A DNA stretch of 64,000 nucleotides from an uncultured Candidatus Micrarchaeota archaeon (GTDB lineage: Archaea; Micrarchaeota; Micrarchaeia; Anstonellales; Bilamarchaeaceae): contig CAWDBH010000010.1 of assembly GCA_963800555.1 (NCBI GenBank), positions 104,603 through 168,602 on the forward strand. The letters run 5' to 3'. The notes below the pieces were generated by a model, which ran no database searches, had not been told where the DNA came from, and worked only from the letters and a program-made list of their open reading frames with translations. The position numbers and the translations under genes were made by a program. Within the stretch, counting starts at the first letter, position 1, and each line of letters starts with the position of its first letter. This document shows positions 1 to 64,000 of this stretch, piece by piece.

Positions 1-2
1 TC

Positions 3-596
3 CTGGCGTTCGCATTCCTTTTCGGTTGCGCGAGCGTTCCAAGCAATACGATGAACGCGTCAGTCAACACCTCGGCCAATCTATCTGCCCATAGCGGGGA
101 AGTGGTCGTCCTTGAAACATCCAAAGGCGATATAGACATTGAGCTGAACCGTTCAGCCGCGCCTCTGACCGTGGCGAATTTCGAAAACTACGTGAATTCA
201 GGCTTCTATGACGGCACGATATTCCACAGGGTGATATCCGGATTCATGATACAAGGCGGCGGATTCACACCGGACGGGCAGCAGAAGGCGACGAATCCGC
301 CGATCAAGCTCGAATCCGATAATGGATTGAAGAATATAGCCGGTTCGATAGCAATGGCGAGGACGTCAGACCCTGACAGCGCTACCTCGCAGTTCTTCAT
401 CAACACGGTGGATAACCCACCGCTCGATTATGCACCCGGGAACCCTGGTTACACGGTGTTCGGGCAAGTGATATCCGGGATGGATGTCGTACATGAGATC
501 GAATCGGTCCAGACCGTGGACAACGGCGGTTACCAGGATTGGCCTCTTCAGCCGGTTACAATAGAGAAAGCGTACATGGAGAATGTGAGCGGATGA
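3..596 (+). CDS. Cyclophilin-type peptidyl-prolyl cis-trans isomerase, 5'-partial, probable lipoprotein
   Basis: FHRVISGFMIQGGGF and SQFFIN cyclophilin motifs. The frame stays open upstream of the track's Met back to the window edge and encodes LAFAFLFGC, a signal-peptide/lipobox-like end. Confidence 0.9.
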   Translation: MAFAFLFGCASVPSNTMNASVNTSANLSAHSGEVVVLETSKGDIDIELNRSAAPLTVANFENYVNSGFYDGTIFHRVISGFMIQGGGFTPDGQQKATNPPIKLESDNGLKNIAGSIAMARTSDPDSATSQFFINTVDNPPLDYAPGNPGYTVFGQVISGMDVVHEIESVQTVDNGGYQDWPLQPVTIEKAYMENVSG

Positions 597-1048
597 AGAA
601 ACTGTTCGGAGCCATATTGATATGCGAACTCGCCGGAGCTATCGGTTCCATATTCACACTGCAATCCATCCCTACGTGGTATGCCACTCTGATAAAACCC
701 GGTTTCTCCCCTCCTAATTGGCTGTTCGGACCGGTATGGATCTTGCTGTATGCCTTGATGGGCGTGGCCGCGTATTGGATCTACATCTCAAAGGATAAAA
801 GAACGAAAGCCGCGCTTTCCATATTCGGTTTCCAGCTCGTTCTGAACGTGCTCTGGTCCATCGCTTTCTTTGGGCTCCGATCCCCGTTATACGGGTTGGT
901 GGTAATCGTCCTTCTTTGGCTATCGATAGTGGCGACGATCCTGAAATTCCACGAGATAGACAAGAAGGCCGGGCTTGTCCTGATACCGTACATACTATGG
1001 GTCAGCTTCGCCTTGATACTGAACCTTTTCATCTGGAGATTGAACTGA
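593..1048 (+). CDS. tspO: TspO/MBR family tryptophan-rich sensory protein
   Basis: Five-TM protein with WYATLIKPGFSPPNWLFGPVW and W-rich C-terminus. ATG at 593 overlaps the upstream stop (ATGA). Confidence 0.88.
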   Translation: MKKLFGAILICELAGAIGSIFTLQSIPTWYATLIKPGFSPPNWLFGPVWILLYALMGVAAYWIYISKDKRTKAALSIFGFQLVLNVLWSIAFFGLRSPLYGLVVIVLLWLSIVATILKFHEIDKKAGLVLIPYILWVSFALILNLFIWRLN

Positions 1049-1152
1049 AAAGAGGCAAAAATGCCTGATTTTCCCCAATCCGCTCTATTTAAGAGGCGTG
1101 GCGGAAGTAACAATACAGAACAAAATGTCTAAATGAATAAAATGGTGTAAAT

Positions 1153-1296
1153 ATGGGATATGGAGATAACAGCGACAGGGAAATGTTTGACGCAACGTGC
1201 GCGAAATGCGGGCAGCCATGCCAGGTTCCTTTCAAACCAACCGAAGGAAGACCGGTATACTGCAGGAACTGCTACAAACCGAAACCACGATTCTGA
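1153..1296 (+). CDS. Small CxxC...CxxC zinc-ribbon protein
   Basis: My translation: MGYGDNSDREMFDATCAKCGQPCQVPFKPTEGRPVYCRNCYKPKPRF. This is a different frame from track ORF 1160..1348 and too short for the track. An alternative start lies at 1183. Confidence 0.55.
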   Translation: MGYGDNSDREMFDATCAKCGQPCQVPFKPTEGRPVYCRNCYKPKPRF

Positions 1297-1412
1297 AGTC
1301 AATCGATTCAGGGTTCGTTTTTTAATTTTTGATTACTTTTTCCAATAATCTATTTCTCGAAAGATGGAAGTTTTATAAGCCTCAATCCTGAAAGTTGAAG
1401 CGAGGGGATTGA

Positions 1413-1880
1413 ATGGCATTGAAAGAGAACGATGTAGCGCCGGATTTCAGTCTGCAGGACTCTTACGGCAAGGAAGTCTCATTGCACGATTTTCTAGGCA
1501 GATGGGTCGTGGTGTATTTCTACCCGAAGGACCTGACTGCCGGTTGCACGATCGAGGCGATGGATTTCACGAAGCTCGCTCCAGAGTTCGAGAAGGCGGG
1601 CGCTATGATCCTCGGGATAAGCAAGGACACCTGCGAATCACACATGAAGTTCGTAAAGGAGAAAAAGCTCGGGATAACATTGCTTGCCGATCCGGATGGA
1701 GCGGTGAACAAGATATACGGGGTATGGAGCGAGAGGAAATTCATGGGCAGGGTATTCATGGGAACCGAGCGCACCACATTCCTGGTCGATGCCAAGGGGA
1801 AGATAGCTAAGATATGGCATGATGTCAACCCGCTGGGGCATGCCTCGGCCGTCCTTGAAGAAGTTAAAAAGAGGAAATGA
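1413..1880 (+). CDS. bcp: Peroxiredoxin, Bcp/PrxQ type
   Basis: VVVYFYPKDLTAGCTIEA active-site motif; length typical of Bcp. Confidence 0.92.
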   Translation: MALKENDVAPDFSLQDSYGKEVSLHDFLGRWVVVYFYPKDLTAGCTIEAMDFTKLAPEFEKAGAMILGISKDTCESHMKFVKEKKLGITLLADPDGAVNKIYGVWSERKFMGRVFMGTERTTFLVDAKGKIAKIWHDVNPLGHASAVLEEVKKRK

Positions 1881-1886
1881 TAATTC

Positions 1887-2321
1887 ATGAGAGTCTCTAG
1901 CACTTTCAATGATGGGGAGACGATCCCATCGAAGTTCAGCTGCCAAGGCCAGAACGTCAATCCTAAGCTCGAGCTCTCGGAGATGCCCAAAGGAGCGAAG
2001 TGCCTGGCCTTGATAATGGACGATCCTGACGCTCCGATGGGGACTTTCGTGCACTGGGTCGTCTGGAACATCCCGGTCTCGAAGGAGATCAAGGAAAACG
2101 CCAAGAACCTAGGAGTGGACGGGGTAGGGACCGTGGGCTCTCCTGGTTATCATGGGCCTTGCCCTCCGCCGGGACATGGCCCCCACAGGTACTTCTTCAA
2201 GGTCTATGCCCTTGATATTCTTCTTGAGCTGAAGCCCGGTTCTGATAAGGATGGTTTGCTGAAGGCTATGGAAGGGCATGTCCTGGCTTCTGCGGAATTG
2301 ATGGGAAGATTCGAGAGATGA
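1887..2321 (+). CDS. YbhB/YbcL (PEBP/Raf kinase inhibitor-like) family protein
   Basis: DDPDAP...FVHWVVWNIP...GPCPPPGHGPHRYFFKVYALD motifs. Confidence 0.9.
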   Translation: MRVSSTFNDGETIPSKFSCQGQNVNPKLELSEMPKGAKCLALIMDDPDAPMGTFVHWVVWNIPVSKEIKENAKNLGVDGVGTVGSPGYHGPCPPPGHGPHRYFFKVYALDILLELKPGSDKDGLLKAMEGHVLASAELMGRFER

Positions 2322-2498
2322 TCACGCGATCGGTTTCCTGACCGCGAGTTTTGTTATCTCGGTCGAGCAGGCGCCCATCTTCCTGCAAAATTCCTCGCAC
2401 AAGAGCGCCTGGGCCAACTCGTTGTATCCGAAGCCGCATTCCTCGCAGATATAAACCGGTTTTCCTTTATGGGTTTCCTGCAAGACCATGCAGGGCAT
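2322..2498 (-). CDS. Small Cys-rich protein (58 aa), putative metal-binding
   Basis: My translation: MPCMVLQETHKGKPVYICEECGFGYNELAQALLCEEFCRKMGACSTEITKLAVRKPIA. Below the track cutoff; replaces implausible track ORFs 2351..2533 and 2354..2539. Confidence 0.4.
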   Translation of the reverse strand: MPCMVLQETHKGKPVYICEECGFGYNELAQALLCEEFCRKMGACSTEITKLAVRKPIA

Positions 2499-2535
2499 CC
2501 ACCGCTAATATTCTTACGCTTTTCGCCCGCTAATC

Positions 2536-3519
2536 TCATTCAAGCTGGGCTTTGGCCTGGGATTCCAGGAATTCCATTTTCGGGCAGAAGACCAATGCGC
2601 CGTTGTGTTCTACCTCGATCGTCTCGAATGCATCGCGCAGTCTCGATTCCAGCGTCTGGAAGACTGGCGCGAAACAGGTGTTCGCTCCCTCTACGCTCAA
2701 TCCGACCCCCGGGACTTCGTATGGGATCCGTTTCGGGATGTATGAGTTGAATGTCGTGGAATACCTTGCGTTCGGTTCGAGCCGGATGCTCAAATCTCCG
2801 ACATGAGCGTGTTGGAATCCCATCCCCATGATGTCTGTCCTCAGGATGGTCCCCTCGCTCAGATAAGACATGAATTCCTGGTAGCTCGAGAATTGCCTGC
2901 TATCAAGATAGATGCTGTAAGCAGGGATGTTGTCGATGAGTTCGTTGCTGTATCTCACGTGGTATGAGCTGCCGTGGACTTTGTTGTAAGCGGTCTGCCA
3001 GAACTCGATCGATAGATCGGATATCTTCTGGCAAAGCTCGTGATTATCCGGATGTTTGGCCAATTCCTTCACGATATCCTGGGCTTGCGCGCAGATCCTT
3101 TTCGCGTTTTCAACGCCCTCTTCAAATCCTTCGTCCCGGCGGTAAATCCATGCGAAATCGCCCGTAGTTTTCTCGATATATTCCTTATTCGCAGCCTCGA
3201 TCAACTCTGTGGATTTGGCTATCTTTCTCACGATGTCCACATTGGCGATAGCGAACATCAATGAGCAGATTGACTGATATACATGGGTGAAAAGCTTCCG
3301 GTGCGCGAGAGCCATCTTCTGTTCATCTGCTTTCGAGTATTTCCCTATCGTTTCCTGCGTCGCAGGGAAAAACACGTAATGCCTGTCGAAAGTAGAGCTT
3401 TTGCCAGCCAGCGATTCCATAAGCGGGAGGGCTCTGAAGGCCCCGTCCTTGCTGAGGCTCAAATGTCTGAAACCTCTGGAGATAACTTCATTTTGAGGGG
3501 TAATAGGACTCTGAACCAT
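2536..3519 (-). CDS. Hypothetical protein (327 aa)
   Basis: Long ORF with an AT-rich promoter-like region upstream (3520-3580). I recognise no family motif. Confidence 0.6.
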   Translation of the reverse strand: MVQSPITPQNEVISRGFRHLSLSKDGAFRALPLMESLAGKSSTFDRHYVFFPATQETIGKYSKADEQKMALAHRKLFTHVYQSICSLMFAIANVDIVRKIAKSTELIEAANKEYIEKTTGDFAWIYRRDEGFEEGVENAKRICAQAQDIVKELAKHPDNHELCQKISDLSIEFWQTAYNKVHGSSYHVRYSNELIDNIPAYSIYLDSRQFSSYQEFMSYLSEGTILRTDIMGMGFQHAHVGDLSIRLEPNARYSTTFNSYIPKRIPYEVPGVGLSVEGANTCFAPVFQTLESRLRDAFETIEVEHNGALVFCPKMEFLESQAKAQLE

Positions 3520-3625
3520 ACGATATTATGTGTTCGGAACCATTTATAATCATATGATTATACTTATTATAACTTAAAAAATGCGAATAATATACATTAA
3601 ATATCTAAATGAGGATATCAATTTC

Positions 3626-4459
3626 ATGTTCGAATCACTTTCAAGGTCACTGAGCATAGTGAAGAAAAGCTTCGGCGTCCTGATGGAGGAGAAGAAGCTC
3701 CTGTTGTTCCCCATCATAAGCGCCATCGCGATATTGGCGGTCCTCATCTCGTTCGTCATCCCGGTGCTCTTCATAAACAGCGGGATCCTGATGATCGCGC
3801 TGCTCTTCTGCTTCTATTTCGCCTCCTATTTCGTGGTGATATTCTTCAATAGCGCACTGATCCATGCCGTGAACGAGAAGCTCGAAGGCAGGCCGGTCTC
3901 GCTGACAGCGAGCATATCCTTCGCGTTCTCGAGGATAGTAAACATCGTCTTATGGACGATCGTCGCAGCCACCGTAGGGGTCATCCTCAGCATGCTGAGG
4001 AGCGCCGCACAACGCGGAAGGGGAGTTGGCGCCCTGATCGGTGGACTCGTCGTCTCAGTCATAGGCATGGCATGGTCATTCGCGACGTTCTTCGTGGTTC
4101 CCGTGATCGTGTTCGAGAACGTAGGTCCGTTCGCTGCCATCGCCCGCTCGATTGATATCGTGAAGAAGACCTGGAGCGAGGAAATGATCGGCGGTTTCGC
4201 GATAGGGATAATCTTTTTGGTAGCATATCTGATAGGCATAGCTCTCATAATCGGAGGGGTCTTCTTGCCTCCATTGGTGATAGTTCTCGTGCCTCTCGGC
4301 ATCTTCGTCTTGTTCCTGGCCTTCATCACCCATGGGGCCGTGGAAGGGGTATTCGTGGCCGAGCTCTACAGGTACTCCAAGAACGGCCAAGCCGTGGTAT
4401 TCAAGGATGAGATAGAACAGGCCCGCGGCGTGCAGATGAAACCGCCAGGGCAATTCTGA
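3626..4459 (+). CDS. Multi-pass membrane protein of unknown function
   Basis: Several long hydrophobic segments. Start moved to MFESLSRSL (ATG 3626). Confidence 0.65.
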   Translation: MFESLSRSLSIVKKSFGVLMEEKKLLLFPIISAIAILAVLISFVIPVLFINSGILMIALLFCFYFASYFVVIFFNSALIHAVNEKLEGRPVSLTASISFAFSRIVNIVLWTIVAATVGVILSMLRSAAQRGRGVGALIGGLVVSVIGMAWSFATFFVVPVIVFENVGPFAAIARSIDIVKKTWSEEMIGGFAIGIIFLVAYLIGIALIIGGVFLPPLVIVLVPLGIFVLFLAFITHGAVEGVFVAELYRYSKNGQAVVFKDEIEQARGVQMKPPGQF

Positions 4460-4481
4460 AATTGGCTTCGGAGGGATTATC

Positions 4482-5204
4482 ATGGATCCGAAAGGAAAAA
4501 TTGTTATAGTTACGGGCGCATCCTCAGGAATCGGGCTCGCAACCGCGAGGCTCGTATCAGCAAATGGGGCTAAAGTTGTGCTGGCTTCCCGTTCGAAAGA
4601 CAAGCTGGACAAGATATCCTCAGAATTATCAGGCTCTATAGCTATCAAATGCGACATGACGAAAGAATCGGACATCAAGAATCTCTTCAATCAGACGATG
4701 AAGCATTTCGGGCGGGTAGATATCCTGGTGAACAATGCCGGCCAAGGGTATGACGCTCCCGTGGAGAAGATCAATATCGAGACATTCCGCAAGATCTTCG
4801 AGCTCGACGTCGTCGGTCCGCTCATCGCGATGGAGGAAGTTATTCCGATAATGAGGAAGCAGGGCGGCGGGTCTATTGTGAATGTCAGTTCTGGGACGGC
4901 GCTCGCTTATTGGCCTAATATGGCGCCATATTCGTCCATGAAACGGGCTTTGGCAGGCATCAGTATCACAGCCGACGCCGAGCTTAAATCGGACAAGATC
5001 GCGGTCAGCGTTATCTATCCGTACGCCACGCTCACCGATTTCGAGAAGAATACCCTGAAGAACGATGTCCCTGATGAAGATGACGACCTGCCATTCAAGG
5101 CCGATACCGCAGAGCACGTCGCCGAGAAGATCCTCGAGGCCATCAAATCCGGCGATGCCGAGGTATTCGCACATGACTGGATGAAGAATATGGGGAAAAA
5201 ATAG
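4482..5204 (+). CDS. SDR family oxidoreductase
   Basis: TGASSGIG cofactor motif, NNAG, and the S...Y..MK catalytic region (YSSMK). Confidence 0.9.
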   Translation: MDPKGKIVIVTGASSGIGLATARLVSANGAKVVLASRSKDKLDKISSELSGSIAIKCDMTKESDIKNLFNQTMKHFGRVDILVNNAGQGYDAPVEKINIETFRKIFELDVVGPLIAMEEVIPIMRKQGGGSIVNVSSGTALAYWPNMAPYSSMKRALAGISITADAELKSDKIAVSVIYPYATLTDFEKNTLKNDVPDEDDDLPFKADTAEHVAEKILEAIKSGDAEVFAHDWMKNMGKK

Positions 5205-5241
5205 ATAAGCAAAAATTTCAGGCGTAACTATTGGCCATATG

Positions 5242-5568
5242 TCATAAGCCCCCTTCTTCTCTGATGGCTGCGTAGAGGTTTTCTCTTCTCATCTCCAGGC
5301 GATCAACAATACCTTCGATCCTCGCCCTCTCGATTGGTTTTTCGCCGCCGATGTTCTCAAACGCACGTTCGAGCAGTTGCAGAGTGTTCTGCGGGTTCGG
5401 ACTTCCTCTGACACCATAAGTATTCACGATGATGCCTTTCAGTCGATCCACGAGCGGGGGGTGGTCGACAAACCTGCTCAATCTCACGGGAATAGAATCG
5501 CCATGATTCATCTCCCATTTTCCAGCTTTCGTCCTATTTGCAAAGTAAATCCCTTTCCATACATTCAC
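5242..5568 (-). CDS. Hypothetical protein (108 aa)
   Basis: ORF only. Confidence 0.4.
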   Translation of the reverse strand: MNVWKGIYFANRTKAGKWEMNHGDSIPVRLSRFVDHPPLVDRLKGIIVNTYGVRGSPNPQNTLQLLERAFENIGGEKPIERARIEGIVDRLEMRRENLYAAIREEGGL

Positions 5569-5654
5569 CTTGGATTTTGAACGATTTCCTGGTTTTTTAA
5601 GGGTATGTAACGATAACGTAACTATAACCGTGTAAAACTCCCAAAGGTAGAAAT

Positions 5655-6569
5655 ATGAAAGGGATAAACTGCGAGAATATCTCCAAGAGCTATGATAACG
5701 GGAAGAAAGCCTTGGATAGCGTCAGCTTCAACTTCATCGACAGGGGCATAATATCGATAATAGGCAGGAACGGCGCCGGGAAAACAACCCTTACGCGGAT
5801 ACTCGCCACGGAGCTGATGCCGAGCGCAGGTAATGCCTCCATAGACGGCATAGACATACTCAAGGATCCGGGCAAGGTGCGGGAGCTGATAGCCATAGTC
5901 CCCCAGGAGTCGAGGCCCATCGGATGGCTGACCTGCAAGCAAGCGGTGACTACCTACCTTCTCTATCGCGGCTATAGCTATTCCGAAGCGTCAACGCGGG
6001 CATTGGATGCGCTCAAGAAGATAGGCATAGAGCAATATGCCAACAGCCTAGCCAGACGACTTTCCGGAGGCACCAAGAGGAAACTCACTATCGCGACCGT
6101 TCTTGCATCGGATGCGAAGATAATCTTCCTGGACGAGCCGACCACTGGCTTGGATCCGATATCGAGGAACGAGCTGTGGAACATGCTCGAGCTGCTCAAG
6201 AAGGACTACCTGATATTCCTGACGACACACTACCTAGAAGAAGCGGAGCGGCTCGCTGACAAGATAGGCATAATGGAGATGGGCAACCTCCTCGCTTTCG
6301 GAAGCATGGGTGACCTGAGGAAAAAGGTGGATTACGAATACTGCGTGAGGATAAACGACAAGAGGGGAAAATTCGAGCTCAAGGACGGCAAGTACATAAC
6401 CGGAAGGGACAACACGGAGCAGATATTCACGAGCAAAAGCGAGGCTTTCGAGATATCGAAGCAGCTGATGAAAGAAGGAGTGTCGTTCTCATCCAATCCT
6501 TTGAGCCTGGAAGATATATTCTATTACATCGTAAAAATGCGACTGAGTGAGGACTATGAAGAGAAGTAA
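5655..6569 (+). CDS. ABC transporter ATP-binding protein
   Basis: Walker A GRNGAGKTT, signature LSGGTKRK, Walker B IIFLDEPT. Confidence 0.93.
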   Translation: MKGINCENISKSYDNGKKALDSVSFNFIDRGIISIIGRNGAGKTTLTRILATELMPSAGNASIDGIDILKDPGKVRELIAIVPQESRPIGWLTCKQAVTTYLLYRGYSYSEASTRALDALKKIGIEQYANSLARRLSGGTKRKLTIATVLASDAKIIFLDEPTTGLDPISRNELWNMLELLKKDYLIFLTTHYLEEAERLADKIGIMEMGNLLAFGSMGDLRKKVDYEYCVRINDKRGKFELKDGKYITGRDNTEQIFTSKSEAFEISKQLMKEGVSFSSNPLSLEDIFYYIVKMRLSEDYEEK

Positions 6570-7299
6570 ATTCAGCCAGATCATCGCGTCGATACTGATC
6601 AATTCGCTGTACGCGCTGAAGAACTACCCAGTCACACTGGTGAATTCGCTCCTCGCGCCGATATCCATAATCATCGTGATATTCTTCGTGAGCAAGGGGA
6701 GCCTTGTCGGAGTCGCTATCGAAGGCGGCCTTCTGACGGCCATGATAGGGGCCGGGACATCGCTCCAGATGGACGTCTCGCATTTCAAGAACGATTTCAA
6801 GATCCAGGACATGGTGGTGAGTTCTCCGACGAGCCAGCTCACGTACATGGTAGGCATGGCGCTCTCCGAGATAGTGGATTCCCTCCCCGCATTGATAGTG
6901 CTCGGCGTGCTCGCCCTAGTGTTCATCAAGCCCACGATAATACAGGCGGCCACGATAGCATTCGTGATGCTGTTGATGTTCATTTTCTCATCTTCATTGG
7001 GATTTTTGTTCTCGACCTTCACCACCGACATAATCGAGAGCAGGGCGTATCTGGGCATATTCAGCCTGATTTTGACTACCATCCCGCCGATATACTACCC
7101 CATAACCTACATACCCATGCCGTTCCAGTATCTAGCGTATCTTTCCCCGACCACGTACGCGGCCGAAATCGTGCAGAACTCGATGGGCTACCTGCAGCTG
7201 ACCCCTCTGAACCTGGCCGTGGATTTCATCGTGGTGATAATCGCGGCGTTCGGACTATTGTTCATCTCCTATAAGCATGCGGTCTGGAGAGACAAATGA
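6547..7299 (+). CDS. ABC-2 type transporter permease
   Basis: Six hydrophobic segments. Overlaps the ATPase gene end, indicating an operon. Confidence 0.8.
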   Translation: MRTMKRSKFSQIIASILINSLYALKNYPVTLVNSLLAPISIIIVIFFVSKGSLVGVAIEGGLLTAMIGAGTSLQMDVSHFKNDFKIQDMVVSSPTSQLTYMVGMALSEIVDSLPALIVLGVLALVFIKPTIIQAATIAFVMLLMFIFSSSLGFLFSTFTTDIIESRAYLGIFSLILTTIPPIYYPITYIPMPFQYLAYLSPTTYAAEIVQNSMGYLQLTPLNLAVDFIVVIIAAFGLLFISYKHAVWRDK

Positions 7300-7339
7300 A
7301 TTATAAACCCATTATAACATATTATAATCAAGTGTTCAT

Positions 7340-7567
7340 ATGGGTGAAATATTCAAATCGACTATCCGGCCGCTGGGTTCTTCGGCGTGCGTTCTCATAC
7401 CGAAGGAGCAGTTAGTGGAACGGGGCCTGAAAATCGGGGATAAAGTGGAGATCGCTCTGCTGGTGCATCGGACGCCCGCCGACTTCGATAAACTGCTCGG
7501 AATAGCGAAAGGCGCTGGTCCATTCGTCCGTGATAAAAAAACCCGGCGATTCGATGATCCTGCTTGA
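7340..7567 (+). CDS. vapB: AbrB/SpoVT-type antitoxin (VapB-like)
   Basis: Small protein with the looped-hinge-helix pattern SACVLIPKEQLVERGLKIGDKVEI, directly upstream of a PIN gene. Confidence 0.75.
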   Translation: MGEIFKSTIRPLGSSACVLIPKEQLVERGLKIGDKVEIALLVHRTPADFDKLLGIAKGAGPFVRDKKTRRFDDPA

Positions 7568-7931
7568 CACCTCGGCTTGGATAGAGATATTCAGGGATAC
7601 CGACAAGGGCCGGAAAGCTCTGGAAACACTCAAATCAGAAGATGGAGCCTATGCATGCGTGATCAGCATCGCCGAAATCTCTTCATGGGCTGATAAGAAC
7701 AGGTTCGACCCCAGTATGCTGCTCCAGGAGCTCGGCAAAACAGCTGATTACGTAGATCTCGACCGCGGGATTCTCCAGCAATCCGGGCTCGATTATAATA
7801 AGCTAAGGAAGACAAAGGAGAAAATAAGCCTGATCGACGCGATTATCTATACGACGGCAGCCATCCACGGGCTGAAACTGCTCACATGCGACAGGGATTT
7901 TGAAGGGTTACCTGATGTTATATTGATTTGA
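7554..7931 (+). CDS. vapC: PIN-domain ribonuclease toxin VapC
   Basis: MILLDTSAWIE N-terminus and C-terminal LLTCDRDF. Start ATG at 7554 overlaps the antitoxin gene. Confidence 0.85.
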   Translation: MILLDTSAWIEIFRDTDKGRKALETLKSEDGAYACVISIAEISSWADKNRFDPSMLLQELGKTADYVDLDRGILQQSGLDYNKLRKTKEKISLIDAIIYTTAAIHGLKLLTCDRDFEGLPDVILI

Positions 7932-8089
7932 AAAACGGCGAATAAAATGGAAAAAGATGCCAAAACCAAGAAAGAAGAAATTGTTCGCGTAGATCCACAG
8001 TTAATCAGAGACATCATCGAGGCTAAAAAAGCAGTTCTGAAAGAGTTTGCATCTCGCTAGTTTATTAGATATCATGTTCCTTAAAGAGA

Positions 8090-8392
8090 TTGAGAAAAGG
8101 TGTATCTATGGTCATGGTAATGTCGATTTTGGAAGGGGATCTGCCGCCGGATAAAGCGGCCAAGCTCGAAGCGAACTTCGCGGAATATGTGAAAACACTT
8201 GAACCCGGGATTGTACAGACGTCCTTCATCAAGAACGGGGCCAAATGCAAGGTCATAACGCTCTGGGAGAGCAAGGAAGCGCTGACCGCGATGAAAGTCA
8301 AGGGGACCCCGAAGAGCGTGCTGCTGTTCAGATATGCTGGGGTAGAGCCGGCGTTATTGGCTTATGATGTCGTGAATTCAAAAGCGAAATGA
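8090..8392 (+). CDS. Small ABM/Dabb-like protein, function unknown
   Basis: About 95 aa with a ferredoxin-like pattern. Start uncertain (8090 or 8108). Confidence 0.45.
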   Translation: MRKGVSMVMVMSILEGDLPPDKAAKLEANFAEYVKTLEPGIVQTSFIKNGAKCKVITLWESKEALTAMKVKGTPKSVLLFRYAGVEPALLAYDVVNSKAK

Positions 8393-8402
8393 GGTGTTAC
8401 GC

Positions 8403-8783
8403 ATGGGGAACGTAGTGTATTTCGAGATACCGTCTGAAGATGTCGAGAGGGCGAAGAAATTCTATGCCAGCGTATTCGGCTGGGACATAAGGAAAAGCCC
8501 GATGCCTGAGATGCCGGATTATACGATGATCAACACCGGCAAGACGACCGTCGAGGATGGCATGGGTCAGCTGAACATGGGAGGCATCACGAAGAGGGTG
8601 TTCCCGGGGCAGCCGATAACCAACTACATCGAGGTCGAAAGCATCGACAAGACCCTCGAGCTCGTCAAGAAGATGGGCGGCAAGACGGTCGGCAAGAAGA
8701 TGAAGGTGGATACCGTCGGTTTCATGGCCTTCATCAAGGACACCGAAGGCAACGTGATCGGGCTTTGGGAACCGGAGAAATAA
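8403..8783 (+). CDS. VOC (glyoxalase/bleomycin resistance) family protein
   Basis: VVYFEIPSEDVERAKKFYASVFGW and the C-terminal FIKDTEGNVIGLWE pattern. Confidence 0.85.
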   Translation: MGNVVYFEIPSEDVERAKKFYASVFGWDIRKSPMPEMPDYTMINTGKTTVEDGMGQLNMGGITKRVFPGQPITNYIEVESIDKTLELVKKMGGKTVGKKMKVDTVGFMAFIKDTEGNVIGLWEPEK

Positions 8784-8817
8784 TGGAAAAGGATTAAAAA
8801 CATGAATTTCTAAAAGA

Positions 8818-9537
8818 ATGATTGAAAAGATAAAAGAGATTGAGAATATGGCTTGGGGGATTAAACAACACAACATATTCGAACCGAGTACTTTCTTCCA
8901 TCATCCATTTATGTCAGAGGAGCATATAAAAGAAAAATATCAAAAAACCCCAGCATTACCAGAATGGGAATCTGTAGCACCGATAAATTATCTTCAAGTT
9001 TCATATCTAACCGAAATTGAGAGTTTATATAATTCAACTCGTTTGCTCTATGCCCTGTCACCCGAAGTTATTCCATTTTTTCATTTTCAGGTTTTATCAG
9101 CATCGAGAACTATTCTAGAGTTATTAATCAGATTTCAACAAAATATCAGAGATGATGTGAAACTTGATCCAATCGGGCCTCGATTTGATGAAGTTACTTG
9201 GGATCCTAAAATTCGAGAACAAGCTAGAACATTATATGGGGAATTATCATTAGCAACACATGGAAGACATAATGATGTTTATAATAAATCATTATCCTAC
9301 CGGTTATGTCAAAATGATTTAACAGTTGTCGAAAAGAAACATCTTTCTACGTTAATTGAAAATCTTGGAGAAGATCAGGGTAAGCGAGTGTTCTCTGCAT
9401 ATAATGGCCCTATTTTAGATAAATTTTGTTTTGAGGTAATTGGTAAGATCAATATAATCATAATCGAGGTTATGAAAGAAAATCATTATGATAGTAAACC
9501 AAATTTAATTGAACCCCAACATAGTAAACCCAAATAA
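8818..9537 (+). CDS. Hypothetical protein (239 aa) in an AT-rich island
   Basis: ORF only; composition is visibly more AT-rich than the flanks. Confidence 0.55.
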   Translation: MIEKIKEIENMAWGIKQHNIFEPSTFFHHPFMSEEHIKEKYQKTPALPEWESVAPINYLQVSYLTEIESLYNSTRLLYALSPEVIPFFHFQVLSASRTILELLIRFQQNIRDDVKLDPIGPRFDEVTWDPKIREQARTLYGELSLATHGRHNDVYNKSLSYRLCQNDLTVVEKKHLSTLIENLGEDQGKRVFSAYNGPILDKFCFEVIGKINIIIIEVMKENHYDSKPNLIEPQHSKPK

Positions 9538-9718
9538 GCCTAATTTCCCCGTTTTCCATTCTTTTGGCCAGTATTGCCCGTGTAAGCCCTATTACATGGT
9601 CAGGTATCTTCCGGTCAATATCGATACAGTGAACCATATGGTTGAAATGGCTCAAAATACTTAGTATACGGTTTACTGATATGGTTTAGAATAAGAAAAA
9701 TGGTTTACCAAATAACGG

Positions 9719-10012
9719 TTATTCAAACCATTTATCACAGACTGGTCTGACAAACACAATTTGCTCAGTCACGATCAGACTGAATCTTCCAAGACTGATC
9801 GCGAACTCAACTGATTCGCTAGATTGGCCAGCTGGGATGAAGATGGTCCAGGATTTGCCATCGTGCTGCTCTACTAATAATGAACCGATTAATCTCTTCA
9901 TCTGCTCAGATGTCGGGTGAATTGAATTTAGATTATGTCCGGACAGTGCGCACACCTGTTTTCCTAATCCAGTTTCCCGTCGTTGCTGTAAAAGCTCCCT
10001 CATGCATACCAC
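9719..10012 (-). CDS. Hypothetical protein (97 aa), AT-rich island
   Basis: ORF only. Confidence 0.4.
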   Translation of the reverse strand: MVCMRELLQQRRETGLGKQVCALSGHNLNSIHPTSEQMKRLIGSLLVEQHDGKSWTIFIPAGQSSESVEFAISLGRFSLIVTEQIVFVRPVCDKWFE

Positions 10013-10153
10013 GCTGTACTATTATGTGATGGCAGGTATAAAAATATTTCACCAAAAAGCAGCGTTTAGGCCTACCTTCAGGTAAGAAACATATCTGAAA
10101 AATGAATTTAACGTCGATAGATTTATATGGAATGGAATGAAACTAAAACAGTA

Positions 10154-10166
10154 TTGGAAATTCTAA
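10154..10166. promoter_or_regulatory. Degenerate copy (TTGGAAATTCTAA) of the palindromic site TTAGAAATTCTAA
   Basis: Differs at one position from the two exact copies at 10678 and 10736. Lies between the 118-aa and 97-aa genes. Confidence 0.35.
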
Positions 10167-10200
10167 CATATACTCATCTAGTAATTTCCGGGCCTGGAAA

Positions 10201-10557
10201 TCACTCATGCAAATCCGAAGTGATCACATTAATCCCCCCGAATTCTTTCTTTTGTGAATCATCGCTATGTGCAGCTTGATATTTCTTTTCTGCACAGATG
10301 AAATCCACACTAGTAAGCCAGACACCTAGCTTCCTATCTTCCAGAGCCTTCTTTGCCTGCTGCTCACAGTCTGCCTTGAACTGATTGAATTCTTTCCTTT
10401 GCACTTCACTAATCAGTCTTTGAGGTGGAGGGAAATTGAATTTTATAACTCCCATAGCCCAAACGAATGCGAATCCTGTGATTGCTGTTTTTAAAAGTGG
10501 GTGTTTGATCTCTCTTGGAGCCTTGAACCTAGGATTCCGAACAGCCACATATTGCAT
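10201..10557 (-). CDS. Hypothetical protein (118 aa), one hydrophobic segment
   Basis: ORF only. Confidence 0.45.
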   Translation of the reverse strand: MQYVAVRNPRFKAPREIKHPLLKTAITGFAFVWAMGVIKFNFPPPQRLISEVQRKEFNQFKADCEQQAKKALEDRKLGVWLTSVDFICAEKKYQAAHSDDSQKKEFGGINVITSDLHE

Positions 10558-10677
10558 GATTAATTTGCGCTTCCATGATATTTAAATCTTCTCTTTATGT
10601 CGTCATCAACCACATAATTATCTTACCTACACAGTAAGCAGATCTATTAGTTCAAAATGATTGAATATAAGATATTA

Positions 10678-10748
10678 TTAGAAATTCTAAATCTATCTTA
10701 TTATGTATGCTCTGACCCATTATTCGAATTAAATATTAGAAATTCTAA
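10678..10748. promoter_or_regulatory. Two ~30-bp direct repeats, each containing the palindrome TTAGAA-A-TTCTAA (10678-10690 and 10736-10748)
   Basis: Read directly: ATTAGAAATTCTAAATCTATCTTATTATG and ATTAGAAATTCTAAGATTATCTATTATG. An inverted repeat overlaps them: TCTGACCCATTAT at 10711-10723 and ATTATGGGTCAGA at 10757-10769. Confidence 0.45.
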
Positions 10749-10779
10749 GATTATCTATTATGGGTCAGATCTAATCTGG

Positions 10780-12246
10780 TCATTCTTCCAGATTTACGAT
10801 GCTCTCCTTCTCATTATCCTTTGCTGTGTATAAAATGTAATCGAACGGTAGGCCGAGACCCACGTCTGGAAGGCTATCATGGTAACCAGAATTCCCGACG
10901 TGCAGGTGCTGGTGCGGTAATATCGCAAGCGAGTCGCTGACGCTATCGGGCATCTTCACGCGCGTACAGAATTCGCGAAGAGCAACTCTGATAACTCCTA
11001 ACGTGTTTTCAGCAGTATTTGTTTTCTGAGAATTGGTAACCTCTTCGTAAACTCTATTCACTACGTATGCGCGCGCCTTTCTCCACTTCTCCACCGTCAA
11101 TTGACTTTGCTTGGGGAGCGAGCGCACTATCTCTTCTGGTGCCGGTCTTCCTTCCATGGCATTCCTGACGATAGCGCAACCAAGGCTTAGAAGAAAGAGT
11201 GCTGAGTTGACAAGTGACGGTTTCCCCGTATCCTTTAGCGCCTTTGGCGTAAATATCTGCCAGGCCGGGATTTCTGGGAAATAGCATTTTGCGCAATCGA
11301 TGACCGAGGATTGGGTGCCATTCGAGAGTATTGAGATCAAAATGCCGCGTTCTATAGCAGCATCAACGATTCCCTTCTGCTCTGCGGTGAAGTACCAGGC
11401 TTCCGGCCTGCTCCCGGAAATCCTTTTCTGGACCTCCCGTCCCATGGCAATCAAACGTTTCGTGCCGAGTTTGATGTCATTATTACCGAGCTTCCTAATC
11501 ACGAGACCGACATGATCAGGATCCCCAACTATCAAATGTACGATGGTATAGTTGTTTGCCATGACCCAGCGCGGAGCCGGGTGTTGAAATATATCCGGCA
11601 TGCTTTCGAGAAGAGAATCAGCTCTCCGGTAATAAACTGTTGAAAGCGATGCTACTTGTTCCGCAGCATTCTCCCCAAAACAGCTATTCAGTATATCGAC
11701 AGTACTCGAGAATCCGTAATCTATCAGCACACTCTTGAAAGCCGAATACACCACGTCGTTTAACCCACCTCTGGGGAGCAAGAGAGTGGAATGCAGGTCG
11801 AAGCTAACGCTCCGGTATCGTAAGTCTTTAAGACGATCTATGACTTCTGATGCGCAGGAGTCCTCAGTTACATCGTGTTCATGGAGCGGCGGTTGCTCGA
11901 CCCTTTCAATATCTCCGTCACTTGATTGGTAATATGTTACCCCGAAAGCCAAGGGGTTCTGCCTGACCTCATTCTCGGTCTTCGGATCAGGGTTTTTAAG
12001 GATGCGGAATATCGAGATTGGCTGTATTTTGTCGATCAGCGGCTCAACAGCCCGCTCTAGTTCTGCTTCGCTGTCCCTGACCGCGACCACGCGCTCTCCT
12101 TTGATACCGATCCACTTGTTCGGGTACATCCCCCCGATATCTTCCATATGTCGTCTGGCCCAGTCATAGCTGCGCTTGGCCTCTCCGGCCTGGTCAACGT
12201 TAATAATCCGGCTTATCTGCTTACGTTTTTCGTGCAAATATATCAC
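10780..12246 (-). CDS. Two-part protein: N-terminal DUF5678-like domain plus HAD-like fold with non-canonical catalytic residues
   Basis: N-terminus YPNKWIGIKGERVVAVRDSEAELERAVE. HAD-like motifs appear in order: FDLHSTLL (DxH instead of DxD), ILSNGTQ, TGKPS, VGNSGYHD (GN instead of GD). Confidence 0.6.
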   Translation of the reverse strand: MIYLHEKRKQISRIINVDQAGEAKRSYDWARRHMEDIGGMYPNKWIGIKGERVVAVRDSEAELERAVEPLIDKIQPISIFRILKNPDPKTENEVRQNPLAFGVTYYQSSDGDIERVEQPPLHEHDVTEDSCASEVIDRLKDLRYRSVSFDLHSTLLLPRGGLNDVVYSAFKSVLIDYGFSSTVDILNSCFGENAAEQVASLSTVYYRRADSLLESMPDIFQHPAPRWVMANNYTIVHLIVGDPDHVGLVIRKLGNNDIKLGTKRLIAMGREVQKRISGSRPEAWYFTAEQKGIVDAAIERGILISILSNGTQSSVIDCAKCYFPEIPAWQIFTPKALKDTGKPSLVNSALFLLSLGCAIVRNAMEGRPAPEEIVRSLPKQSQLTVEKWRKARAYVVNRVYEEVTNSQKTNTAENTLGVIRVALREFCTRVKMPDSVSDSLAILPHQHLHVGNSGYHDSLPDVGLGLPFDYILYTAKDNEKESIVNLEE

Positions 12247-12285
12247 TCGTTATATTATGTGTAAATCATGATGCGATGCAACGAA

Positions 12286-13011
12286 TCATTGCCTTTCAAG
12301 CCGTGCAAGCATCACTTCTGCGGTTATCATCCTGATGTCGTGCTTCATCCCCCGATTATGATCTTCACCGAAATCCGATGAAATTAGTTGTAATGAGAAC
12401 CTCGCCATAGGCAGGTCTATCCCGGATATCCCTAATAAGTAAAGCGCATCAAGGACCTTTTTTAGTTCTAATACACTAGGATAAGTATGATTTTTTTTAT
12501 AGATATAGCCTTCCAGCGTATAATCAGGGAGAAGCGGGTTTCCAGCCGAAGGACCGATTGAAATACGTGCATTCTCAATTAGATAACTCACACGGGATCG
12601 GGCATTTTTGATTACTTTCGCATGTTCTGCTGAAATATCGGAAATAACTCCAGTATCCTGATTAAATTCGGCAAGCATCAACCTGGCAGCGAGGGCCCTT
12701 CTTTTAGGGACCGTTTTCCCAGAGGAAATAAGACAAAGAGCCTGTTTAATGACGTCACGGTGAGCTTCTTGGTCTGCCGCTTCCAGAAGATATATCTTGG
12801 GGAGCGAATATTCCAAACGATTGCCGAGCCTAGAGTCAGACAAATGGCGTTCTGTACGTTTCACCAATCTAGCCAGATTCTCAGCGCAAATTGTTATGCT
12901 CTCGCTGACATCCCGAGTAGCAAGAATCTCAGCCAAGGGCCTTGCTTTGATTGTGACGACCTTGTAAGTCCTCCTATCATAGTATGTTTGGGGCATCATT
13001 TGTTTCACCAT
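12286..13011 (-). CDS. Hypothetical protein (241 aa), middle gene of a three-gene operon
   Basis: ORF abuts the upstream gene with no gap (13012/13011). Confidence 0.55.
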   Translation of the reverse strand: MVKQMMPQTYYDRRTYKVVTIKARPLAEILATRDVSESITICAENLARLVKRTERHLSDSRLGNRLEYSLPKIYLLEAADQEAHRDVIKQALCLISSGKTVPKRRALAARLMLAEFNQDTGVISDISAEHAKVIKNARSRVSYLIENARISIGPSAGNPLLPDYTLEGYIYKKNHTYPSVLELKKVLDALYLLGISGIDLPMARFSLQLISSDFGEDHNRGMKHDIRMITAEVMLARLERQ

Positions 13012-13527
13012 TCACAAGCAGAATTTCTCAATCCCTGGATCAAGTTGGCCGCTTTCCACAAGCTCTTCGTAAGATACCTCGGTTACGCTCACTCTTTTAG
13101 GTATTCTCATGAGGGCCGGGGGGATTATCAGGGTACCATCGATCGAGGATACGAACTCACGAATCGATGAAAACGCCTGCCCGCAATTTCGAGCGACCGC
13201 TTCGATGATGCTGTTGAAAACCACCAGGAACTTGTTTCCAGGGTCCTTCTGCATCCTGCCGGCGATCGAGAATCCATGCTCCGATATGCATCGCCCTTCA
13301 AGGTCGATTTTCCTCACGATGCCAGTTGTCGTCACATGGCATCCTTTCCCTGAAACCGCGCACGGGAATTTGAATTCGGTCCTGCGACCGACCTCATCCG
13401 TTGATTTGAAAGACAATTCCAGTTCTCCAGCCTGGACGTGATCCGTCAGAGGTTTTTGAAGATGCAGTCTCCAGTTTATTGGTATTGCGCGGTATTGCGG
13501 ATTGGGAACGCATCTACTTTTATGCAT
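13012..13527 (-). CDS. Hypothetical protein (171 aa), first gene of a three-gene operon
   Basis: ORF preceded on the minus strand by TATA-like TTTATATT/TTATATA within about 35 nt. Confidence 0.55.
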   Translation of the reverse strand: MHKSRCVPNPQYRAIPINWRLHLQKPLTDHVQAGELELSFKSTDEVGRRTEFKFPCAVSGKGCHVTTTGIVRKIDLEGRCISEHGFSIAGRMQKDPGNKFLVVFNSIIEAVARNCGQAFSSIREFVSSIDGTLIIPPALMRIPKRVSVTEVSYEELVESGQLDPGIEKFCL

Positions 13528-13566
13528 ATGAAAATAGGTGTATATAAGAGAATATAAATGTATTAG

Positions 13567-13959
13567 TCATTTCTTTCGTGAGAGGAACTTCTTAATCTCC
13601 TCATCGACTATTGCCTCGGCTTTCTTCCCCCCCTCTATCTCGTCGTATCTCTTCAAGACCGCACGGAAGACCGCGAGCTTGTCGGGTAGTTCTTTGACCC
13701 GCTCATCGGACATTATGAGTTCATTCAGAGGCGGCGGGGGAGTGGATAATAAGACTGGTTCGGGGAAATCCACGGGAGGTTGTGGCTCATCTGGCGGGGG
13801 TTTCTGTTTTTTTGTTTCCGGTTCGATTTTCTCGGGCAACCTTTCTGATCTTTTAGCTGGTTCTTCAGCTTTCTTGGCTGGCTCTTCTTTTTTCGCCGCA
13901 GCTCCGCTCTTCTTCTTCGCAACAGCCTCTTTCAATTTGGACAATCCGCTACCTGCCAT
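13567..13959 (-). CDS. Lys/Glu/Pro-rich low-complexity protein with a short helical C-terminal domain
   Basis: KKKSGAAAKKEEPAKKAEEPAK...PPPDEPQPP, followed by ELPDKLAVFRAVLKRYDEIE. Confidence 0.5.
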   Translation of the reverse strand: MAGSGLSKLKEAVAKKKSGAAAKKEEPAKKAEEPAKRSERLPEKIEPETKKQKPPPDEPQPPVDFPEPVLLSTPPPPLNELIMSDERVKELPDKLAVFRAVLKRYDEIEGGKKAEAIVDEEIKKFLSRKK

Positions 13960-13971
13960 CGTTTCACCGGA

Positions 13972-14256
13972 TTACTTTCTCTTTTTTTCCGCGGGTTTCT
14001 TCTTCGTAACGCGCTTTTTCGCGCGGGTTTTTGGTGCTTTCATGATAGGCTCTGAACGTGCGGAGGCCAGCCTCTGTTTCAAAACGTCGGAGTGGAACTT
14101 GGAATCGAGTTCCGTGGCGACTTTCTCATAGTCGTCTGCCTTCACCTGTATGGTGCGGTCATTCCCGCACCTGGTGCAGATGAACCTGCCTTCGACAGTG
14201 TCTATGGAACGGGGCATCTTCCCACAACCAGAGCATATCTCGATTGCGTCATCCAT
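13972..14256 (-). CDS. Zinc-ribbon protein with a highly basic tail
   Basis: CSGCG...CTRCG ribbon and the C-terminal tail KTRAKKRVTKKKPAEKKRK. Confidence 0.55.
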   Translation of the reverse strand: MDDAIEICSGCGKMPRSIDTVEGRFICTRCGNDRTIQVKADDYEKVATELDSKFHSDVLKQRLASARSEPIMKAPKTRAKKRVTKKKPAEKKRK

Positions 14257-14298
14257 GAACGGCTATTCGGCTAGATAAATATAAAAGGATTCGGTTCC

Positions 14299-16266
14299 TC
14301 AGCGGACGCCCAGGAATTCTCTGTTCAGCAGCCATGGACCCGGAATGCCGATTTCCCCATGCAGGAGATTACCCTCAGGGGTCACGTATGTGCCCTTATA
14401 TGTGTTGGGCGAAGAGCTGCCCGTTGGTCCGGTGAATAGCTGTGACTCGAATGTGGGGGCTTTGTTGTACTGACCGAAAAGGCGGAGCATCGGATCGAAC
14501 TGGTTAGCAGGTCCGCTCCACATATCCCCCCAGCTGAGCAGATTCGTCTTTCCAGGTACATACGCTATGTCCACGACATGCATGCCCCCTCGGGTATTCG
14601 CAGTGGCCACAACAGTATGAATGCCATTCGCACGGTAGAAATCACCGACGAAATCAGCGGCGCCTGCGCACAATGTGACCCCTGGCTGTGGATATGGTGT
14701 ATTATGCGTGCTGTACCAAGTGGCAGCGCCCTGCAGGTATGCGAGTAGCTGATTGTTATCCACGGACGCGACCTTAATGACCGAGGGATCCAGGAAGTTT
14801 CCGGCCATGAGGGCGCTTTGCGCCCCTTGAGCGTATGCGACCTGTTGCATGAAAGCGAGCAGGAATCTGCCGGCGTTTATCACATCGTCGGTGGAAGCGC
14901 CTTTGTACTTGGCTGTGAAATCATCGAAGCTCTTCGCTCCGAGCAGCCTGCTCTTTGCGTTATTGTCCACGGTATCCCAATTTGCATCTCCGGATCGTCC
15001 GAATCCGTAAGGACCTGGATTCTGCGTCGTGGGGATATCAGTGGTCGCCTGCGGGACCCCTCCCGGACCCATACGCTCATATTGGGAGCTTATCACCGTG
15101 TTCATACGCGGTCCAGCGATGACCAGGTTAAGTCCAGCAATGATCATGACGTCATTGCCCGGATTTATGTCCGGGTTCCAGTGGGTGATGCCTCCTCTTA
15201 CAAATACGTCTCCGGTCGCCCAGTCGCCGAAATTCATGGTTCTCGAAATACTGCCGCCGTACATGGATTTTATCACACCGTAGTTTGCGAATGGCCCTAT
15301 GGAATAATTAGAGAACCTGAATTGAGCTCCCATAGAAACGCTCTCGAGCTGTGGAGCATAATATCCGATGTATGCTGTCCTTATCGGAGTGCTCGCAGCG
15401 AAATAGAAGTTAGGCGCCCCATAAACCAGAATCCTCTTGTTGTATTCAAGGGACGCGCCGCCTGCGATGTTGAGATAACTGTCGTCTCCCAACGGATAAG
15501 AGAATGCTCCGATTCCGAAGGCTCCCAACCTCAGTCGCCATTTATTGTCCGCGCCGAATGGTTGCGAATATCCCACACCTATCGCGTGCGAGGTGTAAAG
15601 ATAAGAAGGCAGATATCCTACCGCGCTGACACGACCGTAATACATGCCCGTAAAATGCCCCAGGTCCAGGCTCTCTTTCACGGACATGGTAGCGAATGGG
15701 GCCGATAGTGCTCCGAACCAGATATTCCCTCCATCGAACCTGAGCATGTTGTTACGGCTGAAATTATAAGCCATGAAAGCCGAAACGGCAGAACCCGCTT
15801 CGTTCGATAGGATGCCTCCGCCTCCGCTGACTTTATGATTGAGACTTATAGGCCGCTCATTTCCGTTCATATCGACTTTTTCAATGCCGCCAAGAGCCGG
15901 ATCACGGTAATCCGGTTTTGGAGGCGTACTCGAGATTGGAACGTCGGATGGCTTTTCGGTGTCAAATCTCATCTCTATCGTGCCTACGTCGACATCTACG
16001 GTAGAATTCCTTGGAGCCGCTTCTGTGGGAGAGGCTGGTTCTTCTGCTTTGGGGGACTCCTCAGCTGCTATTGGGACAGGCATCTGAGCCTCTTGCGCAT
16101 ACGCTCTCCTTTCACATAATGGGGTCGATATCATGATTGCCGCGGCGGCCACTGCGGCACTCAATCCGAATGCTCCTAGACGAGTGTTTGCTTTTTCTGC
16201 CGTCTCGGTTTGCTTCCTTGTCTCGCTTCCGTGCTTCGTAAATCGTAATTGCATTATATCTACCAC
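14299..16266 (-). CDS. Signal-anchored secreted protein: Pro/Glu linker, beta-strand-rich aromatic/Gly region, C-terminal transglutaminase-like Cys-His-Asp domain
   Basis: N-terminal hydrophobic segment LGAFGLSAAVAAAAIMI. Alternating patterns in the middle, for example WRLRLGAFGIGAFSY and SVSMGAQFRFSNY. C-terminus GVTLCAGAADFVGDFYRANGIH...GGMHVVD...WGD. Confidence 0.65.
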   Translation of the reverse strand: MVDIMQLRFTKHGSETRKQTETAEKANTRLGAFGLSAAVAAAAIMISTPLCERRAYAQEAQMPVPIAAEESPKAEEPASPTEAAPRNSTVDVDVGTIEMRFDTEKPSDVPISSTPPKPDYRDPALGGIEKVDMNGNERPISLNHKVSGGGGILSNEAGSAVSAFMAYNFSRNNMLRFDGGNIWFGALSAPFATMSVKESLDLGHFTGMYYGRVSAVGYLPSYLYTSHAIGVGYSQPFGADNKWRLRLGAFGIGAFSYPLGDDSYLNIAGGASLEYNKRILVYGAPNFYFAASTPIRTAYIGYYAPQLESVSMGAQFRFSNYSIGPFANYGVIKSMYGGSISRTMNFGDWATGDVFVRGGITHWNPDINPGNDVMIIAGLNLVIAGPRMNTVISSQYERMGPGGVPQATTDIPTTQNPGPYGFGRSGDANWDTVDNNAKSRLLGAKSFDDFTAKYKGASTDDVINAGRFLLAFMQQVAYAQGAQSALMAGNFLDPSVIKVASVDNNQLLAYLQGAATWYSTHNTPYPQPGVTLCAGAADFVGDFYRANGIHTVVATANTRGGMHVVDIAYVPGKTNLLSWGDMWSGPANQFDPMLRLFGQYNKAPTFESQLFTGPTGSSSPNTYKGTYVTPEGNLLHGEIGIPGPWLLNREFLGVR

Positions 16267-16322
16267 TAGTATATTGTAATAGAAGGTTATTTAAGGTTAC
16301 AGTTTAAGTATTAAAATGAGAT

Positions 16323-16469
16323 TTATTCCTTGGCCGCACCGGATTCCACCATATGCTTGAACATCGCTACCGGAACCATCACCGACACATTGGCGCCGCA
16401 TGCGGTGCACAGGAAGTCATCCTTGTGCTCTTTGGATATCTTCCCGCAATTGGCGCATATCTCGACCAT
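16323..16469 (-). CDS. Small zinc-ribbon protein (48 aa)
   Basis: My translation: MVEICANCGKISKEHKDDFLCTACGANVSVMVPVAMFKHMVESGAAKE. Sits 18 nt downstream of the aminotransferase gene; below the track cutoff. Confidence 0.45.
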   Translation of the reverse strand: MVEICANCGKISKEHKDDFLCTACGANVSVMVPVAMFKHMVESGAAKE

Positions 16470-16487
16470 GTTCTTCAGGGGTTCCAC

Positions 16488-17774
16488 CTACGAATGATGC
16501 TTTCCGCAATGCACGAATTCGCATATAGCTCCGTGGTGCGTGAAGCCTTGTGATGATACCGATTTCAATGACCTCTCCAATATACCGAGCGCTATGTCAG
16601 CTTCCTCCTCTTCGATCACATACGGTGGGACCAATCGGATACCCTTCTGTCCGCAGCCGAGCACCAGGAGTCCCCTTCTTGCGCATTCTGCGATGAGGTT
16701 GTCCCGCATCTTTGGATTCTTGACCTCGAATGCGAGCATGAGGCCTAAGCCCCTCTGGTTGAGCATGCCATCTATGCTGCGCAGCTTGTTGAGAATGTAA
16801 TGCCCCATCCGTTCATTCTTGCTAAGGAGTTTCCGCTTCTTTATTATCTCGATGGTTTTCATTCCTAAAGCGAGATCCAAGGAATGCCCGCCGCCCCATG
16901 TGGTGGATATGGCTCCATGCTCACCCGGGAACATCTTGTTGTTCGCTATGACCGCGCCTACCTGGAGCGCTTTGGCAGCTGAGAAGACGTCAGGCTTGAT
17001 ACCATAGTGCTCGAACGCCCACCATCGTCCGGTGCGCCCCATGCCGCTTTGCACCTCATCCGCGATATACGGTATCCCATGCGCTTTGGTGGTTTTGCGG
17101 AGCTCGTGCACCAGGTTCTTCGGTGCGATGTTGTATCCCCCTTCCCCTTGGACATGCTCGATGATTACGAACCCGATCTCTTCCGGCGACGCCTCGGTGC
17201 GTATTATCTTCTCGAGGCGCTCTCCGGCGCTTTCATCGAACGGGAGACGTATCACGGGGATGCGCATGTAGCCTCTCTTATGAACGTAATTCGTGTTCGT
17301 GAGCGAAAGCGCACCAAGCGTCCTTCCATGCCACCCTCTTTCCATCGAGATACCGATCTTGGTGCCCGGGCGCTTGCGCATGCAGATCTTTATCGCGTTC
17401 TCCACGGCTTCCGCGCCTGAATTTATCAAGAACGCGGAGTCGAAACCGCTGGGCGAAACGCTAGTGAGCGTCTCTATCATTCGCAGGTGCTCTTCGATCG
17501 CGAAATCCTGCCCTGCGAATTTTATCGGGAACCTGTTGGAATATTCTTTGATGACCTCGAGCATCTCAGGATGATTGTATCCTAAGGGGTTCGATGCTAT
17601 CTGACTGGCCATGTCAAGGAAGACGTTGCCATCTACATCTTCGCAATATGGTCCATAACCTTTCCCCGAGAAGACGAGCGGATAAGAAATTGACCAGCCG
17701 CCGTTTTTTGCCCTGAGGCCTTTCAGGATGCTCAATGATTTCGGGCCTGGAACTGAGGTCCTTATCCTTATCAT
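16488..17774 (-). CDS. Class III PLP-dependent aminotransferase (acetylornithine/4-aminobutyrate aminotransferase family)
   Basis: Family-typical GSGAEAVE, DEVQSGMGRTG and the SAAKAL lysine region. Confidence 0.9.
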   Translation of the reverse strand: MIRIRTSVPGPKSLSILKGLRAKNGGWSISYPLVFSGKGYGPYCEDVDGNVFLDMASQIASNPLGYNHPEMLEVIKEYSNRFPIKFAGQDFAIEEHLRMIETLTSVSPSGFDSAFLINSGAEAVENAIKICMRKRPGTKIGISMERGWHGRTLGALSLTNTNYVHKRGYMRIPVIRLPFDESAGERLEKIIRTEASPEEIGFVIIEHVQGEGGYNIAPKNLVHELRKTTKAHGIPYIADEVQSGMGRTGRWWAFEHYGIKPDVFSAAKALQVGAVIANNKMFPGEHGAISTTWGGGHSLDLALGMKTIEIIKKRKLLSKNERMGHYILNKLRSIDGMLNQRGLGLMLAFEVKNPKMRDNLIAECARRGLLVLGCGQKGIRLVPPYVIEEEEADIALGILERSLKSVSSQGFTHHGAICEFVHCGKHHS

Positions 17775-17909
17775 AGCCTAGAGAAGCCAACCAAAATTTA
17801 TATACTCGGCTGTCTGGATGCTCTTGTGGTGCGGCCTATCATTGCTATCAGGAATCATTATAAGGCGCAGACCCCAGAAACCCATCTTGAACTGAAATGA
17901 GGTGCCGAT

Positions 17910-18374
17910 ATGGAGAAATTGTTCCCATTGATCCTTCCGATGAGGGTAAGCCTGATCACAAGCAGATTTGAGGGTAAGGATAATGTCATGACCGCCTCCT
18001 GGGTTTTTCCCCTGTCCGGCGACCCCACGTTATTCGGAGTTTCTGTCTCACCAAAGAGAGCCAGTTTCGACTTGATAAATAATGGGAAAGCATTCGGCAT
18101 AAACATTCCTTCCCCGGACCTCGAGAAAGCCATCATCAAATGCGGCTCATTGAGCGGAAGGGATGTGGACAAATTCCGCGAAGCGAACCTCGTTAAGGAA
18201 GAGGGGAAGAAGGTTCCGTTGTTGAAAGATTGCTCCGCCAGCATCGAATGCGAAGTCGTGGACGGGATCAAGACCGGAGACCATACGATATTCATCGGGA
18301 AGGTAATCAACGTTGTGAAAAGGTTCGACTCCAAGGGCATCTATCAGAAGATGGGTGGATTCGTATCGATTTGA
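17910..18374 (+). CDS. Flavin reductase-like (FMN-binding split-barrel) protein
   Basis: NVMTASWVFPLS...FGVSV pattern and a GDHTIFIGKV C-terminal motif. Confidence 0.8.
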   Translation: MEKLFPLILPMRVSLITSRFEGKDNVMTASWVFPLSGDPTLFGVSVSPKRASFDLINNGKAFGINIPSPDLEKAIIKCGSLSGRDVDKFREANLVKEEGKKVPLLKDCSASIECEVVDGIKTGDHTIFIGKVINVVKRFDSKGIYQKMGGFVSI

Positions 18375-18411
18375 AAAAATTGAAAAAGGAGCGCTCTGAA
18401 AAAATGCGCTA

Positions 18412-19434
18412 TCAGAACATCTTCGCGAATTCATGCTTCTTCCTGGTCTTCCAGGCACCCTTATGGTAAGCGTAGCTCGCGATGAGCGGCAGGACCGATG
18501 TCGCCTCAGCGTACACCATCTGCTCGTATGTGGTGTCCACCTTGCCCCATGAAGAGGCTTCTTTCAATGTGGAGATCGAGCAGGCGCCGTCGCGGACATC
18601 CGCCACGGTTATCTGGATCGCGTATTTGTGCATCGGTACCTCTTTTCCGAGGACCTCGGCGCAAACGACGGTATCCTGCGCGAAATTCTTGGGTACGCCA
18701 CCACCTATCATCAGGAGACCACTGGTGGGGGATTCCATCTTTATTTTTGTTACTTCGTAGAAGTCCCTGACAGAATCTATCGAGACATGCTTGTCCGGAT
18801 GCTTGTGCTGGTGGAGCACCAGGCCGAAACCTGCGCTCGAGTCCGAGAACGCGGGGCAGAATATCGGCACGTTGTTCTCATATGCGGCCTGCACGAGCGA
18901 ATCCTTCTTCTTCGAGTTCTTTGTGAGCCAGCGGCCCATCTCCTTGATGAATTCCCGGGATGAGTATGGCCTAGGTTCGAGCGTATCAGCAATCTTCGTG
19001 ATAGTCTTGTCGCATTCCTGGAGCTGCTCTTCGTCGATGAAGGTATCATATATCCTGTCGATGTATCTGTCTCGCAGCTCGTGGTCGTTGACATACGGTG
19101 TGCCTTTGTAGTGCTTGAAGCCCAGCGCCTCGAAGAAATCCATGTCCACTATGCTCGCTCCTGTAGCTACGATGGCATCGACCATGTTGTTCTTGACGAG
19201 GTCAGTGTAAAGGTTCATGCACCCGCCTGCGCTGGTGCTCCCTGCGAGCGTGAGGATGATCGCGCAATCTTTCTCGCGCAGCATCATGTCGTATATGTCC
19301 GCGGCCCGCCCGAGGTCACGGGAGGTGAAGGACATCCTCTTCATCGCTTCGACGATATCTATCGTGTTTATCTTCTTGATGTCAATATGCTCTACCTGTG
19401 TTTTCAGATAATCCTTCTTCTCCAAAACAATCAC
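18412..19434 (-). CDS. dys: Deoxyhypusine synthase
   Basis: Full-length match to the DHS pattern (TLAGSTSAGG, GGGVPKNF, WGK near the C-terminus). Confidence 0.92.
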   Translation of the reverse strand: MIVLEKKDYLKTQVEHIDIKKINTIDIVEAMKRMSFTSRDLGRAADIYDMMLREKDCAIILTLAGSTSAGGCMNLYTDLVKNNMVDAIVATGASIVDMDFFEALGFKHYKGTPYVNDHELRDRYIDRIYDTFIDEEQLQECDKTITKIADTLEPRPYSSREFIKEMGRWLTKNSKKKDSLVQAAYENNVPIFCPAFSDSSAGFGLVLHQHKHPDKHVSIDSVRDFYEVTKIKMESPTSGLLMIGGGVPKNFAQDTVVCAEVLGKEVPMHKYAIQITVADVRDGACSISTLKEASSWGKVDTTYEQMVYAEATSVLPLIASYAYHKGAWKTRKKHEFAKMF

Positions 19435-19510
19435 CCGTTCCTCTTTTTGTAAAAAATAATATACTAGGATATTTTTTATCCCCTCCTTTAAGCAGGATAA
19501 AATTTTTATT

Positions 19511-19960
19511 CTAGATGAAACTCAACGCCAAACGCTTCGCTTTCGGCACCATGTTCTTGAGCGTCGTCCCTTTCAGGAGGGCGCAGCCAAGGTTATAATC
19601 GAGATACCTCACGAGCACATATCCATCCGATATGCCATCAATCTCGGTTTTCGATAGGATCATATCTGTCCCCATGACGAATTTCTTCGTCTGCTCTTTT
19701 GTAAGCGAGATGATGTTTTTCTCTACTTGTTTCCCGAATAGTTGGAAAAGGTTAGTGGAAGGTTTTATTGCGCTATCCGCTCGCGCGATCAATAGCCCAG
19801 GAGACACGATTCTGAGGTTGGGAGGCACCTTCGCTGGACCCAGATAAAGGCGACCTTTGGGGCCTAGATAGATTGAATAACCGTCGAAAATTGTTCTTGG
19901 AAGTCCGAAACGCTCTTCGAAATATTTGAGGGTGTTCTCTTTCACATCCGAAGCGTTCAT
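19511..19960 (-). CDS. Stand-alone RsmF/NSUN C-terminal PUA-like RNA-binding domain protein
   Basis: DGYVLVRYLDYNLGCALLKGTTLKNMVPKAKR resembles the methyltransferase-associated PUA-like domain. Start moved to MNASDV (ATG 19960); the track ORF extends into the upstream gene. Confidence 0.6.
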   Translation of the reverse strand: MNASDVKENTLKYFEERFGLPRTIFDGYSIYLGPKGRLYLGPAKVPPNLRIVSPGLLIARADSAIKPSTNLFQLFGKQVEKNIISLTKEQTKKFVMGTDMILSKTEIDGISDGYVLVRYLDYNLGCALLKGTTLKNMVPKAKRLALSFI

Positions 19961-20046
19961 CTGGGCGTCTTTATCCGGTCGATGGCCTCTGTCTTGAGAC
20001 CTGTTTTCAAGCCCTTCTCTTCGCAAGTGCATCCTCCCCTGTCGGT

Positions 20047-20955
20047 TCATTTCCTCACCTTCGCTAAAAAGAACCCGCCCGTATCGTTGTGGTGCGGCCA
20101 TACCCGGACGCATGATGAGACGCGAGGATCGAATTCCTTACCATCATATCCGGTGATGCCGTCGCAGGTCTTGAAGCCTTCGACGCTAACCCTCTCCAAT
20201 GAAGACCCTTCTCGGTTCTTCAGGAGGTGATCCACCACCAGCTCGTTTTCCTCTGGTGCGAACGTGCATGTGGAGTACACCATCACTCCGCCAGGCTTGA
20301 GAAGATCGTATGCCTTGAGGATGAGGACGCGCTGGTTGCCGGAGTAGGATGACACCGCCCTTGGGGACCAGCTGTCGAAGATATGGTCATGCTTGCGTAT
20401 GGTCCCTTCCGCGCTGCAGGGCGCATCCAGGATAACGACATCATATGATTGGTCCGGCAGATGCTGGAGATCGTAGTTCGTGATTATCGTATTGATGACA
20501 CCTGATTTCTCCAGATTGAACTTCAACGCGCGTATACGATCATAATCCAGATCATTCGCGATTATGGTGCCTTTGTTCCGCATGATAGCAGCCATTTGCG
20601 TAGTCTTGGACCCTGGTGCTGCGCATCCGTCGAGCACGATCCTGGCTTCCTCGAGCTTCTCCTTCACGATTACGGGGGGTAGCATGGAAGCGACCTCTTG
20701 GATGTATATCATGCCAGTAAAATGCTCCAACGTCGCTCCTATCCCCAGCGAATCGCTCACGAACGCATCAGAGCACCATCCCATCTGCCTGAGCCCGAAC
20801 CCATAGCTCTCCATGCGGGTTTTCACATCCTGGGCTGAAGCCTTCAGGGTGTTCACGCGAAATGATTTGGGCAGCGGCCGCTCGAGCGCTGCAAGAAAAG
20901 CGTCCGGATCGTCAACCAATTTGAGGTAACGATCCTTGAAAGGTTCTGGTATCAT
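20047..20955 (-). CDS. NOL1/NOP2/Sun family RNA cytosine-C5 methyltransferase
   Basis: VLDGCAAPGSKT SAM motif, DAPCS and TCT catalytic cysteine motifs. Confidence 0.9.
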   Translation of the reverse strand: MIPEPFKDRYLKLVDDPDAFLAALERPLPKSFRVNTLKASAQDVKTRMESYGFGLRQMGWCSDAFVSDSLGIGATLEHFTGMIYIQEVASMLPPVIVKEKLEEARIVLDGCAAPGSKTTQMAAIMRNKGTIIANDLDYDRIRALKFNLEKSGVINTIITNYDLQHLPDQSYDVVILDAPCSAEGTIRKHDHIFDSWSPRAVSSYSGNQRVLILKAYDLLKPGGVMVYSTCTFAPEENELVVDHLLKNREGSSLERVSVEGFKTCDGITGYDGKEFDPRVSSCVRVWPHHNDTGGFFLAKVRK

Positions 20956-20981
20956 TGCATGCTTGATGAAGGGGAAACGAT

Positions 20982-21512
20982 TTAACGGGTGGCCTTGGTC
21001 ATGACGAAACCTTGCCGCACGATGAACTTCTCTTTCATGTGGCTGAAAATTGCTTCCATGTCCTTCCTGCGTGATTCCGGCGCATTGTAGGAGATCGAGA
21101 AAACGACATTCCCTGTGTAGAACATCACCCCGCCTCCGAAATATGCCTTCCCCCCTGACTTGTATGTGAATTCCCGGGTGTAAGCCGGCAAACCATTGAA
21201 TTCGCTCTTTCGCGCCTTGGTATATATCCCAGAACTCGGGCCTTCGAGCTCGCGTTTTGCGTATTCGTTGAACTTGAATCCTTGGGGGAGATTCGCGTCC
21301 ACCGCCACGGTGAAGGTGCTTTGAGAATCGTGAGAGCAGAAGGATATGGTATACCTGGCGTCTTCTACCGCGATATCATGGTCGAAGTCCCAGCCCCTGG
21401 GGTAGACCAGTTCGAAATTGCCCGAAGAATCCATGAACCCGAGGAAATAAACCTGCTTTTTCTTGATGCCGAGCAAGTCCTTCAAGGAACTTATAAGTTC
21501 ATCGCTCCGCAA
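20982..21512 (-). CDS. Hypothetical protein (176 aa), PsbP/DUF1795-like pattern
   Basis: ORF in an operon position, overlapping the upstream methyltransferase gene end. Confidence 0.5.
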   Translation of the reverse strand: MRSDELISSLKDLLGIKKKQVYFLGFMDSSGNFELVYPRGWDFDHDIAVEDARYTISFCSHDSQSTFTVAVDANLPQGFKFNEYAKRELEGPSSGIYTKARKSEFNGLPAYTREFTYKSGGKAYFGGGVMFYTGNVVFSISYNAPESRRKDMEAIFSHMKEKFIVRQGFVMTKATR

Positions 21513-22248
21513 TCCACACTACCTCCGGGCAATCCTCCTTGGATTTTGAATAGTCGAAACCGCAGTATCTCTTTATGTTTTTGAGGCCGTGGCCAGCTAA
21601 GATCTTTTCCAAATCGTCATATCCGATGAAGAACTGCTCCATGGAATATTCATGCGAATTACCTGGCTCATCCGGGAATTGCAGGTCTATCCTATAGCGG
21701 CCGGAATCGGTTTTAGGGAAATACTGGAAGTACCATCCGATATTGTACTTTCTGCCGTCATTGGCGGTGCACTCCTCGTAATCTACCATATGAGGACCAC
21801 CAGTCATCCGGAGATACTCTTTGACGGGGCTATGCATGTGGAGGATCAATTTGCCTCCTTCGGCTAGATGCGATACGGTATTGCGGATGGCTTTCTTTTT
21901 ATCATCGTTCGGGAGGAGCAGGATGCTGCTGTAAGGGAGGATGATAAGCTTGAACTTCCGGCCCAGATGGAAATCACGCATGTCAGATAATATCACGTCG
22001 GGATCGAGGTTCCTCTCATTGGCCTTGCGTTTCAGAACCTCCAGCATATGCTGCGATGAATCGATGCCGGTCGCCTTGATCCCTGCGGAGAGGAGAATGA
22101 GCAGGATCCTTCCTGTCCCGCAGGCGACTTCCAGGACCGGTCCGTTCGCCTCCCTCGCTTCACGGAGGTAGAACTCGGCATCATAGGTTTCCGAGTAGAT
22201 GTAATCGTACTGCCCTGCCATATCATCGAAGATTCGCATCATTTGCAT
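21499..22248 (-). CDS. Class I SAM-dependent methyltransferase
   Basis: VLEVACGTGRILL motif I. Confidence 0.85.
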   Translation of the reverse strand: MQMMRIFDDMAGQYDYIYSETYDAEFYLREAREANGPVLEVACGTGRILLILLSAGIKATGIDSSQHMLEVLKRKANERNLDPDVILSDMRDFHLGRKFKLIILPYSSILLLPNDDKKKAIRNTVSHLAEGGKLILHMHSPVKEYLRMTGGPHMVDYEECTANDGRKYNIGWYFQYFPKTDSGRYRIDLQFPDEPGNSHEYSMEQFFIGYDDLEKILAGHGLKNIKRYCGFDYSKSKEDCPEVVWIAER

Positions 22249-22282
22249 CGCGTAACGAAACTAAATAAATGCTTATGGGGGA

Positions 22283-23338
22283 ATGCTGATTGTGTACCTC
22301 CACATAGATATGGACTATTTCTTCGCTCAGATTGAGGAGAAGCGCCATCCAATGTCGAAGGGGAAGATCATCATTGTCTGCGTCTATAGCGGTAGGACCC
22401 CGGATTCCGGGGTCGTAAGCACGGTGAACTATGACGGCAGGCGCCTCGGCATCCACTCCGGCATGCCGATAATGCAGGCCAAGAGGCTGGCGCCACCTGC
22501 GGATACAGTCTTCATCCCGGTGGATAAGGAATATTACTCCCAGATATCCGGATACATCGACGCTGTCATACGTTCCTACTGCAAGAAGGTCGTCCAAGCG
22601 AGCATCGATGAATGGAATGCGGAGGATGACAACGCCGCCGGGATTGCGATAACCATCAAGGATGCGATAAAGAAGGAGACTGGTCTCGTATGCAGCATCG
22701 GTGTGTCGCCATCCCTCCTAGGAGCGAAGATGGCCGCATCAAAATCCAAACCAGATGGATTGCTCGTCCTAGATAGGGATAAAGAAGTCGATATGATCAG
22801 CGGTTCCGATGTAGAGAAGGTGCCGGGCATCGGCGCGAAAACGGCCGAAGCCATCCACGCTCTCGGAGCCACTTGGGTCAAGGATATCGCGAAGATTTCC
22901 CCACTAGTCCTGGTCGAGACCTTCGGCAGGAAAACTGGCGCATGGCTAAATGGCCTAGGGAAAGGGGATTACGATGGTGGTCTGGGCGAGGAGAAAGAGC
23001 AGGTCGAGGTGAGCCGGATAGGCACCCTCAAGGAGAAGACCCGGGACCCGTACATGATCCTGGGGAAACTGGACGAACTGGAGAGCGAAGCAAAGGAATG
23101 GCTCATGGGAATGAAGAAATCGTACAAGACGATCGGCATCATATTCGTGACCGAGAACCTGAAGACCCACACGAAATCCTTATCCTTCAAGAACCCGAAG
23201 GGGTGGAACGAGGATATCTCAAAGGAGAAGAATGCATTAGTGGTTGAGTTCCTGGCTGAGAATCCGTTGGATATACGCCGGGTCGGTATCCGGTTCGGCA
23301 ACTTCATGGATTTAGGCGGCCAGACGACGCTATTCTGA
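22283..23338 (+). CDS. dinB: Y-family DNA polymerase IV (Dbh/Dpo4-like)
   Basis: HIDMDYFFAQIE N-terminus, SIDE motif, little-finger-length C-terminus. Confidence 0.9.
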   Translation: MLIVYLHIDMDYFFAQIEEKRHPMSKGKIIIVCVYSGRTPDSGVVSTVNYDGRRLGIHSGMPIMQAKRLAPPADTVFIPVDKEYYSQISGYIDAVIRSYCKKVVQASIDEWNAEDDNAAGIAITIKDAIKKETGLVCSIGVSPSLLGAKMAASKSKPDGLLVLDRDKEVDMISGSDVEKVPGIGAKTAEAIHALGATWVKDIAKISPLVLVETFGRKTGAWLNGLGKGDYDGGLGEEKEQVEVSRIGTLKEKTRDPYMILGKLDELESEAKEWLMGMKKSYKTIGIIFVTENLKTHTKSLSFKNPKGWNEDISKEKNALVVEFLAENPLDIRRVGIRFGNFMDLGGQTTLF

Positions 23339-23417
23339 ATTTGTGTATTTAAGTGGTTTAAAGGGAAGCATTATAATTAGTGCGAGCGATAATTAAAACT
23401 GAGATTATGGTGGCTTC

Positions 23418-23792
23418 ATGAAAACCTCGGCATGCAAAATCGTCGCCGTATCCCTGGCCGTGTCAAGCCTATACGGGTTCGGCTGCAAGAAACCTGAACC
23501 TGAAAGGGTCTGCCACGAAAAAACAGGCCAGACAGTAGTCTGTCCGGCTGCAATCGATCGATTCAAGGAGGGGATGGGTTGCGTTCTCCCGGATAAATCG
23601 CTTATGGGGTTCAGAGGGAAAATCGACCATCCGGATAGATATGGCCTGTCGCGCATCAAGGTGACCGAGGCCAAGGACTCCTTCGATCTATTCGAGGTCG
23701 AACTCGAGACACCTGCGGGGCTGAAAGGTTCGGCTATAGCGTTTAGATGCCAGAGCCCGATGGAAGCTATGGCACCTCTTTGGCGATATTGA
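23418..23792 (+). CDS. Putative lipoprotein, function unknown
   Basis: Signal peptide ending in the lipobox-like LYGFGC. Confidence 0.55.
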   Translation: MKTSACKIVAVSLAVSSLYGFGCKKPEPERVCHEKTGQTVVCPAAIDRFKEGMGCVLPDKSLMGFRGKIDHPDRYGLSRIKVTEAKDSFDLFEVELETPAGLKGSAIAFRCQSPMEAMAPLWRY

Positions 23793-23952
23793 ACTTGCCG
23801 TTGACGATCCAGGTTTCCCTCCAAGTGAGGCTCGATACCTGCTTATCATGTGCTTTTTTTTGTCTAAATATGCTCAAAAACATAGCTTTAAATACTGTTT
23901 ATGCCATCAATAATAACATATACTACCTCCAGCGGGAGGTAGGAGGGATAAA

Positions 23953-24084
23953 ATGATTGGAACCATAAACAGCTTCGTCACGAAAGTCGTAGATAAGGTG
24001 AGCGGTCCGCTCCACACATGGGGAAGGATGCCCGTGAAGAGGGTCGTCTCAAGGAAATCGAAGAAAGTCTCAAAGCGCAAGTGA
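23953..24084 (+). CDS. Possible small basic protein (43 aa)
   Basis: My translation: MIGTINSFVTKVVDKVSGPLHTWGRMPVKRVVSRKSKKVSKRK. Preceded by GGAGGTAGGAGGG; overlaps the dphB 3' end convergently. Confidence 0.3.
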   Translation: MIGTINSFVTKVVDKVSGPLHTWGRMPVKRVVSRKSKKVSKRK

Positions 24085-24780
24085 TTCCAGGTATTCCGCT
24101 TCGACGGGATGGAGTTTCGCCGGCACGATGACCGTGAACGGCGGTTTCCCCAACCGCGCTTTCTCCAGATCCTTTATTTTTCCATAGGTTATTTTCTCAT
24201 CCTCGTGCCCTACTCTTGATAGTATAATCGCCGAATCGAACTCCGAGAGCATGCCTAGAGCCGATTTTGCCTCCATCGGCTGCGGTTCTGTATCCAGCAG
24301 GACCAGCGTGTGCAGGTTCCGGGCTAGATTCTCACGGATCACATCCAAGGACGAGGTGGGCTTGTAGTTCGGCCTCGGGTTTACCAGGCTCGCGGTCTTT
24401 CCGAACCTGTACATCTGCAGCCCGGCTCTTCCAGGTGCCACCGAATGAATCGAAGAATTGTGTATCACGTGCACCGGGATGCCCCGTTTCTTCGCCTCTA
24501 TAACGAGCGTAATGTGCGTTGTGGCTGTCAAAGGATCACCTGAAGCCAAGATGCAGACATCCGCGGATTCCGCCTTATCGACCAGGTAGGAGCTTTCCAG
24601 GAGGCTCCTGTCTAAGAGTACGATGCTTTTCCCGACAATCGCACCGAGTTCCTGGATCATTTCATCAGAGATGGGATTGGTGTATGTCTCGATGTACGCT
24701 TCCTTGCATCTTTTTAGCGCTTCGACACCGCCAAGGGTGACATCGAATGCCACTCCGGTTCCGATAAGGAATAGGGCCAT
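24070..24780 (-). CDS. dphB: Diphthine synthase
   Basis: MALFLIGTG...YIETYT and the SGDPLTATTH tetrapyrrole-methylase-fold motifs. Confidence 0.92.
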   Translation of the reverse strand: MALFLIGTGVAFDVTLGGVEALKRCKEAYIETYTNPISDEMIQELGAIVGKSIVLLDRSLLESSYLVDKAESADVCILASGDPLTATTHITLVIEAKKRGIPVHVIHNSSIHSVAPGRAGLQMYRFGKTASLVNPRPNYKPTSSLDVIRENLARNLHTLVLLDTEPQPMEAKSALGMLSEFDSAIILSRVGHEDEKITYGKIKDLEKARLGKPPFTVIVPAKLHPVEAEYLESLAL

Positions 24781-24938
24781 ACCTTACATGATTTGGCGAA
24801 CATTTAAAAATTGGATTCGACAGAGAAATTACAAGAACCTCAGCTTTAGTCATAGCTGGGATTGCAATCCTTTCTTCAGTGAAAGGATACGCTATGGGTC
24901 TAATATAACCATCCCCCTACCCATAGCGTTCTCCTATT

Positions 24939-25403
24939 TCATGAAAAATCAGAGACGTCCGCCTTGCTTATCCCGATCTTTATGCCATGGTCGTCAGAGA
25001 ACCCCTCATTGACTTCGAGGACATATTGCGCCTCCGCGGCCGGTGTGTACACCCTGCATTTGGTGATATTGATGCCGCAGGGCTGCATCTGGATGATGTC
25101 GACTACGGTGCCTTTCGAATCCATATAAATCGCATCGAGCGGGATGGTGGTGTTCAGCATCCAGAACGGGTATATGTCTGATTTATTGAACACGAATAGC
25201 ATGCCATACCCATCCCCGAGTTCGCTCCTGCCCATCAGGCCTTTAGCTCTTGTAACCGGGTTATCCGCCACTTCGACCGCGACCGAAATGTCCGGGGAAC
25301 TGAAAGTCAACCTCTGCTCCTTGCCTTTCGCTTGCACGAAATATATCGCGAACAGAACAACCACTATGAAGAAAACGATGATTACGATCTCGATCTCTTT
25401 CAT
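24939..25403 (-). CDS. DUF192 domain protein with N-terminal membrane anchor
   Basis: RAKGLMGR...GMLFVF...FWMLNTTIPLD pattern. Confidence 0.8.
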   Translation of the reverse strand: MKEIEIVIIVFFIVVVLFAIYFVQAKGKEQRLTFSSPDISVAVEVADNPVTRAKGLMGRSELGDGYGMLFVFNKSDIYPFWMLNTTIPLDAIYMDSKGTVVDIIQMQPCGINITKCRVYTPAAEAQYVLEVNEGFSDDHGIKIGISKADVSDFS

Positions 25404-26524
25404 GCAGCCACCTTAGAGTCTTCGAGAACCTGCTCTTGAACTTCTCCTGGAGTTTCGGTAGGTTCGTGTATTCGAGTATCCTCTTCGGGGAGGCGGTGGG
25501 GCTCGAATGGGCCGTGCCTCCGCATGTATTCCGCGATCTCGTTCGCCTGCTTCCGGGTGTAATCGTAAGAGACATCCCTGAATATGTCCTCTGGTCCGAT
25601 GAGCATCCCGTTGGCGAGCTGGAAACCTAGCGCCACCACGCGCGGAGGGCCGTCTAGGCGGGTCGGTATGGCCTGAGGCATGGCGCAGGGCATCATCGGT
25701 CCCTGGTGGGATCCTCTCATCCATCCTGAGACCAGATGCGGGAAGCTGAACGGCTCGAGGACCTCCCCCACGGAGGGCAGACCCGCCTGGCAGCGGACTA
25801 TCGCGACAGGGTCGTCTTTTCCTACGTAAGTCCCCGCAACCTGGGAGAGCTTGTCTGTGGATACGCAGCAGACCGCCTCCTTCTCGCTCACCTTGTTCCC
25901 AGGCCCAGGGTAAATGCGTTTGATCACATACCTGGACCGCGAGCCTATGAACGCGAGCATGGAATACATCTCCTCGGGCGTCTTGAAAATGATCTTCCTC
26001 CCTTCGATGGTGTCGTAGACCTCGAAATGGAAGCCCCCCACCATGTTAGGATCGATGACGAGGCCCGGCGTGTTGAACGGGTCCGCGAACATCCTATAGA
26101 CCGGCAGGTTGAACGCACCCGGGTCCGTCTTGTCCATCATGAACACGAGCACTGGCTCGCTCGTCCTTTCCTCGAATTCCAGTTCTGCCACGCCAGGGCC
26201 CATGCCACGGATGTTACCCGAGAAGGCATCCTTGAGCAGGTCCTGTCCTGCCCCATAGAGCTTGAGCTTCTTGGCGACGACCGTCCCTGCTGTGAAGGCG
26301 TCCCACGCGAGCTGGTGGATATCCTTGCTGTCCACGCCCTTCTGGTGCGTCATAATGATGCTGATGTCGTCTCCGCACCAACCGATGTAATAATCGATGA
26401 GCAATCCTTTCTTCTTGGCTTCAGCGACTTTGGATTTCACTTCCGCGACCACATCCTGATGGACAGTCTGATGGCCAGGGATGCCTCCGATATCCGCCTT
26501 GATTACACTGAGCGTCATTTTCAT
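25400..26524 (-). CDS. fbp: Bifunctional fructose-1,6-bisphosphate aldolase/phosphatase (class V FBPase)
   Basis: MKMTLSVIKADIGG N-terminus and full-length family pattern. Start placed at MKM (26524). Confidence 0.93.
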   Translation of the reverse strand: MKMTLSVIKADIGGIPGHQTVHQDVVAEVKSKVAEAKKKGLLIDYYIGWCGDDISIIMTHQKGVDSKDIHQLAWDAFTAGTVVAKKLKLYGAGQDLLKDAFSGNIRGMGPGVAELEFEERTSEPVLVFMMDKTDPGAFNLPVYRMFADPFNTPGLVIDPNMVGGFHFEVYDTIEGRKIIFKTPEEMYSMLAFIGSRSRYVIKRIYPGPGNKVSEKEAVCCVSTDKLSQVAGTYVGKDDPVAIVRCQAGLPSVGEVLEPFSFPHLVSGWMRGSHQGPMMPCAMPQAIPTRLDGPPRVVALGFQLANGMLIGPEDIFRDVSYDYTRKQANEIAEYMRRHGPFEPHRLPEEDTRIHEPTETPGEVQEQVLEDSKVAA

Positions 26525-26587
26525 GGATACACCTTCGCACATATTATTGATTAGAATCTTAGACAGAGAATAAAAATATAGCGGAAA

Positions 26588-28696
26588 TCAAGCCTTGGCT
26601 TCCGCGACCTGGAGCCGGGTCACCTTGTCCTCTTCGATTCCCTTCGTCTTCGCGATCTTGCCTATATGGAGAACCTGCTCGCTCCTCGAGCTGTCGCGAT
26701 AGATCGTGATGCCCTTGCAACCGAGCTTCCATGCCATGAGATAGACCTTCTCCACGTCCTCAACAGTGGCTTCCGCGGGCATGTTGATGGTCTTGCTCAC
26801 CGCGAGTTCGACGTTCTTCTGGAATGCGGCCTGCATCTTCACATGGGATTCGGATTGGATGTCGTGGGATACCCTGAAGACGTTCTTCACATCCTCCGGA
26901 ATGCCTTCCATATGCTGGATTGTCCCCTGCTCCATGACATTGTTTATCAGGTCCTCGCTGTACAATCCGCGGACCTTCAGCACCTGCTCGAAGATCGGGT
27001 CTAGATAGTAGTATTGCCCTGCACGGACGGTCTTGAGGAACGAGAGCGCGAAAACCGGCTCGATGCTGCTGCTAGTGTCCCCAATCATGGATATCGTCCC
27101 TGTCGGCGCGATGGATGTGCATGTCGCATTGCGCATGGAATCGTATTTGGCCGAGAGCGGGCTGTTCTTGAAGTTCGGGAACGAACCGCGCGCTCGGCCG
27201 AGCTCGTGGCTCATCTTCCGCGCTTCGTCGTTTATGAATTTCATGATCTGCTCTCCGACCTCGTAACCCTGGTCGGAATCATAGCGGATGCCCATCTTGA
27301 AGAGCATCTTCGCGAATCCCATTATGCCGAGGCCGATCCTCCGGTTCTTCATGGTCTGATCCCGGATCTGGGGTATCGGATACTTGTTCAGGTCTATAAC
27401 ATTGTCGAGGAACTGGAACGAGAGCCGGACTACGTATCTCAGCCGGTTCCAGTTGACCTTCTTCTTCCAGTCTGTCTTGCTCCAGTCCAGATCGACGAAT
27501 TTCGACATGTTGATGCTGCCGAGGTTGCAGGATTCGAAATCCGGCATCGGGACCTCTCCGCACGGATTGGTCGCGTGGATCGGATCATCCGGGGTCGGAT
27601 TCAGCCGATTAATGGTGTCTATGAAGAGCATGCCAGGCTCCGCGGATTTCCAGGCGCTGTACGCGATGAGCTTGAAGATGCTGCGTGCGCTCACCTTGCG
27701 CACGATGACGTTGTTCCTCGGGTTTATGAGATCGTATTCGCCGTTCTCCTCGACCGCCTGCATGAATTTGTCGTCCGCCATGACGCTGACGTTGAAATTC
27801 TCCATCACGCCAGGGGTCTGCTTCATGGTTATGAACTCCTCGATATCTGGGTGCCAGGTGTGCATCGTGGCCATGTTAGCCCCGCGGCGTTTCCCGCCCT
27901 GCTTTATGACGCTGGTGGCGTTGTCGAACGCGCTCATGAACGAGAGTGGGCCCGACGCGACCCCCGCCGTGCTCTTGACGTAATCGCCTTTGGGCCGCAG
28001 GTATGAGAAGCAGAATCCGGTTCCGCCCCCGGTCTTGTGGATTATGGCTTGGTATTTGACAGATTCGAAAATCTGCTCTATGTTGTCCTTGACCGGCAGG
28101 ATGAAGCATGCCGCTAGCTGGCCTAGATCGGTGCCCGCGTTCATCAAGGTCGGAGAGTTCGGAAGGAACTCGAAGTTCGTCATGATCTGGTAGAATGCGT
28201 CTTCGTAGCGCTTCACAGTCGCATCATCAGCACCATAAGCGGATTCGTTGGATGCGAGATAATGCGCGACCCTCCTGAAAAGCTGGCTCGGCGTCTCTAT
28301 GACCTTGCCGTTCTCATCCCTCATGAGATATCTGCGCTCGAGCACCTGCACGGAATTGATCGGCAGCTTCAGGTCATCTTCGACACCCATGGCGCGTTTT
28401 ATCTCGCGCTCCACGCTCTTCTTGTGCCTGTAGACTATGTATGCCTTGGCTGTCGTCGCATGGCCCGTCTCTATCAGAGCTTTCTCCACGACATCCTGGA
28501 CCTCTTCGACTCCAGGGACGTATTCGGGCTTGAACTTGTCATTGAGTATCTTGATCGCGAGGTCAGCTATACGGCCGGCCTCTTCATGATCGCTTCCGCC
28601 GACAGACTGCGCCGCCTTGAACACGGCTTCTACGACCTTGTCCCTGTTGAAATCGACTATCGACCCGTCCCGCTTCCTCACTTTTGTAATCGTCAT
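26588..28696 (-). CDS. nrdJ: Adenosylcobalamin-dependent (class II) ribonucleotide reductase with N-terminal ATP-cone
   Basis: ATP-cone VRKRDGSIVDF and catalytic NPCGE. Single-subunit length, with no radical-generating partner gene adjacent. Confidence 0.9.
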   Translation of the reverse strand: MTITKVRKRDGSIVDFNRDKVVEAVFKAAQSVGGSDHEEAGRIADLAIKILNDKFKPEYVPGVEEVQDVVEKALIETGHATTAKAYIVYRHKKSVEREIKRAMGVEDDLKLPINSVQVLERRYLMRDENGKVIETPSQLFRRVAHYLASNESAYGADDATVKRYEDAFYQIMTNFEFLPNSPTLMNAGTDLGQLAACFILPVKDNIEQIFESVKYQAIIHKTGGGTGFCFSYLRPKGDYVKSTAGVASGPLSFMSAFDNATSVIKQGGKRRGANMATMHTWHPDIEEFITMKQTPGVMENFNVSVMADDKFMQAVEENGEYDLINPRNNVIVRKVSARSIFKLIAYSAWKSAEPGMLFIDTINRLNPTPDDPIHATNPCGEVPMPDFESCNLGSINMSKFVDLDWSKTDWKKKVNWNRLRYVVRLSFQFLDNVIDLNKYPIPQIRDQTMKNRRIGLGIMGFAKMLFKMGIRYDSDQGYEVGEQIMKFINDEARKMSHELGRARGSFPNFKNSPLSAKYDSMRNATCTSIAPTGTISMIGDTSSSIEPVFALSFLKTVRAGQYYYLDPIFEQVLKVRGLYSEDLINNVMEQGTIQHMEGIPEDVKNVFRVSHDIQSESHVKMQAAFQKNVELAVSKTINMPAEATVEDVEKVYLMAWKLGCKGITIYRDSSRSEQVLHIGKIAKTKGIEEDKVTRLQVAEAKA

Positions 28697-28837
28697 TCTC
28701 CCACCAACGGGCGGCGAATTCCCTCACCAAGAGGAATGCACGGTCCGCCAACCGAGCATCAGACTTTCTTGCATAATTAATTTAAAGGCGTCCAAAAACG
28801 TCGAAAAATGGTTGACATTTCAATATATCTATGAAAA

Positions 28838-29359
28838 CTAATTACCATCCCTGCTGAGCGCGAATAAGCCGCCTAATCCGCCCACAACGAAATTTATCAC
28901 CATGCCGTATACCAGGATTCCTACGCCGCAGATGGACGAAATCCCGACACCCGCCATATCAGTGGTGTTCGGGAAAAGGGCCCCTGCCAACACGGATTCC
29001 GGTGTTGCGAATGCGGTGCCGCTTGCGAATCTGCTTATTATGACGATGCTCAGTACGATGACTACGCAGAGCTGGAACGCGCCGATTACGAAACATGAGA
29101 ACGCGGCCACAAACCCGGCACCGATGGCATCGAATTTATATTTTTTCACCGCACGGTAGCCTGCCCAAAAGAAAAGGCAGAACATCAGTGGGTATAGCAT
29201 GAACTCATAGATCGTGTCGATCTGATTTATGAGATGTGTTGTCTCTGAGGTGATGAGCAGGGACGCGAGCTGGAGTATCAATGAAATCACAACTAGCAGG
29301 ATCCCTACGGCGCTTATGAGTGCCGATGCGAAAACGATTTTTTTAAGATCTAAAGGCAT
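28838..29359 (-). CDS. Membrane protein of unknown function
   Basis: Five hydrophobic segments. Start moved to MPLDLKK (29359) to avoid overlap with gltX. Confidence 0.6.
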   Translation of the reverse strand: MPLDLKKIVFASALISAVGILLVVISLILQLASLLITSETTHLINQIDTIYEFMLYPLMFCLFFWAGYRAVKKYKFDAIGAGFVAAFSCFVIGAFQLCVVIVLSIVIISRFASGTAFATPESVLAGALFPNTTDMAGVGISSICGVGILVYGMVINFVVGGLGGLFALSRDGN

Positions 29360-29405
29360 CCTTTCACCATAGAAGCAGAAATAGAATGGAAAATTTATAA
29401 AGGAC

Positions 29406-31085
29406 TCAGCATGTAAAGATGAACGTGAGCCTTCCCACATCTTTCTTGTCCAGCCTGCAGAACCCGAACCGTTCGAACTGGATTATGTCCCCGACATCGA
29501 GTTTCGCGCATGCCGGTTCGCAATAACCCTTGATAATCTCGAGGCTTTTGGGGTCGAACTCGCCGTCAGGACCTAAGAGGTCTTTCGGGACTAGAACGGT
29601 GCAATCAAGCTTTCCATCGCTGACCCATTGGATCTTCTTTTCCGGCATATCGCCTGCTTGGACGAGCTCCGCTTTGCCCCTTTTGATGAGTTTGAGGTTG
29701 CACAAGTCCTTTAGCCTGAACGGTTCGCCTTCTTTCAATTGCGATGCATCGCTTTTAGATATGAAAACCTTGCCCGATACATTGAGATCCCTGCTTCCGA
29801 CGTCTTTCTTCGGATTGAGCTTCAGCTGGATATTTCGTTTCTCGAATCTGTTGATATCCACTTCGACCGGATCAGAAACAAAGAAGAAGTGCTTAGCTTC
29901 AGGATCCAGGAGCTTCCTGTTGAATGAGAGGAGTGATTCGAGGTCGGGCTCGCTCTCGACTTTGGATATGCCGAAAGAGAGGACAAACTCCTTGATAGCT
30001 TCTGGCAGGATACCCCTGCGCCGCATGCCAGCGAGCGTCGGCATCCGAGGGTCATCCCATCCCATCAGCTTCCCGCTCTCCACAAGAGGCCTAAGTAAGC
30101 GTTTGGAGATCGGTGCGTTCTTTATCGCGAGCCTGGAGATGGAAATCATCTGCGGGACCGGAAGGCCGAGTTTCTTCAGTAAATATACGTAAGCCTCGTT
30201 CCGGAGCTCGTATTCCTTGGAGCGTATCGGATGCGTTATGCCGAGGACGGAGTCCATGACAGCGCCCTGGAAATCGTATGTGGGCCAGACCCTGTATTTT
30301 TTGCCCTGGCGGTAATGCGGTGTCGTGATTATCCTGAACAATGTCGGGTCCCGCATCACCGTGTTCTGGGACTCCATATCGCCCCTTAGCCTGATTATGA
30401 CGCTCCCTTCCTCCGCTTTCCCGAGCATCTCTTTCCATAAGGCGACGTTCTCTGTCGTTTTCCTAGAGCCGCATGCGCAGCGTTTCATCCCTTCCCTGCC
30501 CTTGCTGATATCCTCCTGCTTACACGTGCATGCATACGCATCGCCGCTCTCTAGGAGTTTCCCGCAAAGCTCGTACATCCTGGGCATGTAGTCGCTGCAA
30601 TATTTTTCCTCGTCCCATTGGATGCCGAGCCAGGTTATACCATCGCGGATCGCATCAAGGAATTCGGGTTTCTCGGCTTCCGGATTGGTGTCGTCCCACC
30701 TGAGAAGTATCTTTCCGTGGTATTTCTTCGCTATCGTGTATGAGAGGCAGAACGCCTTTGCATGGCCGATATGCGGCCAGCCGTTGGGTTCCGGAGGATA
30801 TCGGACGACCACTTTCCCATCCACCGCATTCGGAACATCGATGCCTTTCTCCTCCTCTTTCTTCTGGGCATATTCGAATTTCGACATCTCGGATTCTATC
30901 TGCTCTTTGGTGAGTTTCGATACCCTGGCGACCTCAGCGTTGATCTTGGCCATCGTCGCCTTCATATCCTTTTTGCAGTCAGGATCCTCTCCTATGACCT
31001 TTCCGACTATGGAACCCGCGTTCGGTTTGCCGTAGTCGAACGCATTCTTCAACACGTGCTTCGTGATGATTGAATCAAGAGACAT
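29406..31085 (-). CDS. gltX: Glutamate--tRNA ligase, archaeal type
   Basis: PEPNGWPHIGHAKA (HIGH motif) and a long archaeal/eukaryotic-type C-terminal anticodon-binding region. Confidence 0.93.
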   Translation of the reverse strand: MSLDSIITKHVLKNAFDYGKPNAGSIVGKVIGEDPDCKKDMKATMAKINAEVARVSKLTKEQIESEMSKFEYAQKKEEEKGIDVPNAVDGKVVVRYPPEPNGWPHIGHAKAFCLSYTIAKKYHGKILLRWDDTNPEAEKPEFLDAIRDGITWLGIQWDEEKYCSDYMPRMYELCGKLLESGDAYACTCKQEDISKGREGMKRCACGSRKTTENVALWKEMLGKAEEGSVIIRLRGDMESQNTVMRDPTLFRIITTPHYRQGKKYRVWPTYDFQGAVMDSVLGITHPIRSKEYELRNEAYVYLLKKLGLPVPQMISISRLAIKNAPISKRLLRPLVESGKLMGWDDPRMPTLAGMRRRGILPEAIKEFVLSFGISKVESEPDLESLLSFNRKLLDPEAKHFFFVSDPVEVDINRFEKRNIQLKLNPKKDVGSRDLNVSGKVFISKSDASQLKEGEPFRLKDLCNLKLIKRGKAELVQAGDMPEKKIQWVSDGKLDCTVLVPKDLLGPDGEFDPKSLEIIKGYCEPACAKLDVGDIIQFERFGFCRLDKKDVGRLTFIFTC

Positions 31086-31174
31086 GAAGATTAGATATGA
31101 CGTGAGATTTAAGAAACAGGAGGCGGCCGTCTACCCATGTCTAGCTCATGCCACGCGATGATCCTGATGGGAAA

Positions 31175-31606
31175 TCACGAATAAAGATCGGTTATGTCCT
31201 TTCCGGATCCACCCTTCAGCCTCATCTTCATCGCAACCAGGGGCGGGAAAGGTTCGCGGCGGTCCAGTCGGTTGGAAAGGGCTTCGTAGACATCGTGCAT
31301 GCAGAGTCGGTCGTCATCCGTCTGCACGAGGGGTTTCATCTCGGGATGCTCACGGATTATGTCCGCATATGAATCCTTGAAGAGGGAGAATTTGACCACA
31401 TCGTAAAGGGCGTTGGCCTTCTTATCGTCCATCATGGATAATGTCCCCGTGAACGCATCCTCGCCCAGATTCCATGCGGCGCGTATCCTGAGCCAGTTCT
31501 TCCGCACATCCGGAGTTATCACTGCTTTTGCCGGAGCGCGTTTAAGCGCTGCTTTAGTATCGGGATTTTTTGACTTATTCGATTTTTCTTGCGCCAAGAT
31601 CGTCAC
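31175..31606 (-). CDS. Hypothetical protein (143 aa)
   Basis: ORF only. Confidence 0.5.
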   Translation of the reverse strand: MTILAQEKSNKSKNPDTKAALKRAPAKAVITPDVRKNWLRIRAAWNLGEDAFTGTLSMMDDKKANALYDVVKFSLFKDSYADIIREHPEMKPLVQTDDDRLCMHDVYEALSNRLDRREPFPPLVAMKMRLKGGSGKDITDLYS

Positions 31607-32055
31607 CTTCTTTCATGTTCTCAAGCATCATGATTAAAACATTTTTCTCTGTAAGAGAAACGTTTCTGATACAAAGATATATAAATGACTTCTTCGCGAA
31701 GACTATCAAACAATAGGAAAAAGGAGGTGTAGCAAATGGAAAACAAAAACAAATCGAATATGCCGTGTTCTGCTCATTTTACGCGCCTTTGCTACACCGT
31801 CATCGCAAAGTGGCGTGCGAATTAGTAGGAGCTAAGGGACCTGAAAAAAGGTGTGACGCCCGAAACTCCTGCGCCCGGAAAAAACGCGGACAGCCTTGCG
31901 GCTGAACGCGTTCAGGGATTTAGCGATAACATCATAATCGGTATTTGCCGTCGGGTTCTTCCTGGCGGAAAATACCGTTATGGTTTCCACAGCGGTTGAC
32001 TGACAGGGAATCCTGCGGTCATATCCCTTGCATTAAGGGAAAACCGGTGATTTAA

Positions 32056-32319
32056 GTGGTTGAATTCGAGGTTCCCGATGGGCCTGAGGCTCCGGAACCA
32101 GGAGAGGAGAGAGTAGTCGTAGACGACGAGGATATGGAGTTCGTGGCCCACAAACGCGGGCGGCCGAGAAAGCTCCAGGGCCCGGAGGTTCTGGAGAAGC
32201 TCGTCCAGATGTATTTCGTGGAGCGGATGTCCATGAGGGAAGTCGCTGACAATCTCGGCGTCTCGCACATGAGCGTCTACCGTATGCTCAATGACCCGGC
32301 TATCGAGCTGCTCATCTGA
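32056..32319 (+). CDS. Small helix-turn-helix protein (resolvase/Hin-type HTH)
   Basis: MSMREVADNLGVSHMSVYRML. GTG start as given in the track. Confidence 0.6.
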   Translation: MVEFEVPDGPEAPEPGEERVVVDDEDMEFVAHKRGRPRKLQGPEVLEKLVQMYFVERMSMREVADNLGVSHMSVYRMLNDPAIELLI

Positions 32320-32340
32320 CTTAGCCGGTCTTTTTTCTTT

Positions 32341-35300
32341 TTATCCCATTTTTTCTGAGAAATGGCTGGCTTTGGCCCATTCAAGGGCCTCAGCATTGAA
32401 TCTCTGCAATCGATTCTCTTCGAATTTTGTGCAGGTGTGTTCAATGAGGGCGATGCATCTTTCATCCTTGACCGCGGCCTTCATCGCAGCGAGGTTAGCT
32501 TTAGGATTCGCTGCATAATCCTGGTAGGCGTTCACAAGGAATTGGAACTTCTGTTCTACTTCCTCCGGTTCGGGGGCGCCGGTCGCTGATTCATCCGTGG
32601 CAAGCCGGATGGCGGCGGAATTGAAATCAACTTTTTTTGATTCTGGTAGATCCAGCCTTCCATTCCAGTACCTCCTGATAAGGAAGATATCCCTGGGTGT
32701 CAGTCCCATCCCTGTCATCTGAGCTTCCGCTTCCTGCGCGCTCCCTGAAGAGGAATATAGTGCATAAGCCTCGGTCATAACGCGGAATCTCTGCTTGATG
32801 GCACCTGTGATGGTGAGGATATTCAATTCCGGCATGGGCTTGTCCGAGACCGCTGATTTCCCAGTTCCCTGATCTACACGGGCCTTGGCCTGCGCGATAT
32901 TGCCTGCCCTTACCATGTAGATGAGCGGGGAGACCCCGTTCAACAAAGGAGTTAGCGGGCTGCCCGTCTCATGGAGCCTTCGGATTCGCTCGCGTCCCTG
33001 AGAGCCCGTGACTATGGTTTTTCGGCGCGCGATTTTCGGCTGCTCATGCGCAATTTGGGCAGTCTGGACATCATACTCTATTATCGGAGTCATGAGCGAG
33101 TCGGTTTTTGCCGAAAGCTGAGGTATCTGGGTCGGGGAGCCGAATCTTGATATCTGGCCCGTGCCGACAGATTGGATGAATTTCAGGAACATGCCGTCTT
33201 CTGTCACGGCGACGCAATAATCGGTTTTGCCGTCTGCCGAGCGGACGACGACGTTCAGGTATTTTCCGTAAACGCCCTCGTCCCATCCAGTGACCCACGA
33301 ACGGACGAACGTGGATGGGAGCTGGTTCTTGTCGGAGATGTCCCATACCGGGGCACCGCGCGTGATCTCGTCCTGTATCATCTGTTCCCCACCTCTGACC
33401 ATACTCACAGTAGTAGCCACGGTCTTCTCCATATTCGGTTTTAGCCCCAATGACGGGAGGTCGATATGCGCCATACGCATGGGCGTGCCGGCTGCAAGGA
33501 GGGAATCCAGATGTTCCTGGACTGCGAGGTCATAGGCCTGGTAATGCTCGGCGAATACAGTGTTGCCTTTATTGTAATGCCCCTCGAGGTTGTCGCATCC
33601 CGCGAACCTTCTCCACACGCCTTGCGACTGTGACAGGTATGCAACCGAGAATTGCGTGTTTCCGTCCGTGGTCACATAGACCGGAACGACGTAGTCCAGC
33701 CTGCTGTGCACCCCATCACCGACAAGCATCGGCTTGCCGAAAGCCACGCTCTGATGCTCGTTTATGACAAGTGAGGGGCCCGGAACGAACGCGGCTTCGT
33801 TATCAAGCATTATCTTGTGCAGTCCTGCCGCGAAATCCTGCGCGATGGCGTTCACTTCAGATCCGGACTGAGCAGGATCAAATGGGAAAAGATGGGCATC
33901 AAGCATCGCTTTCCGGGCTTCTGCGGCCGCGCTGCTGGAGTGAGGGGCTTCAGACTGCGCTTGAGGAGGCATTTGACCCTTCTCCGAGGCTTGCGGCTGC
34001 TGGGGAGCCGCCGCTTCCGCGTCTTCCTCGGCTTGCCACGGCGCCAAAGGCGCTTCCTCGTCTTTGTCCGCATGCCACTCCTGGAACGAGGCGGGTTTGC
34101 CATTTTCAGCCTCGGTGGACTGCTGAGGGGGAGTCCCCGCCGCCTCTTCATCGTAAATAGGCGCTTCTTCGCCTTGCTCCGCATGCCATGCCTGAAGTGG
34201 AACTTTTCGCTGGGCAGATGCGTCTGCATGGACGTTTGGAGTTGGGGTTGATGGGGAAGCCTTTTTCCAGCCTCCTGCATTTGGCTGGCTGGCACTGGGA
34301 GCCGCCGCCTCTTCATCGTAAATAGGCGCTTCTTCGCCTTCCTTTGCCTGCCATACCTGCAAGGGAGTTTCCTGTGCCGCGGCTGCAGGACCATGGTTTC
34401 TCGTACGAACCCATGCCAAGGCCGCGGTTTCAAACTTACCCATGCGGCTGCTCTCCGAAGCCTCGAAAATCTTCGGTATGGCGGCGACACTGCCCGCGTC
34501 TTTTATGTGCTCCCTCAGCCTTATTATGGACCGGGTTGCGGCGAATTCCTGGTATGCCTGCCGGATGGATTCGAATTTTGCCTGGATTTCCCCAGCACTC
34601 GGATCCGACCTGAGCTTCTTGATAGGGCTTAGCGTGAACGTATCCCTTAGAGCCAGGGATGCCCTGGCCTCGCCCATCAGAGCACGGTCAGTTTCCTCAG
34701 ATATCTCGGTTGGAGCCTCGCGACAAAGGGCGGCCTCCCGGGCGTCAAGGCCATATGCTTTCATCCGCCGCTCGGCTTCTGCCGGATTAGTTTGATAGAG
34801 CGCATTTACAGCCTGGAGAAGGGATACCCTGTTGTGGATATTATTTGCCTTGGTACCTTGCCTTGCAACAGCCTCAAACCGCTGCTTGCGCTCGGAATCA
34901 GTCGTCAACTTCCCGGTGCATCCCTTCAGCACGGCAACTTCCGCTGGGGAAAGGCGGTAGGTATCGATAAGCCGGGATAATTCAGCTTCTGAAGGGTTAT
35001 TCTGATAATGGAAATAAGCGGTATTCAGCTGATTCACCCTTTTCTCGACGCTCGCCTCATCGGCCCAGCTGGTGGCCCTTGCATGGAATGCTTGCTTCCG
35101 TTCCACTTCAAAAGCCGTTAATATTCCCTGGACGCCTTTAACGAAAAACTCTTGGTCGGAAAACAGATCAGTTCCTTCGAACTTACTGGTAAAAATTTCG
35201 TGGAGCTTGGCTGAAACGCCCGGCTGACCTGAGATGATGAAAGCTAAGGCTTCCTCCAACTTCTCTGCCCGGTGAGATTCCAAAGCCATCGTTTCCGGTT

Positions 35301-36273
35301 TGCGCCCCCCCGGCCCTTTTGCAAGTTCCTCGATGCCGGGGATGACATCCCCCGGAACGCCTCCGCGGAGGCTATACTGCCTGATAACTGCGATATCCTC
35401 CGGCTGGAAACCCAATCCCTTCATCATCCCCACGGCTCGATCCGGATTCGATTCATACATAGCGTAAGCCGCATCAAGTAGGAAAAACCTGTTCCTTATA
35501 TCAGCATCCAGGATGATGGCACGCGTGGCGGGCCCGACTGAACCCGCTGCTCCAGATGAAGCGGACGGAGGCGGCTCTGGCGGGGTCGACCCGCTGGGTG
35601 GTGGAGGAACCTCAACCGGGGCTTCGGTTGGCGAACCCGAAGCCTGCGAAGGCATCGCAGGTGCCTTGACTGGGGATTTCTGAGCAGGCGTTGCCGGGAG
35701 AGGCCTTTTCGAGGCAGCCGGTCCTTTGGTCTGTGAAGCGATATCCACTTTTCCTTTATCCTTTTGTAGTGCAGACGCACCAGCTGAAGGTTTCTGAGTA
35801 AGCGGTTTGGTCTCGGTTTTGCCTGCGGCAGTTGTTTGGGCTGGAGGCGGTGGAAGCGGTCTTGTGGATGGTTTGGTCTCGGTTTTGCCTGCGGCAGTTG
35901 TTTGGGCTGGAGGCGGTGGAAGCGGTCTTGTGGATGGTTTGGTCTCGGTTTTGCCTGCGGCAGTTGTTTGGGCTGGAGGCGGTGGAAGCGGTCTTGTGGA
36001 TGGTTTGGTCTCGGTTTTGCCTGCGGCAGTTGTTTGGGAAGATGAAGCGGCGGCTTTGATTCCTGGTAACGCCCTTGCAATCGTGCCCGCCACATTCGTA
36101 CCGCTATCGACCTGAGCATGAGCCGCGTTCACCGCGGTGGACACTTTCGCATGGTCGCTTTGTTTCGGTTCATGAGGGATCGCCGGTTGTCTTTCCGTAT
36201 GCATCTGGTGCTCTTGCGACTCGCCTTCTGTCGTTTTTTTCTTAAGTGCCACTGGTGTCTCTTGAGGTGTCAT
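32341..36273 (-). CDS. Giant repeat-containing protein (1310 aa), function unknown
   Basis: Uninterrupted 3.9-kb ORF. Contains perfect 22-aa Pro-rich repeats, three Trp-acidic repeats, six ~40-aa helical modules of the form (R/K)F..L..AY..Y..NP..A...M...GL, and two beta-rich globular regions. Confidence 0.85.
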   Translation of the reverse strand: MTPQETPVALKKKTTEGESQEHQMHTERQPAIPHEPKQSDHAKVSTAVNAAHAQVDSGTNVAGTIARALPGIKAAASSSQTTAAGKTETKPSTRPLPPPPAQTTAAGKTETKPSTRPLPPPPAQTTAAGKTETKPSTRPLPPPPAQTTAAGKTETKPLTQKPSAGASALQKDKGKVDIASQTKGPAASKRPLPATPAQKSPVKAPAMPSQASGSPTEAPVEVPPPPSGSTPPEPPPSASSGAAGSVGPATRAIILDADIRNRFFLLDAAYAMYESNPDRAVGMMKGLGFQPEDIAVIRQYSLRGGVPGDVIPGIEELAKGPGGRKPETMALESHRAEKLEEALAFIISGQPGVSAKLHEIFTSKFEGTDLFSDQEFFVKGVQGILTAFEVERKQAFHARATSWADEASVEKRVNQLNTAYFHYQNNPSEAELSRLIDTYRLSPAEVAVLKGCTGKLTTDSERKQRFEAVARQGTKANNIHNRVSLLQAVNALYQTNPAEAERRMKAYGLDAREAALCREAPTEISEETDRALMGEARASLALRDTFTLSPIKKLRSDPSAGEIQAKFESIRQAYQEFAATRSIIRLREHIKDAGSVAAIPKIFEASESSRMGKFETAALAWVRTRNHGPAAAAQETPLQVWQAKEGEEAPIYDEEAAAPSASQPNAGGWKKASPSTPTPNVHADASAQRKVPLQAWHAEQGEEAPIYDEEAAGTPPQQSTEAENGKPASFQEWHADKDEEAPLAPWQAEEDAEAAAPQQPQASEKGQMPPQAQSEAPHSSSAAAEARKAMLDAHLFPFDPAQSGSEVNAIAQDFAAGLHKIMLDNEAAFVPGPSLVINEHQSVAFGKPMLVGDGVHSRLDYVVPVYVTTDGNTQFSVAYLSQSQGVWRRFAGCDNLEGHYNKGNTVFAEHYQAYDLAVQEHLDSLLAAGTPMRMAHIDLPSLGLKPNMEKTVATTVSMVRGGEQMIQDEITRGAPVWDISDKNQLPSTFVRSWVTGWDEGVYGKYLNVVVRSADGKTDYCVAVTEDGMFLKFIQSVGTGQISRFGSPTQIPQLSAKTDSLMTPIIEYDVQTAQIAHEQPKIARRKTIVTGSQGRERIRRLHETGSPLTPLLNGVSPLIYMVRAGNIAQAKARVDQGTGKSAVSDKPMPELNILTITGAIKQRFRVMTEAYALYSSSGSAQEAEAQMTGMGLTPRDIFLIRRYWNGRLDLPESKKVDFNSAAIRLATDESATGAPEPEEVEQKFQFLVNAYQDYAANPKANLAAMKAAVKDERCIALIEHTCTKFEENRLQRFNAEALEWAKASHFSEKMG
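35804..36038. repeat. Perfect 66-bp tandem repeat, about 3.5 copies, in frame inside the giant gene
   Basis: Unit GGTTTGGTCTCGGTTTTGCCTGCGGCAGTTGTTTGGGCTGGAGGCGGTGGAAGCGGTCTTGTGGAT starts at 35804, 35870, 35936 and 36002. It encodes QTTAAGKTETKPSTRPLPPPPA on the minus strand. Confidence 0.95.
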
Positions 36274-36575
36274 ATCATCACCTCTATTTCGTTGAATATT
36301 GCGCTGAACTGCTCCAAGAGATGTATCCGGTCATGCAAGTCAGCCCGTCCCATGGATTTGAGCATCTTTATCTCCCATTCGCATAGTTTGCCGTGGACAT
36401 TCTTGAGCCTAAGGATATCGGGTTCCAGCTCGAACGGTTTCTCTCCTGCGGCATCCCAGGTGGCGACCGCATTCTCGATGCTGGATATCGTCCGATTTGA
36501 CGTCTGGAGGGCGAGCTTCTCGAGCTCATTTATCTTCTGGACATGAAATGAATATATCTCCCCCGTATTTTCCAT
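36270..36575 (-). CDS. Small helical protein (101 aa) translationally coupled to the giant gene
   Basis: Start placed at MENTGEIY (36575). Its stop overlaps the giant gene's ATG by 4 nt. Confidence 0.6.
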   Translation of the reverse strand: MENTGEIYSFHVQKINELEKLALQTSNRTISSIENAVATWDAAGEKPFELEPDILRLKNVHGKLCEWEIKMLKSMGRADLHDRIHLLEQFSAIFNEIEVMI

Positions 36576-36731
36576 ATGAATCAAGGAGAAAATTAGATAA
36601 GAGAAATTTAAAAACAATGCCAGTCTAGTCACATTGACACAAGATGCCAAGTAGATTACGCAACCCGAGTCCGGTCGATTCGGGCAAGGCGACCATATTC
36701 CTTTTATATTTTCCCTTATTGCTTATTACTT

Positions 36732-37091
36732 ATGTTCGACACGCCGACTCCTGTCCCTAAACCAATATTCAATGGGAGAGCGTGGACTAGTCCTATGCGA
36801 GGAAAACCTTTGTTGGGGCAAAACAATAACGAGGTCCAAGAGATAGTAGCCAGGTGCTTGAAACAAGGTGTTATCGATACCGGCACAAATATGCGTTACA
36901 GGGTATCTTTGGCTGATAACGTGCCGGAGGCAGCGTTAATGGATTTTGTCCGAAGGATCAGGATCGGAGGCGAATCCGATTATGATTTGATGAGGGATGC
37001 ATTAGGCAGAAGAATGATCTCCATGGTCTGCGTTCCGAATCCCAAACAGCCTGAACCCGAAGTGACGCATTTCAGGCATGGCAGGAAATGA
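36732..37091 (+). CDS. Hypothetical protein (119 aa)
   Basis: ORF only. Confidence 0.45.
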   Translation: MFDTPTPVPKPIFNGRAWTSPMRGKPLLGQNNNEVQEIVARCLKQGVIDTGTNMRYRVSLADNVPEAALMDFVRRIRIGGESDYDLMRDALGRRMISMVCVPNPKQPEPEVTHFRHGRK

Positions 37092-37094
37092 GAT

Positions 37095-37673
37095 TCAGCG
37101 GTTTTGGTGCCTGTAATCGGCTCCTCCTTGGATGGAAGCTACCGCGAGTGCGTCCCTTATCTTCCCGTTGAGGTTGCCGGCGCACTCACTGTCGGAACCG
37201 ATTATCCGGCGCATGGGAATCGATTTCGTGATCACTAAACTTGAGGAATCCACCTTGAAATCTACTGGCACGAGTTGTTTACCATCCACAGCGAACCTGA
37301 TTATGCCGTGATTGTAGCCTTCGGCAAATTTGGAATCGTATATGAATCCGATAGAGAAACCCAGCTGAGCTTCCAGCTCGGCATGTTTCGGAGTGGTGCG
37401 GAGCAGTGTCGTCGCGAACGTAATCATGTCCTGAGACTGGTCGACAAGCTCGAGACCGCTATCCGCGGAGCAGAGACGGTCTATGTTGCGCTCGGTCTGG
37501 CCGGAGCCAATCTTGGCTGATAAGATGCCTAAGCCGACGAGAGCCGCGACGCCGACACCTAAATAGGTCGGAAATCTGGATTTAGGACCATCGACCATCG
37601 GTGAAAGCGCCTTCAGCTCGTTTTTCCTCCTCCGCTCTTCTCTCGCCGTCTGGCTGAAATATTTGAGATTCAT
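37095..37673 (-). CDS. Hypothetical membrane-anchored protein (192 aa)
   Basis: Single hydrophobic segment YLGVGVAALVGLGILSA after a basic N-terminus. Confidence 0.5.
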   Translation of the reverse strand: MNLKYFSQTAREERRRKNELKALSPMVDGPKSRFPTYLGVGVAALVGLGILSAKIGSGQTERNIDRLCSADSGLELVDQSQDMITFATTLLRTTPKHAELEAQLGFSIGFIYDSKFAEGYNHGIIRFAVDGKQLVPVDFKVDSSSLVITKSIPMRRIIGSDSECAGNLNGKIRDALAVASIQGGADYRHQNR

Positions 37674-37776
37674 TATGATATACTATATCAAACTATTTAT
37701 AAATATACTTGCTTTTCTATATTTTACCACATAAATGCCAAACAGAATGCAGCGCTCACGCTAGTAAAAATGAGAA

Positions 37777-37806
37777 GACTCACGCTTCAATTAGAGTTGA
37801 TCCGAT
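37777..37806 (-). other. 3' half of the 16S pre-rRNA processing stem
   Basis: Complementary to 39425-39454: 14 bp plus 10 bp helices around a central 6x6 region that folds as a 3-nt bulge, a 4-bp helix and a 3-nt bulge. Confidence 0.75.
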
Positions 37807-37861
37807 ATTCTCGTACCTCGCACACTGCTTCCTCGATCTCCGACGTGTGAGTCAGAAATTT

Positions 37862-39353
<1,492 letters not shown>

Positions 39354-39424
39354 TGTGGTTTTATGTATTATCCACGACTAATTGGTACGATCAATTCCTT
39401 TAAGGAACTGACTTATCTTCTTGC

Positions 39425-39454
39425 ATCGGATCAATAGCTCTTGAAGCGTGAGTC
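39425..39454 (-). other. 5' half of the 16S pre-rRNA processing stem
   Basis: See 37777-37806. Confidence 0.75.
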
Positions 39455-39672
39455 AAACCTATGAGGAATAGGTTTCCATTCGAGATGACGCATCGTGGCA
39501 TGTGTGCCACACGCGCATCGATATATAACGATACACGTATTTATAAAGGTTCCGTGCATCCGACGATGAAAACGACGATAATTATGTGCATGAGATTGAC
39601 CGACGCATCCGTGTTTCGCCCGCGGCCGAAAGATAAGGCAGGCTATATATTCATAGCCTTCCGAATCCTACC

Positions 39673-40293
39673 ATGGAAGAAGAGAAGGTCGTGCTCGATC
39701 GCAAGAGCTTCGAGGCCCTCGCGGTCGATACCCGGGTCCGCATCCTCAAATCCCTCAAACAGCGGAGGAAAACCCTCTCGGAGATCGCGCAGGAGATGAA
39801 GATGTCCGTTTCAGGAGTCAAAGAGCACCTCGAGACCTTGGAAGGTGCTGACCTAGTAAAGAAGATGGATGACGGCCACAAATGGAAATACTATGAATTG
39901 ACTAAGAAAGGCTCGGACCTCGTGGCTCCTAAGGAGCTTCGCGTGTGGGTGATCCTCTCCGTCGCGATGATAGCCTTGATAGTTTCTATGCTTTCGATAA
40001 TACCCACCCCTTCGATTTTGGCGCAGAACGGTCCTGTATCTGGCGTAGAAGCTCCGGTGGCAGCAGAACCGGTTAGCCCTCCCATCCAAGCTCAAAACAT
40101 CCAGGTAGCTCCTACGGTCATGAGCGCTGGTTTTTCATCCAATTCGTCACAGAGCGGAGCGGATACCCGGATGAACGGGAACTCTGGTATGGAACCGCCG
40201 CAGGACGATGGCGTTCCGATGCTCGTCGGCGGGATAAGCATCCTCACGATACTCGCGTGCCTGGGGATCCTAGCCATGAACCGGATTAAATGA
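39673..40293 (+). CDS. ArsR-family winged-helix regulator fused to a C-terminal membrane-spanning region
   Basis: FEALAVDTRVRILKSL...LSEIAQEMKMSVSGVKEHLETLEGADLV, followed by two hydrophobic segments. Confidence 0.8.
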   Translation: MEEEKVVLDRKSFEALAVDTRVRILKSLKQRRKTLSEIAQEMKMSVSGVKEHLETLEGADLVKKMDDGHKWKYYELTKKGSDLVAPKELRVWVILSVAMIALIVSMLSIIPTPSILAQNGPVSGVEAPVAAEPVSPPIQAQNIQVAPTVMSAGFSSNSSQSGADTRMNGNSGMEPPQDDGVPMLVGGISILTILACLGILAMNRIK

Positions 40294-40326
40294 GCATTTA
40301 TAATATTTCACCGCCACGCTTAGCAT

Positions 40327-41217
40327 ATGGACGAGCTCAAGGTGGCGGCTCCGGAATTCGAAGGGATCAAGGCGTGGATAAATTCCAAACCCCTGACGAT
40401 GGAAGGGCTGAAGGGGAAAGTGGTACTGATAGATTTCTGGACGTATACCTGCATAAATTGCATCAGGACGCTGCCGTATCTAAAAAAATGGCATGAGAAA
40501 TACGCGAAATCCGGCCTGGTGATAATCGGCGTTCATTCCCCTGAATTCGAATTCGAGAAAGATGTCGGGAATGTCCGTGAAGCCGTCAAGGACCTCAAGA
40601 TACCTTATGCGGTCGCGGTAGACAGCGACCAGAAGACATGGGATGCTTACACCAACAAGTACTGGCCAGCGAAGTACCTTGTCGATAAGAAGGGTTATGT
40701 GACGCTGGTGCATAATGGCGAGGGCGATTATTCGAGGATAGAAAAGGAGATCCAGGATGCTCTAGGCGTCAAAGGCAAGGCTGAAAACGATACTTATAAG
40801 ACATATTTGAACGACCAGAGCCCTGAGACATACGCCGGTGTGCGCATGAACTTCGGCCTTGGCTCAGGACTCGCATGCGACAAGGACGGATGCGACGTAT
40901 ATGTAGATCCTGGCGAGCATGAGCGCGACGTGATATACCCTAACGGGCAATGGGAGCAGGAAGCCGAGTTCCTCGAGCTCAAGAAAGCGCCCGGCCAGCT
41001 GACATATCAATTCAGCGCACGTCAAGTGAACGTGGTGATGGGCCCCGTAGGAGATACTGTTTCAGCCGAGATAATAATCGACGGGAAGAAGGCCAGCTCG
41101 ATAAAATTGGATGGCTACCGCATGTACACGGTATTTGATGAGAAGGACTATTCCGAGCATGAACTCACGATACTGTTCGATGGGCTCGTGAAGGTGTATG
41201 CTTATACTTTCGGCTGA
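40327..41217 (+). CDS. Thioredoxin-like redoxin (DipZ C-terminal-like)
   Basis: VLIDFWTYTCINCIRTLPYL CxxC motif with a beta-rich C-terminal extension. Confidence 0.8.
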   Translation: MDELKVAAPEFEGIKAWINSKPLTMEGLKGKVVLIDFWTYTCINCIRTLPYLKKWHEKYAKSGLVIIGVHSPEFEFEKDVGNVREAVKDLKIPYAVAVDSDQKTWDAYTNKYWPAKYLVDKKGYVTLVHNGEGDYSRIEKEIQDALGVKGKAENDTYKTYLNDQSPETYAGVRMNFGLGSGLACDKDGCDVYVDPGEHERDVIYPNGQWEQEAEFLELKKAPGQLTYQFSARQVNVVMGPVGDTVSAEIIIDGKKASSIKLDGYRMYTVFDEKDYSEHELTILFDGLVKVYAYTFG

Positions 41218-41819
41218 GCCCATTCCGCGATGGCCAAGAGCCTTTGTATTATCGTCACCAAAGAGAGCGCGGACGCGAGTATGATAGCGTAGACGAAATA
41301 CTGCATCGAGAAAATGATGCCTATCACGAGCCCGATGATTATCAGACCAATCCGCTCGCTCCGTTCGAACACACCTCCGAGAGCGAGAGCCTTGTCGCTC
41401 TTGATGATCCTTTTATGGTCAGCATAGGCCCGGATGAAAGACGGCATGCAGGTCCCCAGGAATACGAGGGATGCGAGCCAGATCCTCGAGTCCATCAATA
41501 TGGTGGGGAGCGGGACGAACATGAAAGAGAACAAGAAAATCGCTTCTACGAATCGGTCCACTACGCCGTCTATGAACCCGCCGAGCGCGCTCACCTCGCC
41601 TCTCGCCCTTGCGACCGCACCATCGATCAAATCCATGATGCCGGCGGCTGCGAAAAGCGCCAGGCCGAACGGGAGGTTGCCGTAAGCTATCGCCGCCCCA
41701 GCTGCCAGAGCGACGAATAGGGATAGAATAGTCCACTGGTTCGGGGTGAGCGGTATGATCGCCAGCGCCTTGCCTATGGACGATTGCAGCCCGCGGGCGT
41801 TCGCATCCTGTTTGAGCAT
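41202..41819 (-). CDS. CDP-alcohol phosphatidyltransferase family protein
   Basis: DLIDGAVARARGEVSALGGFIDGVVDR matches D-G-x2-A-R-x8-G-x3-D-x3-D. Confidence 0.88.
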   Translation of the reverse strand: MLKQDANARGLQSSIGKALAIIPLTPNQWTILSLFVALAAGAAIAYGNLPFGLALFAAAGIMDLIDGAVARARGEVSALGGFIDGVVDRFVEAIFLFSFMFVPLPTILMDSRIWLASLVFLGTCMPSFIRAYADHKRIIKSDKALALGGVFERSERIGLIIIGLVIGIIFSMQYFVYAIILASALSLVTIIQRLLAIAEWAQPKV

Positions 41820-41849
41820 TGTTGGATATTCTTGGGATAATATTAAAAA

Positions 41850-42194
41850 TCAGAGAAGTTCCCCGATTATTGATGCGACTTCCTTCACGATCAGCCGCGC
41901 ATCATGATTCTCAGGCACGGCTATGACCTTCACGGAATCTATCGAAGAGAGATTCTTGAGAATGCGCAGCATAGACACAGCATGGGAAGCGTCATGGAGA
42001 TAACCGCTGTCCAGGCTATCCAATAGTATCGTCCTCTTCACCGAAGGGATTGTGTCTATGACAATCAAGCGACGGCCTTCGTCCTCGATATCTTCATCAG
42101 CCCTGCATTTGCGGAATCCGATGGCGGGGAAAGATTTCCTGAGGCTGGCCAGGACGACGTCCTCCTCATCAAGACGGAAAACCAGCACCCGCAT
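41850..42194 (-). CDS. Hypothetical protein (114 aa)
   Basis: ORF only. Confidence 0.45.
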   Translation of the reverse strand: MRVLVFRLDEEDVVLASLRKSFPAIGFRKCRADEDIEDEGRRLIVIDTIPSVKRTILLDSLDSGYLHDASHAVSMLRILKNLSSIDSVKVIAVPENHDARLIVKEVASIIGELL

Positions 42195-42219
42195 GCGTAT
42201 ATATTAGATGAAAAAGTTA

Positions 42220-42462
42220 TTATTTCAGATTGAGGAGGGCTTTCAGCTTCACATCATCGAATCCTATCACGATGTCCTTGCCAACGAGGATGACCGGTAT
42301 CCCGCTCTGCCCGCTTTTCTCTATAGCCTCTTGGGCATAGACTGGGTCATCCACATCGCGCTTCTCGAATTTCACTTTCTTCTCTGTAAGGAACTCCATC
42401 GCCTTGTGGCACCAGGGACACCAGTCAGCCGTATAGACGATAACCTTCTTTCTTGTTGCCAT
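42220..42462 (-). CDS. Glutaredoxin-like protein (CPWC)
   Basis: VIVYTADWCPWCHKAMEFL. Confidence 0.85.
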   Translation of the reverse strand: MATRKKVIVYTADWCPWCHKAMEFLTEKKVKFEKRDVDDPVYAQEAIEKSGQSGIPVILVGKDIVIGFDDVKLKALLNLK

Positions 42463-42525
42463 GGCAAATAAAAACAGCTAAACATTATATATTATTCCAT
42501 CCCCATAAAATCTAGTCTGATTCAA

Positions 42526-44277
42526 ATGGTCGTACGCGTAGCGGTTATAGACAGGGACGTCTGCACGAATATTAAATGCGGATACGTCTGCGAGAAGGTC
42601 TGCCCACCGAACAGGATGGGCGAGGAATGCATCGTTACTGAGAAGGAGACCGTTTTCCCGGTTATTTCCGAACCCCTCTGCATCGGCTGCGGGCTCTGCG
42701 TGAAGAAATGCCCTGTATCATGCATATCCATCGTGAACCTGGCGCAGGAACTGGCAGAACCTATCTACCAGTACGGCACCAACACATTCAGGCTCTACGG
42801 CCTCCCGCTTCCCATGGACGGAGCGGTGTCTCTCGTCGGCAAGAACGGCATCGGAAAGACGACCGCCATAAAGCTGCTCACCCGGCAGGTCAGGCCTAAT
42901 TTCGGCACCAGCAGGATGAAGCTCACTGATGAAGACATAGACCAGCGGCTGACCATGGATGTCAAACGCTATTTCGCGAAGACTCGTGAAGGGCTGAAAG
43001 TCAGCGTGAAACCGCAGCATATAGACAAGGTGCGTGATGCCTTCTATGGCACCGTGGGCGATCTGCTCTCGAAAGTCGCTGGCAAAGGCAAGGTCGCGCA
43101 GACCGCGAAGCTCTTCAAGCTCGAGGAGACGCTTGAGAGGAGAGTGTCGCAGCTCTCCGGAGGCGAGCTCCAGAAGGTCTCCATCGCCGCGTCGTACATG
43201 AAGAACGCGGACATCTACTATTTCGACGAGGTCACGAACTACCTGGATATAGAAGAGAGATTGCGCGTCGCGGTCATCCTCAAGGACCTTGCCGAAGAGA
43301 AAAACGTGATGATGGCCGAGCACGACCTCACCATACTCGATTATGTCAGCAGCTATGTCCACGTGCTCTATGGGGACGAGAACGTATACGGCGTGGTCTC
43401 CGGAGTGAAGAACGTGCGCGGCGGCATCAACGAATACATATCCGGATATCTGAAGGATGAGAACGTGCGCTTCAGATCGTACGAGATCGCGTTCAGCAAG
43501 CATAGCGAAGGCGAGATAAAGACGCCGACCCTGGTGAAATACGAGGCCCTGAAGAGGGCGTACACGGGATTCACGTTCACGAGCGAACCGGGCGAGATAA
43601 AGAAGGGCGAGATACTCGGGCTGGTCGGGAAGAACGCGCTCGGGAAATCCACGTTCGTGAAGATGCTCGTGGGCGTAGAGAAAACCGACGAAGGCGAGCA
43701 GCTTCCGCTCAGAGTCTCCTACAAGCCGCAGTATATCACGGCCGAGGATGTCGAAGTATCCGAACTGTTCGCCGGGAAAAGCTTGAATGGCATGATATTC
43801 GAGGATTGCAAACGTAGGCTAGGGGTCGGGAAATTCATGGACAAGAAGCTCACTGAATTATCTGGCGGCGAATTGCAACGGGTCGCCCTCACGCTCGCGA
43901 TATCGCAGGACGCCGATATCTACCTGTTCGACGAACCGAGCGCATTCCTGGACATAGAGCAGAGGTTCGAATTCGCGGGATTGCTGAGGAAAGTGATAAG
44001 CGAGAGCGACAAGGCCGCGTTCGTCGTGGACCACGACATAGTCTTCATAGACGCGATAGCTAACAGGCTGATAGTGTTCGACGGGAAAAGCTCGGTCAAC
44101 GGCCACGCGTCCGCTCCGCTTAACAAGAGGAACGGGATGAACGGATTCCTGAAAGTCGCCGGGATAACGATGAGGCGCGACAAGGATACGAACAGACCCA
44201 GGATAAACAAACCCGGAAGCCAACTGGATACTGAGCAGAAGGCGAGCGGGGAATACTTCTATCATGATATCAGATGA
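42526..44277 (+). CDS. ABCE1 (RNase L inhibitor) ribosome-recycling ATPase
   Basis: N-terminal 2x[4Fe-4S] Cys clusters (CEKVCPPN, CIGCGLCVKKCP) and two ABC cassettes (GKNGIGKTT, GKNALGKST). Confidence 0.95.
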   Translation: MVVRVAVIDRDVCTNIKCGYVCEKVCPPNRMGEECIVTEKETVFPVISEPLCIGCGLCVKKCPVSCISIVNLAQELAEPIYQYGTNTFRLYGLPLPMDGAVSLVGKNGIGKTTAIKLLTRQVRPNFGTSRMKLTDEDIDQRLTMDVKRYFAKTREGLKVSVKPQHIDKVRDAFYGTVGDLLSKVAGKGKVAQTAKLFKLEETLERRVSQLSGGELQKVSIAASYMKNADIYYFDEVTNYLDIEERLRVAVILKDLAEEKNVMMAEHDLTILDYVSSYVHVLYGDENVYGVVSGVKNVRGGINEYISGYLKDENVRFRSYEIAFSKHSEGEIKTPTLVKYEALKRAYTGFTFTSEPGEIKKGEILGLVGKNALGKSTFVKMLVGVEKTDEGEQLPLRVSYKPQYITAEDVEVSELFAGKSLNGMIFEDCKRRLGVGKFMDKKLTELSGGELQRVALTLAISQDADIYLFDEPSAFLDIEQRFEFAGLLRKVISESDKAAFVVDHDIVFIDAIANRLIVFDGKSSVNGHASAPLNKRNGMNGFLKVAGITMRRDKDTNRPRINKPGSQLDTEQKASGEYFYHDIR

Positions 44278-44506
44278 TCTTCAATACCTCTTTCATCGTC
44301 TTGACATTGAATCCTATCATTATTTTTCCGTCAATATCCACGACCGGTAAGGCGTATCCGCCGCTCTTCTTGAACACCTCGTCTGCGTAAGCGCGGTTCA
44401 GATCAGCGTTGCGCTCCTCGAACTGGATGTCGTTCTGCTTCAGGAAATCCTTGACCTTGACGCACCAGGGGCAGTCGTTCTTCGAATAGACGATGACATT
44501 TGGCAT
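44270..44506 (-). CDS. Glutaredoxin-like protein (CPWC), paralog of 42220..42462
   Basis: VIVYSKNDCPWCVKVKDFL. Overlaps the ABCE1 3' end convergently by 8 nt. Confidence 0.85.
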   Translation of the reverse strand: MPNVIVYSKNDCPWCVKVKDFLKQNDIQFEERNADLNRAYADEVFKKSGGYALPVVDIDGKIMIGFNVKTMKEVLKII

Positions 44507-44559
44507 GGAATCAATGAGCGCGACAAAACTTAAAAGCCAATACGGAGAAGCCTTTCTTC

Positions 44560-45474
44560 ATGAAAGAGCTCAGCAAGATCTGGATGCACGGGAAGTTCGT
44601 CGACTGGAAAGATGCCAAGATACACGTCCTCACGCACGGCCTCCATTACGGCACTGCTATTTTCGAGGGGATGCGATGCTACGACACCCCGAACGGGCCT
44701 GCTATATTCAGGATGGACGACCACTTCACGAGATTCTTCCAGGGTGTGAAATCATACCAGTTCGAAGTCAAATACACGAAGGAGCATCTCAAGGAGGTCA
44801 CCCGGGAGCTTGTACGGAAGAACAAGGTGAGAAGCTGCTACATCCGTCCGATCGGATATGTCGGATATTCCTCTATAGGCATAACTACTGTGGACAAACC
44901 GTTCGATGTCTCGATCATCCCGGTCGATATGGGGAAGTATTTCGGCCCGAAGGCTGAGCAGGGGATCTCGTGCTGCGTATCGAGCTGGAGAAGGATAAGC
45001 GCGAACATACTATCCCCTCATGTCAAAGCGAGCGCGAATTACATGAACTCGGTCCTGGCCAAGCACGAGGCGACGAATTCCGGCTATGACGAGGCCGTGA
45101 TGCTGACGCAGGAGGGTCACGTCTCCGAAGGGACCGGCGAGAATGTCTTCATCGTCCAGAACGGAGTCCTGGTGACGCCGCCGCTCTACGATGGCGTGCT
45201 CGCGGGCATAACCAGGCAGACGATCATGGAGCTGGCTTATGAGATGGGCATCCCGGTCCGCGAGAGGCCGATACTGCGCGATGAGCTCTACTCAGCGGAA
45301 GAGATGTTCCTCTGCGGCACCGCGGCCGAGATAACCCCGGTCCTGGAAGTGGACCGTAGGAAGATAAGCGAGGGTCCAGGTCCGATAACTAAGATGATGA
45401 GGGAAACATTCTTCGATGTCGCGAGAGGCAAGGACGAGCGGTTCATACGCTGGCTGGATTTCGTGAAGCCATAA
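44560..45474 (+). CDS. ilvE: Branched-chain amino acid aminotransferase
   Basis: HGLHYGTAIFEGMR, EGTGENVFIV, and the class IV PLP fold throughout. Confidence 0.92.
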   Translation: MKELSKIWMHGKFVDWKDAKIHVLTHGLHYGTAIFEGMRCYDTPNGPAIFRMDDHFTRFFQGVKSYQFEVKYTKEHLKEVTRELVRKNKVRSCYIRPIGYVGYSSIGITTVDKPFDVSIIPVDMGKYFGPKAEQGISCCVSSWRRISANILSPHVKASANYMNSVLAKHEATNSGYDEAVMLTQEGHVSEGTGENVFIVQNGVLVTPPLYDGVLAGITRQTIMELAYEMGIPVRERPILRDELYSAEEMFLCGTAAEITPVLEVDRRKISEGPGPITKMMRETFFDVARGKDERFIRWLDFVKP

Positions 45475-45569
45475 CGTTTTTCATGATTACGAAGGTACTC
45501 TGGTGATTTCTGAGATTCGGAGTCGTTTGAATAGTGGAAATGTGTTAAAATTGTTCGTTCTATACTCAA

Positions 45570-45776
45570 GTGCGAGAAACTATGACAGATGATTCGCCAA
45601 AGATTGTTACAAATAAAAATGACCCTGATACGGTTGAAGAATCTACTAGTAAAGAGCGTAATACAATTCAAGATAGCAAGAAGACACGACCAATGGTGTC
45701 GATGAACAAAATCATAACGATAATTACAATATACTTCAGTTTTTTAGCGATAAATCTACTTCAATACTTGCAATAG
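45570..45776 (+). CDS. Hypothetical small protein with hydrophobic C-terminus (AT-rich island)
   Basis: ORF only. May be the 5' part of a frame-disrupted gene together with 45791..46297. Confidence 0.35.
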   Translation: MRETMTDDSPKIVTNKNDPDTVEESTSKERNTIQDSKKTRPMVSMNKIITIITIYFSFLAINLLQYLQ

Positions 45777-45790
45777 CAACATTAGGACTT

Positions 45791-46297
45791 GTGTTTGCAA
45801 CAGTTATGCTGTATCTGGCAACTCAATCATATACTTTTCAGACAGAAAGACTAGCTAACGTAACCGAATTTAATGTCGACCTTACTTCACGCCCATACCT
45901 GTCTATAAGAAATCCTAGAATCAATTTTGTCGGGCAATCTCCCGAATGTTATCTTTACCAGTTAACAATTGATTTGGCCAATGCAGGTTCTGTTCCGTTA
46001 GATTTCAATATTACTGCTAACAATTCAGCTAATGGAATTTTAGAAAATAGTGAAGTTAGCATAAATAAATTTGTACTATTTCCTACAGAGAGCACTACAA
46101 TTTTCTTCCCACCTACTTGCACCAAATTACAAACTTTAGACAATAATACGGTTCTTGGTATTTGGGATAAAGAAGTACTAGTAGATGTTAAAGTAGATTA
46201 CAACAGAATAAATGATTCTATAGCGTACTATAGAACTCTAGTAGTTCAATTTTATAACCCTGACGCGTACTATTTAATCAACCAATCTGCTAATTGA
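45791..46297 (+). CDS. Hypothetical secreted/membrane protein (AT-rich island)
   Basis: The frame is open from 45677 and encodes the TM-like STSILAIATLGLVFATVMLYLA, but it has no ATG before 45806. Confidence 0.45.
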   Translation: MFATVMLYLATQSYTFQTERLANVTEFNVDLTSRPYLSIRNPRINFVGQSPECYLYQLTIDLANAGSVPLDFNITANNSANGILENSEVSINKFVLFPTESTTIFFPPTCTKLQTLDNNTVLGIWDKEVLVDVKVDYNRINDSIAYYRTLVVQFYNPDAYYLINQSAN

Positions 46298-46498
46298 GAG
46301 ATAAGAGACGTACAAGAACAGATAGCGAATAACTGACATAAGATATGCCAGAAGTGAAACGGGCAATTCTCCAGGATTATCTAGACGAATCATCGTGGAT
46401 TGGAAAATATTTTGTCGAATTCCTTAATCTTCTCTAGAGGATCACCGCCACGGTCTGAATTTAAAAACATATCCGACATGAAACTGGTATAACCTTAC

Positions 46499-46609
46499 GG
46501 GGTCGTGGGCTAACCTGGTAGACTGGAGCCTTCGGGTGAATCTTGCGACATCTAAATGTTCAAGCTTCAGTAAAAGGCTTTGATCTGTGTTCAAATCACG
46601 GCGACCCCA
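46499..46609 (+). tRNA. tRNA-Pro(CGG) with a ~38-nt intron at or next to position 37/38 (alternative register reads Arg-UCG)
   Basis: GGGGTCG...CGACCCC-A acceptor stem, CTGTG-TTCAAAT-CACGG T-arm, and anticodon stem GAGCC/GGCTT around TTCGGG-[intron]-A. The 5' half resembles the archaeal Pro pattern GGGGyCGTGGGGTAGCCTGG. Confidence 0.8.
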
Positions 46610-46665
46610 ATTCTTACTTCTGCGCAATAGCAATATTTCTAATCCTTATCAGCATATTCAGAAGC

Positions 46666-46863
46666 ATGGATATCATAAGCGATCTGGGCCCCCAGGATAA
46701 ACATTTCAGGATGGTCGCGAGAACACAGGATATATCGGAAGCAAACCGTATCTCCGACCAATATGCCATGCAGGGATTCGATGTCAGGATAGTCAAGAAA
46801 GCGCAGGGCAATCTAGCGATATATGAGGTCTGGATCGCCAAAGCCCCCGATATATTATCGTAG
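46666..46863 (+). CDS. Hypothetical small protein (65 aa)
   Basis: Start moved downstream of the tRNA to MDIISDLG; the track ORF runs through the tRNA gene. Confidence 0.4.
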   Translation: MDIISDLGPQDKHFRMVARTQDISEANRISDQYAMQGFDVRIVKKAQGNLAIYEVWIAKAPDILS

Positions 46864-47027
46864 TTACAGATAGACCCTCTTTCTAGGATATGATATGTGA
46901 TTTTACACAATAATAATGCCATACTCTTATGATAAATGATACGTAAAAACATAATCTATATAAATAGTTCCAATTCTATTCTATATTGACTGAGGATTGG
47001 TTGGGAAGCATAAGAGGGAGGGATTGA

Positions 47028-47687
47028 ATGTCATATTCATGCGGATCGACAGGTGTCATCTCCGAGTCATTCATGCACGAATTCGACTCGGCTCTCCACG
47101 AGGGAATATCTAGGTTGACCGAGCTGAGCGGAGATACGCTGGCGTTCATAGAAGCGCAAAGGATACTGGATGTGAAGTTCACAGAAATCATAAGAAGATG
47201 GGACCCGCCGAGGGCCGAAAAGGAGGAAGCCAGAAAGAAGGCGATAACGCTCATCGGGGATGTCATCGTTCAAAATGGCGTGCATGTCGTCATCGAATCC
47301 GACCCACGGAATCTGTGCATTAACCTCATGAGGGCTAGCGGTGGTTATCCCGATGATGGGGTACACGTTATCAGATTGGATCATTTAGTCGAAGATACGC
47401 TGATACATCTGGAACACCACGGATTCTCGCCCAAGGAAGCCGAGGCCCTCGTCCATTGCCTTATAGGCTTTGGGACGACGGATATCGGAAAGATAATCGA
47501 TACGATGGGCGAGGAGAACAGCATCAAATATGTTTCGTTCCTCAGGTTCCTCAAAGAGAACGGCCATGCAGCAATATCGAATAGGGCATCCAATATCCTA
47601 GAGAACACGCTTTCTGTGCAATCAATAGCCAAACCTGACACGCCGAGAAGTCCATCGAGACCATTGCGGAGCCTCAGGCACAGCTAA
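47028..47687 (+). CDS. Hypothetical protein (219 aa)
   Basis: ORF only. Confidence 0.5.
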   Translation: MSYSCGSTGVISESFMHEFDSALHEGISRLTELSGDTLAFIEAQRILDVKFTEIIRRWDPPRAEKEEARKKAITLIGDVIVQNGVHVVIESDPRNLCINLMRASGGYPDDGVHVIRLDHLVEDTLIHLEHHGFSPKEAEALVHCLIGFGTTDIGKIIDTMGEENSIKYVSFLRFLKENGHAAISNRASNILENTLSVQSIAKPDTPRSPSRPLRSLRHS

Positions 47688-47705
47688 AAATATTCCAATC
47701 GTATT

Positions 47706-48575
47706 ATGCCCATGGGCAAAGTCCGCATCAGATATGCACGGAACGAGAACACAGAACGCATCGAAAGCATGGAATTGCATTCGGTCTGCCAAAGCGCCCA
47801 TTGCCCTAATAGGAGCGAGTGCTGGTCCTCAGGGACCGCGACATTCATGGTCCTAGGCGAATATTGCACACGTGCCTGCAGATTCTGCGCGATCAAGACA
47901 TCTGCGAATCCGCCGCCTCCTGATCCGGACGAACCGCGCAGGCTCGCGGACGCGGTTTTCTCGCTCGGACTGAGATATTGCGTCATCACATCTGTCACGA
48001 GGGATGATCTTCCTGATGGCGGCTCAGGACATATAGCCGATTGCATACGGGCCCTCCGTACGAAGATGCCTGGATTGATAATAGAGGTCCTCGTGCCGGA
48101 TTTCAAGGCTGATAAGAAAGCCATCATGAACATCTTAGATGCTAAACCAGAAGTGGTATCGCATAATATCGAGACGGTCGAGAGATTGACGCCGCGGATC
48201 AGGGATCGAAGAGCGGGTTACGAGCAATCGCTCGAAACGCTGCGGCTCTATCGCGAGCTGTCAAAAAATACCATAACGAAATCCGGATTGATGGTCGGTT
48301 TCGGCGAGAGCGATATCGAAGTTGAGAAAACCATGGCAGATCTGCGTTCGGCAGGGGTCGAGATACTGACGATCGGCCAATACCTGCAGCCATCCTCGAG
48401 AAATGCTCCTGTGGAAGAGTACGTGGAAGAGAACAGATTCAAATCCTACGAGCAGAAAGCGTATCAATCAGGATTCAGATACGTCGCGTCAGGGCCCCTT
48501 GTGAGGAGCTCTTACCGCGCAGCAGAACCTTTCATCAAAGGAACGCTCTCCAGAGCGAATGGTAATCTTATTTAA
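47706..48575 (+). CDS. lipA: Lipoyl synthase
   Basis: CPNRSECW auxiliary cluster motif and the radical-SAM CTRACRFC motif. Confidence 0.93.
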   Translation: MPMGKVRIRYARNENTERIESMELHSVCQSAHCPNRSECWSSGTATFMVLGEYCTRACRFCAIKTSANPPPPDPDEPRRLADAVFSLGLRYCVITSVTRDDLPDGGSGHIADCIRALRTKMPGLIIEVLVPDFKADKKAIMNILDAKPEVVSHNIETVERLTPRIRDRRAGYEQSLETLRLYRELSKNTITKSGLMVGFGESDIEVEKTMADLRSAGVEILTIGQYLQPSSRNAPVEEYVEENRFKSYEQKAYQSGFRYVASGPLVRSSYRAAEPFIKGTLSRANGNLI

Positions 48576-48597
48576 ATTTCTCTGGCTTACTGGAGGT

Positions 48598-49665
48598 ATG
48601 CCAATCACACGCGTATTCGAAGGCAGCGTAGATTTTCTGCAGATTCTCGACAAAGATGGCAACGTGGACAAGTCCCTTGAACCGAAGATCGATGATGCGA
48701 CCCTCAAGGCGATGTACACGGGGATGGTGCTCGCGCGGATCTGGGACCACAAGTACATGGCGCTCCAGCGGACCGGAAGGATGTACACTTATCCGCCGCT
48801 AGAAGGTCAGGAAGCCATAGCAATCGGGGTGACACTCGCCTGCAGAAAAGAAGATTGGCTGTTCCCCACATACAGGGAAGCATCCATAGTCTATCACCTC
48901 CGCGGCCATCCCGCTTATCAAAACATACTCATATGGATGGGTCTCGAAGAAGGCCTACGGCTGGACAAGAGCATCCGCTGTTTCCCTTACGCAACTCCTA
49001 TAGCTACGCAGCTCCCTCACGCTGTAGGTGCAGCATACGCGCTCCGCAGCAAGGGCGAGAAGAGCGCGACGATCGTCTTCTGCGGCGATGGCGCGACAAG
49101 CGAGGGGGATTTCCACGACGCGATGAACTTCGCCGGGGTGTGGAACGCCGGGACCGTGTTCGTCATTTCGAACAACCAGTACGCGATATCCGTCCCGAGG
49201 AAGGCTCAGACCAAATCCGAGACCCTGGCCCAGAAAGCGCTCGCTTATGGCTTCAAGGGGATGCAGGTAGATGGCAACGACGTACTCGCGGTCTATCGCG
49301 CGATTAACGAGGCTGCTGACAGCGCCCGGTCCGGCAAGGGACCTATCGCACTCGAGTTCATAACCTACCGGATGGGACCCCATACGACTTCGGACGATCC
49401 GAAAAAATACCGCAACGATGAAGAGGTAACGTACTGGCGCGACCGGGACCCTATCAAGCGTTTCCAGCTATACCTTAAATCGAAGGGGATATGGAACGAG
49501 CAATTCGAGAAGGCTGTGAATGACGAGTCAGTGAAAATCGTGGAGGAGGCGGTCGTGAAGGCTGAGGCATACAAGCCGGACCCGAAGGACCTTTTCACGT
49601 ACAACCTGGCTTCGATGTCCAAGGATGTCAAGGGACAGATGGAGGAGTGCCTCGGCAAAGGGTGA
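48598..49665 (+). CDS. 2-oxoacid dehydrogenase E1 component, alpha subunit (TPP-dependent)
   Basis: GDGATSEGDFHDAMNFA TPP-binding motif. Start at ATG 48598, after GGAGG. Confidence 0.9.
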   Translation: MPITRVFEGSVDFLQILDKDGNVDKSLEPKIDDATLKAMYTGMVLARIWDHKYMALQRTGRMYTYPPLEGQEAIAIGVTLACRKEDWLFPTYREASIVYHLRGHPAYQNILIWMGLEEGLRLDKSIRCFPYATPIATQLPHAVGAAYALRSKGEKSATIVFCGDGATSEGDFHDAMNFAGVWNAGTVFVISNNQYAISVPRKAQTKSETLAQKALAYGFKGMQVDGNDVLAVYRAINEAADSARSGKGPIALEFITYRMGPHTTSDDPKKYRNDEEVTYWRDRDPIKRFQLYLKSKGIWNEQFEKAVNDESVKIVEEAVVKAEAYKPDPKDLFTYNLASMSKDVKGQMEECLGKG

Positions 49666-49670
49666 TTCTC

Positions 49671-50645
49671 ATGAAGATGACCATGGTGGATGCTATCAAC
49701 GCATGCCTGAAGCAGGAGATGGAAAGGGACAGCAGCATAATCGTGCTGGGCGAGGATGTCGGGGTCGACGGCGGGGTCTTCCGTGTCACCGAAGGACTCC
49801 TGCAGAGATTCGGTAAGGAACGCGTGATAGACACCCCGCTCTCGGAATCGGGGATAATCGGGGTCGCGATCGGCATGGCTTGTTTCGGCCTGAGACCTGT
49901 CCCAGAGATACAGTTCCAGGGCTTCGAATACAACGCTTATCATCAGATAATACAGCATATGAGCAGGCTCAGGAACAGGACGCGGGGGAAATTCACGGTA
50001 CCGATGGTCACCCGCCTTCCATACAGCGGGGGGATAAGGGCCCTTGAGCACCATGGAGAAAGCATGGAGACGATATACATCCATATCCCAGGGCTAACAG
50101 TGGTCTGCCCGTCATCGCCATACGACGCGAAAGGGCTTCTCGCCTCGGCGCTATCATACCCCGATCCGGTGCTTTACTTCGAACCGAAAAGACTCTATCG
50201 TGCTTACAAGGAGGACGTGCCGGAGGAGCGGTACACCATAGACATCGGAAAAGCGAATATCGTCAAGGAGGGCAAGGACTTGACCCTGGTCTCATGGGGC
50301 GCGATGACGTATGTCAGCAAGGATGCGATCGCGGATGCCGAGAAGCAGGGGGTCTCGGTGGAGCATATAGACCTGCGCACATTATCCCCGTGCGATTACG
50401 ATACCATACTGGAATCCGTGAGGAAGACTGGCCGGCTCGTCATAGTCCAGGAAGCGGTCAAGACGCTCGGTTTCGCGGCCGAGATATCCGCCCGTGTATG
50501 CGAAGAGGCGTTGCTCAGCCTGGAAGCGCCCGTAAAACGGGTGACGGGCTGGGACATAAACATCCCCTACCCGAAGATGGAGGATTACTATTTCCCTGAT
50601 GAGAAGAGGATACTGAAGGGCATAATGGAGACGGCGAAATTCTGA
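49671..50645 (+). CDS. 2-oxoacid dehydrogenase E1 component, beta subunit
   Basis: MKMTMVDAINA...VLGEDVG...DTPLSESGIIG pattern. Confidence 0.9.
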   Translation: MKMTMVDAINACLKQEMERDSSIIVLGEDVGVDGGVFRVTEGLLQRFGKERVIDTPLSESGIIGVAIGMACFGLRPVPEIQFQGFEYNAYHQIIQHMSRLRNRTRGKFTVPMVTRLPYSGGIRALEHHGESMETIYIHIPGLTVVCPSSPYDAKGLLASALSYPDPVLYFEPKRLYRAYKEDVPEERYTIDIGKANIVKEGKDLTLVSWGAMTYVSKDAIADAEKQGVSVEHIDLRTLSPCDYDTILESVRKTGRLVIVQEAVKTLGFAAEISARVCEEALLSLEAPVKRVTGWDINIPYPKMEDYYFPDEKRILKGIMETAKF

Positions 50646-50655
50646 GGTGTCATGC

Positions 50656-51873
50656 ATGAAGGAATTCAAGTTCCCGGATGTCGGCGAAGGGATCCATGAA
50701 GGAAAGATAGTGAAATGGCGCGTGACTGAAGGCGAAGCTGTCAAAGCGGACCAGACTATCGTCGATGTCGAGACAGACAAGGCTATCGTCGAATTGCCAT
50801 CCCCGGTCGCAGGGAAGATCAGCAAGATAAATTTCCATGAGGGCACGACAGTCAAGGTCGGAGAGACCCTCGTCACGATAGCTGATGAAGGAGAGCCGGT
50901 CCAAGCTGCGAAACCCGCTCCGGAGGTCCCTAAACAGCCATCGGCTCCCGCGATAATCCCGTCGCAGCCGCAGACAGCGATCTCCCCCGCATTACCCGTG
51001 ATGGCGACCCCATCCACAAGGAAGCTCGCCAGGGAGCTAGGAGTGGATATCAATACCGTGCGTGGTTCGGGCCCGGGGGGAAGGATCATCGATGAGGACG
51101 TGAAGGGAACGAACGCACCGCAAAGCATCGGACCGAAACCAGAGAAGCGGATGCCGCCGCCCGCACTGGACAGCGATACGCGGATACCTCTCAGCGGCCT
51201 GCGCAAGACGATCGCGGAACGTATGTCATATTCGAAGACGCACATACCCCACGCATGCGGAATGGATTTCGTTGACGTGACCGATTTAGTCGCGATACGG
51301 GAGAAGGAGAAGGCGGCCCTGGCCCAACGCGGCATCAAGCTGACCTACCTGCCTTTCATAATCAAATCCTGCACGATCGCGCTCCGGAAATATCCGAGCT
51401 TCAATGCGCATTTCGATGACGTCCGGAACGAGCTGATCGCCAGGAAGGACATCAACATCGGGATAGCGGTGGATACGCCTGATGGCCTGATGGTCGTGGT
51501 GATCAAGGAAGCGGACAAGAAGACCATCAGCGACATAGCCAAGGAGATAGAGGTGCTTGCAGAGCTCGCTAGGACGAGGAAGGTATCTTTGGAGGATATC
51601 AGAGGCAGCACTTTCACGATAACGAATGTCGGCAGCGTGGGCGGCACATTCTCAACGCCGATAATCAATCCTCCTGAAGTCGCGATAATGGGCATCCATA
51701 GGATACAGGACATGCCATGGGTCGTTGGCGGCCAGGTGAAGCCCAGGAAGATCATGGGCGTATCATTATGCTTCGATCATAGGGTGAGCGATGGGGCCAT
51801 TGCCACGGAATTCACGAACCTCGTGAAGCAGCACCTCGAAGATCCGTACTTGCTGCTCATGGACATGATTTGA
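50656..51873 (+). CDS. 2-oxoacid dehydrogenase E2 dihydrolipoamide acyltransferase
   Basis: Lipoyl domain VETDKA, peripheral subunit-binding domain PSTRKLARELGVD, and catalytic DHRVSDG. Confidence 0.92.
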   Translation: MKEFKFPDVGEGIHEGKIVKWRVTEGEAVKADQTIVDVETDKAIVELPSPVAGKISKINFHEGTTVKVGETLVTIADEGEPVQAAKPAPEVPKQPSAPAIIPSQPQTAISPALPVMATPSTRKLARELGVDINTVRGSGPGGRIIDEDVKGTNAPQSIGPKPEKRMPPPALDSDTRIPLSGLRKTIAERMSYSKTHIPHACGMDFVDVTDLVAIREKEKAALAQRGIKLTYLPFIIKSCTIALRKYPSFNAHFDDVRNELIARKDINIGIAVDTPDGLMVVVIKEADKKTISDIAKEIEVLAELARTRKVSLEDIRGSTFTITNVGSVGGTFSTPIINPPEVAIMGIHRIQDMPWVVGGQVKPRKIMGVSLCFDHRVSDGAIATEFTNLVKQHLEDPYLLLMDMI

Positions 51874-51892
51874 ATCGGTGATTACTATCGTA

Positions 51893-53299
51893 ATGGGACA
51901 ACTGACGACCAAGGTGGATGTGGCTGTGATAGGTGCGGGACCTGGCGGCTACACCGCTGCCATAAGGGCCGCGCAGCTCGGATTGGAGATCGCGCTCATA
52001 GAGAAGGACAAGCTGGGCGGCGTATGCACCAATGTGGGCTGCATCCCTTCCAAGGCGCTCATCCACGTGGCGAACATCAAGCACGATGCGGAATGCGATG
52101 ACGCGAAAGCCATGGGCTTGGACGCCGATGTGAAACTGGATTTCAAGAAGATGCAAGGCTGGAAGGACGGCGTTGTCGAAAGCCTGCGCCAAGGGATATC
52201 CACTCTCTGCAGCCTGAACGGTGTCGAAGTGATAGATGGCAGGGCTTTCTTCACTTCATCCAACACGCTTTCGGTCGAGACCGAAGCCGGACTGCGGACC
52301 ATAGAGTTCAAGAAGGCGATAATAGCCACTGGGACAAAAGTGAAAGAGTTGCCGGACATCAAGGCCGATCATAAGACTATCCTGACATCGGACGATGTTT
52401 TCTCCCTTGCCGAGATGCCGAAGCGTATCCTGATCATAGGCGGAGGGTATATCGCTGTGGAGATGGCATGCTTGTTCTCCAAGCTCGGATCTTCCGTCAC
52501 GGTATCCTACCGGGGCGAACGGCTCCTCAAGACCATGGAACCCGAACTCACCGAAGTGCTCACGAAAAAGATGGAGAAGGATGGCATAGAGCTTCTTTTC
52601 AAGAGCGATGTCACCGCCGTTCTCGGCAATGTCGCGACGGTCAGGACGCCTGATGGCGAAAAGAAGGTAGGGTTCGACAAGCTGCTAGTGGCCGCGGGTA
52701 GGATGACCGACCTGGAAGGGCTAGGACTGGATAAGACCGGAGTACGGCTCAACGAGGAAGGGTTGATCATCATCGATGAGACCTGCAAGACCTTGGACGA
52801 AAGCATCTACGCCATAGGGGATGTCACGCCCGGACCGCAGCTCGCGCATAAAGCCTTCAGACAGGGGAAAGTGGCCGCCGAATGCATAGCAGGCCTGAAA
52901 AGCGCATTCGACAACCGCGTGATCCCCATGGCGGTGTTCTCTGATCCGGAAATCGCATCGGTCGGCCTCACCGAGGAGCAAGCGATATCCAATGGCTATA
53001 AGGTGATTATCGGGAAGATGCCTCTCACAGCGACTGGAAGGGCCAAATCATTGGGCAGGACCGAAGGCTTCGTGAAGATAGTCGCCGACCAGAACGGCTT
53101 CGTCCTGGGCGCGCATATGGTCGGTGTCGAAGCGGATGACATAATAGCCGAAGCCGCCCTCGCGATGGAGATGGCAGGTACCCTGGAGGATATCGCTTCC
53201 ACGATACATACCCACCCCACGATGCCGGAAGCGCTCATGGAAGCGGCAGAGGATGCCATGGGAAAGTCCATCCATTTGTTTAGAGGTAAGAAAAAATAG
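51893..53299 (+). CDS. lpdA: Dihydrolipoyl dehydrogenase (E3)
   Basis: GAGPGGY FAD motif, redox-active CTNVGCIPSK, C-terminal HTHPTMPE. Confidence 0.93.
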   Translation: MGQLTTKVDVAVIGAGPGGYTAAIRAAQLGLEIALIEKDKLGGVCTNVGCIPSKALIHVANIKHDAECDDAKAMGLDADVKLDFKKMQGWKDGVVESLRQGISTLCSLNGVEVIDGRAFFTSSNTLSVETEAGLRTIEFKKAIIATGTKVKELPDIKADHKTILTSDDVFSLAEMPKRILIIGGGYIAVEMACLFSKLGSSVTVSYRGERLLKTMEPELTEVLTKKMEKDGIELLFKSDVTAVLGNVATVRTPDGEKKVGFDKLLVAAGRMTDLEGLGLDKTGVRLNEEGLIIIDETCKTLDESIYAIGDVTPGPQLAHKAFRQGKVAAECIAGLKSAFDNRVIPMAVFSDPEIASVGLTEEQAISNGYKVIIGKMPLTATGRAKSLGRTEGFVKIVADQNGFVLGAHMVGVEADDIIAEAALAMEMAGTLEDIASTIHTHPTMPEALMEAAEDAMGKSIHLFRGKKK

Positions 53300-53748
53300 C
53301 GGGTAAAGGGATTGGCAACCGCAATCTGACGGAGGATTATCCATATCGTGCGGCTGCCTAACCCCAGTCCCATACACTATCAGTATCGGATGATAGTGTT
53401 TGGAGCGTGATTTGATTTTTCGGTTCCGACCATGTCTTTTTCCACAACCATCTATCTGCACCAAAATATATAAAAAGTATATTATTATATATAATTATCA
53501 AGGCGGGAAGCCCATACATAGGTTGCACCCTGTGGCTTATAAGCGCTTCCCGTCCTATTTTCTCTCTCCTTTTAGCTCGCACCGGATCTCAGACGCTTAA
53601 CACCACGGCGTGCAGGATTTTCATGGGATCAACAGTATTACTCTTGTCTCAGTGTTAAAATTTATAATAATACGATATAAAATATAGAGAATTCGTATAA
53701 ATCTATATAAACCTTACATAATATATATAAAAGTTATAAGTGATTTGG

Positions 53749-54930
53749 ATGACAACGCACCTTTTCGCATCGCTCGACCTGGAAAAGTTCATGCCGCTCC
53801 TGAATATGGGCATCTCTCCGTTTTCAGCCTCGATCCATTACGGCCATGCGGTTTTCGAAGGGATGAGCATAATCAAGAACGGAAATCGTCTTTCGGTTTT
53901 CCACCCCTGGCTCAATCTGGAGCGTCTGCGCGAGAGCGCTTCGGCTGTGGGGATGGAAACCGAATTCGCTGACGACGCGGTGGTTGAGAACATCTTCCGT
54001 CTGGCATCCATGTGCGGCCTCCACCGGAAAAACGCCCACATCCCGAGGATAAAAAGAGCCGGGAAATCTGTGGGGCGGTTTTATGTCCGACCCTTGCTTT
54101 TCTCTGAATCGGCGGGTTTGGGATTGAGCGCACCTTCGCGGACGCGCCTCGCGACCATGATACAACCGATGGGAGAGTATGTGGGCGATGGAGAAGGCAT
54201 CGATACGATGATATACCCGAATCCGCGGGTGCTCCCGTTCCCAGGAGCCAAAGTATCATCGAATTACCAATTCTCGATCCAGGCGAAGAAGAAACTGATG
54301 CTCTTCAATATCATCAACGGCTCCGAATGCTCCGAAGTCCTCTTTACGAACGAACGAGGATTCCTCGTTGAAGGCAGCGGGGAGAACGTCATACTCGTCA
54401 AGGATGACGAATTCATAACGCCGCCGCCATCAGAGGGCGTCGTACCGGGAATCTCATTGCGCTTCATTTCATTGGCCGCGCGCGAGCATGGCTTCCGGTT
54501 CCGTTTCGGGACATTCACATCTGACGAGCTGGCTGACGCTGACGAAGTGCTCCTCAGTGGGAACGCCTCCGGACTGGTGCCGGTCAGGAGGGTCTATGAG
54601 ACCGGCGCGGATTTCCGGGCAAAAACGGTTTACGAGATCTCATCCCGGCCAGGTAGCACCATCCGTTCGGTCAAAGACGAATACGAGAGGATGGAGATAG
54701 GGGAGGGTTCGCATTCAGCCTTCCATGCGGTGATTGATGACTGGATCGATGATACAATGCAGGAAACGTTATATCTCCGTGCAACGGACCTGTTGCGGAA
54801 AAAGAAGCATACGGTGCTCACTATTTCTCCTGAAGTCAATGAGACTGCGGCCGCCAACGGCCTTTGCGGGAAGCTTAGCACATCCCGGCTGCGCTCGGAA
54901 TGCTTCTTCGGAGAGACGTCGGGTGATTGA
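53749..54930 (+). CDS. Divergent class IV PLP-dependent enzyme (BCAT/ADC-lyase fold) with C-terminal extension
   Basis: IHYGHAVFEGM and EGSGENVILV motifs. About 90 extra C-terminal residues relative to ilvE at 44560. Confidence 0.75.
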   Translation: MTTHLFASLDLEKFMPLLNMGISPFSASIHYGHAVFEGMSIIKNGNRLSVFHPWLNLERLRESASAVGMETEFADDAVVENIFRLASMCGLHRKNAHIPRIKRAGKSVGRFYVRPLLFSESAGLGLSAPSRTRLATMIQPMGEYVGDGEGIDTMIYPNPRVLPFPGAKVSSNYQFSIQAKKKLMLFNIINGSECSEVLFTNERGFLVEGSGENVILVKDDEFITPPPSEGVVPGISLRFISLAAREHGFRFRFGTFTSDELADADEVLLSGNASGLVPVRRVYETGADFRAKTVYEISSRPGSTIRSVKDEYERMEIGEGSHSAFHAVIDDWIDDTMQETLYLRATDLLRKKKHTVLTISPEVNETAAANGLCGKLSTSRLRSECFFGETSGD

Positions 54931-54931
54931 T

Positions 54932-55693
54932 ATGGCAAAGACAAAGAGCTCCGTGGATTGGGCGGATTTGGACACCGGCACATTGTATGTGCGGGATAGG
55001 AAGCTTCTTAGCATGATAACTGAGTGCGATTTCATCGATGCCATATTCCACACATGGCTGCACAAGAAAGCCGCTCCGAACGAGAAACGGATGTTGAATT
55101 CCGTGATGGTCAGTTTCTGCGGCGGATGGAGCATCATCCCTCCAGTCGTGTTCTCGGCGCGCCTGGCCGCGACTACCGGCGCCCCCATGGCCCAGTGCCT
55201 CGCCGCGGGGTTCTGCGCCGGAGGGCCCGCGCACACGTCCGCGATCCAACGTACCATGGACGTCTATATGTCGATTCCGCTCGGCCGGATAGACAGATAC
55301 GTGGAAAATACGCTCAAGAAGGGGGAGAAGATTCCCGGGTTCGGGCATCCGGTCGTGGACAAGGATCCAAGGCCCCAGGTGCTGCGCAAGCTATTCGAAG
55401 AATCAGGCATCAAAGGGGATGCGGTCAGGAAGTTCGACAGGATAGAAGCCATCTTGTCTGAACGTAAAGGCATCTATGGCAACATCGATGGAATCAGCGG
55501 CGCGATACTCATAGACCTCGGTTTCAAGGACCCGTCATTCGGACCGGCGTTTTTCCTCATCGGAAGATCCCTGTCTATGACTGCCCATATCATAGAGGAG
55601 TACAAGAACAAGCCTTTCAGCGCACTGGATATGGTCTACCCCGGATTCAGGGAGGTCGATTACGAGTATAGCGGCCGCCTCGAGGGGGATTGA
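54932..55693 (+). CDS. Short citrate synthase family protein (citryl-CoA lyase-like, 253 aa)
   Basis: GFGHPVVDKDPR and GNIDGISGAIL motifs. Lacks the N-terminal ~120 aa of full citrate synthases. Sits 1 nt after the upstream stop. Confidence 0.75.
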   Translation: MAKTKSSVDWADLDTGTLYVRDRKLLSMITECDFIDAIFHTWLHKKAAPNEKRMLNSVMVSFCGGWSIIPPVVFSARLAATTGAPMAQCLAAGFCAGGPAHTSAIQRTMDVYMSIPLGRIDRYVENTLKKGEKIPGFGHPVVDKDPRPQVLRKLFEESGIKGDAVRKFDRIEAILSERKGIYGNIDGISGAILIDLGFKDPSFGPAFFLIGRSLSMTAHIIEEYKNKPFSALDMVYPGFREVDYEYSGRLEGD

Positions 55694-55694
55694 T

Positions 55695-56534
55695 ATGGCT
55701 AAAGGAGGCGTCATCGCGGATATCCTCGCGATCATGATGCCCAATCGATCGTTCACGGCCTGCCTTGCGCTCGTCGCTGGCATGCTGATGAGCGGGCATT
55801 TCGACATCGTATTCATTATCTTCGGGGTCCTTACCTGCATCTGCGTCTATTGCACGTATGCGGTGTTCAACAATATCTGCGATGTGGAAGGGGACAAGAT
55901 CAACGACCCCGAGCGGCCGCTCGCGCGAGGCTCGCTAAGCATTCGGTTCGCATGGATCCTGATGTTCTCGCTCGCGATAGCCGGCATCGCTTTCTCGCTC
56001 GTAGTATCATGGATTTTCGCTTTGAGCAATCTGCTGTATGTCTTCTTCGGAGTATTGTATTCCAAGGTCACGAAATCCATGGGTATGCTTTCATATATGA
56101 CCCTCGTCACGACGCATATAGTGACTCCCATGGTGATAGGTTATCTCCTGTTCCACCCATTAGACGAGAAGATAATATTCGCAGCGACATTCATGTTCGT
56201 GACCGAGATATTCGCTTTTTCCATCAAGGATTACAAGGATGTGGAAGGCGACAGGAAGACCGGGATGAAAACCCTTCCGGTCCAGATCGGGGTGGAAGAA
56301 GCATCCAGGATAACGTTCGTGGGCCTCTGCCTTCCCATAGCGGTCGTCTGGCTCCCATGGAAGATGCTCGGATTATCCAATGCTTTTCTCGTAATCTACC
56401 TGGTAGCGATAGCGATACGGATATCATTCGGGACCAAGCTGCTAATGAATCCGAGCGCGGACACCGCAAAGGTCATCCTTAAAAACTTTAGAATCGTCCT
56501 TCTGATGCAAATGATTGCGTGGTGTTTCTGTTGA
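55695..56534 (+). CDS. UbiA family prenyltransferase
   Basis: NNICDVEGD and DYKDVEGD Asp-rich motifs with multiple TM segments. Sits 1 nt after the upstream stop. Confidence 0.88.
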   Translation: MAKGGVIADILAIMMPNRSFTACLALVAGMLMSGHFDIVFIIFGVLTCICVYCTYAVFNNICDVEGDKINDPERPLARGSLSIRFAWILMFSLAIAGIAFSLVVSWIFALSNLLYVFFGVLYSKVTKSMGMLSYMTLVTTHIVTPMVIGYLLFHPLDEKIIFAATFMFVTEIFAFSIKDYKDVEGDRKTGMKTLPVQIGVEEASRITFVGLCLPIAVVWLPWKMLGLSNAFLVIYLVAIAIRISFGTKLLMNPSADTAKVILKNFRIVLLMQMIAWCFC

Positions 56535-56554
56535 GCGGGGATCTTATTTCAAAA

Positions 56555-57118
56555 ATGATAGCTCTGAGCATCGTCAAGTTCGATAAGGGTACGGTACGAG
56601 TGAGGGGAAGGCTGATAACCATGATCTCCACCGACACCCTGCTCTATATGGAACGGCATCTTTCAGAGAGGATTGGTGAGAGGGAAACCGAGCAATTCAT
56701 CTATGAATGCGGTCTCCACCAGACGAAGATCGGCGCAAAAAGATATCTCCAGAAAAAGGGAGAACTCTCCAGGCTTTACCAAAGGGTCCCCGTGACCGGT
56801 GACGCGTCCATGGAGATGGGTTGGGAAGTCTTGAAGCTGGCTGGTTGGGGGGACACGCGCCTTGATGAGTTCATCGGAAAAGGAGAGAAGGCGATCGCAA
56901 GGACGAAGAATTCACCGACTGCTGAGGCGTATCTCGTCGAATACGGGAAGAGCGATAAACCGGTTTGCCATTACCTGCGCGGGCTGCTCGCCGGTGTGGC
57001 GGAAAGCGTATCCGGGCATAGGTATTCTGCTGTGGAAACGAGCTGCAAGGCTATGGGCATGACACAGGAATGCGTTTTTGAGCTGAAACAATTGAAATCG
57101 AAAAAGGCAACTCAGTGA
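56555..57118 (+). CDS. V4R (4-vinyl reductase) domain protein
   Basis: PVCHYLRGLLAGVAESVSG pattern. An alternative GTG start at 56519 overlaps the ubiA-family gene. Confidence 0.7.
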   Translation: MIALSIVKFDKGTVRVRGRLITMISTDTLLYMERHLSERIGERETEQFIYECGLHQTKIGAKRYLQKKGELSRLYQRVPVTGDASMEMGWEVLKLAGWGDTRLDEFIGKGEKAIARTKNSPTAEAYLVEYGKSDKPVCHYLRGLLAGVAESVSGHRYSAVETSCKAMGMTQECVFELKQLKSKKATQ

Positions 57119-57840
57119 AGTTTTATTCCTTTCACTCCTATGGATATCTCGTGCATACCCCCATTATAAGCGCATCGGCGCATCTTCACTATGGATAATG
57201 TCCTCGTGACCCCTGCAGTCCCTAGGAGATTATAATCCAGGATGATCAAACCATCGCAGGCGAACTCGCTGATCGTATCCCGGGAGTAGAATTTCGACGA
57301 CTTCGCGAGTTCGGATATCAGGATCGTGGTGCATTTGAGGCGGCGTATCTCGGAGAGGACATGATAGAGCATCTGCTTTTTCACCTGCTCACCGATCGCG
57401 ATCGGCGGCCGGTGGGGGGTCTTCTCCATGAATGCTATCAGGTCTTCCGGAAGATTCCGGTATGACCCGCAGTACACCGCAAGGACGGATAGCGAATCGA
57501 GCACGATCCGCTTAGCGCCCAGTTTCTTCACCCGCTCCCCCATCTCGTCGAGAAGCACGTAGACGTCGTTCGGCTGGAGTTCGACTATCTCGAGGTGCCC
57601 GTCCGAAATCGCTTTCTTCACTTCCAACCCTATCCCTTCCATCTGGTCGATGAGGAATTCGGGCCTATTTTCAAGGGTGAAGAATATTCCATGCTCCCCG
57701 GCTTTCACGCCTTCCATCAGGAATTGCATCGCCATGATGCTTTTCCCCGAACCGGGCGGACCTGAGATGAGGATCTGGTCCCCTTCAGGTATGCCGTCCT
57801 GCAGAATACCGCGAAACGAATGGAAAGACGCGAATTTCAT
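57112..57840 (-). CDS. KaiC/RecA-superfamily ATPase
   Basis: Walker A GPPGSGKS, Walker B IVLDS. Start moved to MKFASF (57840). Confidence 0.85.
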   Translation of the reverse strand: MKFASFHSFRGILQDGIPEGDQILISGPPGSGKSIMAMQFLMEGVKAGEHGIFFTLENRPEFLIDQMEGIGLEVKKAISDGHLEIVELQPNDVYVLLDEMGERVKKLGAKRIVLDSLSVLAVYCGSYRNLPEDLIAFMEKTPHRPPIAIGEQVKKQMLYHVLSEIRRLKCTTILISELAKSSKFYSRDTISEFACDGLIILDYNLLGTAGVTRTLSIVKMRRCAYNGGMHEISIGVKGIKLH

Positions 57841-57950
57841 AATACCACAGATAACAATCGATAAAATGTTTATAAATAATATACTTATATAGATATGATA
57901 ATATAAAAAAAGAGCAGTAATATAAAAAATATTCAACAAAAAGGTGTCAC

Positions 57951-58364
57951 ATGGACGATCTCGATAAACGTATCATTGAAATCCTTCAAAAAGACGCGAG
58001 CACGCCGCTATCGAAAGTAGCGGATACCATCGGGGTCCCCAGGCCTACGGTTTACCTGAGATTCAACCGGATGAAAGAGGAAGGCGTGATCCGGGGCTTC
58101 AACGTGGTTTTGGGCAGCTCCAAAAGAGGTCCCATGAAAGCCGCGAACCTGAAGGTCAAGGATTACCTTCTGTCAGAACTCGGACCTAGGCTCGTATCCA
58201 ACCTGGGCAAGAAGATCTCCGAACGCAGCGAGATCCTAGTCGCTGTGCGGGTCTCGAGGAACACTATCCTGGTGGTCTGGGAAGGGACATCGTTCGACCC
58301 TAGGGAGTACAGCGAGGTCGTCGGGATAGAGGCCGTGGATGCCGAGATATTCAAACCGATCTGA
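57951..58364 (+). CDS. Lrp/AsnC family transcriptional regulator
   Basis: LDKRIIEILQKDASTPLSKVADTIGVPRPTVYLRFNRMKEEGVI. Confidence 0.88.
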   Translation: MDDLDKRIIEILQKDASTPLSKVADTIGVPRPTVYLRFNRMKEEGVIRGFNVVLGSSKRGPMKAANLKVKDYLLSELGPRLVSNLGKKISERSEILVAVRVSRNTILVVWEGTSFDPREYSEVVGIEAVDAEIFKPI

Positions 58365-58400
58365 AGCAAGGCATAATAATGTTCCTGGCTTGCTATACGC

Positions 58401-58766
58401 ATGAAAAAACTCATGATATTGCTGGTTCTGGCGATTCTGCTCTTTGGCTGCACGCAGCAGCATGGGAGCATTACTACGAACACCACGAGCGGGAGTAACC
58501 AGAGCAACTTATCGGGTTCGGTGATCCCCGTAGAGATAAAAGGGTTCGCTTTCAATCCGGCCGAGATCACAGTTAAAAGGGGCCAGACCGTTCGCTGGAC
58601 GAACGATGACAGCGTACCTCATTCCGTCAAATTCGACTCCTTCCAATCCCCGACCCTTAGCAACGGGGACAGCTACGAGCACACGTTCACAGAAGCGCCC
58701 GGCGAGTATAATTATTCCTGCGCCATACACCCGTACATGACGGGCCAGATCATAGTCACACAGTGA
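58401..58766 (+). CDS. Cupredoxin (plastocyanin/amicyanin-like blue copper protein), probable lipoprotein
   Basis: Signal peptide plus lipobox LLFGC. Copper ligand pattern H...C..H....M (PHSV, YSCAIHPYM). Confidence 0.88.
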   Translation: MKKLMILLVLAILLFGCTQQHGSITTNTTSGSNQSNLSGSVIPVEIKGFAFNPAEITVKRGQTVRWTNDDSVPHSVKFDSFQSPTLSNGDSYEHTFTEAPGEYNYSCAIHPYMTGQIIVTQ

Positions 58767-58770
58767 TAAG

Positions 58771-58995
58771 ATGCTGCGCGACTTTGCATATTCTCTCCAG
58801 TTCGGGTTGCCAATCGTTGTATGGCTGGGGTTGATTGCCTTCGCATTATTCCTGGCAGCGGGGTTGGTAATCGCACTCAACAGTTACACCAGAATCAGGA
58901 TACCGATAAAGTGGCATATGCGCCTCGCGATAGCGGGCGTTACGGTGGCGTTGATTCACGCGATACTTGCGATATCGGCGTACATCAACATCTGA
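58771..58995 (+). CDS. Small two-TM membrane protein
   Basis: Two hydrophobic segments, 4 nt after the cupredoxin gene. Confidence 0.5.
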   Translation: MLRDFAYSLQFGLPIVVWLGLIAFALFLAAGLVIALNSYTRIRIPIKWHMRLAIAGVTVALIHAILAISAYINI

Positions 58996-59003
58996 GGGAT
59001 TGC

Positions 59004-59216
59004 ATGGATACTACGGACCTTAAGGCGAAGTGCGTTTGCGCCAGATGCCCCACATATGCCGAATGCATGCGTAAAGGCGGCGAGCTGCTCTTCTGCTTAG
59101 AGGACAAATCTTCATGCGAACTGGAGCGATATGGGTGCATATGCGAAGGGTGCCCGGTTGAGAAGCTGAATGGATTCAATGGCAGATATTTCTGCGTAAG
59201 CGGGAAGAAATCATAA
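59004..59216 (+). CDS. Small Cys-rich protein (DUF2769-like pattern)
   Basis: MDTTDLKAKCVCARCPTYAECM...CLEDKSSCELERYGCICEGCPV. Start at ATG 59004. Confidence 0.6.
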   Translation: MDTTDLKAKCVCARCPTYAECMRKGGELLFCLEDKSSCELERYGCICEGCPVEKLNGFNGRYFCVSGKKS

Positions 59217-59951
59217 TCTCATCAGGTTCCATTCATCTGCCGCGTATCGCGTTTTCGCCAGATCCCTCGCCCGAGTCATCTCAGAATCCGAAAGGCTCCC
59301 AAGATAAAACTCCTTCCCTCTGGTGAATCCAGAGACCATGGCTCCGTACGATTCATCCCATGAGACCATGCGCTGCTGCGAGATCGAAGTGACCCTTTCC
59401 TTCGCGATCTTGATCATTTTGTCCCTGATTTTCTCGTCCGATACTTTAAGAGCCGAGAACATGCGCTCGACATCAACCGCGTATAAGATGGTGCCGTGCT
59501 GGAGCAATACCCCGTTCCGCCTTGTCTGCGCATTCCCCGAGATCTTCTTCCCATTCACGATGATGTCGTTGATGGGCTTGAATTCGGAGTTAATACCGAT
59601 AAGTGCAAGGGAATCGATTATACAGCCGCATATCTGTCGATAGGATTCGAGTATATCCTTGGAGAACATGCTTTCCTTGGCGATGACGCTGTAGGTTATC
59701 TCGCCATCATGATAGACCGCGCCGCCGCCGGTCCTCCTTCTGACGACATCTATCCCCAACTCAGCGCAGTTCTTCCGATCCACTTCCTTATCCAGGCATT
59801 GGAAATACCCTATTGATACTGCGACGGGATCCCATCCGTAGAACCGTATCGTCGGTGACGCTCCGAGCGCAACTGCTTCGCTGATAGCCTCGTCTATGGC
59901 CATGTTCATGAAAGCATCGTTCTGCGAGTATTCGATGACACGCCACATCAT
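59211..59951 (-). CDS. lplA: Lipoate-protein ligase A, catalytic (N-terminal domain) subunit
   Basis: RRRTGGGAVYHD and the GKKISGNAQ lysine motif. Start at MMWRVIEY (59951). Confidence 0.88.
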   Translation of the reverse strand: MMWRVIEYSQNDAFMNMAIDEAISEAVALGASPTIRFYGWDPVAVSIGYFQCLDKEVDRKNCAELGIDVVRRRTGGGAVYHDGEITYSVIAKESMFSKDILESYRQICGCIIDSLALIGINSEFKPINDIIVNGKKISGNAQTRRNGVLLQHGTILYAVDVERMFSALKVSDEKIRDKMIKIAKERVTSISQQRMVSWDESYGAMVSGFTRGKEFYLGSLSDSEMTRARDLAKTRYAADEWNLMRL

Positions 59952-60232
59952 TTCGATACCGCCTTGGCGAATAACCTCGCTATGTCCTTGGCAGACACCC
60001 CGATCAGAGACGCGTCGCGTTTCTGGAGGCATTGCGCTACCCTAGATTCTATAGCAATCTCAGCAGAATCAAGCGGCAAACCTATGAGAGAATCTTCGAT
60101 ATCCTCTATAGAATCCTCTGGGTGGAGGAAGAAGTCGCCGCTTATCCTCACCCGATCGGCAGTGGTGCTATCGGTCGACCAGATCTCTATGCAGACCAGC
60201 TTGCCGCCAGCGATTTTTTCCTCGCACTGCAT
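59948..60232 (-). CDS. lplB: Lipoate-protein ligase C-terminal domain protein (LplB-like)
   Basis: GGKLVCIEI...ISGDFFLHPED pattern. Its stop overlaps the lplA start by 4 nt. This is the only credible part of track ORF 59948..60760. Confidence 0.7.
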   Translation of the reverse strand: MQCEEKIAGGKLVCIEIWSTDSTTADRVRISGDFFLHPEDSIEDIEDSLIGLPLDSAEIAIESRVAQCLQKRDASLIGVSAKDIARLFAKAVSK

Positions 60233-60311
60233 GATATGGATATCCGAGCGAATTCTATTAATAATTACCTCGCCAGCGGCGGGAGAGTTAAAAAAACATC
60301 GTCTCAGAACA

Positions 60312-61121
60312 ATGATAGTGGATGCTTTCGAGGTCAATGGCCGAACCTTCAAGGTGGTACGTGAAGCCAGCGGGAACAGGAACGCCTGGGCGCGCTTGCG
60401 AGACGATGTCCTCACGATTAGCATTCCTTCCCGATGGCCAGAATCCGAGAAAAAGCGCCTTGGAAATGAGCTTCTCTCGAAATCGATCAAGGCAATAGAG
60501 AAGGGGAAATGGACCGGAGAGACCACGAAAAAGGTCGAACTCCGCGATGGCCAGAGGGTCCAAGCGCTGGGGAGATGGATAAGCATCTCTTTCATATCCG
60601 GCAAAAGGTTCTGCGGGAAGACCAGGGGGGACCTGATCGAAATCATCATGGATGATACCCATCCTAGGAAGAACGAGAAGGCATCCGCGATCGCCAAGGA
60701 GCGCATAATCAAGATGCTGATGCCGGAAGTGCGAGAGAGGGTCGGACGGATAAACGCCATGCATTTTCAGTCATCCATCAAGCGCATCGTCGTGAGGGAT
60801 AACCTCAGCAGATGGGGGAGCTGCTCGCGCGACGGCTCTATAAGCCTCAATCTGCGGCTCCTTTTCATGCCCGAAGGCATCCTCGATTACGTGATAGTCC
60901 ATGAGCTCGCCCATACCAAATATCGGAGCCATGGCCCCCGTTTCTGGGCTCTGGTCGAAAAGGTCATGCCGGACCATGTGGAGAGAAGAAAATGGCTGAA
61001 GGAAAATGGATGGTCATATCCGAAAAACGATGAGATCGATGGTGTGGGCAAAGAGATGCTCGCAGCGAAGAGAGACGGCCAGCTTCGTATAGACGATTTC
61101 GTATACGAGGAGCCGTATTGA
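60312..61121 (+). CDS. M48-family (YgjP/DUF45-like) zinc metallopeptidase
   Basis: RWGSCS...YVIVHELAHTKYRSHG HExxH region. Start moved to MIVDAFEV (60312). Confidence 0.82.
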   Translation: MIVDAFEVNGRTFKVVREASGNRNAWARLRDDVLTISIPSRWPESEKKRLGNELLSKSIKAIEKGKWTGETTKKVELRDGQRVQALGRWISISFISGKRFCGKTRGDLIEIIMDDTHPRKNEKASAIAKERIIKMLMPEVRERVGRINAMHFQSSIKRIVVRDNLSRWGSCSRDGSISLNLRLLFMPEGILDYVIVHELAHTKYRSHGPRFWALVEKVMPDHVERRKWLKENGWSYPKNDEIDGVGKEMLAAKRDGQLRIDDFVYEEPY

Positions 61122-61130
61122 GGTGTGGGG

Positions 61131-61421
61131 ATGGATTATCCTGAAGAAACGATGACAACAGGAGCTAAGGGAAAGAAAGAAGCGCGGATCCTCAAGCGCG
61201 GCGGAAAAGATTTCATAATCTACGGATATTTCGATATCGGATCGGGCAGGATGCTGGAAAAATATTCCATCCTGATGAAACTTGAGGATAATGAGATAGA
61301 ACACTTGTTCATCATCCAGACGGCAGGCGGCAAGGAACTCGTCGTGAAACATGAGATAGAGAAAGGGCCTAAGAAGAGAGGCGTATTCAATGAGAAAACG
61401 GGCGCCATCGTCTATTTCTGA
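61131..61421 (+). CDS. Hypothetical protein (96 aa)
   Basis: ORF only. Confidence 0.45.
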   Translation: MDYPEETMTTGAKGKKEARILKRGGKDFIIYGYFDIGSGRMLEKYSILMKLEDNEIEHLFIIQTAGGKELVVKHEIEKGPKKRGVFNEKTGAIVYF

Positions 61422-61835
61422 TCACTCGCCGATTATCTTGATGAGCACCCGTTTGCTCCGCTGGCCGTCGAACTCGAAATAGAATATCTGCTCCCATGTG
61501 CCGAGATCGAGTTTGCCGTCCGTTATCGCCATGACGACCTGATGCCCGATCAATTGACGCCAGATATGCGCTGCCGCGTTGTCTTCGCCGCTGTCGTTAT
61601 GCCTATAATCAGCGCCATAGGGCACGAGCTTCTCGAGTATTCTGAGGTAGTCGCTATGGAGGCCGGATTCATTATCGTTCACGACAACCGCTGCCGTGAT
61701 GTGCATCGGGTTTATCAGAACCAGTCCTTCTTTCACTCCGCTTTCCCTGACCGCGTCAGCGACTTCATCCGTGATACGTTCTATCTGTATCTTCTTCCCG
61801 GTGTTCATCTTGAGATATCTTGTGAGCGATTTCAT
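61422..61835 (-). CDS. yjbQ: YjbQ/UPF0047 family (secondary thiamine-phosphate synthase) protein
   Basis: [15 protein letters not shown]...NAAAHI...[16 protein letters not shown]. Confidence 0.88.
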
Positions 61836-61867
61836 TATTGGGTTTGGAATCGGAAGGATAAAAAAGA

Positions 61868-62017
61868 AGCCAGGTAAGGGAGATGTCCTCCCTCACAAGG
61901 GAATCGCGATTCCCTGGGATTTGAACCCCTCTACTCCGCTTTATGCTCGATCATCGACTTTTTTAGTCTCAGAAAAGCGAACTGCAGGCGGATGCATAGC
62001 CGATCTGCCAACCTGGC
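61868..62017 (-). tRNA. tRNA-Cys(GCA) interrupted by two introns (41 nt at 37/38; 38 nt at the T-loop/T-stem junction)
   Basis: Minus strand: GCCAGGT-TG-GCAG-ATCGGCT-ATGC-A-TCCGC-CTGCAG-[41]-A-GCGGA-GTAG-AGGGG-TTCAAAT-[38]-CCCTT-ACCTGGC-T. All stems pair after removal of the two insertions; U33, G37 and U73 are present. Confidence 0.85.
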
Positions 62018-62053
62018 TTCTTGGAAAAATAAAAGGATGAAAGGGTTTAAAAC

Positions 62054-63595
62054 TTAGAGCAGGTACCTGACGGCTTTGAGGTAAGCTTCAACGCTCGTGG
62101 TCACGATGTCATTGCCTTTGGCTGATGAACGGAGAGATTTGCCGTTCATATCCACAGTGACATCCACCCTGATGGGCGCATCGCTTCCACCGGTGATTGC
62201 ATCGACATGATATTTTATCAGTTTCGCCTGCTGATTCCCCAATGCGTTGTTCACGGCTTTTATCGCAGCATCCACAGGTCCGTCGCCTTCGGCAGACCCG
62301 CTTCTACGTTCCGCTCCATTGATCTTGAGCCAAACGAAAGCGGTTGGTGTGTTCTTGTTTCCGGTCGTTGCCTGAAGCTCATCGAGCACCAGCTTATCAT
62401 GGATGCCGGTGCCTTTGGCTTTCTCGACAAGCAGGAGGAAATCGGCATCGCTGACAACGTACCCGTCTTCTTCTTCCATCTGCCGCACGGCCTGAAGGAC
62501 TTCCGGGATTTTATCCTCGTCAAGCTCCACGCCGAGCTCTATGAGCTTCATCTTAATGCTTCCCTTGCCGGATAGTTTGCCGAGCGAAAGCCGGTGTTTT
62601 TGGCCAACAAGTGCCGGGTCATAAGGCGAATACATATCCCATCCTTTGTTCAGGCCGTCGTGGTGTATGCCCGCATCATGCAGGAACGCGAACTCCCCGA
62701 CTATCGGCATGTTCTTGGCTGGTTGTATCCTAGATGCTGCCGCAACAATCGCGGATATCTCCAGGATACTTTTGAGGTTGACTGTGTATATTCCATATTT
62801 CTCCTGGAGCGTGAGCGCGACCTGCTCTATGGGGCAGTTGCCAGTACGCTCCCCTAAGCCATTTATCGTGCCATGGAATCGGTCAGCCCCTGCACGGAGC
62901 GCCTCCAATGTGTTGGCTGTCGCAAGCCCCCGGTCGTTGTGGCCGTGGAACGAGAGATGATCTGGGCCGCCATCCTTGAGATAATTGAAGAGCGCGTATG
63001 TCTCAGCTGGAGTGAACACTCCGAGCGTATCGCAAACGCAGAAGCATTCCACACCAATCTTATGTGCTTCCAGGGAAACGAGTTTGAGGAAATCCGGGTC
63101 GGCTCTGCTGGCATCTTCTGCAAGGAGCTCGACCGTGAGTCTTCGGCTGAGCGCATATTCAACGGATTTGAGTATAGTTGCCAAGGCTTTCTGGTGGAAC
63201 TCGGTATCGCCAGACCTCAGCTTCAGTTTTTTCTCTATGTGGAGATCCGAAGCTGGGAAAACAAGGCTTACCCTTCCTGCTCCGGCTTCGATGACTGCGT
63301 CCACATCCTCGTTCCTGATCCTCGCGAAAGACGAGACGTCCTTGTTCGAACTGAGCGCCTCGCACACGAGGCCTATGGCATCCTTCTCAGACTTGCCGTT
63401 TATCGCGCTGCCGGCTTCTATGATATCTGCGCCGAACCGTTTGAGCTCCTTTGCGAGCGCGGCTTTCACAGCTGGCTTGAAGACCACGCCCGGGGTCTGT
63501 TCGCCATCGCGCAAAGTCGTATCCAATACTTGAATCTTCTTTACAAAATGAGTCTCTACTTTCAACGCATTCACTTTTTCCTTACTGGATTTCAA
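62054..63595 (-). CDS. 2-isopropylmalate synthase / (R)-citramalate synthase family
   Basis: LDTTLRDGEQ, HGHNDRGLATANTL, and the C-terminal LeuA-type regulatory domain. Confidence 0.9.
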   Translation of the reverse strand: MKSSKEKVNALKVETHFVKKIQVLDTTLRDGEQTPGVVFKPAVKAALAKELKRFGADIIEAGSAINGKSEKDAIGLVCEALSSNKDVSSFARIRNEDVDAVIEAGAGRVSLVFPASDLHIEKKLKLRSGDTEFHQKALATILKSVEYALSRRLTVELLAEDASRADPDFLKLVSLEAHKIGVECFCVCDTLGVFTPAETYALFNYLKDGGPDHLSFHGHNDRGLATANTLEALRAGADRFHGTINGLGERTGNCPIEQVALTLQEKYGIYTVNLKSILEISAIVAAASRIQPAKNMPIVGEFAFLHDAGIHHDGLNKGWDMYSPYDPALVGQKHRLSLGKLSGKGSIKMKLIELGVELDEDKIPEVLQAVRQMEEEDGYVVSDADFLLLVEKAKGTGIHDKLVLDELQATTGNKNTPTAFVWLKINGAERRSGSAEGDGPVDAAIKAVNNALGNQQAKLIKYHVDAITGGSDAPIRVDVTVDMNGKSLRSSAKGNDIVTTSVEAYLKAVRYLL

Positions 63596-63712
63596 AACAC
63601 CCGGTCATATTTTTCACCCCATACGCTGCGGTCCATCCGAAGCGTGTGTATGTTCGGAGTTAAATGAGTAAGGAAAGGTTTTAAATCGCTATCGCAGGTT
63701 TATTACTCACAA

Positions 63713-63839
63713 GGGCCTGTAGCTCAGTTTCTTTTTGCTATTTTTTGCCTTATAGGGCAAAAACGCAAAATATAGAGCAACTTGGTAGAGCGTCGGACTT
63801 TTAATCCGCAGGCCGAGGGTTCAAATCCCTCCAGGCCCG
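63713..63839 (+). tRNA. tRNA-Lys(UUU) with a ~54-nt intron in the D-loop
   Basis: GGGCCTG-TA-GCTC-AG-[54]-TTGGTA-GAGC-G-TCGGA-CTTTTAA-TCCGC-AGGCC-GAGGG-TTCAAAT-CCCTC-CAGGCCC-G. Confidence 0.85.
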
Positions 63840-63901
63840 TTTTCCCTTTTTCATCGCCCGGACATAACTAATTTTAATCGCTTTCAGGCATATCATTATC
63901 C

Positions 63902-64000
63902 ATGCTGACGACAAAACTTTCCAAACTGAGCCCGGAATTGCTGGAAGAATTCATCGAGCTGGGCAAAGCGCTCGACATGGAGGTCACGACCGATACCCGG
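63902..64000 (+). CDS. Hypothetical protein, 3'-truncated by the window edge
   Basis: ATG at 63902; the frame is open to the end of the window (MLTTKLSKLSPELLEEFIELGKALDMEVTTDT). Confidence 0.35.
   Translation, partial: MLTTKLSKLSPELLEEFIELGKALDMEVTTDTR

Follow-up and report, generated by a model that had tools for sequence, protein, structure and literature searches.

When a four-gene operon of an uncultured Micrarchaeota (DPANN) archaeon is compared with the corresponding loci of its relatives, what proves to be conserved is a different set of genes, one that encodes a citryl-CoA-lyase-like (CCL-like) protein, a UbiA-superfamily prenyltransferase and a V4R-domain protein and, beside these, a KaiC-like ATPase and an Lrp-type regulator. 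The original prediction had taken the four genes as the functional unit; the conserved core drops the first of them, which encodes a PLP protein, and adds the KaiC-like and Lrp genes that lie beyond the fourth. Our preferred reading, held tentatively, is that this is a regulated, specialised isoprenoid-lipid module of Micrarchaeota. The gene combination is as unusual as had been supposed, indeed no description of CCL-like, UbiA and V4R genes together was found in the literature searched, and the module, which matches no described pathway, would therefore probably make and sense an unusual isoprenoid lipid.

The operon and its surroundings

The relevant features of the window (the whole 64-kb stretch of DNA that was analysed) are as follows.

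44560-45474: canonical ilvE, 178.5 bits
47706..53299, + strand: block of a lipoyl-synthase-like radical SAM gene and 2-oxoacid dehydrogenase (OADH) E1alpha/E1beta/E2/E3 genes, from Pfam and ORFs
53300..53748, no strand: AT-rich intergenic region from the OADH E3 gene to the operon, GC 0.34-0.44
53749..54930, + strand: divergent class IV (BCAT-fold) PLP protein gene, 393 aa, PF01063 at 99.5 bits
54932..55693, + strand: citryl-CoA-lyase-type gene of the short citrate synthase family, 253 aa, PF00285 at 104.7 bits
55695..56534, + strand: UbiA-superfamily membrane prenyltransferase gene, 279 aa, PF01040 at 113.3 bits
56531..57118, + strand: V4R-domain protein gene, 195 aa, TTG start, PF02830 at 46.9 bits
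57112..57840, - strand: single-domain KaiC-like ATPase gene, 242 aa, PF06745 at 151.6 bits
57951..58364, + strand: Lrp/AsnC-type transcription regulator gene, 137 aa, PF13404 and PF13412

The four-gene operon is genuine and translationally coupled. All four of the co-oriented + strand ORFs that had been predicted match the Pfam families claimed for them, and the 1-nt spacers between the PLP and CCL-like genes and between the CCL-like and UbiA genes are present in the sequence (GGTGAT TGA T ATG and GGGGAT TGA T ATG) and are followed by a 4-nt overlap, in agreement with a single tightly coupled transcription unit. The GGTGAT and GGGGAT motifs at the junctions are SD-like and complementary to the 16S 3' end (AUCACCUCC). 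The region upstream is AT-rich as described (GC 0.34-0.38 across 53450-53900), and the stretch 53300..53748 probably contains an archaeal promoter, with a TATA-like element, ATATATATAAAAG, lying ~15-27 nt before the ATG of the PLP gene; within the same stretch no Rfam family (best match E=0.61, far under the gathering score) and no tRNA was found. Purifying selection acts on all four operon genes: dN/dS is 0.06-0.13, and 0.22 in the C-terminal tail of the PLP protein. A CDP-alcohol phosphatidyltransferase gene is also present in the window, and a cupredoxin gene lies near the module.

The start of the V4R gene had been placed at either GTG 56519 or ATG 56555, neither of which is the best choice, as 16 orthologous loci favour TTG 56531. 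In all 16 an ATG, TTG or GTG overlaps the TGA of the upstream gene, the N-terminus M-S-x-D/E-L-L/I-S-K is kept across loci, and synonymous changes occur among close relatives. The most likely start is thus TTG 56531, which from this comparison would give a 4-nt overlap with the UbiA stop (TTGA) and a protein of 195 aa.

Conservation among relatives

The arrangement CCL-UbiA-V4R-KaiC(-)-Lrp recurs in ~14 distinct related Micrarchaeota lineages, and adjacency of the first three genes persists down to identities of 53% for the CCL-like protein, 33% for UbiA and 36% for V4R. A check of gene-neighbourhood conservation, which had been suggested earlier, therefore finds the partners of UbiA kept across these lineages; the neighbours are conserved with a UbiA protein that passes no DGGGP-synthase cutoff, the opposite of what had been expected of a chance adjacency. 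In all lineages compared each start codon either overlaps the preceding stop codon or is separated from it by 1 nt, and the family matches for the CCL-like, UbiA and PLP proteins fall on contigs of coinciding sizes. The flanks are unrelated in several lineages, with PAS sensors and ribosomal genes in locus L023, NurA/HerA in L021 and OADH in the window and in L019; the OADH block is found upstream of the module in L002, L005 and L019/L035 and not in L021 or L023. In L021 the gene order is swapped to UbiA-CCL-V4R, and the module carries an extra gene of the geranylgeranyl-reductase family (TIGR02032, 91 bits), whilst L019 has an MVD-like gene 3 kb downstream. Furthermore, the partner genes persist at 28-35% UbiA identity in L025 and L027, whose distant UbiA relatives retain V4R, KaiC and Lrp and in which the CCL-like protein is replaced by orthologous squalene-cyclase-repeat proteins. 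At L044 a V4R fusion protein is paired with UbiA and with a protein that has a DDxxD-like motif. Because all the CCL-containing examples come from one phylum, part of this conservation may be inherited synteny.

The KaiC-like gene adjoins the V4R gene in every locus that extends far enough; it is convergent with it, overlaps its 3' end by 7 nt and encodes the most conserved protein of the module. Membership of the KaiC family is clear (PF06745 151.6 vs 26.6, Walker A G.PGSGKS conserved), although the protein does not reach the cutoff of any named archaeal KaiC subfamily (best NCBIfam match KaiC_arch_3, 115 vs 249), and a conserved YRNLPEDLI insert is characteristic of this subfamily. The Lrp gene is divergent from the KaiC-like gene and always accompanies it, with identities of 42-94% across all loci, L025 and L027 included. 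A role as archaeal signalling hubs has been proposed for KaiC-like ATPases (Makarova, Galperin & Koonin 2017, cited in PMC5847659). As in the conserved neighbourhoods of these hubs, a single-domain KaiC ATPase is found here beside a protein with a sensor-type domain and a transcription regulator; the insert sets the present subfamily apart.

The prenyltransferase

Both Asp-rich motifs that had been recognised in the UbiA protein (D63/D67 and D179/D182/D186) are conserved. They form part of motif 1 (N59/D63/D67) and motif 3 (D179/D182/D186), which with motif 2 (Y122/K127) are all conserved and follow the DGGGP synthase (DGGGPS) motifs 1-3 (N..D...D, Y.....K, D..D...D) defined in PMC9385802. Because other UbiA enzymes share these motifs they fail to discriminate between acceptors. 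By profile and structure matches the protein is nearest to DGGGP synthase, with chlorophyll synthase second, and it belongs to the DGGGPS/ChlG-like branch. No NCBIfam cutoff is passed, the scores against cutoffs being 122/269 for PRK12884, 83/313 for ChlG (NF005742 82.8/313, TIGR01476 for ChlG/BchG 70.3/212) and 81/296 for DGGGPS (NF009521 80.8/296, NF009522 73.9/353, NF009512 60.9/278). Among PDB entries the closest match is the Mj DGGGP synthase (MJ0279, 6m31), over the full length and at 89.6 bits with the family profile; the fold and length are the same, and the equivalents of N62/D66/D70, Y125/K130 and D180/D183/D187 are conserved, but identity is only ~22%. The match to the chlorophyll synthase 9sau is partial (residues 68-221). 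The MenA and UbiA quinone prenyltransferase models match only at E=1e-5 to 1e-11, far under their cutoffs; menA itself gives E=5e-4, ubiA_other scores 43.6/180.8, and the 4HB prenyltransferase 4od4 gives only 34.9 bits.

In an exhaustive search the UbiA clade proved to be small and to have a sharp boundary, with 7 representatives above 200 bits among 10,691 matches, the next scoring 139 and ~125. Its members form 34 clusters when grouped at 90% identity and 7 when grouped at 50%, from only ~8 GTDB species. That the V4R-associated UbiA proteins form a single clade has weak neighbour-joining support (50/100). The nearest stand-alone relatives, L046 and L047, lack V4R, KaiC and Lrp and lie in housekeeping neighbourhoods, whereas the module UbiA is encoded in a dedicated regulated operon with the CCL-like and V4R genes.

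It is possible, though somewhat unlikely, that the operon is instead a housekeeping one for membrane lipids, in which UbiA is the fast-evolving DGGGP synthase of the lineage and makes the second ether bond of archaeol, V4R is a chaperone for GGGP or GGPP, the CCL-like enzyme feeds central carbon or acetyl-CoA to the mevalonate pathway, and KaiC and Lrp regulate lipid synthesis. The full-length match to the Mj enzyme with all its motif residues fits this well, as do the naming of several orthologs as DGGGPS by JGI, the geranylgeranyl reductase of L021 and the MVD-like gene of L019. GGGPS, DGGGPS and CarS are reportedly encoded in all major Micrarchaeota lineages (PMC12892359), the organism probably needs DGGGP since its window has a CDP-alcohol phosphatidyltransferase, and a second UbiA gene was not seen in the 64-kb window or in any flank. 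The scores however lie far under the equivalog cutoffs (81/296 and 74/353), neither GGGPS nor CarS is encoded nearby (64 kb, +/-10 kb flanks), and a clade confined to so few species is hard to reconcile with an enzyme that should be phylum-wide; it is the closest stand-alone UbiA genes, without module partners, that resemble ordinary DGGGPS genes. The housekeeping reading would also leave unexplained the strict coupling to a CCL-like enzyme with a changed substrate site and the cyclase-like replacement in the sister loci.

The photosynthesis gene clusters of purple bacteria contain the gene order bchJ-bchG-bchP, encoding the V4R protein BchJ, the bacteriochlorophyll synthase BchG and the geranylgeranyl reductase BchP. 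As in the module, a stand-alone V4R gene there adjoins a UbiA-family gene of the DGGGPS/ChlG branch, and the counterpart of BchP is the geranylgeranyl-reductase-family gene of L021. The ChlG/BchG models are the second-best for the module UbiA, although the alignment is partial and the scores are far under the cutoffs. Unlike the bch system the module has no tetrapyrrole genes (no bch or chl gene occurs in any flank), it includes a CCL-type enzyme and KaiC/Lrp, and its V4R protein has a MopR-type zinc site.

Partner proteins and proposed function

The second protein of the operon has, as was foreseen, the size of a citryl-CoA lyase together with the citrate-synthase signatures GFGHP and NIDG. 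The PF00285 match covers profile positions 147-350 of 357, the C-terminal part only, in keeping with the truncated CCL architecture, in which ~260 aa correspond to the last two-thirds of citrate synthase. The closest PDB sequence match is 6hxp, the H. thermophilus CCL, and an AF2 model (pLDDT 88) aligns best with the same structure (TM 0.78/0.77 for the full length) and then with the CCL modules of ATP-citrate lyase (ACLY). Residues H101, H139, D186, R147 and R212 do not vary among 22 sequences; aligned with 6hxp and 6abx, they correspond to the catalytic residues His274/His320/Asp375 and Arg329/Arg401 in pig citrate synthase (CS) numbering. The His/His/Asp triad and two Arg are thus common to the H. 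thermophilus CCL, the ACLY module and the present protein. Identity to these enzymes is however 28%, and at the position of CS His238, the His that binds citrate/oxaloacetate, there is an invariant W66 ('GGW') where ordinary CCL-like proteins retain DH or EH; the catalytic His is followed by H-T-S-A in place of H-G-G-A. The best NCBIfam CCL match, NF004866, reaches 130.4 bits against a cutoff of 245. Unlike the known enzymes, the protein has no citryl-CoA synthetase partner, with no succinyl-CoA-synthetase-like gene within +/-10 kb of any locus, and its gene is coupled to that of a membrane prenyltransferase. The nearest non-module relatives, from Burkholderia at 30-33% identity, have an aromatic residue at the W66 site and sit in a secondary-metabolite-type cluster.

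The PLP protein, previously described as a paralog of the BCAT/aminodeoxychorismate-lyase (ADCL) fold with a ~90-aa C-terminal tail because a canonical ilvE lies elsewhere in the window, does have that tail and, in addition, two insertions not found in IlvE; it is an IlvE-derived paralog and an accessory member of the module. Its gene is present in about half of the module lineages (absent in L005, L007/L023, L008, L021 and L030), a normal-length IlvE takes its place in L019, and L003 and P0116 have Arg at the position of the catalytic Lys. The family comprises 12 clusters only, which share contigs with the CCL-like genes. The motif HYG..FEG, the carboxylate motif Y-x-R (Y112-V-R114) and the Schiff-base K168 are retained, and dN/dS is 0.06-0.09 in the core. 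The best NCBIfam match is ilvE_I (TIGR01122) with 114.7 bits, short of the cutoff of 245.6, and ADCL models give 59 bits or less.

The V4R protein scores 46.9 against the Pfam gathering score of 31, and among PDB entries it comes closest to 5kbe, the phenol sensor MopR, and next to MJ1460. With the V4R domains of MopR/PoxR/DmpR and the stand-alone archaeal V4R (MJ1460, PDB 2osd) it shares the fold signature and the Cys/Glu/Cys/Cys zinc motif; the latter (P-v-C...E..C...C) lines up with its MopR counterpart in 5kbe and shows no variation across 16 orthologs. The match to the BchJ model TIGR02019 is weak (E=0.004). Unlike MopR/PoxR/DmpR, the module V4R is a stand-alone protein of 195 aa without an AAA+ or HTH output domain, and its presumed outputs, the KaiC-like ATPase and Lrp, are encoded by separate neighbouring genes.

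The kinship with a phenol sensor raises the question of aromatic or quinone-type prenylation, in which UbiA would prenylate an aromatic head group, V4R would bind an aromatic and the PLP enzyme would be ADCL-like. The broad UbiA branch concerned also contains homogentisate prenyltransferases (weak match to NF009525, E=1e-13) and the cupredoxin gene nearby would also fit, but the MenA/UbiA models are far under their cutoffs, 4od4 gives only 35 bits, the PLP protein has the BCAT Y-x-R motif with ilvE well ahead of ADCL, its gene is dispensable for the module, and no chorismate, menaquinone or futalosine genes occur in any flank; this reading is improbable. Fortuitous adjacency, in which functionally unrelated genes stay together through genome kinship alone, is highly improbable, for although the CCL-containing loci are all Micrarchaeota and the OADH block and LplA are also common to several, not all, of them, the trio stays together with KaiC and Lrp in loci with wholly different flanks on both sides and in loci with a rearranged order, start and stop codons that overlap or are separated by 1 nt recur in all lineages, and partners are kept at a UbiA identity of 28-35%.

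In the preferred reading, that of a specialised isoprenoid-lipid module, UbiA, acting in the membrane, would attach a polyprenyl chain, probably geranylgeranyl, to an acceptor with a hydroxyl or carboxyl group. The CCL-type enzyme, with its altered pocket, would use a CoA thioester and a 2-oxo acid to make or process this acceptor, a polar compound derived from an acyl or oxo acid, and in some lineages the BCAT-derived paralog may supply or bind an amino or oxo acid. V4R would bind the hydrophobic substrate or product, much as MopR binds phenol and as BchJ, next to BchG, is presumed to act, and would relay its state to the KaiC-like ATPase and to Lrp, and these would regulate the operon. The structure of the genes, their coupling and conservation, the family placements and the active-site residues are direct observations. 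What the acceptor is and what the CCL-like enzyme does are suggested by family chemistry, and the direction of its reaction and the signalling link from V4R to KaiC and Lrp are likewise putative. The idea that the cluster makes or senses a prenylated small molecule is plausible, and it is its quinone-type (MenA/UbiA) form that finds little support, as the module UbiA falls within the DGGGPS/ChlG part of its superfamily.

A bolder version, which we consider rather unlikely, is that the product represents a new class of archaeal lipid or signal. A polar hydroxy or carboxy acid, built or activated by a re-tooled CCL-type enzyme, would be ether- or ester-prenylated in the membrane by the DGGGPS/ChlG-like UbiA, and the product would be sensed by a dedicated V4R-KaiC-Lrp circuit. 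If this were true, that circuit would open a new way for inputs to reach the KaiC-based signalling proposed for archaea, and Micrarchaeota, with their host-associated and host-free ways of life, would have in the product a membrane component specific to their lineage.

Operon architecture and translational coupling

The four co-oriented ORFs at 53749-57118 belong to a functional module rather than a chance adjacency, as is evident from their structure, coupling and conservation. The Pfam assignments of all four proteins are unambiguous, and none of the four passes a curated NCBIfam equivalog cutoff.

Features of the operon and the convergent gene beside it (NCBIfam values are score/cutoff)
53749-54930, + strand: PLP protein; Pfam Aminotran_4, 99.5 bits; best NCBIfam ilvE_I, 115/246
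54932-55693, + strand: citryl-CoA lyase (CCL)-like protein; Pfam Citrate_synt, C-terminal part, 104.7 bits; best NCBIfam 'citryl-CoA lyase' subfamily, 130/245
55695-56534, + strand: UbiA prenyltransferase; Pfam UbiA, 113.3 bits; best NCBIfam PRK12884 'prenyltransferase', 122/269 (ChlG, 83/313; DGGGP synthase, DGGGPS, 81/296)
56531-57118, + strand: V4R protein; Pfam V4R, 46.9 bits
57112-57840, - strand: KaiC-like ATPase, overlapping the V4R gene by 7 nt

At both the PLP/CCL and the CCL/UbiA junction a stop codon is followed by 1 nt and then a start codon, and the string GGxGATTGATATGGC is common to the two. In keeping with translational coupling, the operon junctions carry an SD-like GGTGAT complementary to the 3' terminus (...GAUCACCUCC) of the window's own 16S rRNA. 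The near-identical string at 54913-54934 and 55676-55697 reads GG(T/G)GATTGATATGGC(A/T)AA, with the upstream proteins ending G-D and the downstream proteins beginning M-A-K at both. The 16S rRNA gene is complete and archaeal (37862-39353, - strand, 1428 bits), and no 23S rRNA gene adjoins it in the window.

The V4R gene had been predicted to start at either GTG 56519 or ATG 56555, neither of which is backed by a comparison of the 60 nt preceding the gene in 16 loci. In 16 of the 16, the upstream gene's TGA is overlapped (NTGA) by an ATG, TTG or GTG, the N-terminus M-S-x-D/E-L-L/I-S-K-x-I/L-A is conserved across them, and close relatives carry synonymous changes within it (GAT/GAC, CTT/CTA/CTG, TCA/TCG, AAA/AAG). 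The window gene most likely starts at TTG 56531, giving a 195-aa protein and a 4-nt overlap, so that all three operon junctions would be tightly coupled; with this overlap and two 1-nt spacers the original prediction of a single coupled unit holds.

Comparison of the window with relatives at 81-89% gave dN/dS values of 0.06-0.13 across the four genes and 0.22 in the PLP tail, indicating purifying selection. The operon is preceded by a 450-nt region with GC as low as 0.34, in which Rfam and tRNA scans were both negative and a sigma-70/terminator scan, for signals that are not relevant to archaea, did no better than shuffles.

Conservation and genomic setting of the module

The CCL-like family is sharply bounded, with 44 clusters of 53-100% identity before the next relatives fall to 32%; the UbiA family comprises 34 clusters, every one at least 44% identical, and the PLP paralog family 12 clusters, all of 380-424 aa. 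Longest-contig sizes coincide among the three sets. Gene order, taken from tblastn on GTDB and metagenome loci and from Pfam-annotated neighbourhoods, revealed the block CCL-UbiA-V4R followed by a convergent KaiC-like gene and an Lrp regulator in ~14 distinct lineages, with entirely different flanks between loci: PAS sensor kinases and ribosomal proteins at L023/L024, NurA/HerA and diphthamide synthesis genes at L021, and a 2-oxoacid dehydrogenase complex (OADH) at the window, L002, L005 and L019. At L021 the order is swapped to UbiA-CCL-V4R, and the additional gene ahead of KaiC encodes a geranylgeranyl-reductase-family protein (TIGR02032, E=1e-25). The predicted four-gene unit is thus conserved in its CCL-UbiA-V4R part, whereas the PLP paralog is found in only about half of the lineages, being absent from L005, L007/L023, L008, L021 and L030, while L019/L035 have a normal 296-aa IlvE-type gene in its place.

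A lone 61%-identical Micrarchaeota CCL family member comes from a Rhodomicrobiaceae-labelled MAG, where its contig is GC-rich and looks bacterial (L009:4526-5362); it lies beside what are apparently cytochrome c maturation-type genes, judged by ORF size and translation start only; this copy reflects either horizontal transfer or else mis-assembly or mis-binning.

More distant UbiA relatives help to delimit the association. Searched exhaustively with HMMER, the UbiA family profile gave 10,691 homologs, of which only 7 representatives scored above 200 bits, the next being at 139 and then about 125 bits. At L025 (P0130, 35% identity) the UbiA gene is followed in turn by genes for a 358-aa squalene-hopene-cyclase-repeat protein, V4R, KaiC-like and Lrp, and at L027 (P0131, 28% identity) UbiA-V4R is followed by the gene for a 347-aa cyclase-like protein orthologous to that of L025 and again by KaiC-like and Lrp genes. 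UbiA is flanked at L044 (P0139) by the gene for a 480-aa protein with a C-terminal V4R domain, directly upstream, and on its downstream side by one whose product has a DDxxD-like motif. In contrast, the equally distant UbiAs of L046 and L047 stand alone amid housekeeping genes, and the stable association would therefore be that of UbiA, V4R, KaiC-like and Lrp. The third enzyme beside UbiA varies, being CCL-type, cyclase-like or a reductase. The V4R/KaiC/Lrp-associated UbiAs group in a crude NJ tree with undefined distances capped, where two bootstrap supports are 33/100 and, for this grouping, just 50/100, and the tree is therefore not taken as strong evidence. Adjoining the L027 module is a second KaiC-like and V4R pair followed by a MASE3-domain membrane protein (L027:2063-3350, - strand), pointing to the KaiC-V4R pair as a unit that can be reused.

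The genomes closest to the window all carry the Micrarchaeota label, and housekeeping genes are present in it, as are a CDP-alcohol phosphatidyltransferase and the canonical ilvE that had been predicted (44560-45474). Directly upstream of the operon are a lipoyl-synthase-like gene and a complete OADH; downstream of the V4R and KaiC-like genes come the Lrp regulator, a cupredoxin and LplA. The window shows, at 47706-53299 and 59211-60032, a DPANN genome with a full OADH (E1alpha, E1beta, E2, E3), a lipoyl-synthase-like radical SAM protein and a nearby lipoate-protein ligase. A 1310-aa ORF at 32341-36273 (- strand) has no Pfam match, nor have the large ORFs at 2536-3519, 10780-12246, 12286-13011 and 14299-16266. 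Beside a cyclophilin, 539-1048 (+ strand) encodes a membrane protein of the TspO/MBR family (164.7 bits), whose members are known tetrapyrrole and sterol binders.

The encoded proteins

In both sequence and fold the CCL-like protein best matches the citryl-CoA lyase of H. thermophilus, on which its AF2 model (pLDDT 88) superposes with TM 0.78/0.77; CCL modules of ATP-citrate lyase come next. The prediction that citrate synthase (CS) catalytic signatures are kept was correct, as the catalytic His/His/Asp and two Arg are invariant in the family. The citrate-binding His position ('DH' in CCL), presumably that of CS His238 in the citrate-binding site, is an invariant Trp, whereas ordinary short CCL-like proteins of Asgard archaea and bacteria retain His there, and H-T-S-A replaces the H-G-G-A that follows the catalytic His. 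Loss of CS Arg329, raised by the Pro after the GFGH motif, is ruled out since R147 of the DPR motif is its invariant equivalent.

The nearest relatives outside the family are 416-aa citrate-synthase-like proteins of the Burkholderia cepacia complex (L041/L042:8001-9251), with an aromatic residue at the Trp position. Their cluster encodes an AurF-like oxygenase, PLP decarboxylase, AMP-ligase, acyl-CoA dehydrogenase, methyltransferase, TauD and an ABC exporter, which suggests that this branch of the family serves non-TCA chemistry. Reading the CCL-like protein as an HMG-CoA-type lyase or synthase joining Leu catabolism (BCAT and OADH) to mevalonate is chemically attractive, found no support and was not adopted; OADH and the PLP gene are missing from many loci.

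The PLP protein retains HYG..FEG, the BCAT Y-x-R motif and the Schiff-base Lys. In two orthologs, 77-80% identical (L003:8824-9996 and P0116), this Lys is Arg (GTRASSNYQ / GARVSSNYQ) and a dN/dS of 0.09 shows that purifying selection still acts on the gene; these may be non-catalytic or altered PLP proteins. The closest solved relative of the V4R protein is the MopR phenol-sensor domain, and its Cys/Glu/Cys/Cys zinc motif does not vary among 16 orthologs; its AF2 model from single-sequence input (pLDDT 41) was not usable. With Walker A intact, the KaiC-like ATPase has the highest conservation of any module protein. It and its orthologs share a strongly conserved insert between Walker B and the C-terminal part, Y-R-N-L-P-E-D-L-I-x-F...P-P-I...K-Q-M, characteristic of the subfamily and retained even in L025 and L027.

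Possible products and significance

Isoprenoid chemistry at the membrane, combined with an in-built arm for ligand sensing and regulation, is suggested by the UbiA, by the reductase and the cyclase-like proteins that occur as partners in sister loci and by the invariable KaiC-like ATPase and Lrp. Our tentative reading, held at a little under even chances, is that the product would be a specialised prenylated lipid or metabolite, to which the re-tooled CCL-type enzyme would supply the polar part. Among known systems bchJ-bchG-bchP comes nearest, its genes encoding, in that order, a V4R protein, a synthase of the UbiA family and a geranylgeranyl reductase.

The main rival, which we consider rather unlikely, is that the UbiA is simply the DGGGPS of this lineage. 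Its best solved relative is the M. jannaschii enzyme (full-length match, 89.6 bits with the profile), followed by a partial match to chlorophyll synthase and, at far lower scores, by 4HB and DPPR transferases, and every motif residue described for MjDGGGPS is kept (N62/D66/D70, Y125/K130, D180/D183/D187); these residues are common to UbiA proteins in general and give no indication of the acceptor. DGGGPS is reportedly encoded by Micrarchaeota (PMC12892359); the supplement of that paper gave no match for K17105, DGGGPS or citrate synthase. Quinone-type prenylation is poorly supported and improbable. Fortuitous adjacency, given a block that recurs between differing flanks, is the least credible of all.

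A V4R-prenyltransferase, KaiC-V4R or CCL-UbiA neighbourhood was not found described in the literature searched, a scope outside which the 2017 KaiC-hub survey falls; the novelty is the combination, as every part comes from a known family.

Whether and how DPANN archaea build their own membranes is debated, and the presence in larger-genome Micrarchaeota of a strictly conserved, regulated operon centred on a DGGGPS-like prenyltransferase is of direct relevance to the question. Should the UbiA prove to be the DGGGPS of the lineage, ether-lipid synthesis would unexpectedly be tied to a Claisen enzyme that depends on CoA, to a V4R protein and to a KaiC/Lrp circuit; should it have another role, a new prenylated metabolite is what the module predicts. 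In both cases the module provides the first recurrent genomic partner for stand-alone archaeal V4R proteins, a concrete neighbourhood for one subfamily of KaiC-like ATPases, and a CCL-type enzyme whose substrate site has changed and which is easily tested in vitro.

Follow-up and report, generated by a model that had tools for sequence, protein, structure and literature searches.

A 150-nt interval in the 64-kb stretch of archaeal DNA analysed here (hereafter the window) very probably holds a functional Micrarchaeota tRNA-Cys(GCA) gene with two protein-spliced bulge-helix-bulge (BHB) introns, one at the canonical position 37/38 and the other at 58/59, inside the T-loop. The gene lies at 61868-62017 on the minus strand (GCCAGGT...ACCTGGCT), and its introns measure 41 nt and 38 nt. 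Its neighbours, both also on the minus strand, are a CimA/LeuA-family gene (62054-63595) and a UPF0047/YjbQ-like gene (61422-61835); looked up exactly, the product of the latter matched no record. Read from 62017 to 61868 on the minus strand, exons and introns alternate as GCCAGGTTGGCAGATCGGCTATGCATCCGCCTGCAG / TTCGC...GCATAA / AGCGGAGTAGAGGGGTTCAA / ATCCCAGGG...GGACAT / CTCCCTTACCTGGCT, followed by TCTTTTTT. Once the 41 nt and 38 nt are removed, the 71-nt product is called tRNA-Cys(gca) by ARAGORN. This agrees with an earlier note on this DNA, which had read the interval as an interrupted tRNA-Cys(GCA) with 41 nt at 37/38, 38 nt in the T-arm and a 71-nt product carrying U73. The parts of the gene, all on the minus strand, are these:

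61868-62017, minus strand: whole tRNA-Cys(GCA) gene, 150 nt, three exons and two introns; the spliced 71 nt is called by ARAGORN.
61982-62017, minus strand: exon 1, 36 nt, positions 1-37, with the acceptor 5' strand GCCAGGU, the D-arm, the anticodon stem 5' strand and the loop CUGCAG (anticodon GCA, G37).
61941-61981, minus strand: intron 1, 41 nt, at the canonical 37/38 site, placed by the BHB scan; central helix H with 3/4 pairs.
61921-61940, minus strand: exon 2, 20 nt, with A38, the anticodon stem 3' strand GCGGA, the 4-nt variable loop GUAG, the T-stem 5' strand AGGGG and T-loop U54-A58.
61883-61920, minus strand: intron 2 (AUCCCAGGGAAUCGCGAUUCCCUUGUGAGGGAGGACAU), 38 nt, T-loop site 58/59; it holds h' (UCCC/GGGA), a palindromic hairpin further in, and H3 (GGAC), and no other register gives a full BHB.
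61868-61882, minus strand: exon 3, 15 nt, with C59 U60, the T-stem 3' strand CCCUU, the acceptor 3' strand ACCUGGC and discriminator U73.
61923-61929, minus strand: 5' half of the T-loop BHB, h GGG (50-52) and H GUUC (53-56), then the bulge A57 A58 | A with the predicted cut after A58.
61879-61892, minus strand: 3' half of the T-loop BHB, h' GGGA, H GGAC, bulge AU|C and h UCC.
61860-61867, minus strand: TCTTTTTT run directly after the discriminator base, a candidate oligo-T terminator.
61951-61972, minus strand: K-turn-like module in intron 1, read by hand: CUGA, the hairpin GAC(UAAAAAA)GUC, a 3-nt GAU, then GA.

The spliced RNA has the features of a cysteine tRNA. Its acceptor stem is 7 bp long, its D-loop contains GG, U33, G37 and U73 are all present, and its anticodon loop reads CUGCAGA. 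The U that follows ACCUGGC is found in the window gene and in all of its orthologues; a U73 discriminator is the major identity element for cysteine. CCA is not encoded. To judge by its sequence and its place immediately after U73, the TCTTTTTT run is likely an archaeal oligo-T terminator, and a comparable T-rich tract lies 3' of tRNA-Cys in the related loci L001, L015 and L041.

Standard tools pass over this gene. Default ARAGORN reports zero tRNAs in the whole 64-kb window, and ARAGORN with introns allowed and a relaxed score (-i) does not find tRNA-Cys. At the gathering threshold, Rfam matches in the window only the archaeal 16S rRNA and a tRNA fragment at 63776-63831, which is part of a tRNA-Lys gene; in E-value mode it gives no tRNA match over the tRNA-Cys gene. 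The warning in the earlier note that default annotation may under-call tRNAs in this genome therefore holds, since default ARAGORN finds none and Rfam at gathering recovers only part of the Lys gene.

The statement in the earlier note that no open reading frame covers the interval does not strictly hold. A 114-aa ORF with a GTG start at 61696-62040 on the plus strand spans the entire tRNA-Cys gene. This mechanical ORF lies antisense to yjbQ, has no Pfam match and is probably spurious. Were it real, the interval would be protein-coding, or at least not an RNA gene, and its cloverleaf a coincidence, a reading for which the span of the ORF does speak. We give it next to no credence, given the missing Pfam match, the antisense overlap and a pattern of conservation that follows RNA helices, with exon and intron blocks conserved rather than codons.

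The exact site of intron 2 decides the sequence of the mature T-loop. The earlier note had seen CCC at both ends of the second insertion; the repeat exists, but it is TCCC, so that the sequence-level ambiguity spans 59/60 to 63/64. We scanned the 150 nt for every 4-bp helix with two 3-nt bulges, placing the cuts after the second bulge nucleotide. This cut rule is borne out by the crystal structure of the endonuclease EndA of Candidatus Micrarchaeum acidiphilum ARMAN-2 with RNA, in which the bulge is A13-dU14-A15 and the bond cut is dU14/A15, joining its second and third nucleotides (PMC12397907). Over all 150 nt the top BHB was a strict 3-4-3 hBHBh' motif at 58/59; excision there removes exactly 38 nt and again gives a 71-nt tRNA-Cys by ARAGORN. 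Within it, G53UUC56 forms 4/4 pairs with intronic GGAC between the bulges A57 A58|A and AU|C, flanked by an h helix of 3 bp (G50-52 with UCC) and an h' helix of 4 bp (UCCC/GGGA). The palindrome that the earlier note had described in the second intron, GGGAATCG/CGATTCCC, is present.

That note had placed the second intron at the T-loop/T-stem junction, between 60/61 and 63/64, with the intron-proximal CCC in the T-stem and UUCAAAU as the T-loop. A splice there also yields a valid 71-nt tRNA-Cys, uninterrupted orthologues such as L009 and L026 carry UUCAAAU, and the minimum-energy fold of the precursor pairs GGGGU with AUCCC. Yet none of the registers from 60/61 to 63/64 contains a BHB: their central helices have 1, 0, 1 or 3 pairs and their flanking helices none, save one h' pair at 60/61. 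We rejected these registers because the full motif is absent there. The relatives supply independent evidence. What follows UUCAA in L010, L028, L033 and L040 is UGAGG, UGCAC or AGGCU, never AUCCC, so the exon cannot pass position 58 or 59 in these genes and the junction placement is independently excluded for the family. UUCAACU is likewise a T-loop of this set, being present (as TTCAACT) in the uninterrupted orthologues L008 and L031. Taken for the window gene, a junction site is thus quite improbable.

With intron 2 placed at 58/59, the earlier proposal of 38 nt in the T-arm stands and its site moves into the T-loop, to the sole register with a strict hBHBh'. The mature T-loop becomes UUCAACU in place of the proposed UUCAAAU, because the cut falls at 58/59. 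BHB folding at the junctions, a check the earlier note had suggested, gave a BHB at 37/38 and at 58/59 and no full BHB at the proposed T-stem registers. The two placements differ by one base in the product: a 58/59 splice would read ...UUCAACUCCCUU... (C59), and a splice at the T-stem junction ...UUCAAAUCCCUU... (A59).

A BHB-like motif carries little weight by itself. Strict motifs of this kind are common by chance (the 64-kb window has 548, both strands counted), and the one at 58/59 counts only because it is located exactly where excision restores a tRNA. Among 200,000 shuffled introns, 178 matched the BHB quality of intron 2; for intron 1 the figure was 1,186 of 200,000. For the window gene, folding prediction favours another structure over the BHB of intron 2, by 10.2 kcal/mol. 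This minimum-energy fold (61868-61940, minus strand) consists of three consecutive hairpins, namely a T-arm-like GGGGU/AUCCC, the palindrome and GAGGGAG/CUCCCUU; each of the 58/59 cut sites lies on the 3' margin of a hairpin loop. Two relatives, L033 and L040, have the BHB within their unconstrained minimum-energy fold; its cost is +0.7 kcal/mol in L010 and +6.6 kcal/mol in L028. Because the BHB fold lies above the minimum energy, refolding or capture by the enzyme would be required in genes of the window type.

The BHB of intron 1 has one mismatch, C32·U, in its central helix CUGC/GCAU, which therefore has 3/4 pairs. The anticodon stem supplies a 5-bp h, UCG/CGA a 3-bp h', and the bulges read AG|U and AA|A. 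Across 15 genes the 37/38 intron ranges from 22 to 165 nt, and H3 reads GCAG, GCAU, GCUG, GCAA, GCCG or ACGG, with at least three of the four pairs in every gene.

Other kinds of intron were also considered. Self-splicing group I and II introns are hundreds of nucleotides long; the insertions here are just 41 and 38 nt, and Rfam gave no intron family match to them at E-values up to 10, so they do not fit this class. Intron-borne box C/D guides, as in euryarchaeal tRNA-Trp, have pairs of box C (RUGAUGA) and box D (CUGA) flanking guides of about 12 nt. Intron 1 contains only one CUGA...GAUGA pair and Rfam returned no snoRNA or sRNA match over the tRNA-Cys gene, so a guide RNA in intron 1 was dropped on account of the single pair. 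The K-turn-like module listed above could, speculatively, be a binding site for L7Ae, or it could be chance. With another hairpin stem, this layout recurs at 37/38 in the introns of L033 (GGCAC/GUGCC), L040 and L041, and is absent in L015.

Related loci place the gene in its lineage. The best match of the window's CimA is a protein from a JGI metagenome with 85% identity (L001, L002); the next matches have 59-60% identity and include proteins named 'Candidatus Micrarchaeota archaeon'. In L001/L002, tRNA-Cys sits at the same place downstream of cimA, with exons 100% identical and introns of 93 and 44 nt against 41 and 38 nt in the window. At the distant CimA loci L003-L007 (about 60% identity), no tRNA-Cys adjoins cimA and synteny is lost. 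One of these, L003 (GCA_013425375.1, a Micrarchaeota MAG; 1-414), has a neighbouring eRF1 gene of 934 aa with intein and LAGLIDADG endonuclease domains, an intein-containing release factor. A scan with a 20-mer from exon 1, limited to one genome per species, retrieved 30 contigs, and a scan of metagenomes with a 20-mer from exon 2 added five. Sixteen of the 30 exon-1 contigs are titled Micrarchaeota or Micrarchaeia, and the rest are Iainarchaeum, Aenigmatarchaeota or unclassified archaeal MAGs. Judging from the CimA matches, the titles of the exon-1 contigs and the archaeal 16S gene in the window, the host is a member of the Micrarchaeota (DPANN).

Within the scanned contigs, tRNA-Cys comes with no intron, one or two: 16 genes are uninterrupted, 7 complete genes have the 37/38 intron alone, and nine have both. 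These nine are the window gene and those in L041, L015, L001 (also represented by L002 and L039), L034 (where the contig end cuts the gene), L010, L028, L033 and L040. In the eight other contigs the exons are identical or nearly so, and the introns vary in sequence and in length, from 22 to 93 nt and from 38 to 131 nt. All three exons are identical to those of the window in L001, L015 and L041. Exon 1 is identical in these and in L033, and its sole difference in L010, L028, L034 and L040 is A4>G, with a compensating change at position 69 in those whose 3' exon is covered. Exon 2 is identical in all nine.

The splicing motifs persist across this set. In 8/8 complete two-intron genes the 58/59 register offers the only full BHB motif, and h and H of this T-loop BHB show 100% pairing over eight distinct two-intron variants. 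H3 of intron 2 changes from GGAC to GAAC in L028 and GAAU in L034 with all four pairs kept, and L028 has replaced h' wholesale by the 9-bp GCACCUUUU/AAGAGGUGC. In L010, L033 and L040, h' is shifted by four nucleotides and the 5' splice site lies in an internal loop, making it a relaxed site. The helices at the splice sites are thus kept in relatives, and the intron interiors diverge. Spliced products align with uninterrupted orthologues without gaps, save for a variable loop that is 1 nt longer in L009 and L018. The cloverleaf itself is paired in 240/240 cells over 12 orthologous sequences, 9 pairs having changed on both sides; 0/500 shuffles did as well, and slid controls came nowhere close.

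This record bears on whether the locus might be a decayed or disrupted tRNA pseudogene, in which the insertions would stay and no functional tRNA would be made. Two points lend that idea something: the BHB fold is not the predicted minimum-energy fold, and another tRNA-Cys gene could sit elsewhere in the genome. Decay is nonetheless hard to reconcile with three exons that are identical in L001, L015 and L041 and near-identical in five more contigs while the insertions diverge freely, with compensated acceptor-stem changes in relatives, with splice-site helices that survive base changes, and with an oligo-T tract 3' of the gene. The window, moreover, has no second tRNA-Cys by ARAGORN in its default and intron modes. 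We consider a pseudogene highly improbable.

Some intron sequence recurs between genes and positions. An identical 23-nt hairpin, GCACCTTTTTAGGAAAAAGGTGC, with a tail resembling CCAAAAAC, is found in intron 1 (37/38) of L010 and in intron 2 (58/59) of L028; the shared GCACCTTTTTAGGAAAAAGGTGC has a blastn-short E-value of 7.5e-10, calculated in a small intron set. Hairpins of a related T5-loop-A5 type are seen in introns of L001, L016, L024, L028 (intron 1) and L034, and the window's own introns are without the GCACCTTTTTAGGAAAAAGGTGC cassette. A tentative reading, which we think possible but on balance doubtful, is that the T-loop intron is old and fixed in position in a Micrarchaeota clade, its interior having been repeatedly swapped by mobile intron cassettes. 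If true, this would extend BHB-intron transposition to DPANN archaea; to our knowledge, such transposition has been described so far for Thermoproteales.

Two further contigs show a different arrangement. L019 (gene offset about 63-145) and L027 (about 149-250) contain the tRNA-Cys 3' end (for example CCCCCACTCGCCT or TCCCTCACCTGGCTT) twice, with the copies 69 and 88 nt apart and an oligo-T tract after the second copy. The duplication may reflect a further intron near the 3' end with duplicated exon sequence, or an integration scar.

The window contains two more tRNA genes, both interrupted. The screen that combined BHB motifs with ARAGORN was too permissive for these, and their splice sites were derived by hand and then checked:

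46499-46609, plus strand: tRNA-Pro(CGG), with a 38-nt intron at 37/38 (46537-46574).
63713-63839, plus strand: tRNA-Lys(UUU), with a 53-nt D-loop intron at 15/16 (63728-63780).

All three tRNA genes of the window are thus interrupted, as the earlier note had stated. The tRNA-Pro(CGG) intron has a central BHB helix with 2/4 pairs, an h of 7 bp and an h' of 3 bp; the D-stem of this tRNA, GGCU/GACU, has a single Watson-Crick pair, as in ARMAN-2. ARAGORN -i calls tRNA-Leu(taa) at 46499-46609, a miscall of tRNA-Pro(CGG). In tRNA-Lys(UUU), the D-stem strand GCUC forms 4/4 pairs with an intronic copy, GAGC, between the bulges AG|U and AA|C, and the flanking helices are 1 bp each. The anticodon stem of this tRNA has a U27·C43 mismatch, and Rfam aligns only model positions 9-63. 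The window also holds a complete archaeal 16S rRNA gene (37862-39353, minus strand) with no 23S or 5S match elsewhere in the 64 kb; the rRNA genes appear to be unlinked.

The analysis above shows the anatomy of exons and introns, the geometry of the BHBs, exon conservation set against intron divergence, and the lineage. From these we infer the following course of cleavage and ligation; which intron leaves first and what kind of EndA acts are likewise inferred. Transcription of the minus strand would give a 150-nt precursor with a leader and a trailer. At each intron, a 4-bp helix would form between 5'-exon bases and the intron's 3' end, with a 3-nt bulge on either side, and the archaeal splicing endonuclease EndA would cut each bulge behind its second nucleotide. 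The exons would be joined by a ligase (RtcB in archaea) at the predicted junctions ...CUGCAG|AGCGGA... and ...GGGGUUCAA|CUCCCUU..., giving the 71-nt tRNA with the T-loop UUCAACU, to which CCA would then be added.

The endonuclease of the host is, by analogy with ARMAN-2, likely of the ε2 type; none of 53 ORFs from the 64-kb window that were scanned against Pfam has a tRNA_int_endo domain (endA). The earlier note had argued that the interrupted tRNAs imply an enzyme of broad BHB specificity. The tRNA-Cys gene alone does not imply this, because its intron 2 is a strict BHB. What does argue for breadth is the weak motifs of the Lys and Pro genes, together with the relaxed 5' sites in some relatives and the literature on the lineage (PMC3239211). 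With Lys and Pro motifs as weak as these, a plain α4 or α'2 enzyme would not be expected.

The main value of these observations lies in the annotation of tRNAs in DPANN genomes. Default finders miss all three tRNA genes of the window, and genomes of this clade would therefore seem to be without tRNA-Cys, tRNA-Pro and tRNA-Lys. The gene also adds a strict-BHB variant at 58/59 beside the experimentally studied 59/60 intron of ARMAN-2 tRNA-Cys. Together with the eight related contigs it forms a small natural series of genes with 0, 1 or 2 introns of 22-165 nt, which could serve the study of how T-loop introns are gained, retained and remodelled in DPANN archaea. The current understanding of tRNA splicing is unchanged by this case, which is an ordinary one because such a gene is already known from a close relative.

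That relative is ARMAN-2, whose pre-tRNA-Cys(GCA) has a 59/60 intron that is cleaved in vitro by the three-unit ε2 endonuclease (Fujishima et al. 2011, PMC3239211), a cleavage later confirmed and explained structurally (PMC3488258; Miyata et al. 2025, PMC12397907). The same genome encodes a tRNA-Pro(GGG) with two T-loop introns and a tRNA-Pro(CGG) whose D-stem has a single Watson-Crick pair (PMC3239211). The window and ARMAN-2 belong to one phylum-level lineage, and their tRNA-Cys genes agree in identity, in anticodon and in a non-canonical intron that lies in the T-loop's 3' half. The window is also alike in genome style, with many disrupted tRNAs and the same D-stem oddity in tRNA-Pro(CGG) (46499-46609 in the window). 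The introns themselves differ: that of ARMAN-2 is 13 nt long, lies at 59/60 and has a relaxed hBH (BHL) motif, whereas that of the window is 38 nt long, lies at 58/59 by BHB geometry and has a strict hBHBh'. Compared by published description, the ARMAN-2 gene is mentioned with the 59/60 intron only (PMC3239211, PMC12397907), and the window gene has a further 41 nt at 37/38.

Intron 1 follows the canonical archaeal 37/38 BHB layout (Marck and Grosjean 2003, as cited in PMC6379350). Here h is the anticodon stem, the intron's 3' end pairs with bases 32-35, and 36-37-i1 and i40-i41-38 form the bulges. It departs from that layout by one mismatch in the central helix (C32·U), where relatives have another mismatch or none.

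Genes with several introns are familiar from the Thermoproteales and other Crenarchaeota (Sugahara et al. 2007, 2008; reviewed in PMC4090602), and T-loop insertion sites such as 53/54, 56/57 and 59/60, along with multi-intron tRNAs, have long been known in Crenarchaeota (PMC4090602, PMC6379350). Like the window gene, these genes can combine one canonical and one non-canonical BHB intron and are missed by standard tRNA finders. They differ from it in lineage, the window being DPANN, and in the presumed enzyme, which is (αβ)2 in Crenarchaeota and ε2 for the window. A T-loop intron in the tRNA-Cys(GCA) of this lineage is thus already documented, and the window gene adds to it a longer intron, a strict motif and an extra canonical intron.

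Follow-up and report, generated by a model that had tools for sequence, protein, structure and literature searches.

A tRNA-Lys(UUU) gene with a predicted D-loop intron at position 15/16 in a Micrarchaeota genome

Described introns of archaeal tRNA genes

Introns at non-canonical positions of archaeal tRNA genes constitute a well-described class (PMC4033280, PMC4090602, PMC8450103). The archaeal splicing endonucleases, according to PMC3239211, cut after the second base of each of two 3-nt bulges, which lie on opposite strands with a 4-bp helix between them (the bulge-helix-bulge, or BHB, motif). The intron reported here, which lies in the D-loop of a tRNA-Lys(UUU) gene of an uncultured Candidatus Micrarchaeota archaeon, adds one more case to a phenomenon already known, the protein-spliced archaeal tRNA introns. 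Its features can be understood by comparison with the following described systems.

One is ARMAN-2 (Candidatus Micrarchaeum acidiphilum), which belongs to the same phylum and whose splicing endonuclease (PDB 4FZ2) has a full-length counterpart in the genome analyzed here (Fujishima et al. 2011, PMC3239211; Hirata et al. 2012, PMC3488258; PMC12397907). The tRNA genes of ARMAN-2 are, like those of the present genome, heavily interrupted at several positions and carry relaxed BHB motifs (PMC3239211). The difference is in the position: the published examples are located at 37/38, 53/54, and 59/60, and the main text of that report describes no 15/16 intron in tRNA-Lys. Another is Aeropyrum pernix, in which pre-tRNA-Thr(UGU) carries a BHB intron in the D-loop that is spliced both in vivo and by the recombinant (αβ)2 EndA (PMC3241643). 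There too, a broad-specificity endonuclease with an extra loop is needed, and the D-loop is cut more slowly than the anticodon loop (PMC3241643). However, A. pernix belongs to another phylum, the tRNA is a different one, the enzyme is a heterotetramer with a Crenarchaea-specific loop, and its motif is described as canonical (PMC3241643), whereas that of the present gene is relaxed.

The third system is pre-tRNA-Glu(UUC) of Methanopyrus kandleri, which contains a D-loop intron at 20b/21 in a relaxed HBh′ motif with a weak outer helix, and for which the mature sequences were obtained by RNA-Seq; the intron is located on the 3′ side of the D-loop, in contrast to 15/16 here, and both the lineage and the enzyme are different (PMC5829648). 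The last comparison concerns the intron families of the Thermoproteales (Fujishima et al. 2010, as cited in PMC4090602 and PMC8450103). In these families, similar introns occur in tRNA genes of different identity, as is the case at 15/16 for Lys(UUU), Lys(CUU), Arg(UCU), and Arg(UCG) in the Micrarchaeota genus studied here. The Thermoproteales are of another phylum, and the host genes in the present genus differ from theirs in that all of them share nearly the same 5′ half and a single site.

Against this background, the locus is very probably a functional tRNA-Lys(UUU) gene, the only one found, whose 53-nt intron at 15/16 would be excised from a relaxed BHB motif by an epsilon2 endonuclease to give a 74-nt tRNA after splicing.

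Structure of the gene and its predicted splice joint

The source assembly amounts to 1.46 Mb in 22 contigs, with a G+C content of 53% and a completeness of 86%. The window, i.e., the whole stretch of 64,000 nucleotides that was analyzed, contains an archaeal 16S rRNA gene at 37862-39353 and, at 63713-63839 on the forward strand, the tRNA-Lys(UUU) gene with the interrupted D-loop; the letters agree with those of a preliminary description of this stretch. The features of the locus are listed in Table 1. TTTAAA-type boxes are also found 31-38 nt upstream of position 1 at most of the tRNA-Lys loci examined, including most of those in the same genus. Similarly T-rich trailers follow most of the orthologues, and the T-runs 3′ of the present gene are a likely archaeal transcription stop. 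Exon 2 does not encode the CCA end. Exon 1 ends with the second base of the 5′ bulge AG↓U (the arrow marks the predicted cut here and below), and it is identical in the same-genus Lys(UUU) genes of the genomes G004, G028, G005, and G015 and in the Lys(CUU) gene of G023.

Table 1. Features of the interrupted tRNA-Lys(UUU) locus (positions in the window)
Feature	Position	Strand	Remark
Putative promoter, TATA-like box TTTAAA	63680..63685	+	33 nt upstream of tRNA position 1; function predicted
Exon 1, 15 nt: acceptor 5′ strand GGGCCUG, U8 A9, D-stem 5′ strand GCUC, A14 G15	63713..63727	+	
GCUC, D-stem 5′ strand; 5′ strand of the central BHB helix H in the precursor	63722..63725	+	
Predicted intron, 53 nt, tRNA position 15/16	63728..63780	+	BHB geometry, uninterrupted orthologues, Lys(CUU) paralogue, G017 identity
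Intron hairpin, distal part of helix h′	63733..63770	+	Minimum-free-energy fold and h′ pattern
GAGC, 3′ strand of helix H, copy of the D-stem 3′ strand	63775..63778	+	
3′ bulge AA↓C, predicted cut 63780/63781	63779..63781	+	
Exon 2, 59 nt: C16 to discriminator G73; anticodon UUU at 63800-63802	63781..63839	+	
T-runs TTTT CCC TTTTT directly 3′ of the gene	63840..63851	+	Putative archaeal transcription stop

The standard tools overlook this gene. ARAGORN called no tRNA at the native locus either with or without its intron mode, because it models introns in the anticodon loop only. The Rfam tRNA model gave a match to 63776-63831, corresponding to only model positions 9-63, with 33.4 bits; an intronless orthologue (in G031) scored 73.1 bits. 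When the two exons as delimited in the preliminary description were joined, ARAGORN returned a tRNA-Lys(ttt) of 73 nt with a cloverleaf containing a U-C mismatch at 27:43. Removal of the insert thus restores a complete tRNA cloverleaf, and this bears out the preliminary claims that a tRNA-Lys(UUU) gene is interrupted in its D-loop and that the U27:C43 pair is mismatched. The consequence of the oversight is that the genome seems to be without a tRNA reading AAA, by which any judgement of tRNA completeness would be distorted. The same blind spot was reported for D-arm introns in Asgard archaea in a 2026 preprint (10.64898/2026.10.13.758758). Independently of this locus, the intron mode of ARAGORN labeled the tRNA-Lys(CUU) gene (contig C8, 72339-72442, reverse strand), which carries an intron at 37/38, as tRNA-Ser(tga). 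In a genome so rich in introns, the calls of ARAGORN cannot be relied on; several isoacceptors escaped it altogether.

When the 127-nt precursor is folded to minimum free energy, its acceptor, anticodon, and T arms are preserved, and GCUC at 63722-63725 pairs with GAGC at 63775-63778. These form a central helix of 4 bp located between the 3-nt bulges AG↓U and AA↓C on opposite strands. The suggestion that the insertion carries a GAGC mimicking the 3′ strand of the D-stem was therefore correct: this GAGC pairs with GCUC as the central helix of a BHB motif, with a 3-nt bulge on each side. The hairpin that had been noticed within the insertion was also recovered in the fold, as a 9-bp helix (63742-63750 with 63755-63763) extended by a helix of 6 bp (63733-63738 with 63765-63770). 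When the intron was shuffled, the full 4-bp central helix appeared in this register in 0.5% of the trials, and a central helix together with an inner helix of at least the observed quality appeared in 0.08%. The flanking helices are less regular. The outer helix h consists of a sole pair, A9:U, next to the bulge, and the inner helix h′ is composed of 1 bp, three mismatches (3 × 3), and 6 bp. With so little of the outer helix formed and with an irregular inner helix, the motif belongs to the relaxed type, and its flanking helices fall short of those of the strict hBHBh′ form. The single pair followed by three mismatches in the inner helix is also the reason why the fold displays an internal loop of 7 nt/4 nt instead of a clean 5′ bulge.

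The position of the joint deserves attention, because the preliminary description had placed it elsewhere. In that version, the intron is real but 54 nt are removed, so that the D-loop would read AGUUGGUA (8 nt) in a tRNA of 73 nt. A D-loop of 8 nt is structurally acceptable in general, and ARAGORN accepts the 73-nt and 74-nt products equally readily as tRNA-Lys. The registers are clearly distinguished by the central helix: that joint and its two sequence-equivalent shifts each form only 1/4 of the pairs, that is, the 73-nt product would come from three registers lacking the helix, whereas the register with G15 at the end of exon 1 and C63781 at the start of exon 2 forms 4/4. The orthologous tRNA-Lys genes, which were collected by a DNA search of 60 relatives followed by locus parsing, provide another clue. 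The D-loop AGCUUGGUA is found uninterrupted in G031, G024, G060, G056, G017, and others, and also in the tRNA-Lys(CUU) gene of the same genome, which has an ordinary 37/38 intron; the C in question is kept in that paralogue and in all the uninterrupted orthologues with a CUUGG-type D-loop. In addition, the predicted 74-nt product is exactly identical to the exons, i.e., the mature tRNA, of the tRNA-Lys(UUU) gene in the same-genus genome G017, where the D-loop is uninterrupted, which argues against the 73-nt joint. We thus consider the 73-nt alternative improbable. Register scoring and the uninterrupted orthologues favor 63728-63780 as the intron, and, with C63781 belonging to exon 2, the mature tRNA would be 74 nt long and have the D-loop AGCUUGGUA. 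The earlier placement in the D-loop accordingly stands, while its sizes of about 54 nt for the intron and 73 nt for the tRNA are replaced by 53 nt and 74 nt, C16 being kept and the 3′ site lying one base further 5′.

The cuts predicted from this geometry and the orthologues are after 63727 and after 63780, and the predicted spliced joint is GCUCAG-CUUGGUAGAGC (i.e., ...GCUCAG-CUUGGUA...). The steps expected on this basis are transcription, cleavage at these exact bonds, and ligation. Transcription would yield a body of 127 nt with the 53-nt intron between positions 15 and 16. In this precursor, GCUC would pair with the intron-borne GAGC, not with its mature partner in exon 2. A homodimeric three-unit epsilon2 endonuclease would then cut after the second base of each bulge, and an RtcB-type ligase would join G15 to C16. 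Finally, GCUC would re-pair with the GAGC of exon 2, thereby forming the D-stem of the 74-nt tRNA.

Conservation of the gene and the enzymes for its predicted processing

The preliminary description had proposed a comparison with orthologous genes for the presence and position of the intron. In this comparison, the relatives were found to contain the intron at the same site as well as uninterrupted versions of the gene. An intron at exactly the 15/16 site was found in 11 distinct Lys genes of relatives, with lengths of 32 to 104 nt. Several features of the splice motif recur in them. One is that the 3′ bulge AA↓C is present in all of these genes (11/11 distinct same-site genes scored). Another is that the 3′ strand of helix H is GAGC, GAGU (with a G-U pair), GCGC, GAGA, or GAGG, so that changes from G-C to G-U are seen in H across the relatives. 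The last is that at least 9 of the 12 scored h′ positions are paired in 6 of the 11 relatives' genes, and the sequences that form them are unrelated. The strict pattern of site and motif was detected in at least 10 of the 40 species genomes of the genus, the present one included, and this number is a lower bound because variants such as those in G011 and G014 escape the pattern. A scan of named public genomes with the pattern gave 9 records, of which 8 are labeled Candidatus Micrarchaeota or Micrarchaeia and one is the uncultured archaeon isolate LFW-283_2. Seven of these records hold the same genes as the same-genus loci analyzed here, and the other two match the genus-search hits in G003 and G001.

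The site is shifted in two genomes, G005 (locus L004) and G027 (L024), where the intron lies two bases further 3′, at 17/17a. The central helix there is formed by UCAG:CUGA with 4/4 pairs in G005 and by UCAG:CUGC with 3/4 pairs in G027. The structure of the lysine tRNA genes varies widely in the genus: that of G003 (L036) has three introns, located at 15/16, at 37/38, and in the T-loop, and the Lys(CUU) gene of G026 (L023) has an intron within the 3′ strand of the D-stem.

These data bear on the alternative that the insertion has disrupted the locus, leaving a pseudogene that is decaying or unexpressed, and that the tRNA for the lysine codon AAA comes from a gene missing from the assembled contigs. 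Since the assembly is 86% complete and divided into 22 contigs, a second gene is conceivable, and the relaxed form of the BHB motif also counts in favor of this alternative. However, the exon identity to this gene across the relatives is 95-100%, with the exons 100% identical to those of three other species, whereas the intron identity is 42-72%, that is, as low as 42%. Such a difference is the pattern of a gene under selection with a freely drifting insert. Moreover, the insertion keeps the splice motif in 12 of the 12 genes scored, this one included, and promoter-like and terminator-like signals are retained at the locus. The U27-C43 mismatch is a trait of the lineage and not a sign of decay, because the orthologues have A27-C43. 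The preliminary description had itself named another intact tRNA-Lys(UUU) gene as an argument against its reading. BLAST and pattern searches revealed none in the 86%-complete assembly; the lysine tRNA genes found there are only this one and the CUU isoacceptor. The AAA codon accounts for 2.14% of the codons in 632 long ORFs. By the established decoding rules, a CUU anticodon does not read AAA. We therefore regard the pseudogene alternative as very unlikely, and the locus is real and conserved, and almost certainly a functional intron-containing tRNA-Lys(UUU) gene.

A further alternative is that the insertion is no ordinary intron but that its hairpin chiefly serves as a functional RNA, such as a C/D-box guide, or represents a mobile element. 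Some archaeal tRNA introns encode C/D-box guides, the present one folds into a stable hairpin, and its sequence family occurs in several tRNA genes. In the 53-nt intron, though, neither box C (RUGAUGA) nor box D (CUGA) is present. A BLAST search of the intron against the genome detected no significant other copy, from which it follows that the intron is not a dispersed repeat; its only relative in the genome is the tRNA-Arg intron described below. Since the introns at the same site in the orthologues are unrelated in sequence, no sequence-specific function of the intron is conserved, and the conserved parts of the intron are those of the splice motif only. This alternative is accordingly given hardly any weight, and the insertion is treated below as an intron.

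The genome contains one splicing endonuclease gene, a frame of 407 aa with Pfam hits to the N-terminal domain and, strongly, to one catalytic domain. Its product aligned end to end with the epsilon2 EndA of ARMAN-2 (E 2.9e-133) and is intact in the three-unit architecture. The catalytic residues Tyr236, His251, and Lys282 are conserved, as are Tyr160 and Lys161 of the ARMAN-specific loop, the roles of these residues being those described for ARMAN-2 EndA (PMC12397907). In vitro, the epsilon2 type of enzyme cleaves relaxed as well as strict motifs, and the substrates described in PMC3239211 have their introns at 37/38 and 59/60, with no D-loop cleavage among those described there. Nor is cleavage of a D-loop substrate reported in the other papers on epsilon2 enzymes considered here. 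With the present locus, the expected repertoire of this endonuclease would be extended to a relaxed motif located in the D-loop. The earlier idea that the splice sites are presented in a helix-bulge context gains support from the recurrence of the architecture in the orthologues and from the presence of this broad-specificity enzyme in the genome.

An RtcB ligase gene was not found in this 86%-complete assembly. RtcB is present in 34 of 36 same-genus genomes, and for this reason its absence is most likely due to an assembly gap. The alternative that the absence is a real trait was set aside, since the same-genus genomes nearly all carry the gene and the assembly is incomplete to the extent stated. 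In several relatives (among G025, G042, G045, and G052-G054), RtcB is encoded in a frame of 910-981 aa with the match split at about residue 50. This split match looks like that of an intein.

D-arm introns in the genus and a family shared by Lys and Arg genes

D-loop introns were considered in the preliminary description to be among the rarer non-canonical ones. This view overrates their rarity for the present lineage: D-arm introns are common in the genome and the genus, and D-loop introns are documented in other archaea as well (PMC3241643, PMC5829648). In the genome itself, inspection of partial tRNA hits uncovered a tRNA-Arg(UCU) gene (contig C9, approximately 20128-20290, forward strand) with a 15/16 intron ending in GAGCAG↓C, and the tRNA-Thr(GGU) gene on contigs C3 and C14 has a 15/16 intron ending in GCGCAA↓C; both thus share the site and the splice motif of the Lys(UUU) gene. 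Four other partial Rfam tRNA hits (C8:3464-3534, C8:56893-56950, C8:143940-144036, and C5:94037-94093), apparently of Val(UAC), initiator Met, Trp, and Asp(GUC), contain additional nucleotides that separate the D-arm from the acceptor 5′ strand. From these sequences, D-arm introns look frequent in this genome. The tRNA-Thr(GGU) gene, which has introns at 15/16 and 37/38, occurs twice (C3:4831-4940, forward strand, and C14:3182-3291, reverse strand) with identical flanks of at least 120 nt; this is explained either by a genuine repeat or by contig ends that were assembled twice.

The similarity among the 15/16 introns was evaluated by comparing their sequences with the core of the Lys(UUU) intron, from which the six constrained 3′ bases had been removed, and by expressing the result as z relative to shuffled controls. 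The z value was 6.4 for the Lys(CUU) intron of G023, 5.8 and 5.4 for the Lys(UUU) introns of G011 and G004, respectively, and 4.4 for the Arg(UCU) intron of this genome; for the Lys(UUU) introns of seven other species, it was about 2 or less. An intron family of the form TTTnGTTTTGCTAATTTT...GAGCAG↓C at 15/16 was recognized (loci L045, L046, L051, L052, and L022). Its hosts include the Lys(UUU) and Lys(CUU) genes, the tRNA-Arg(UCU) genes of this genome, G004, and G017, and the tRNA-Arg(UCG) genes of G004, G033, and G010. These host genes share almost the same 5′ half, GGGCCYGTAGCTCAG.

The occurrence of the family at 15/16 points to a spread between tRNA genes, which may have proceeded by gene conversion or by intron transposition of the kind described for the Thermoproteales (cited in PMC4090602). 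Because the hosts share the 5′ half and the site, gene conversion is as likely as transposition. It is a possibility only slightly short of evenly balanced that 15/16 is a lineage-specific hot spot where a single intron family has passed from one tRNA gene to others of different identity within the genus. If this is true, it would extend large-scale tRNA intron mobility, described to date in the Thermoproteales, to DPANN archaea having an epsilon2 endonuclease. Of the leads from this analysis, the intron family found in both Lys and Arg genes is the most interesting. The genus provides a natural series for the gain, loss, and copying of tRNA introns, in that the same site is found with or without an intron, with introns of unrelated sequences, and with one family common to Lys and Arg genes.

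Finally, a small element was noticed near one of the intronless genes. In G052 (L015), 60 nt upstream of the intronless tRNA-Lys(UUU) gene, there is a 45-nt mini element, GGGCCTGTAGCG-ATTTTGCCAATAGGCAAAAACG-ATCCAGGCC. It is composed of the acceptor 5′ strand, a hairpin resembling that of the Lys(UUU) intron, and most of the acceptor 3′ strand; it could have been left by a deletion or could constitute a tRNA-like minihelix.
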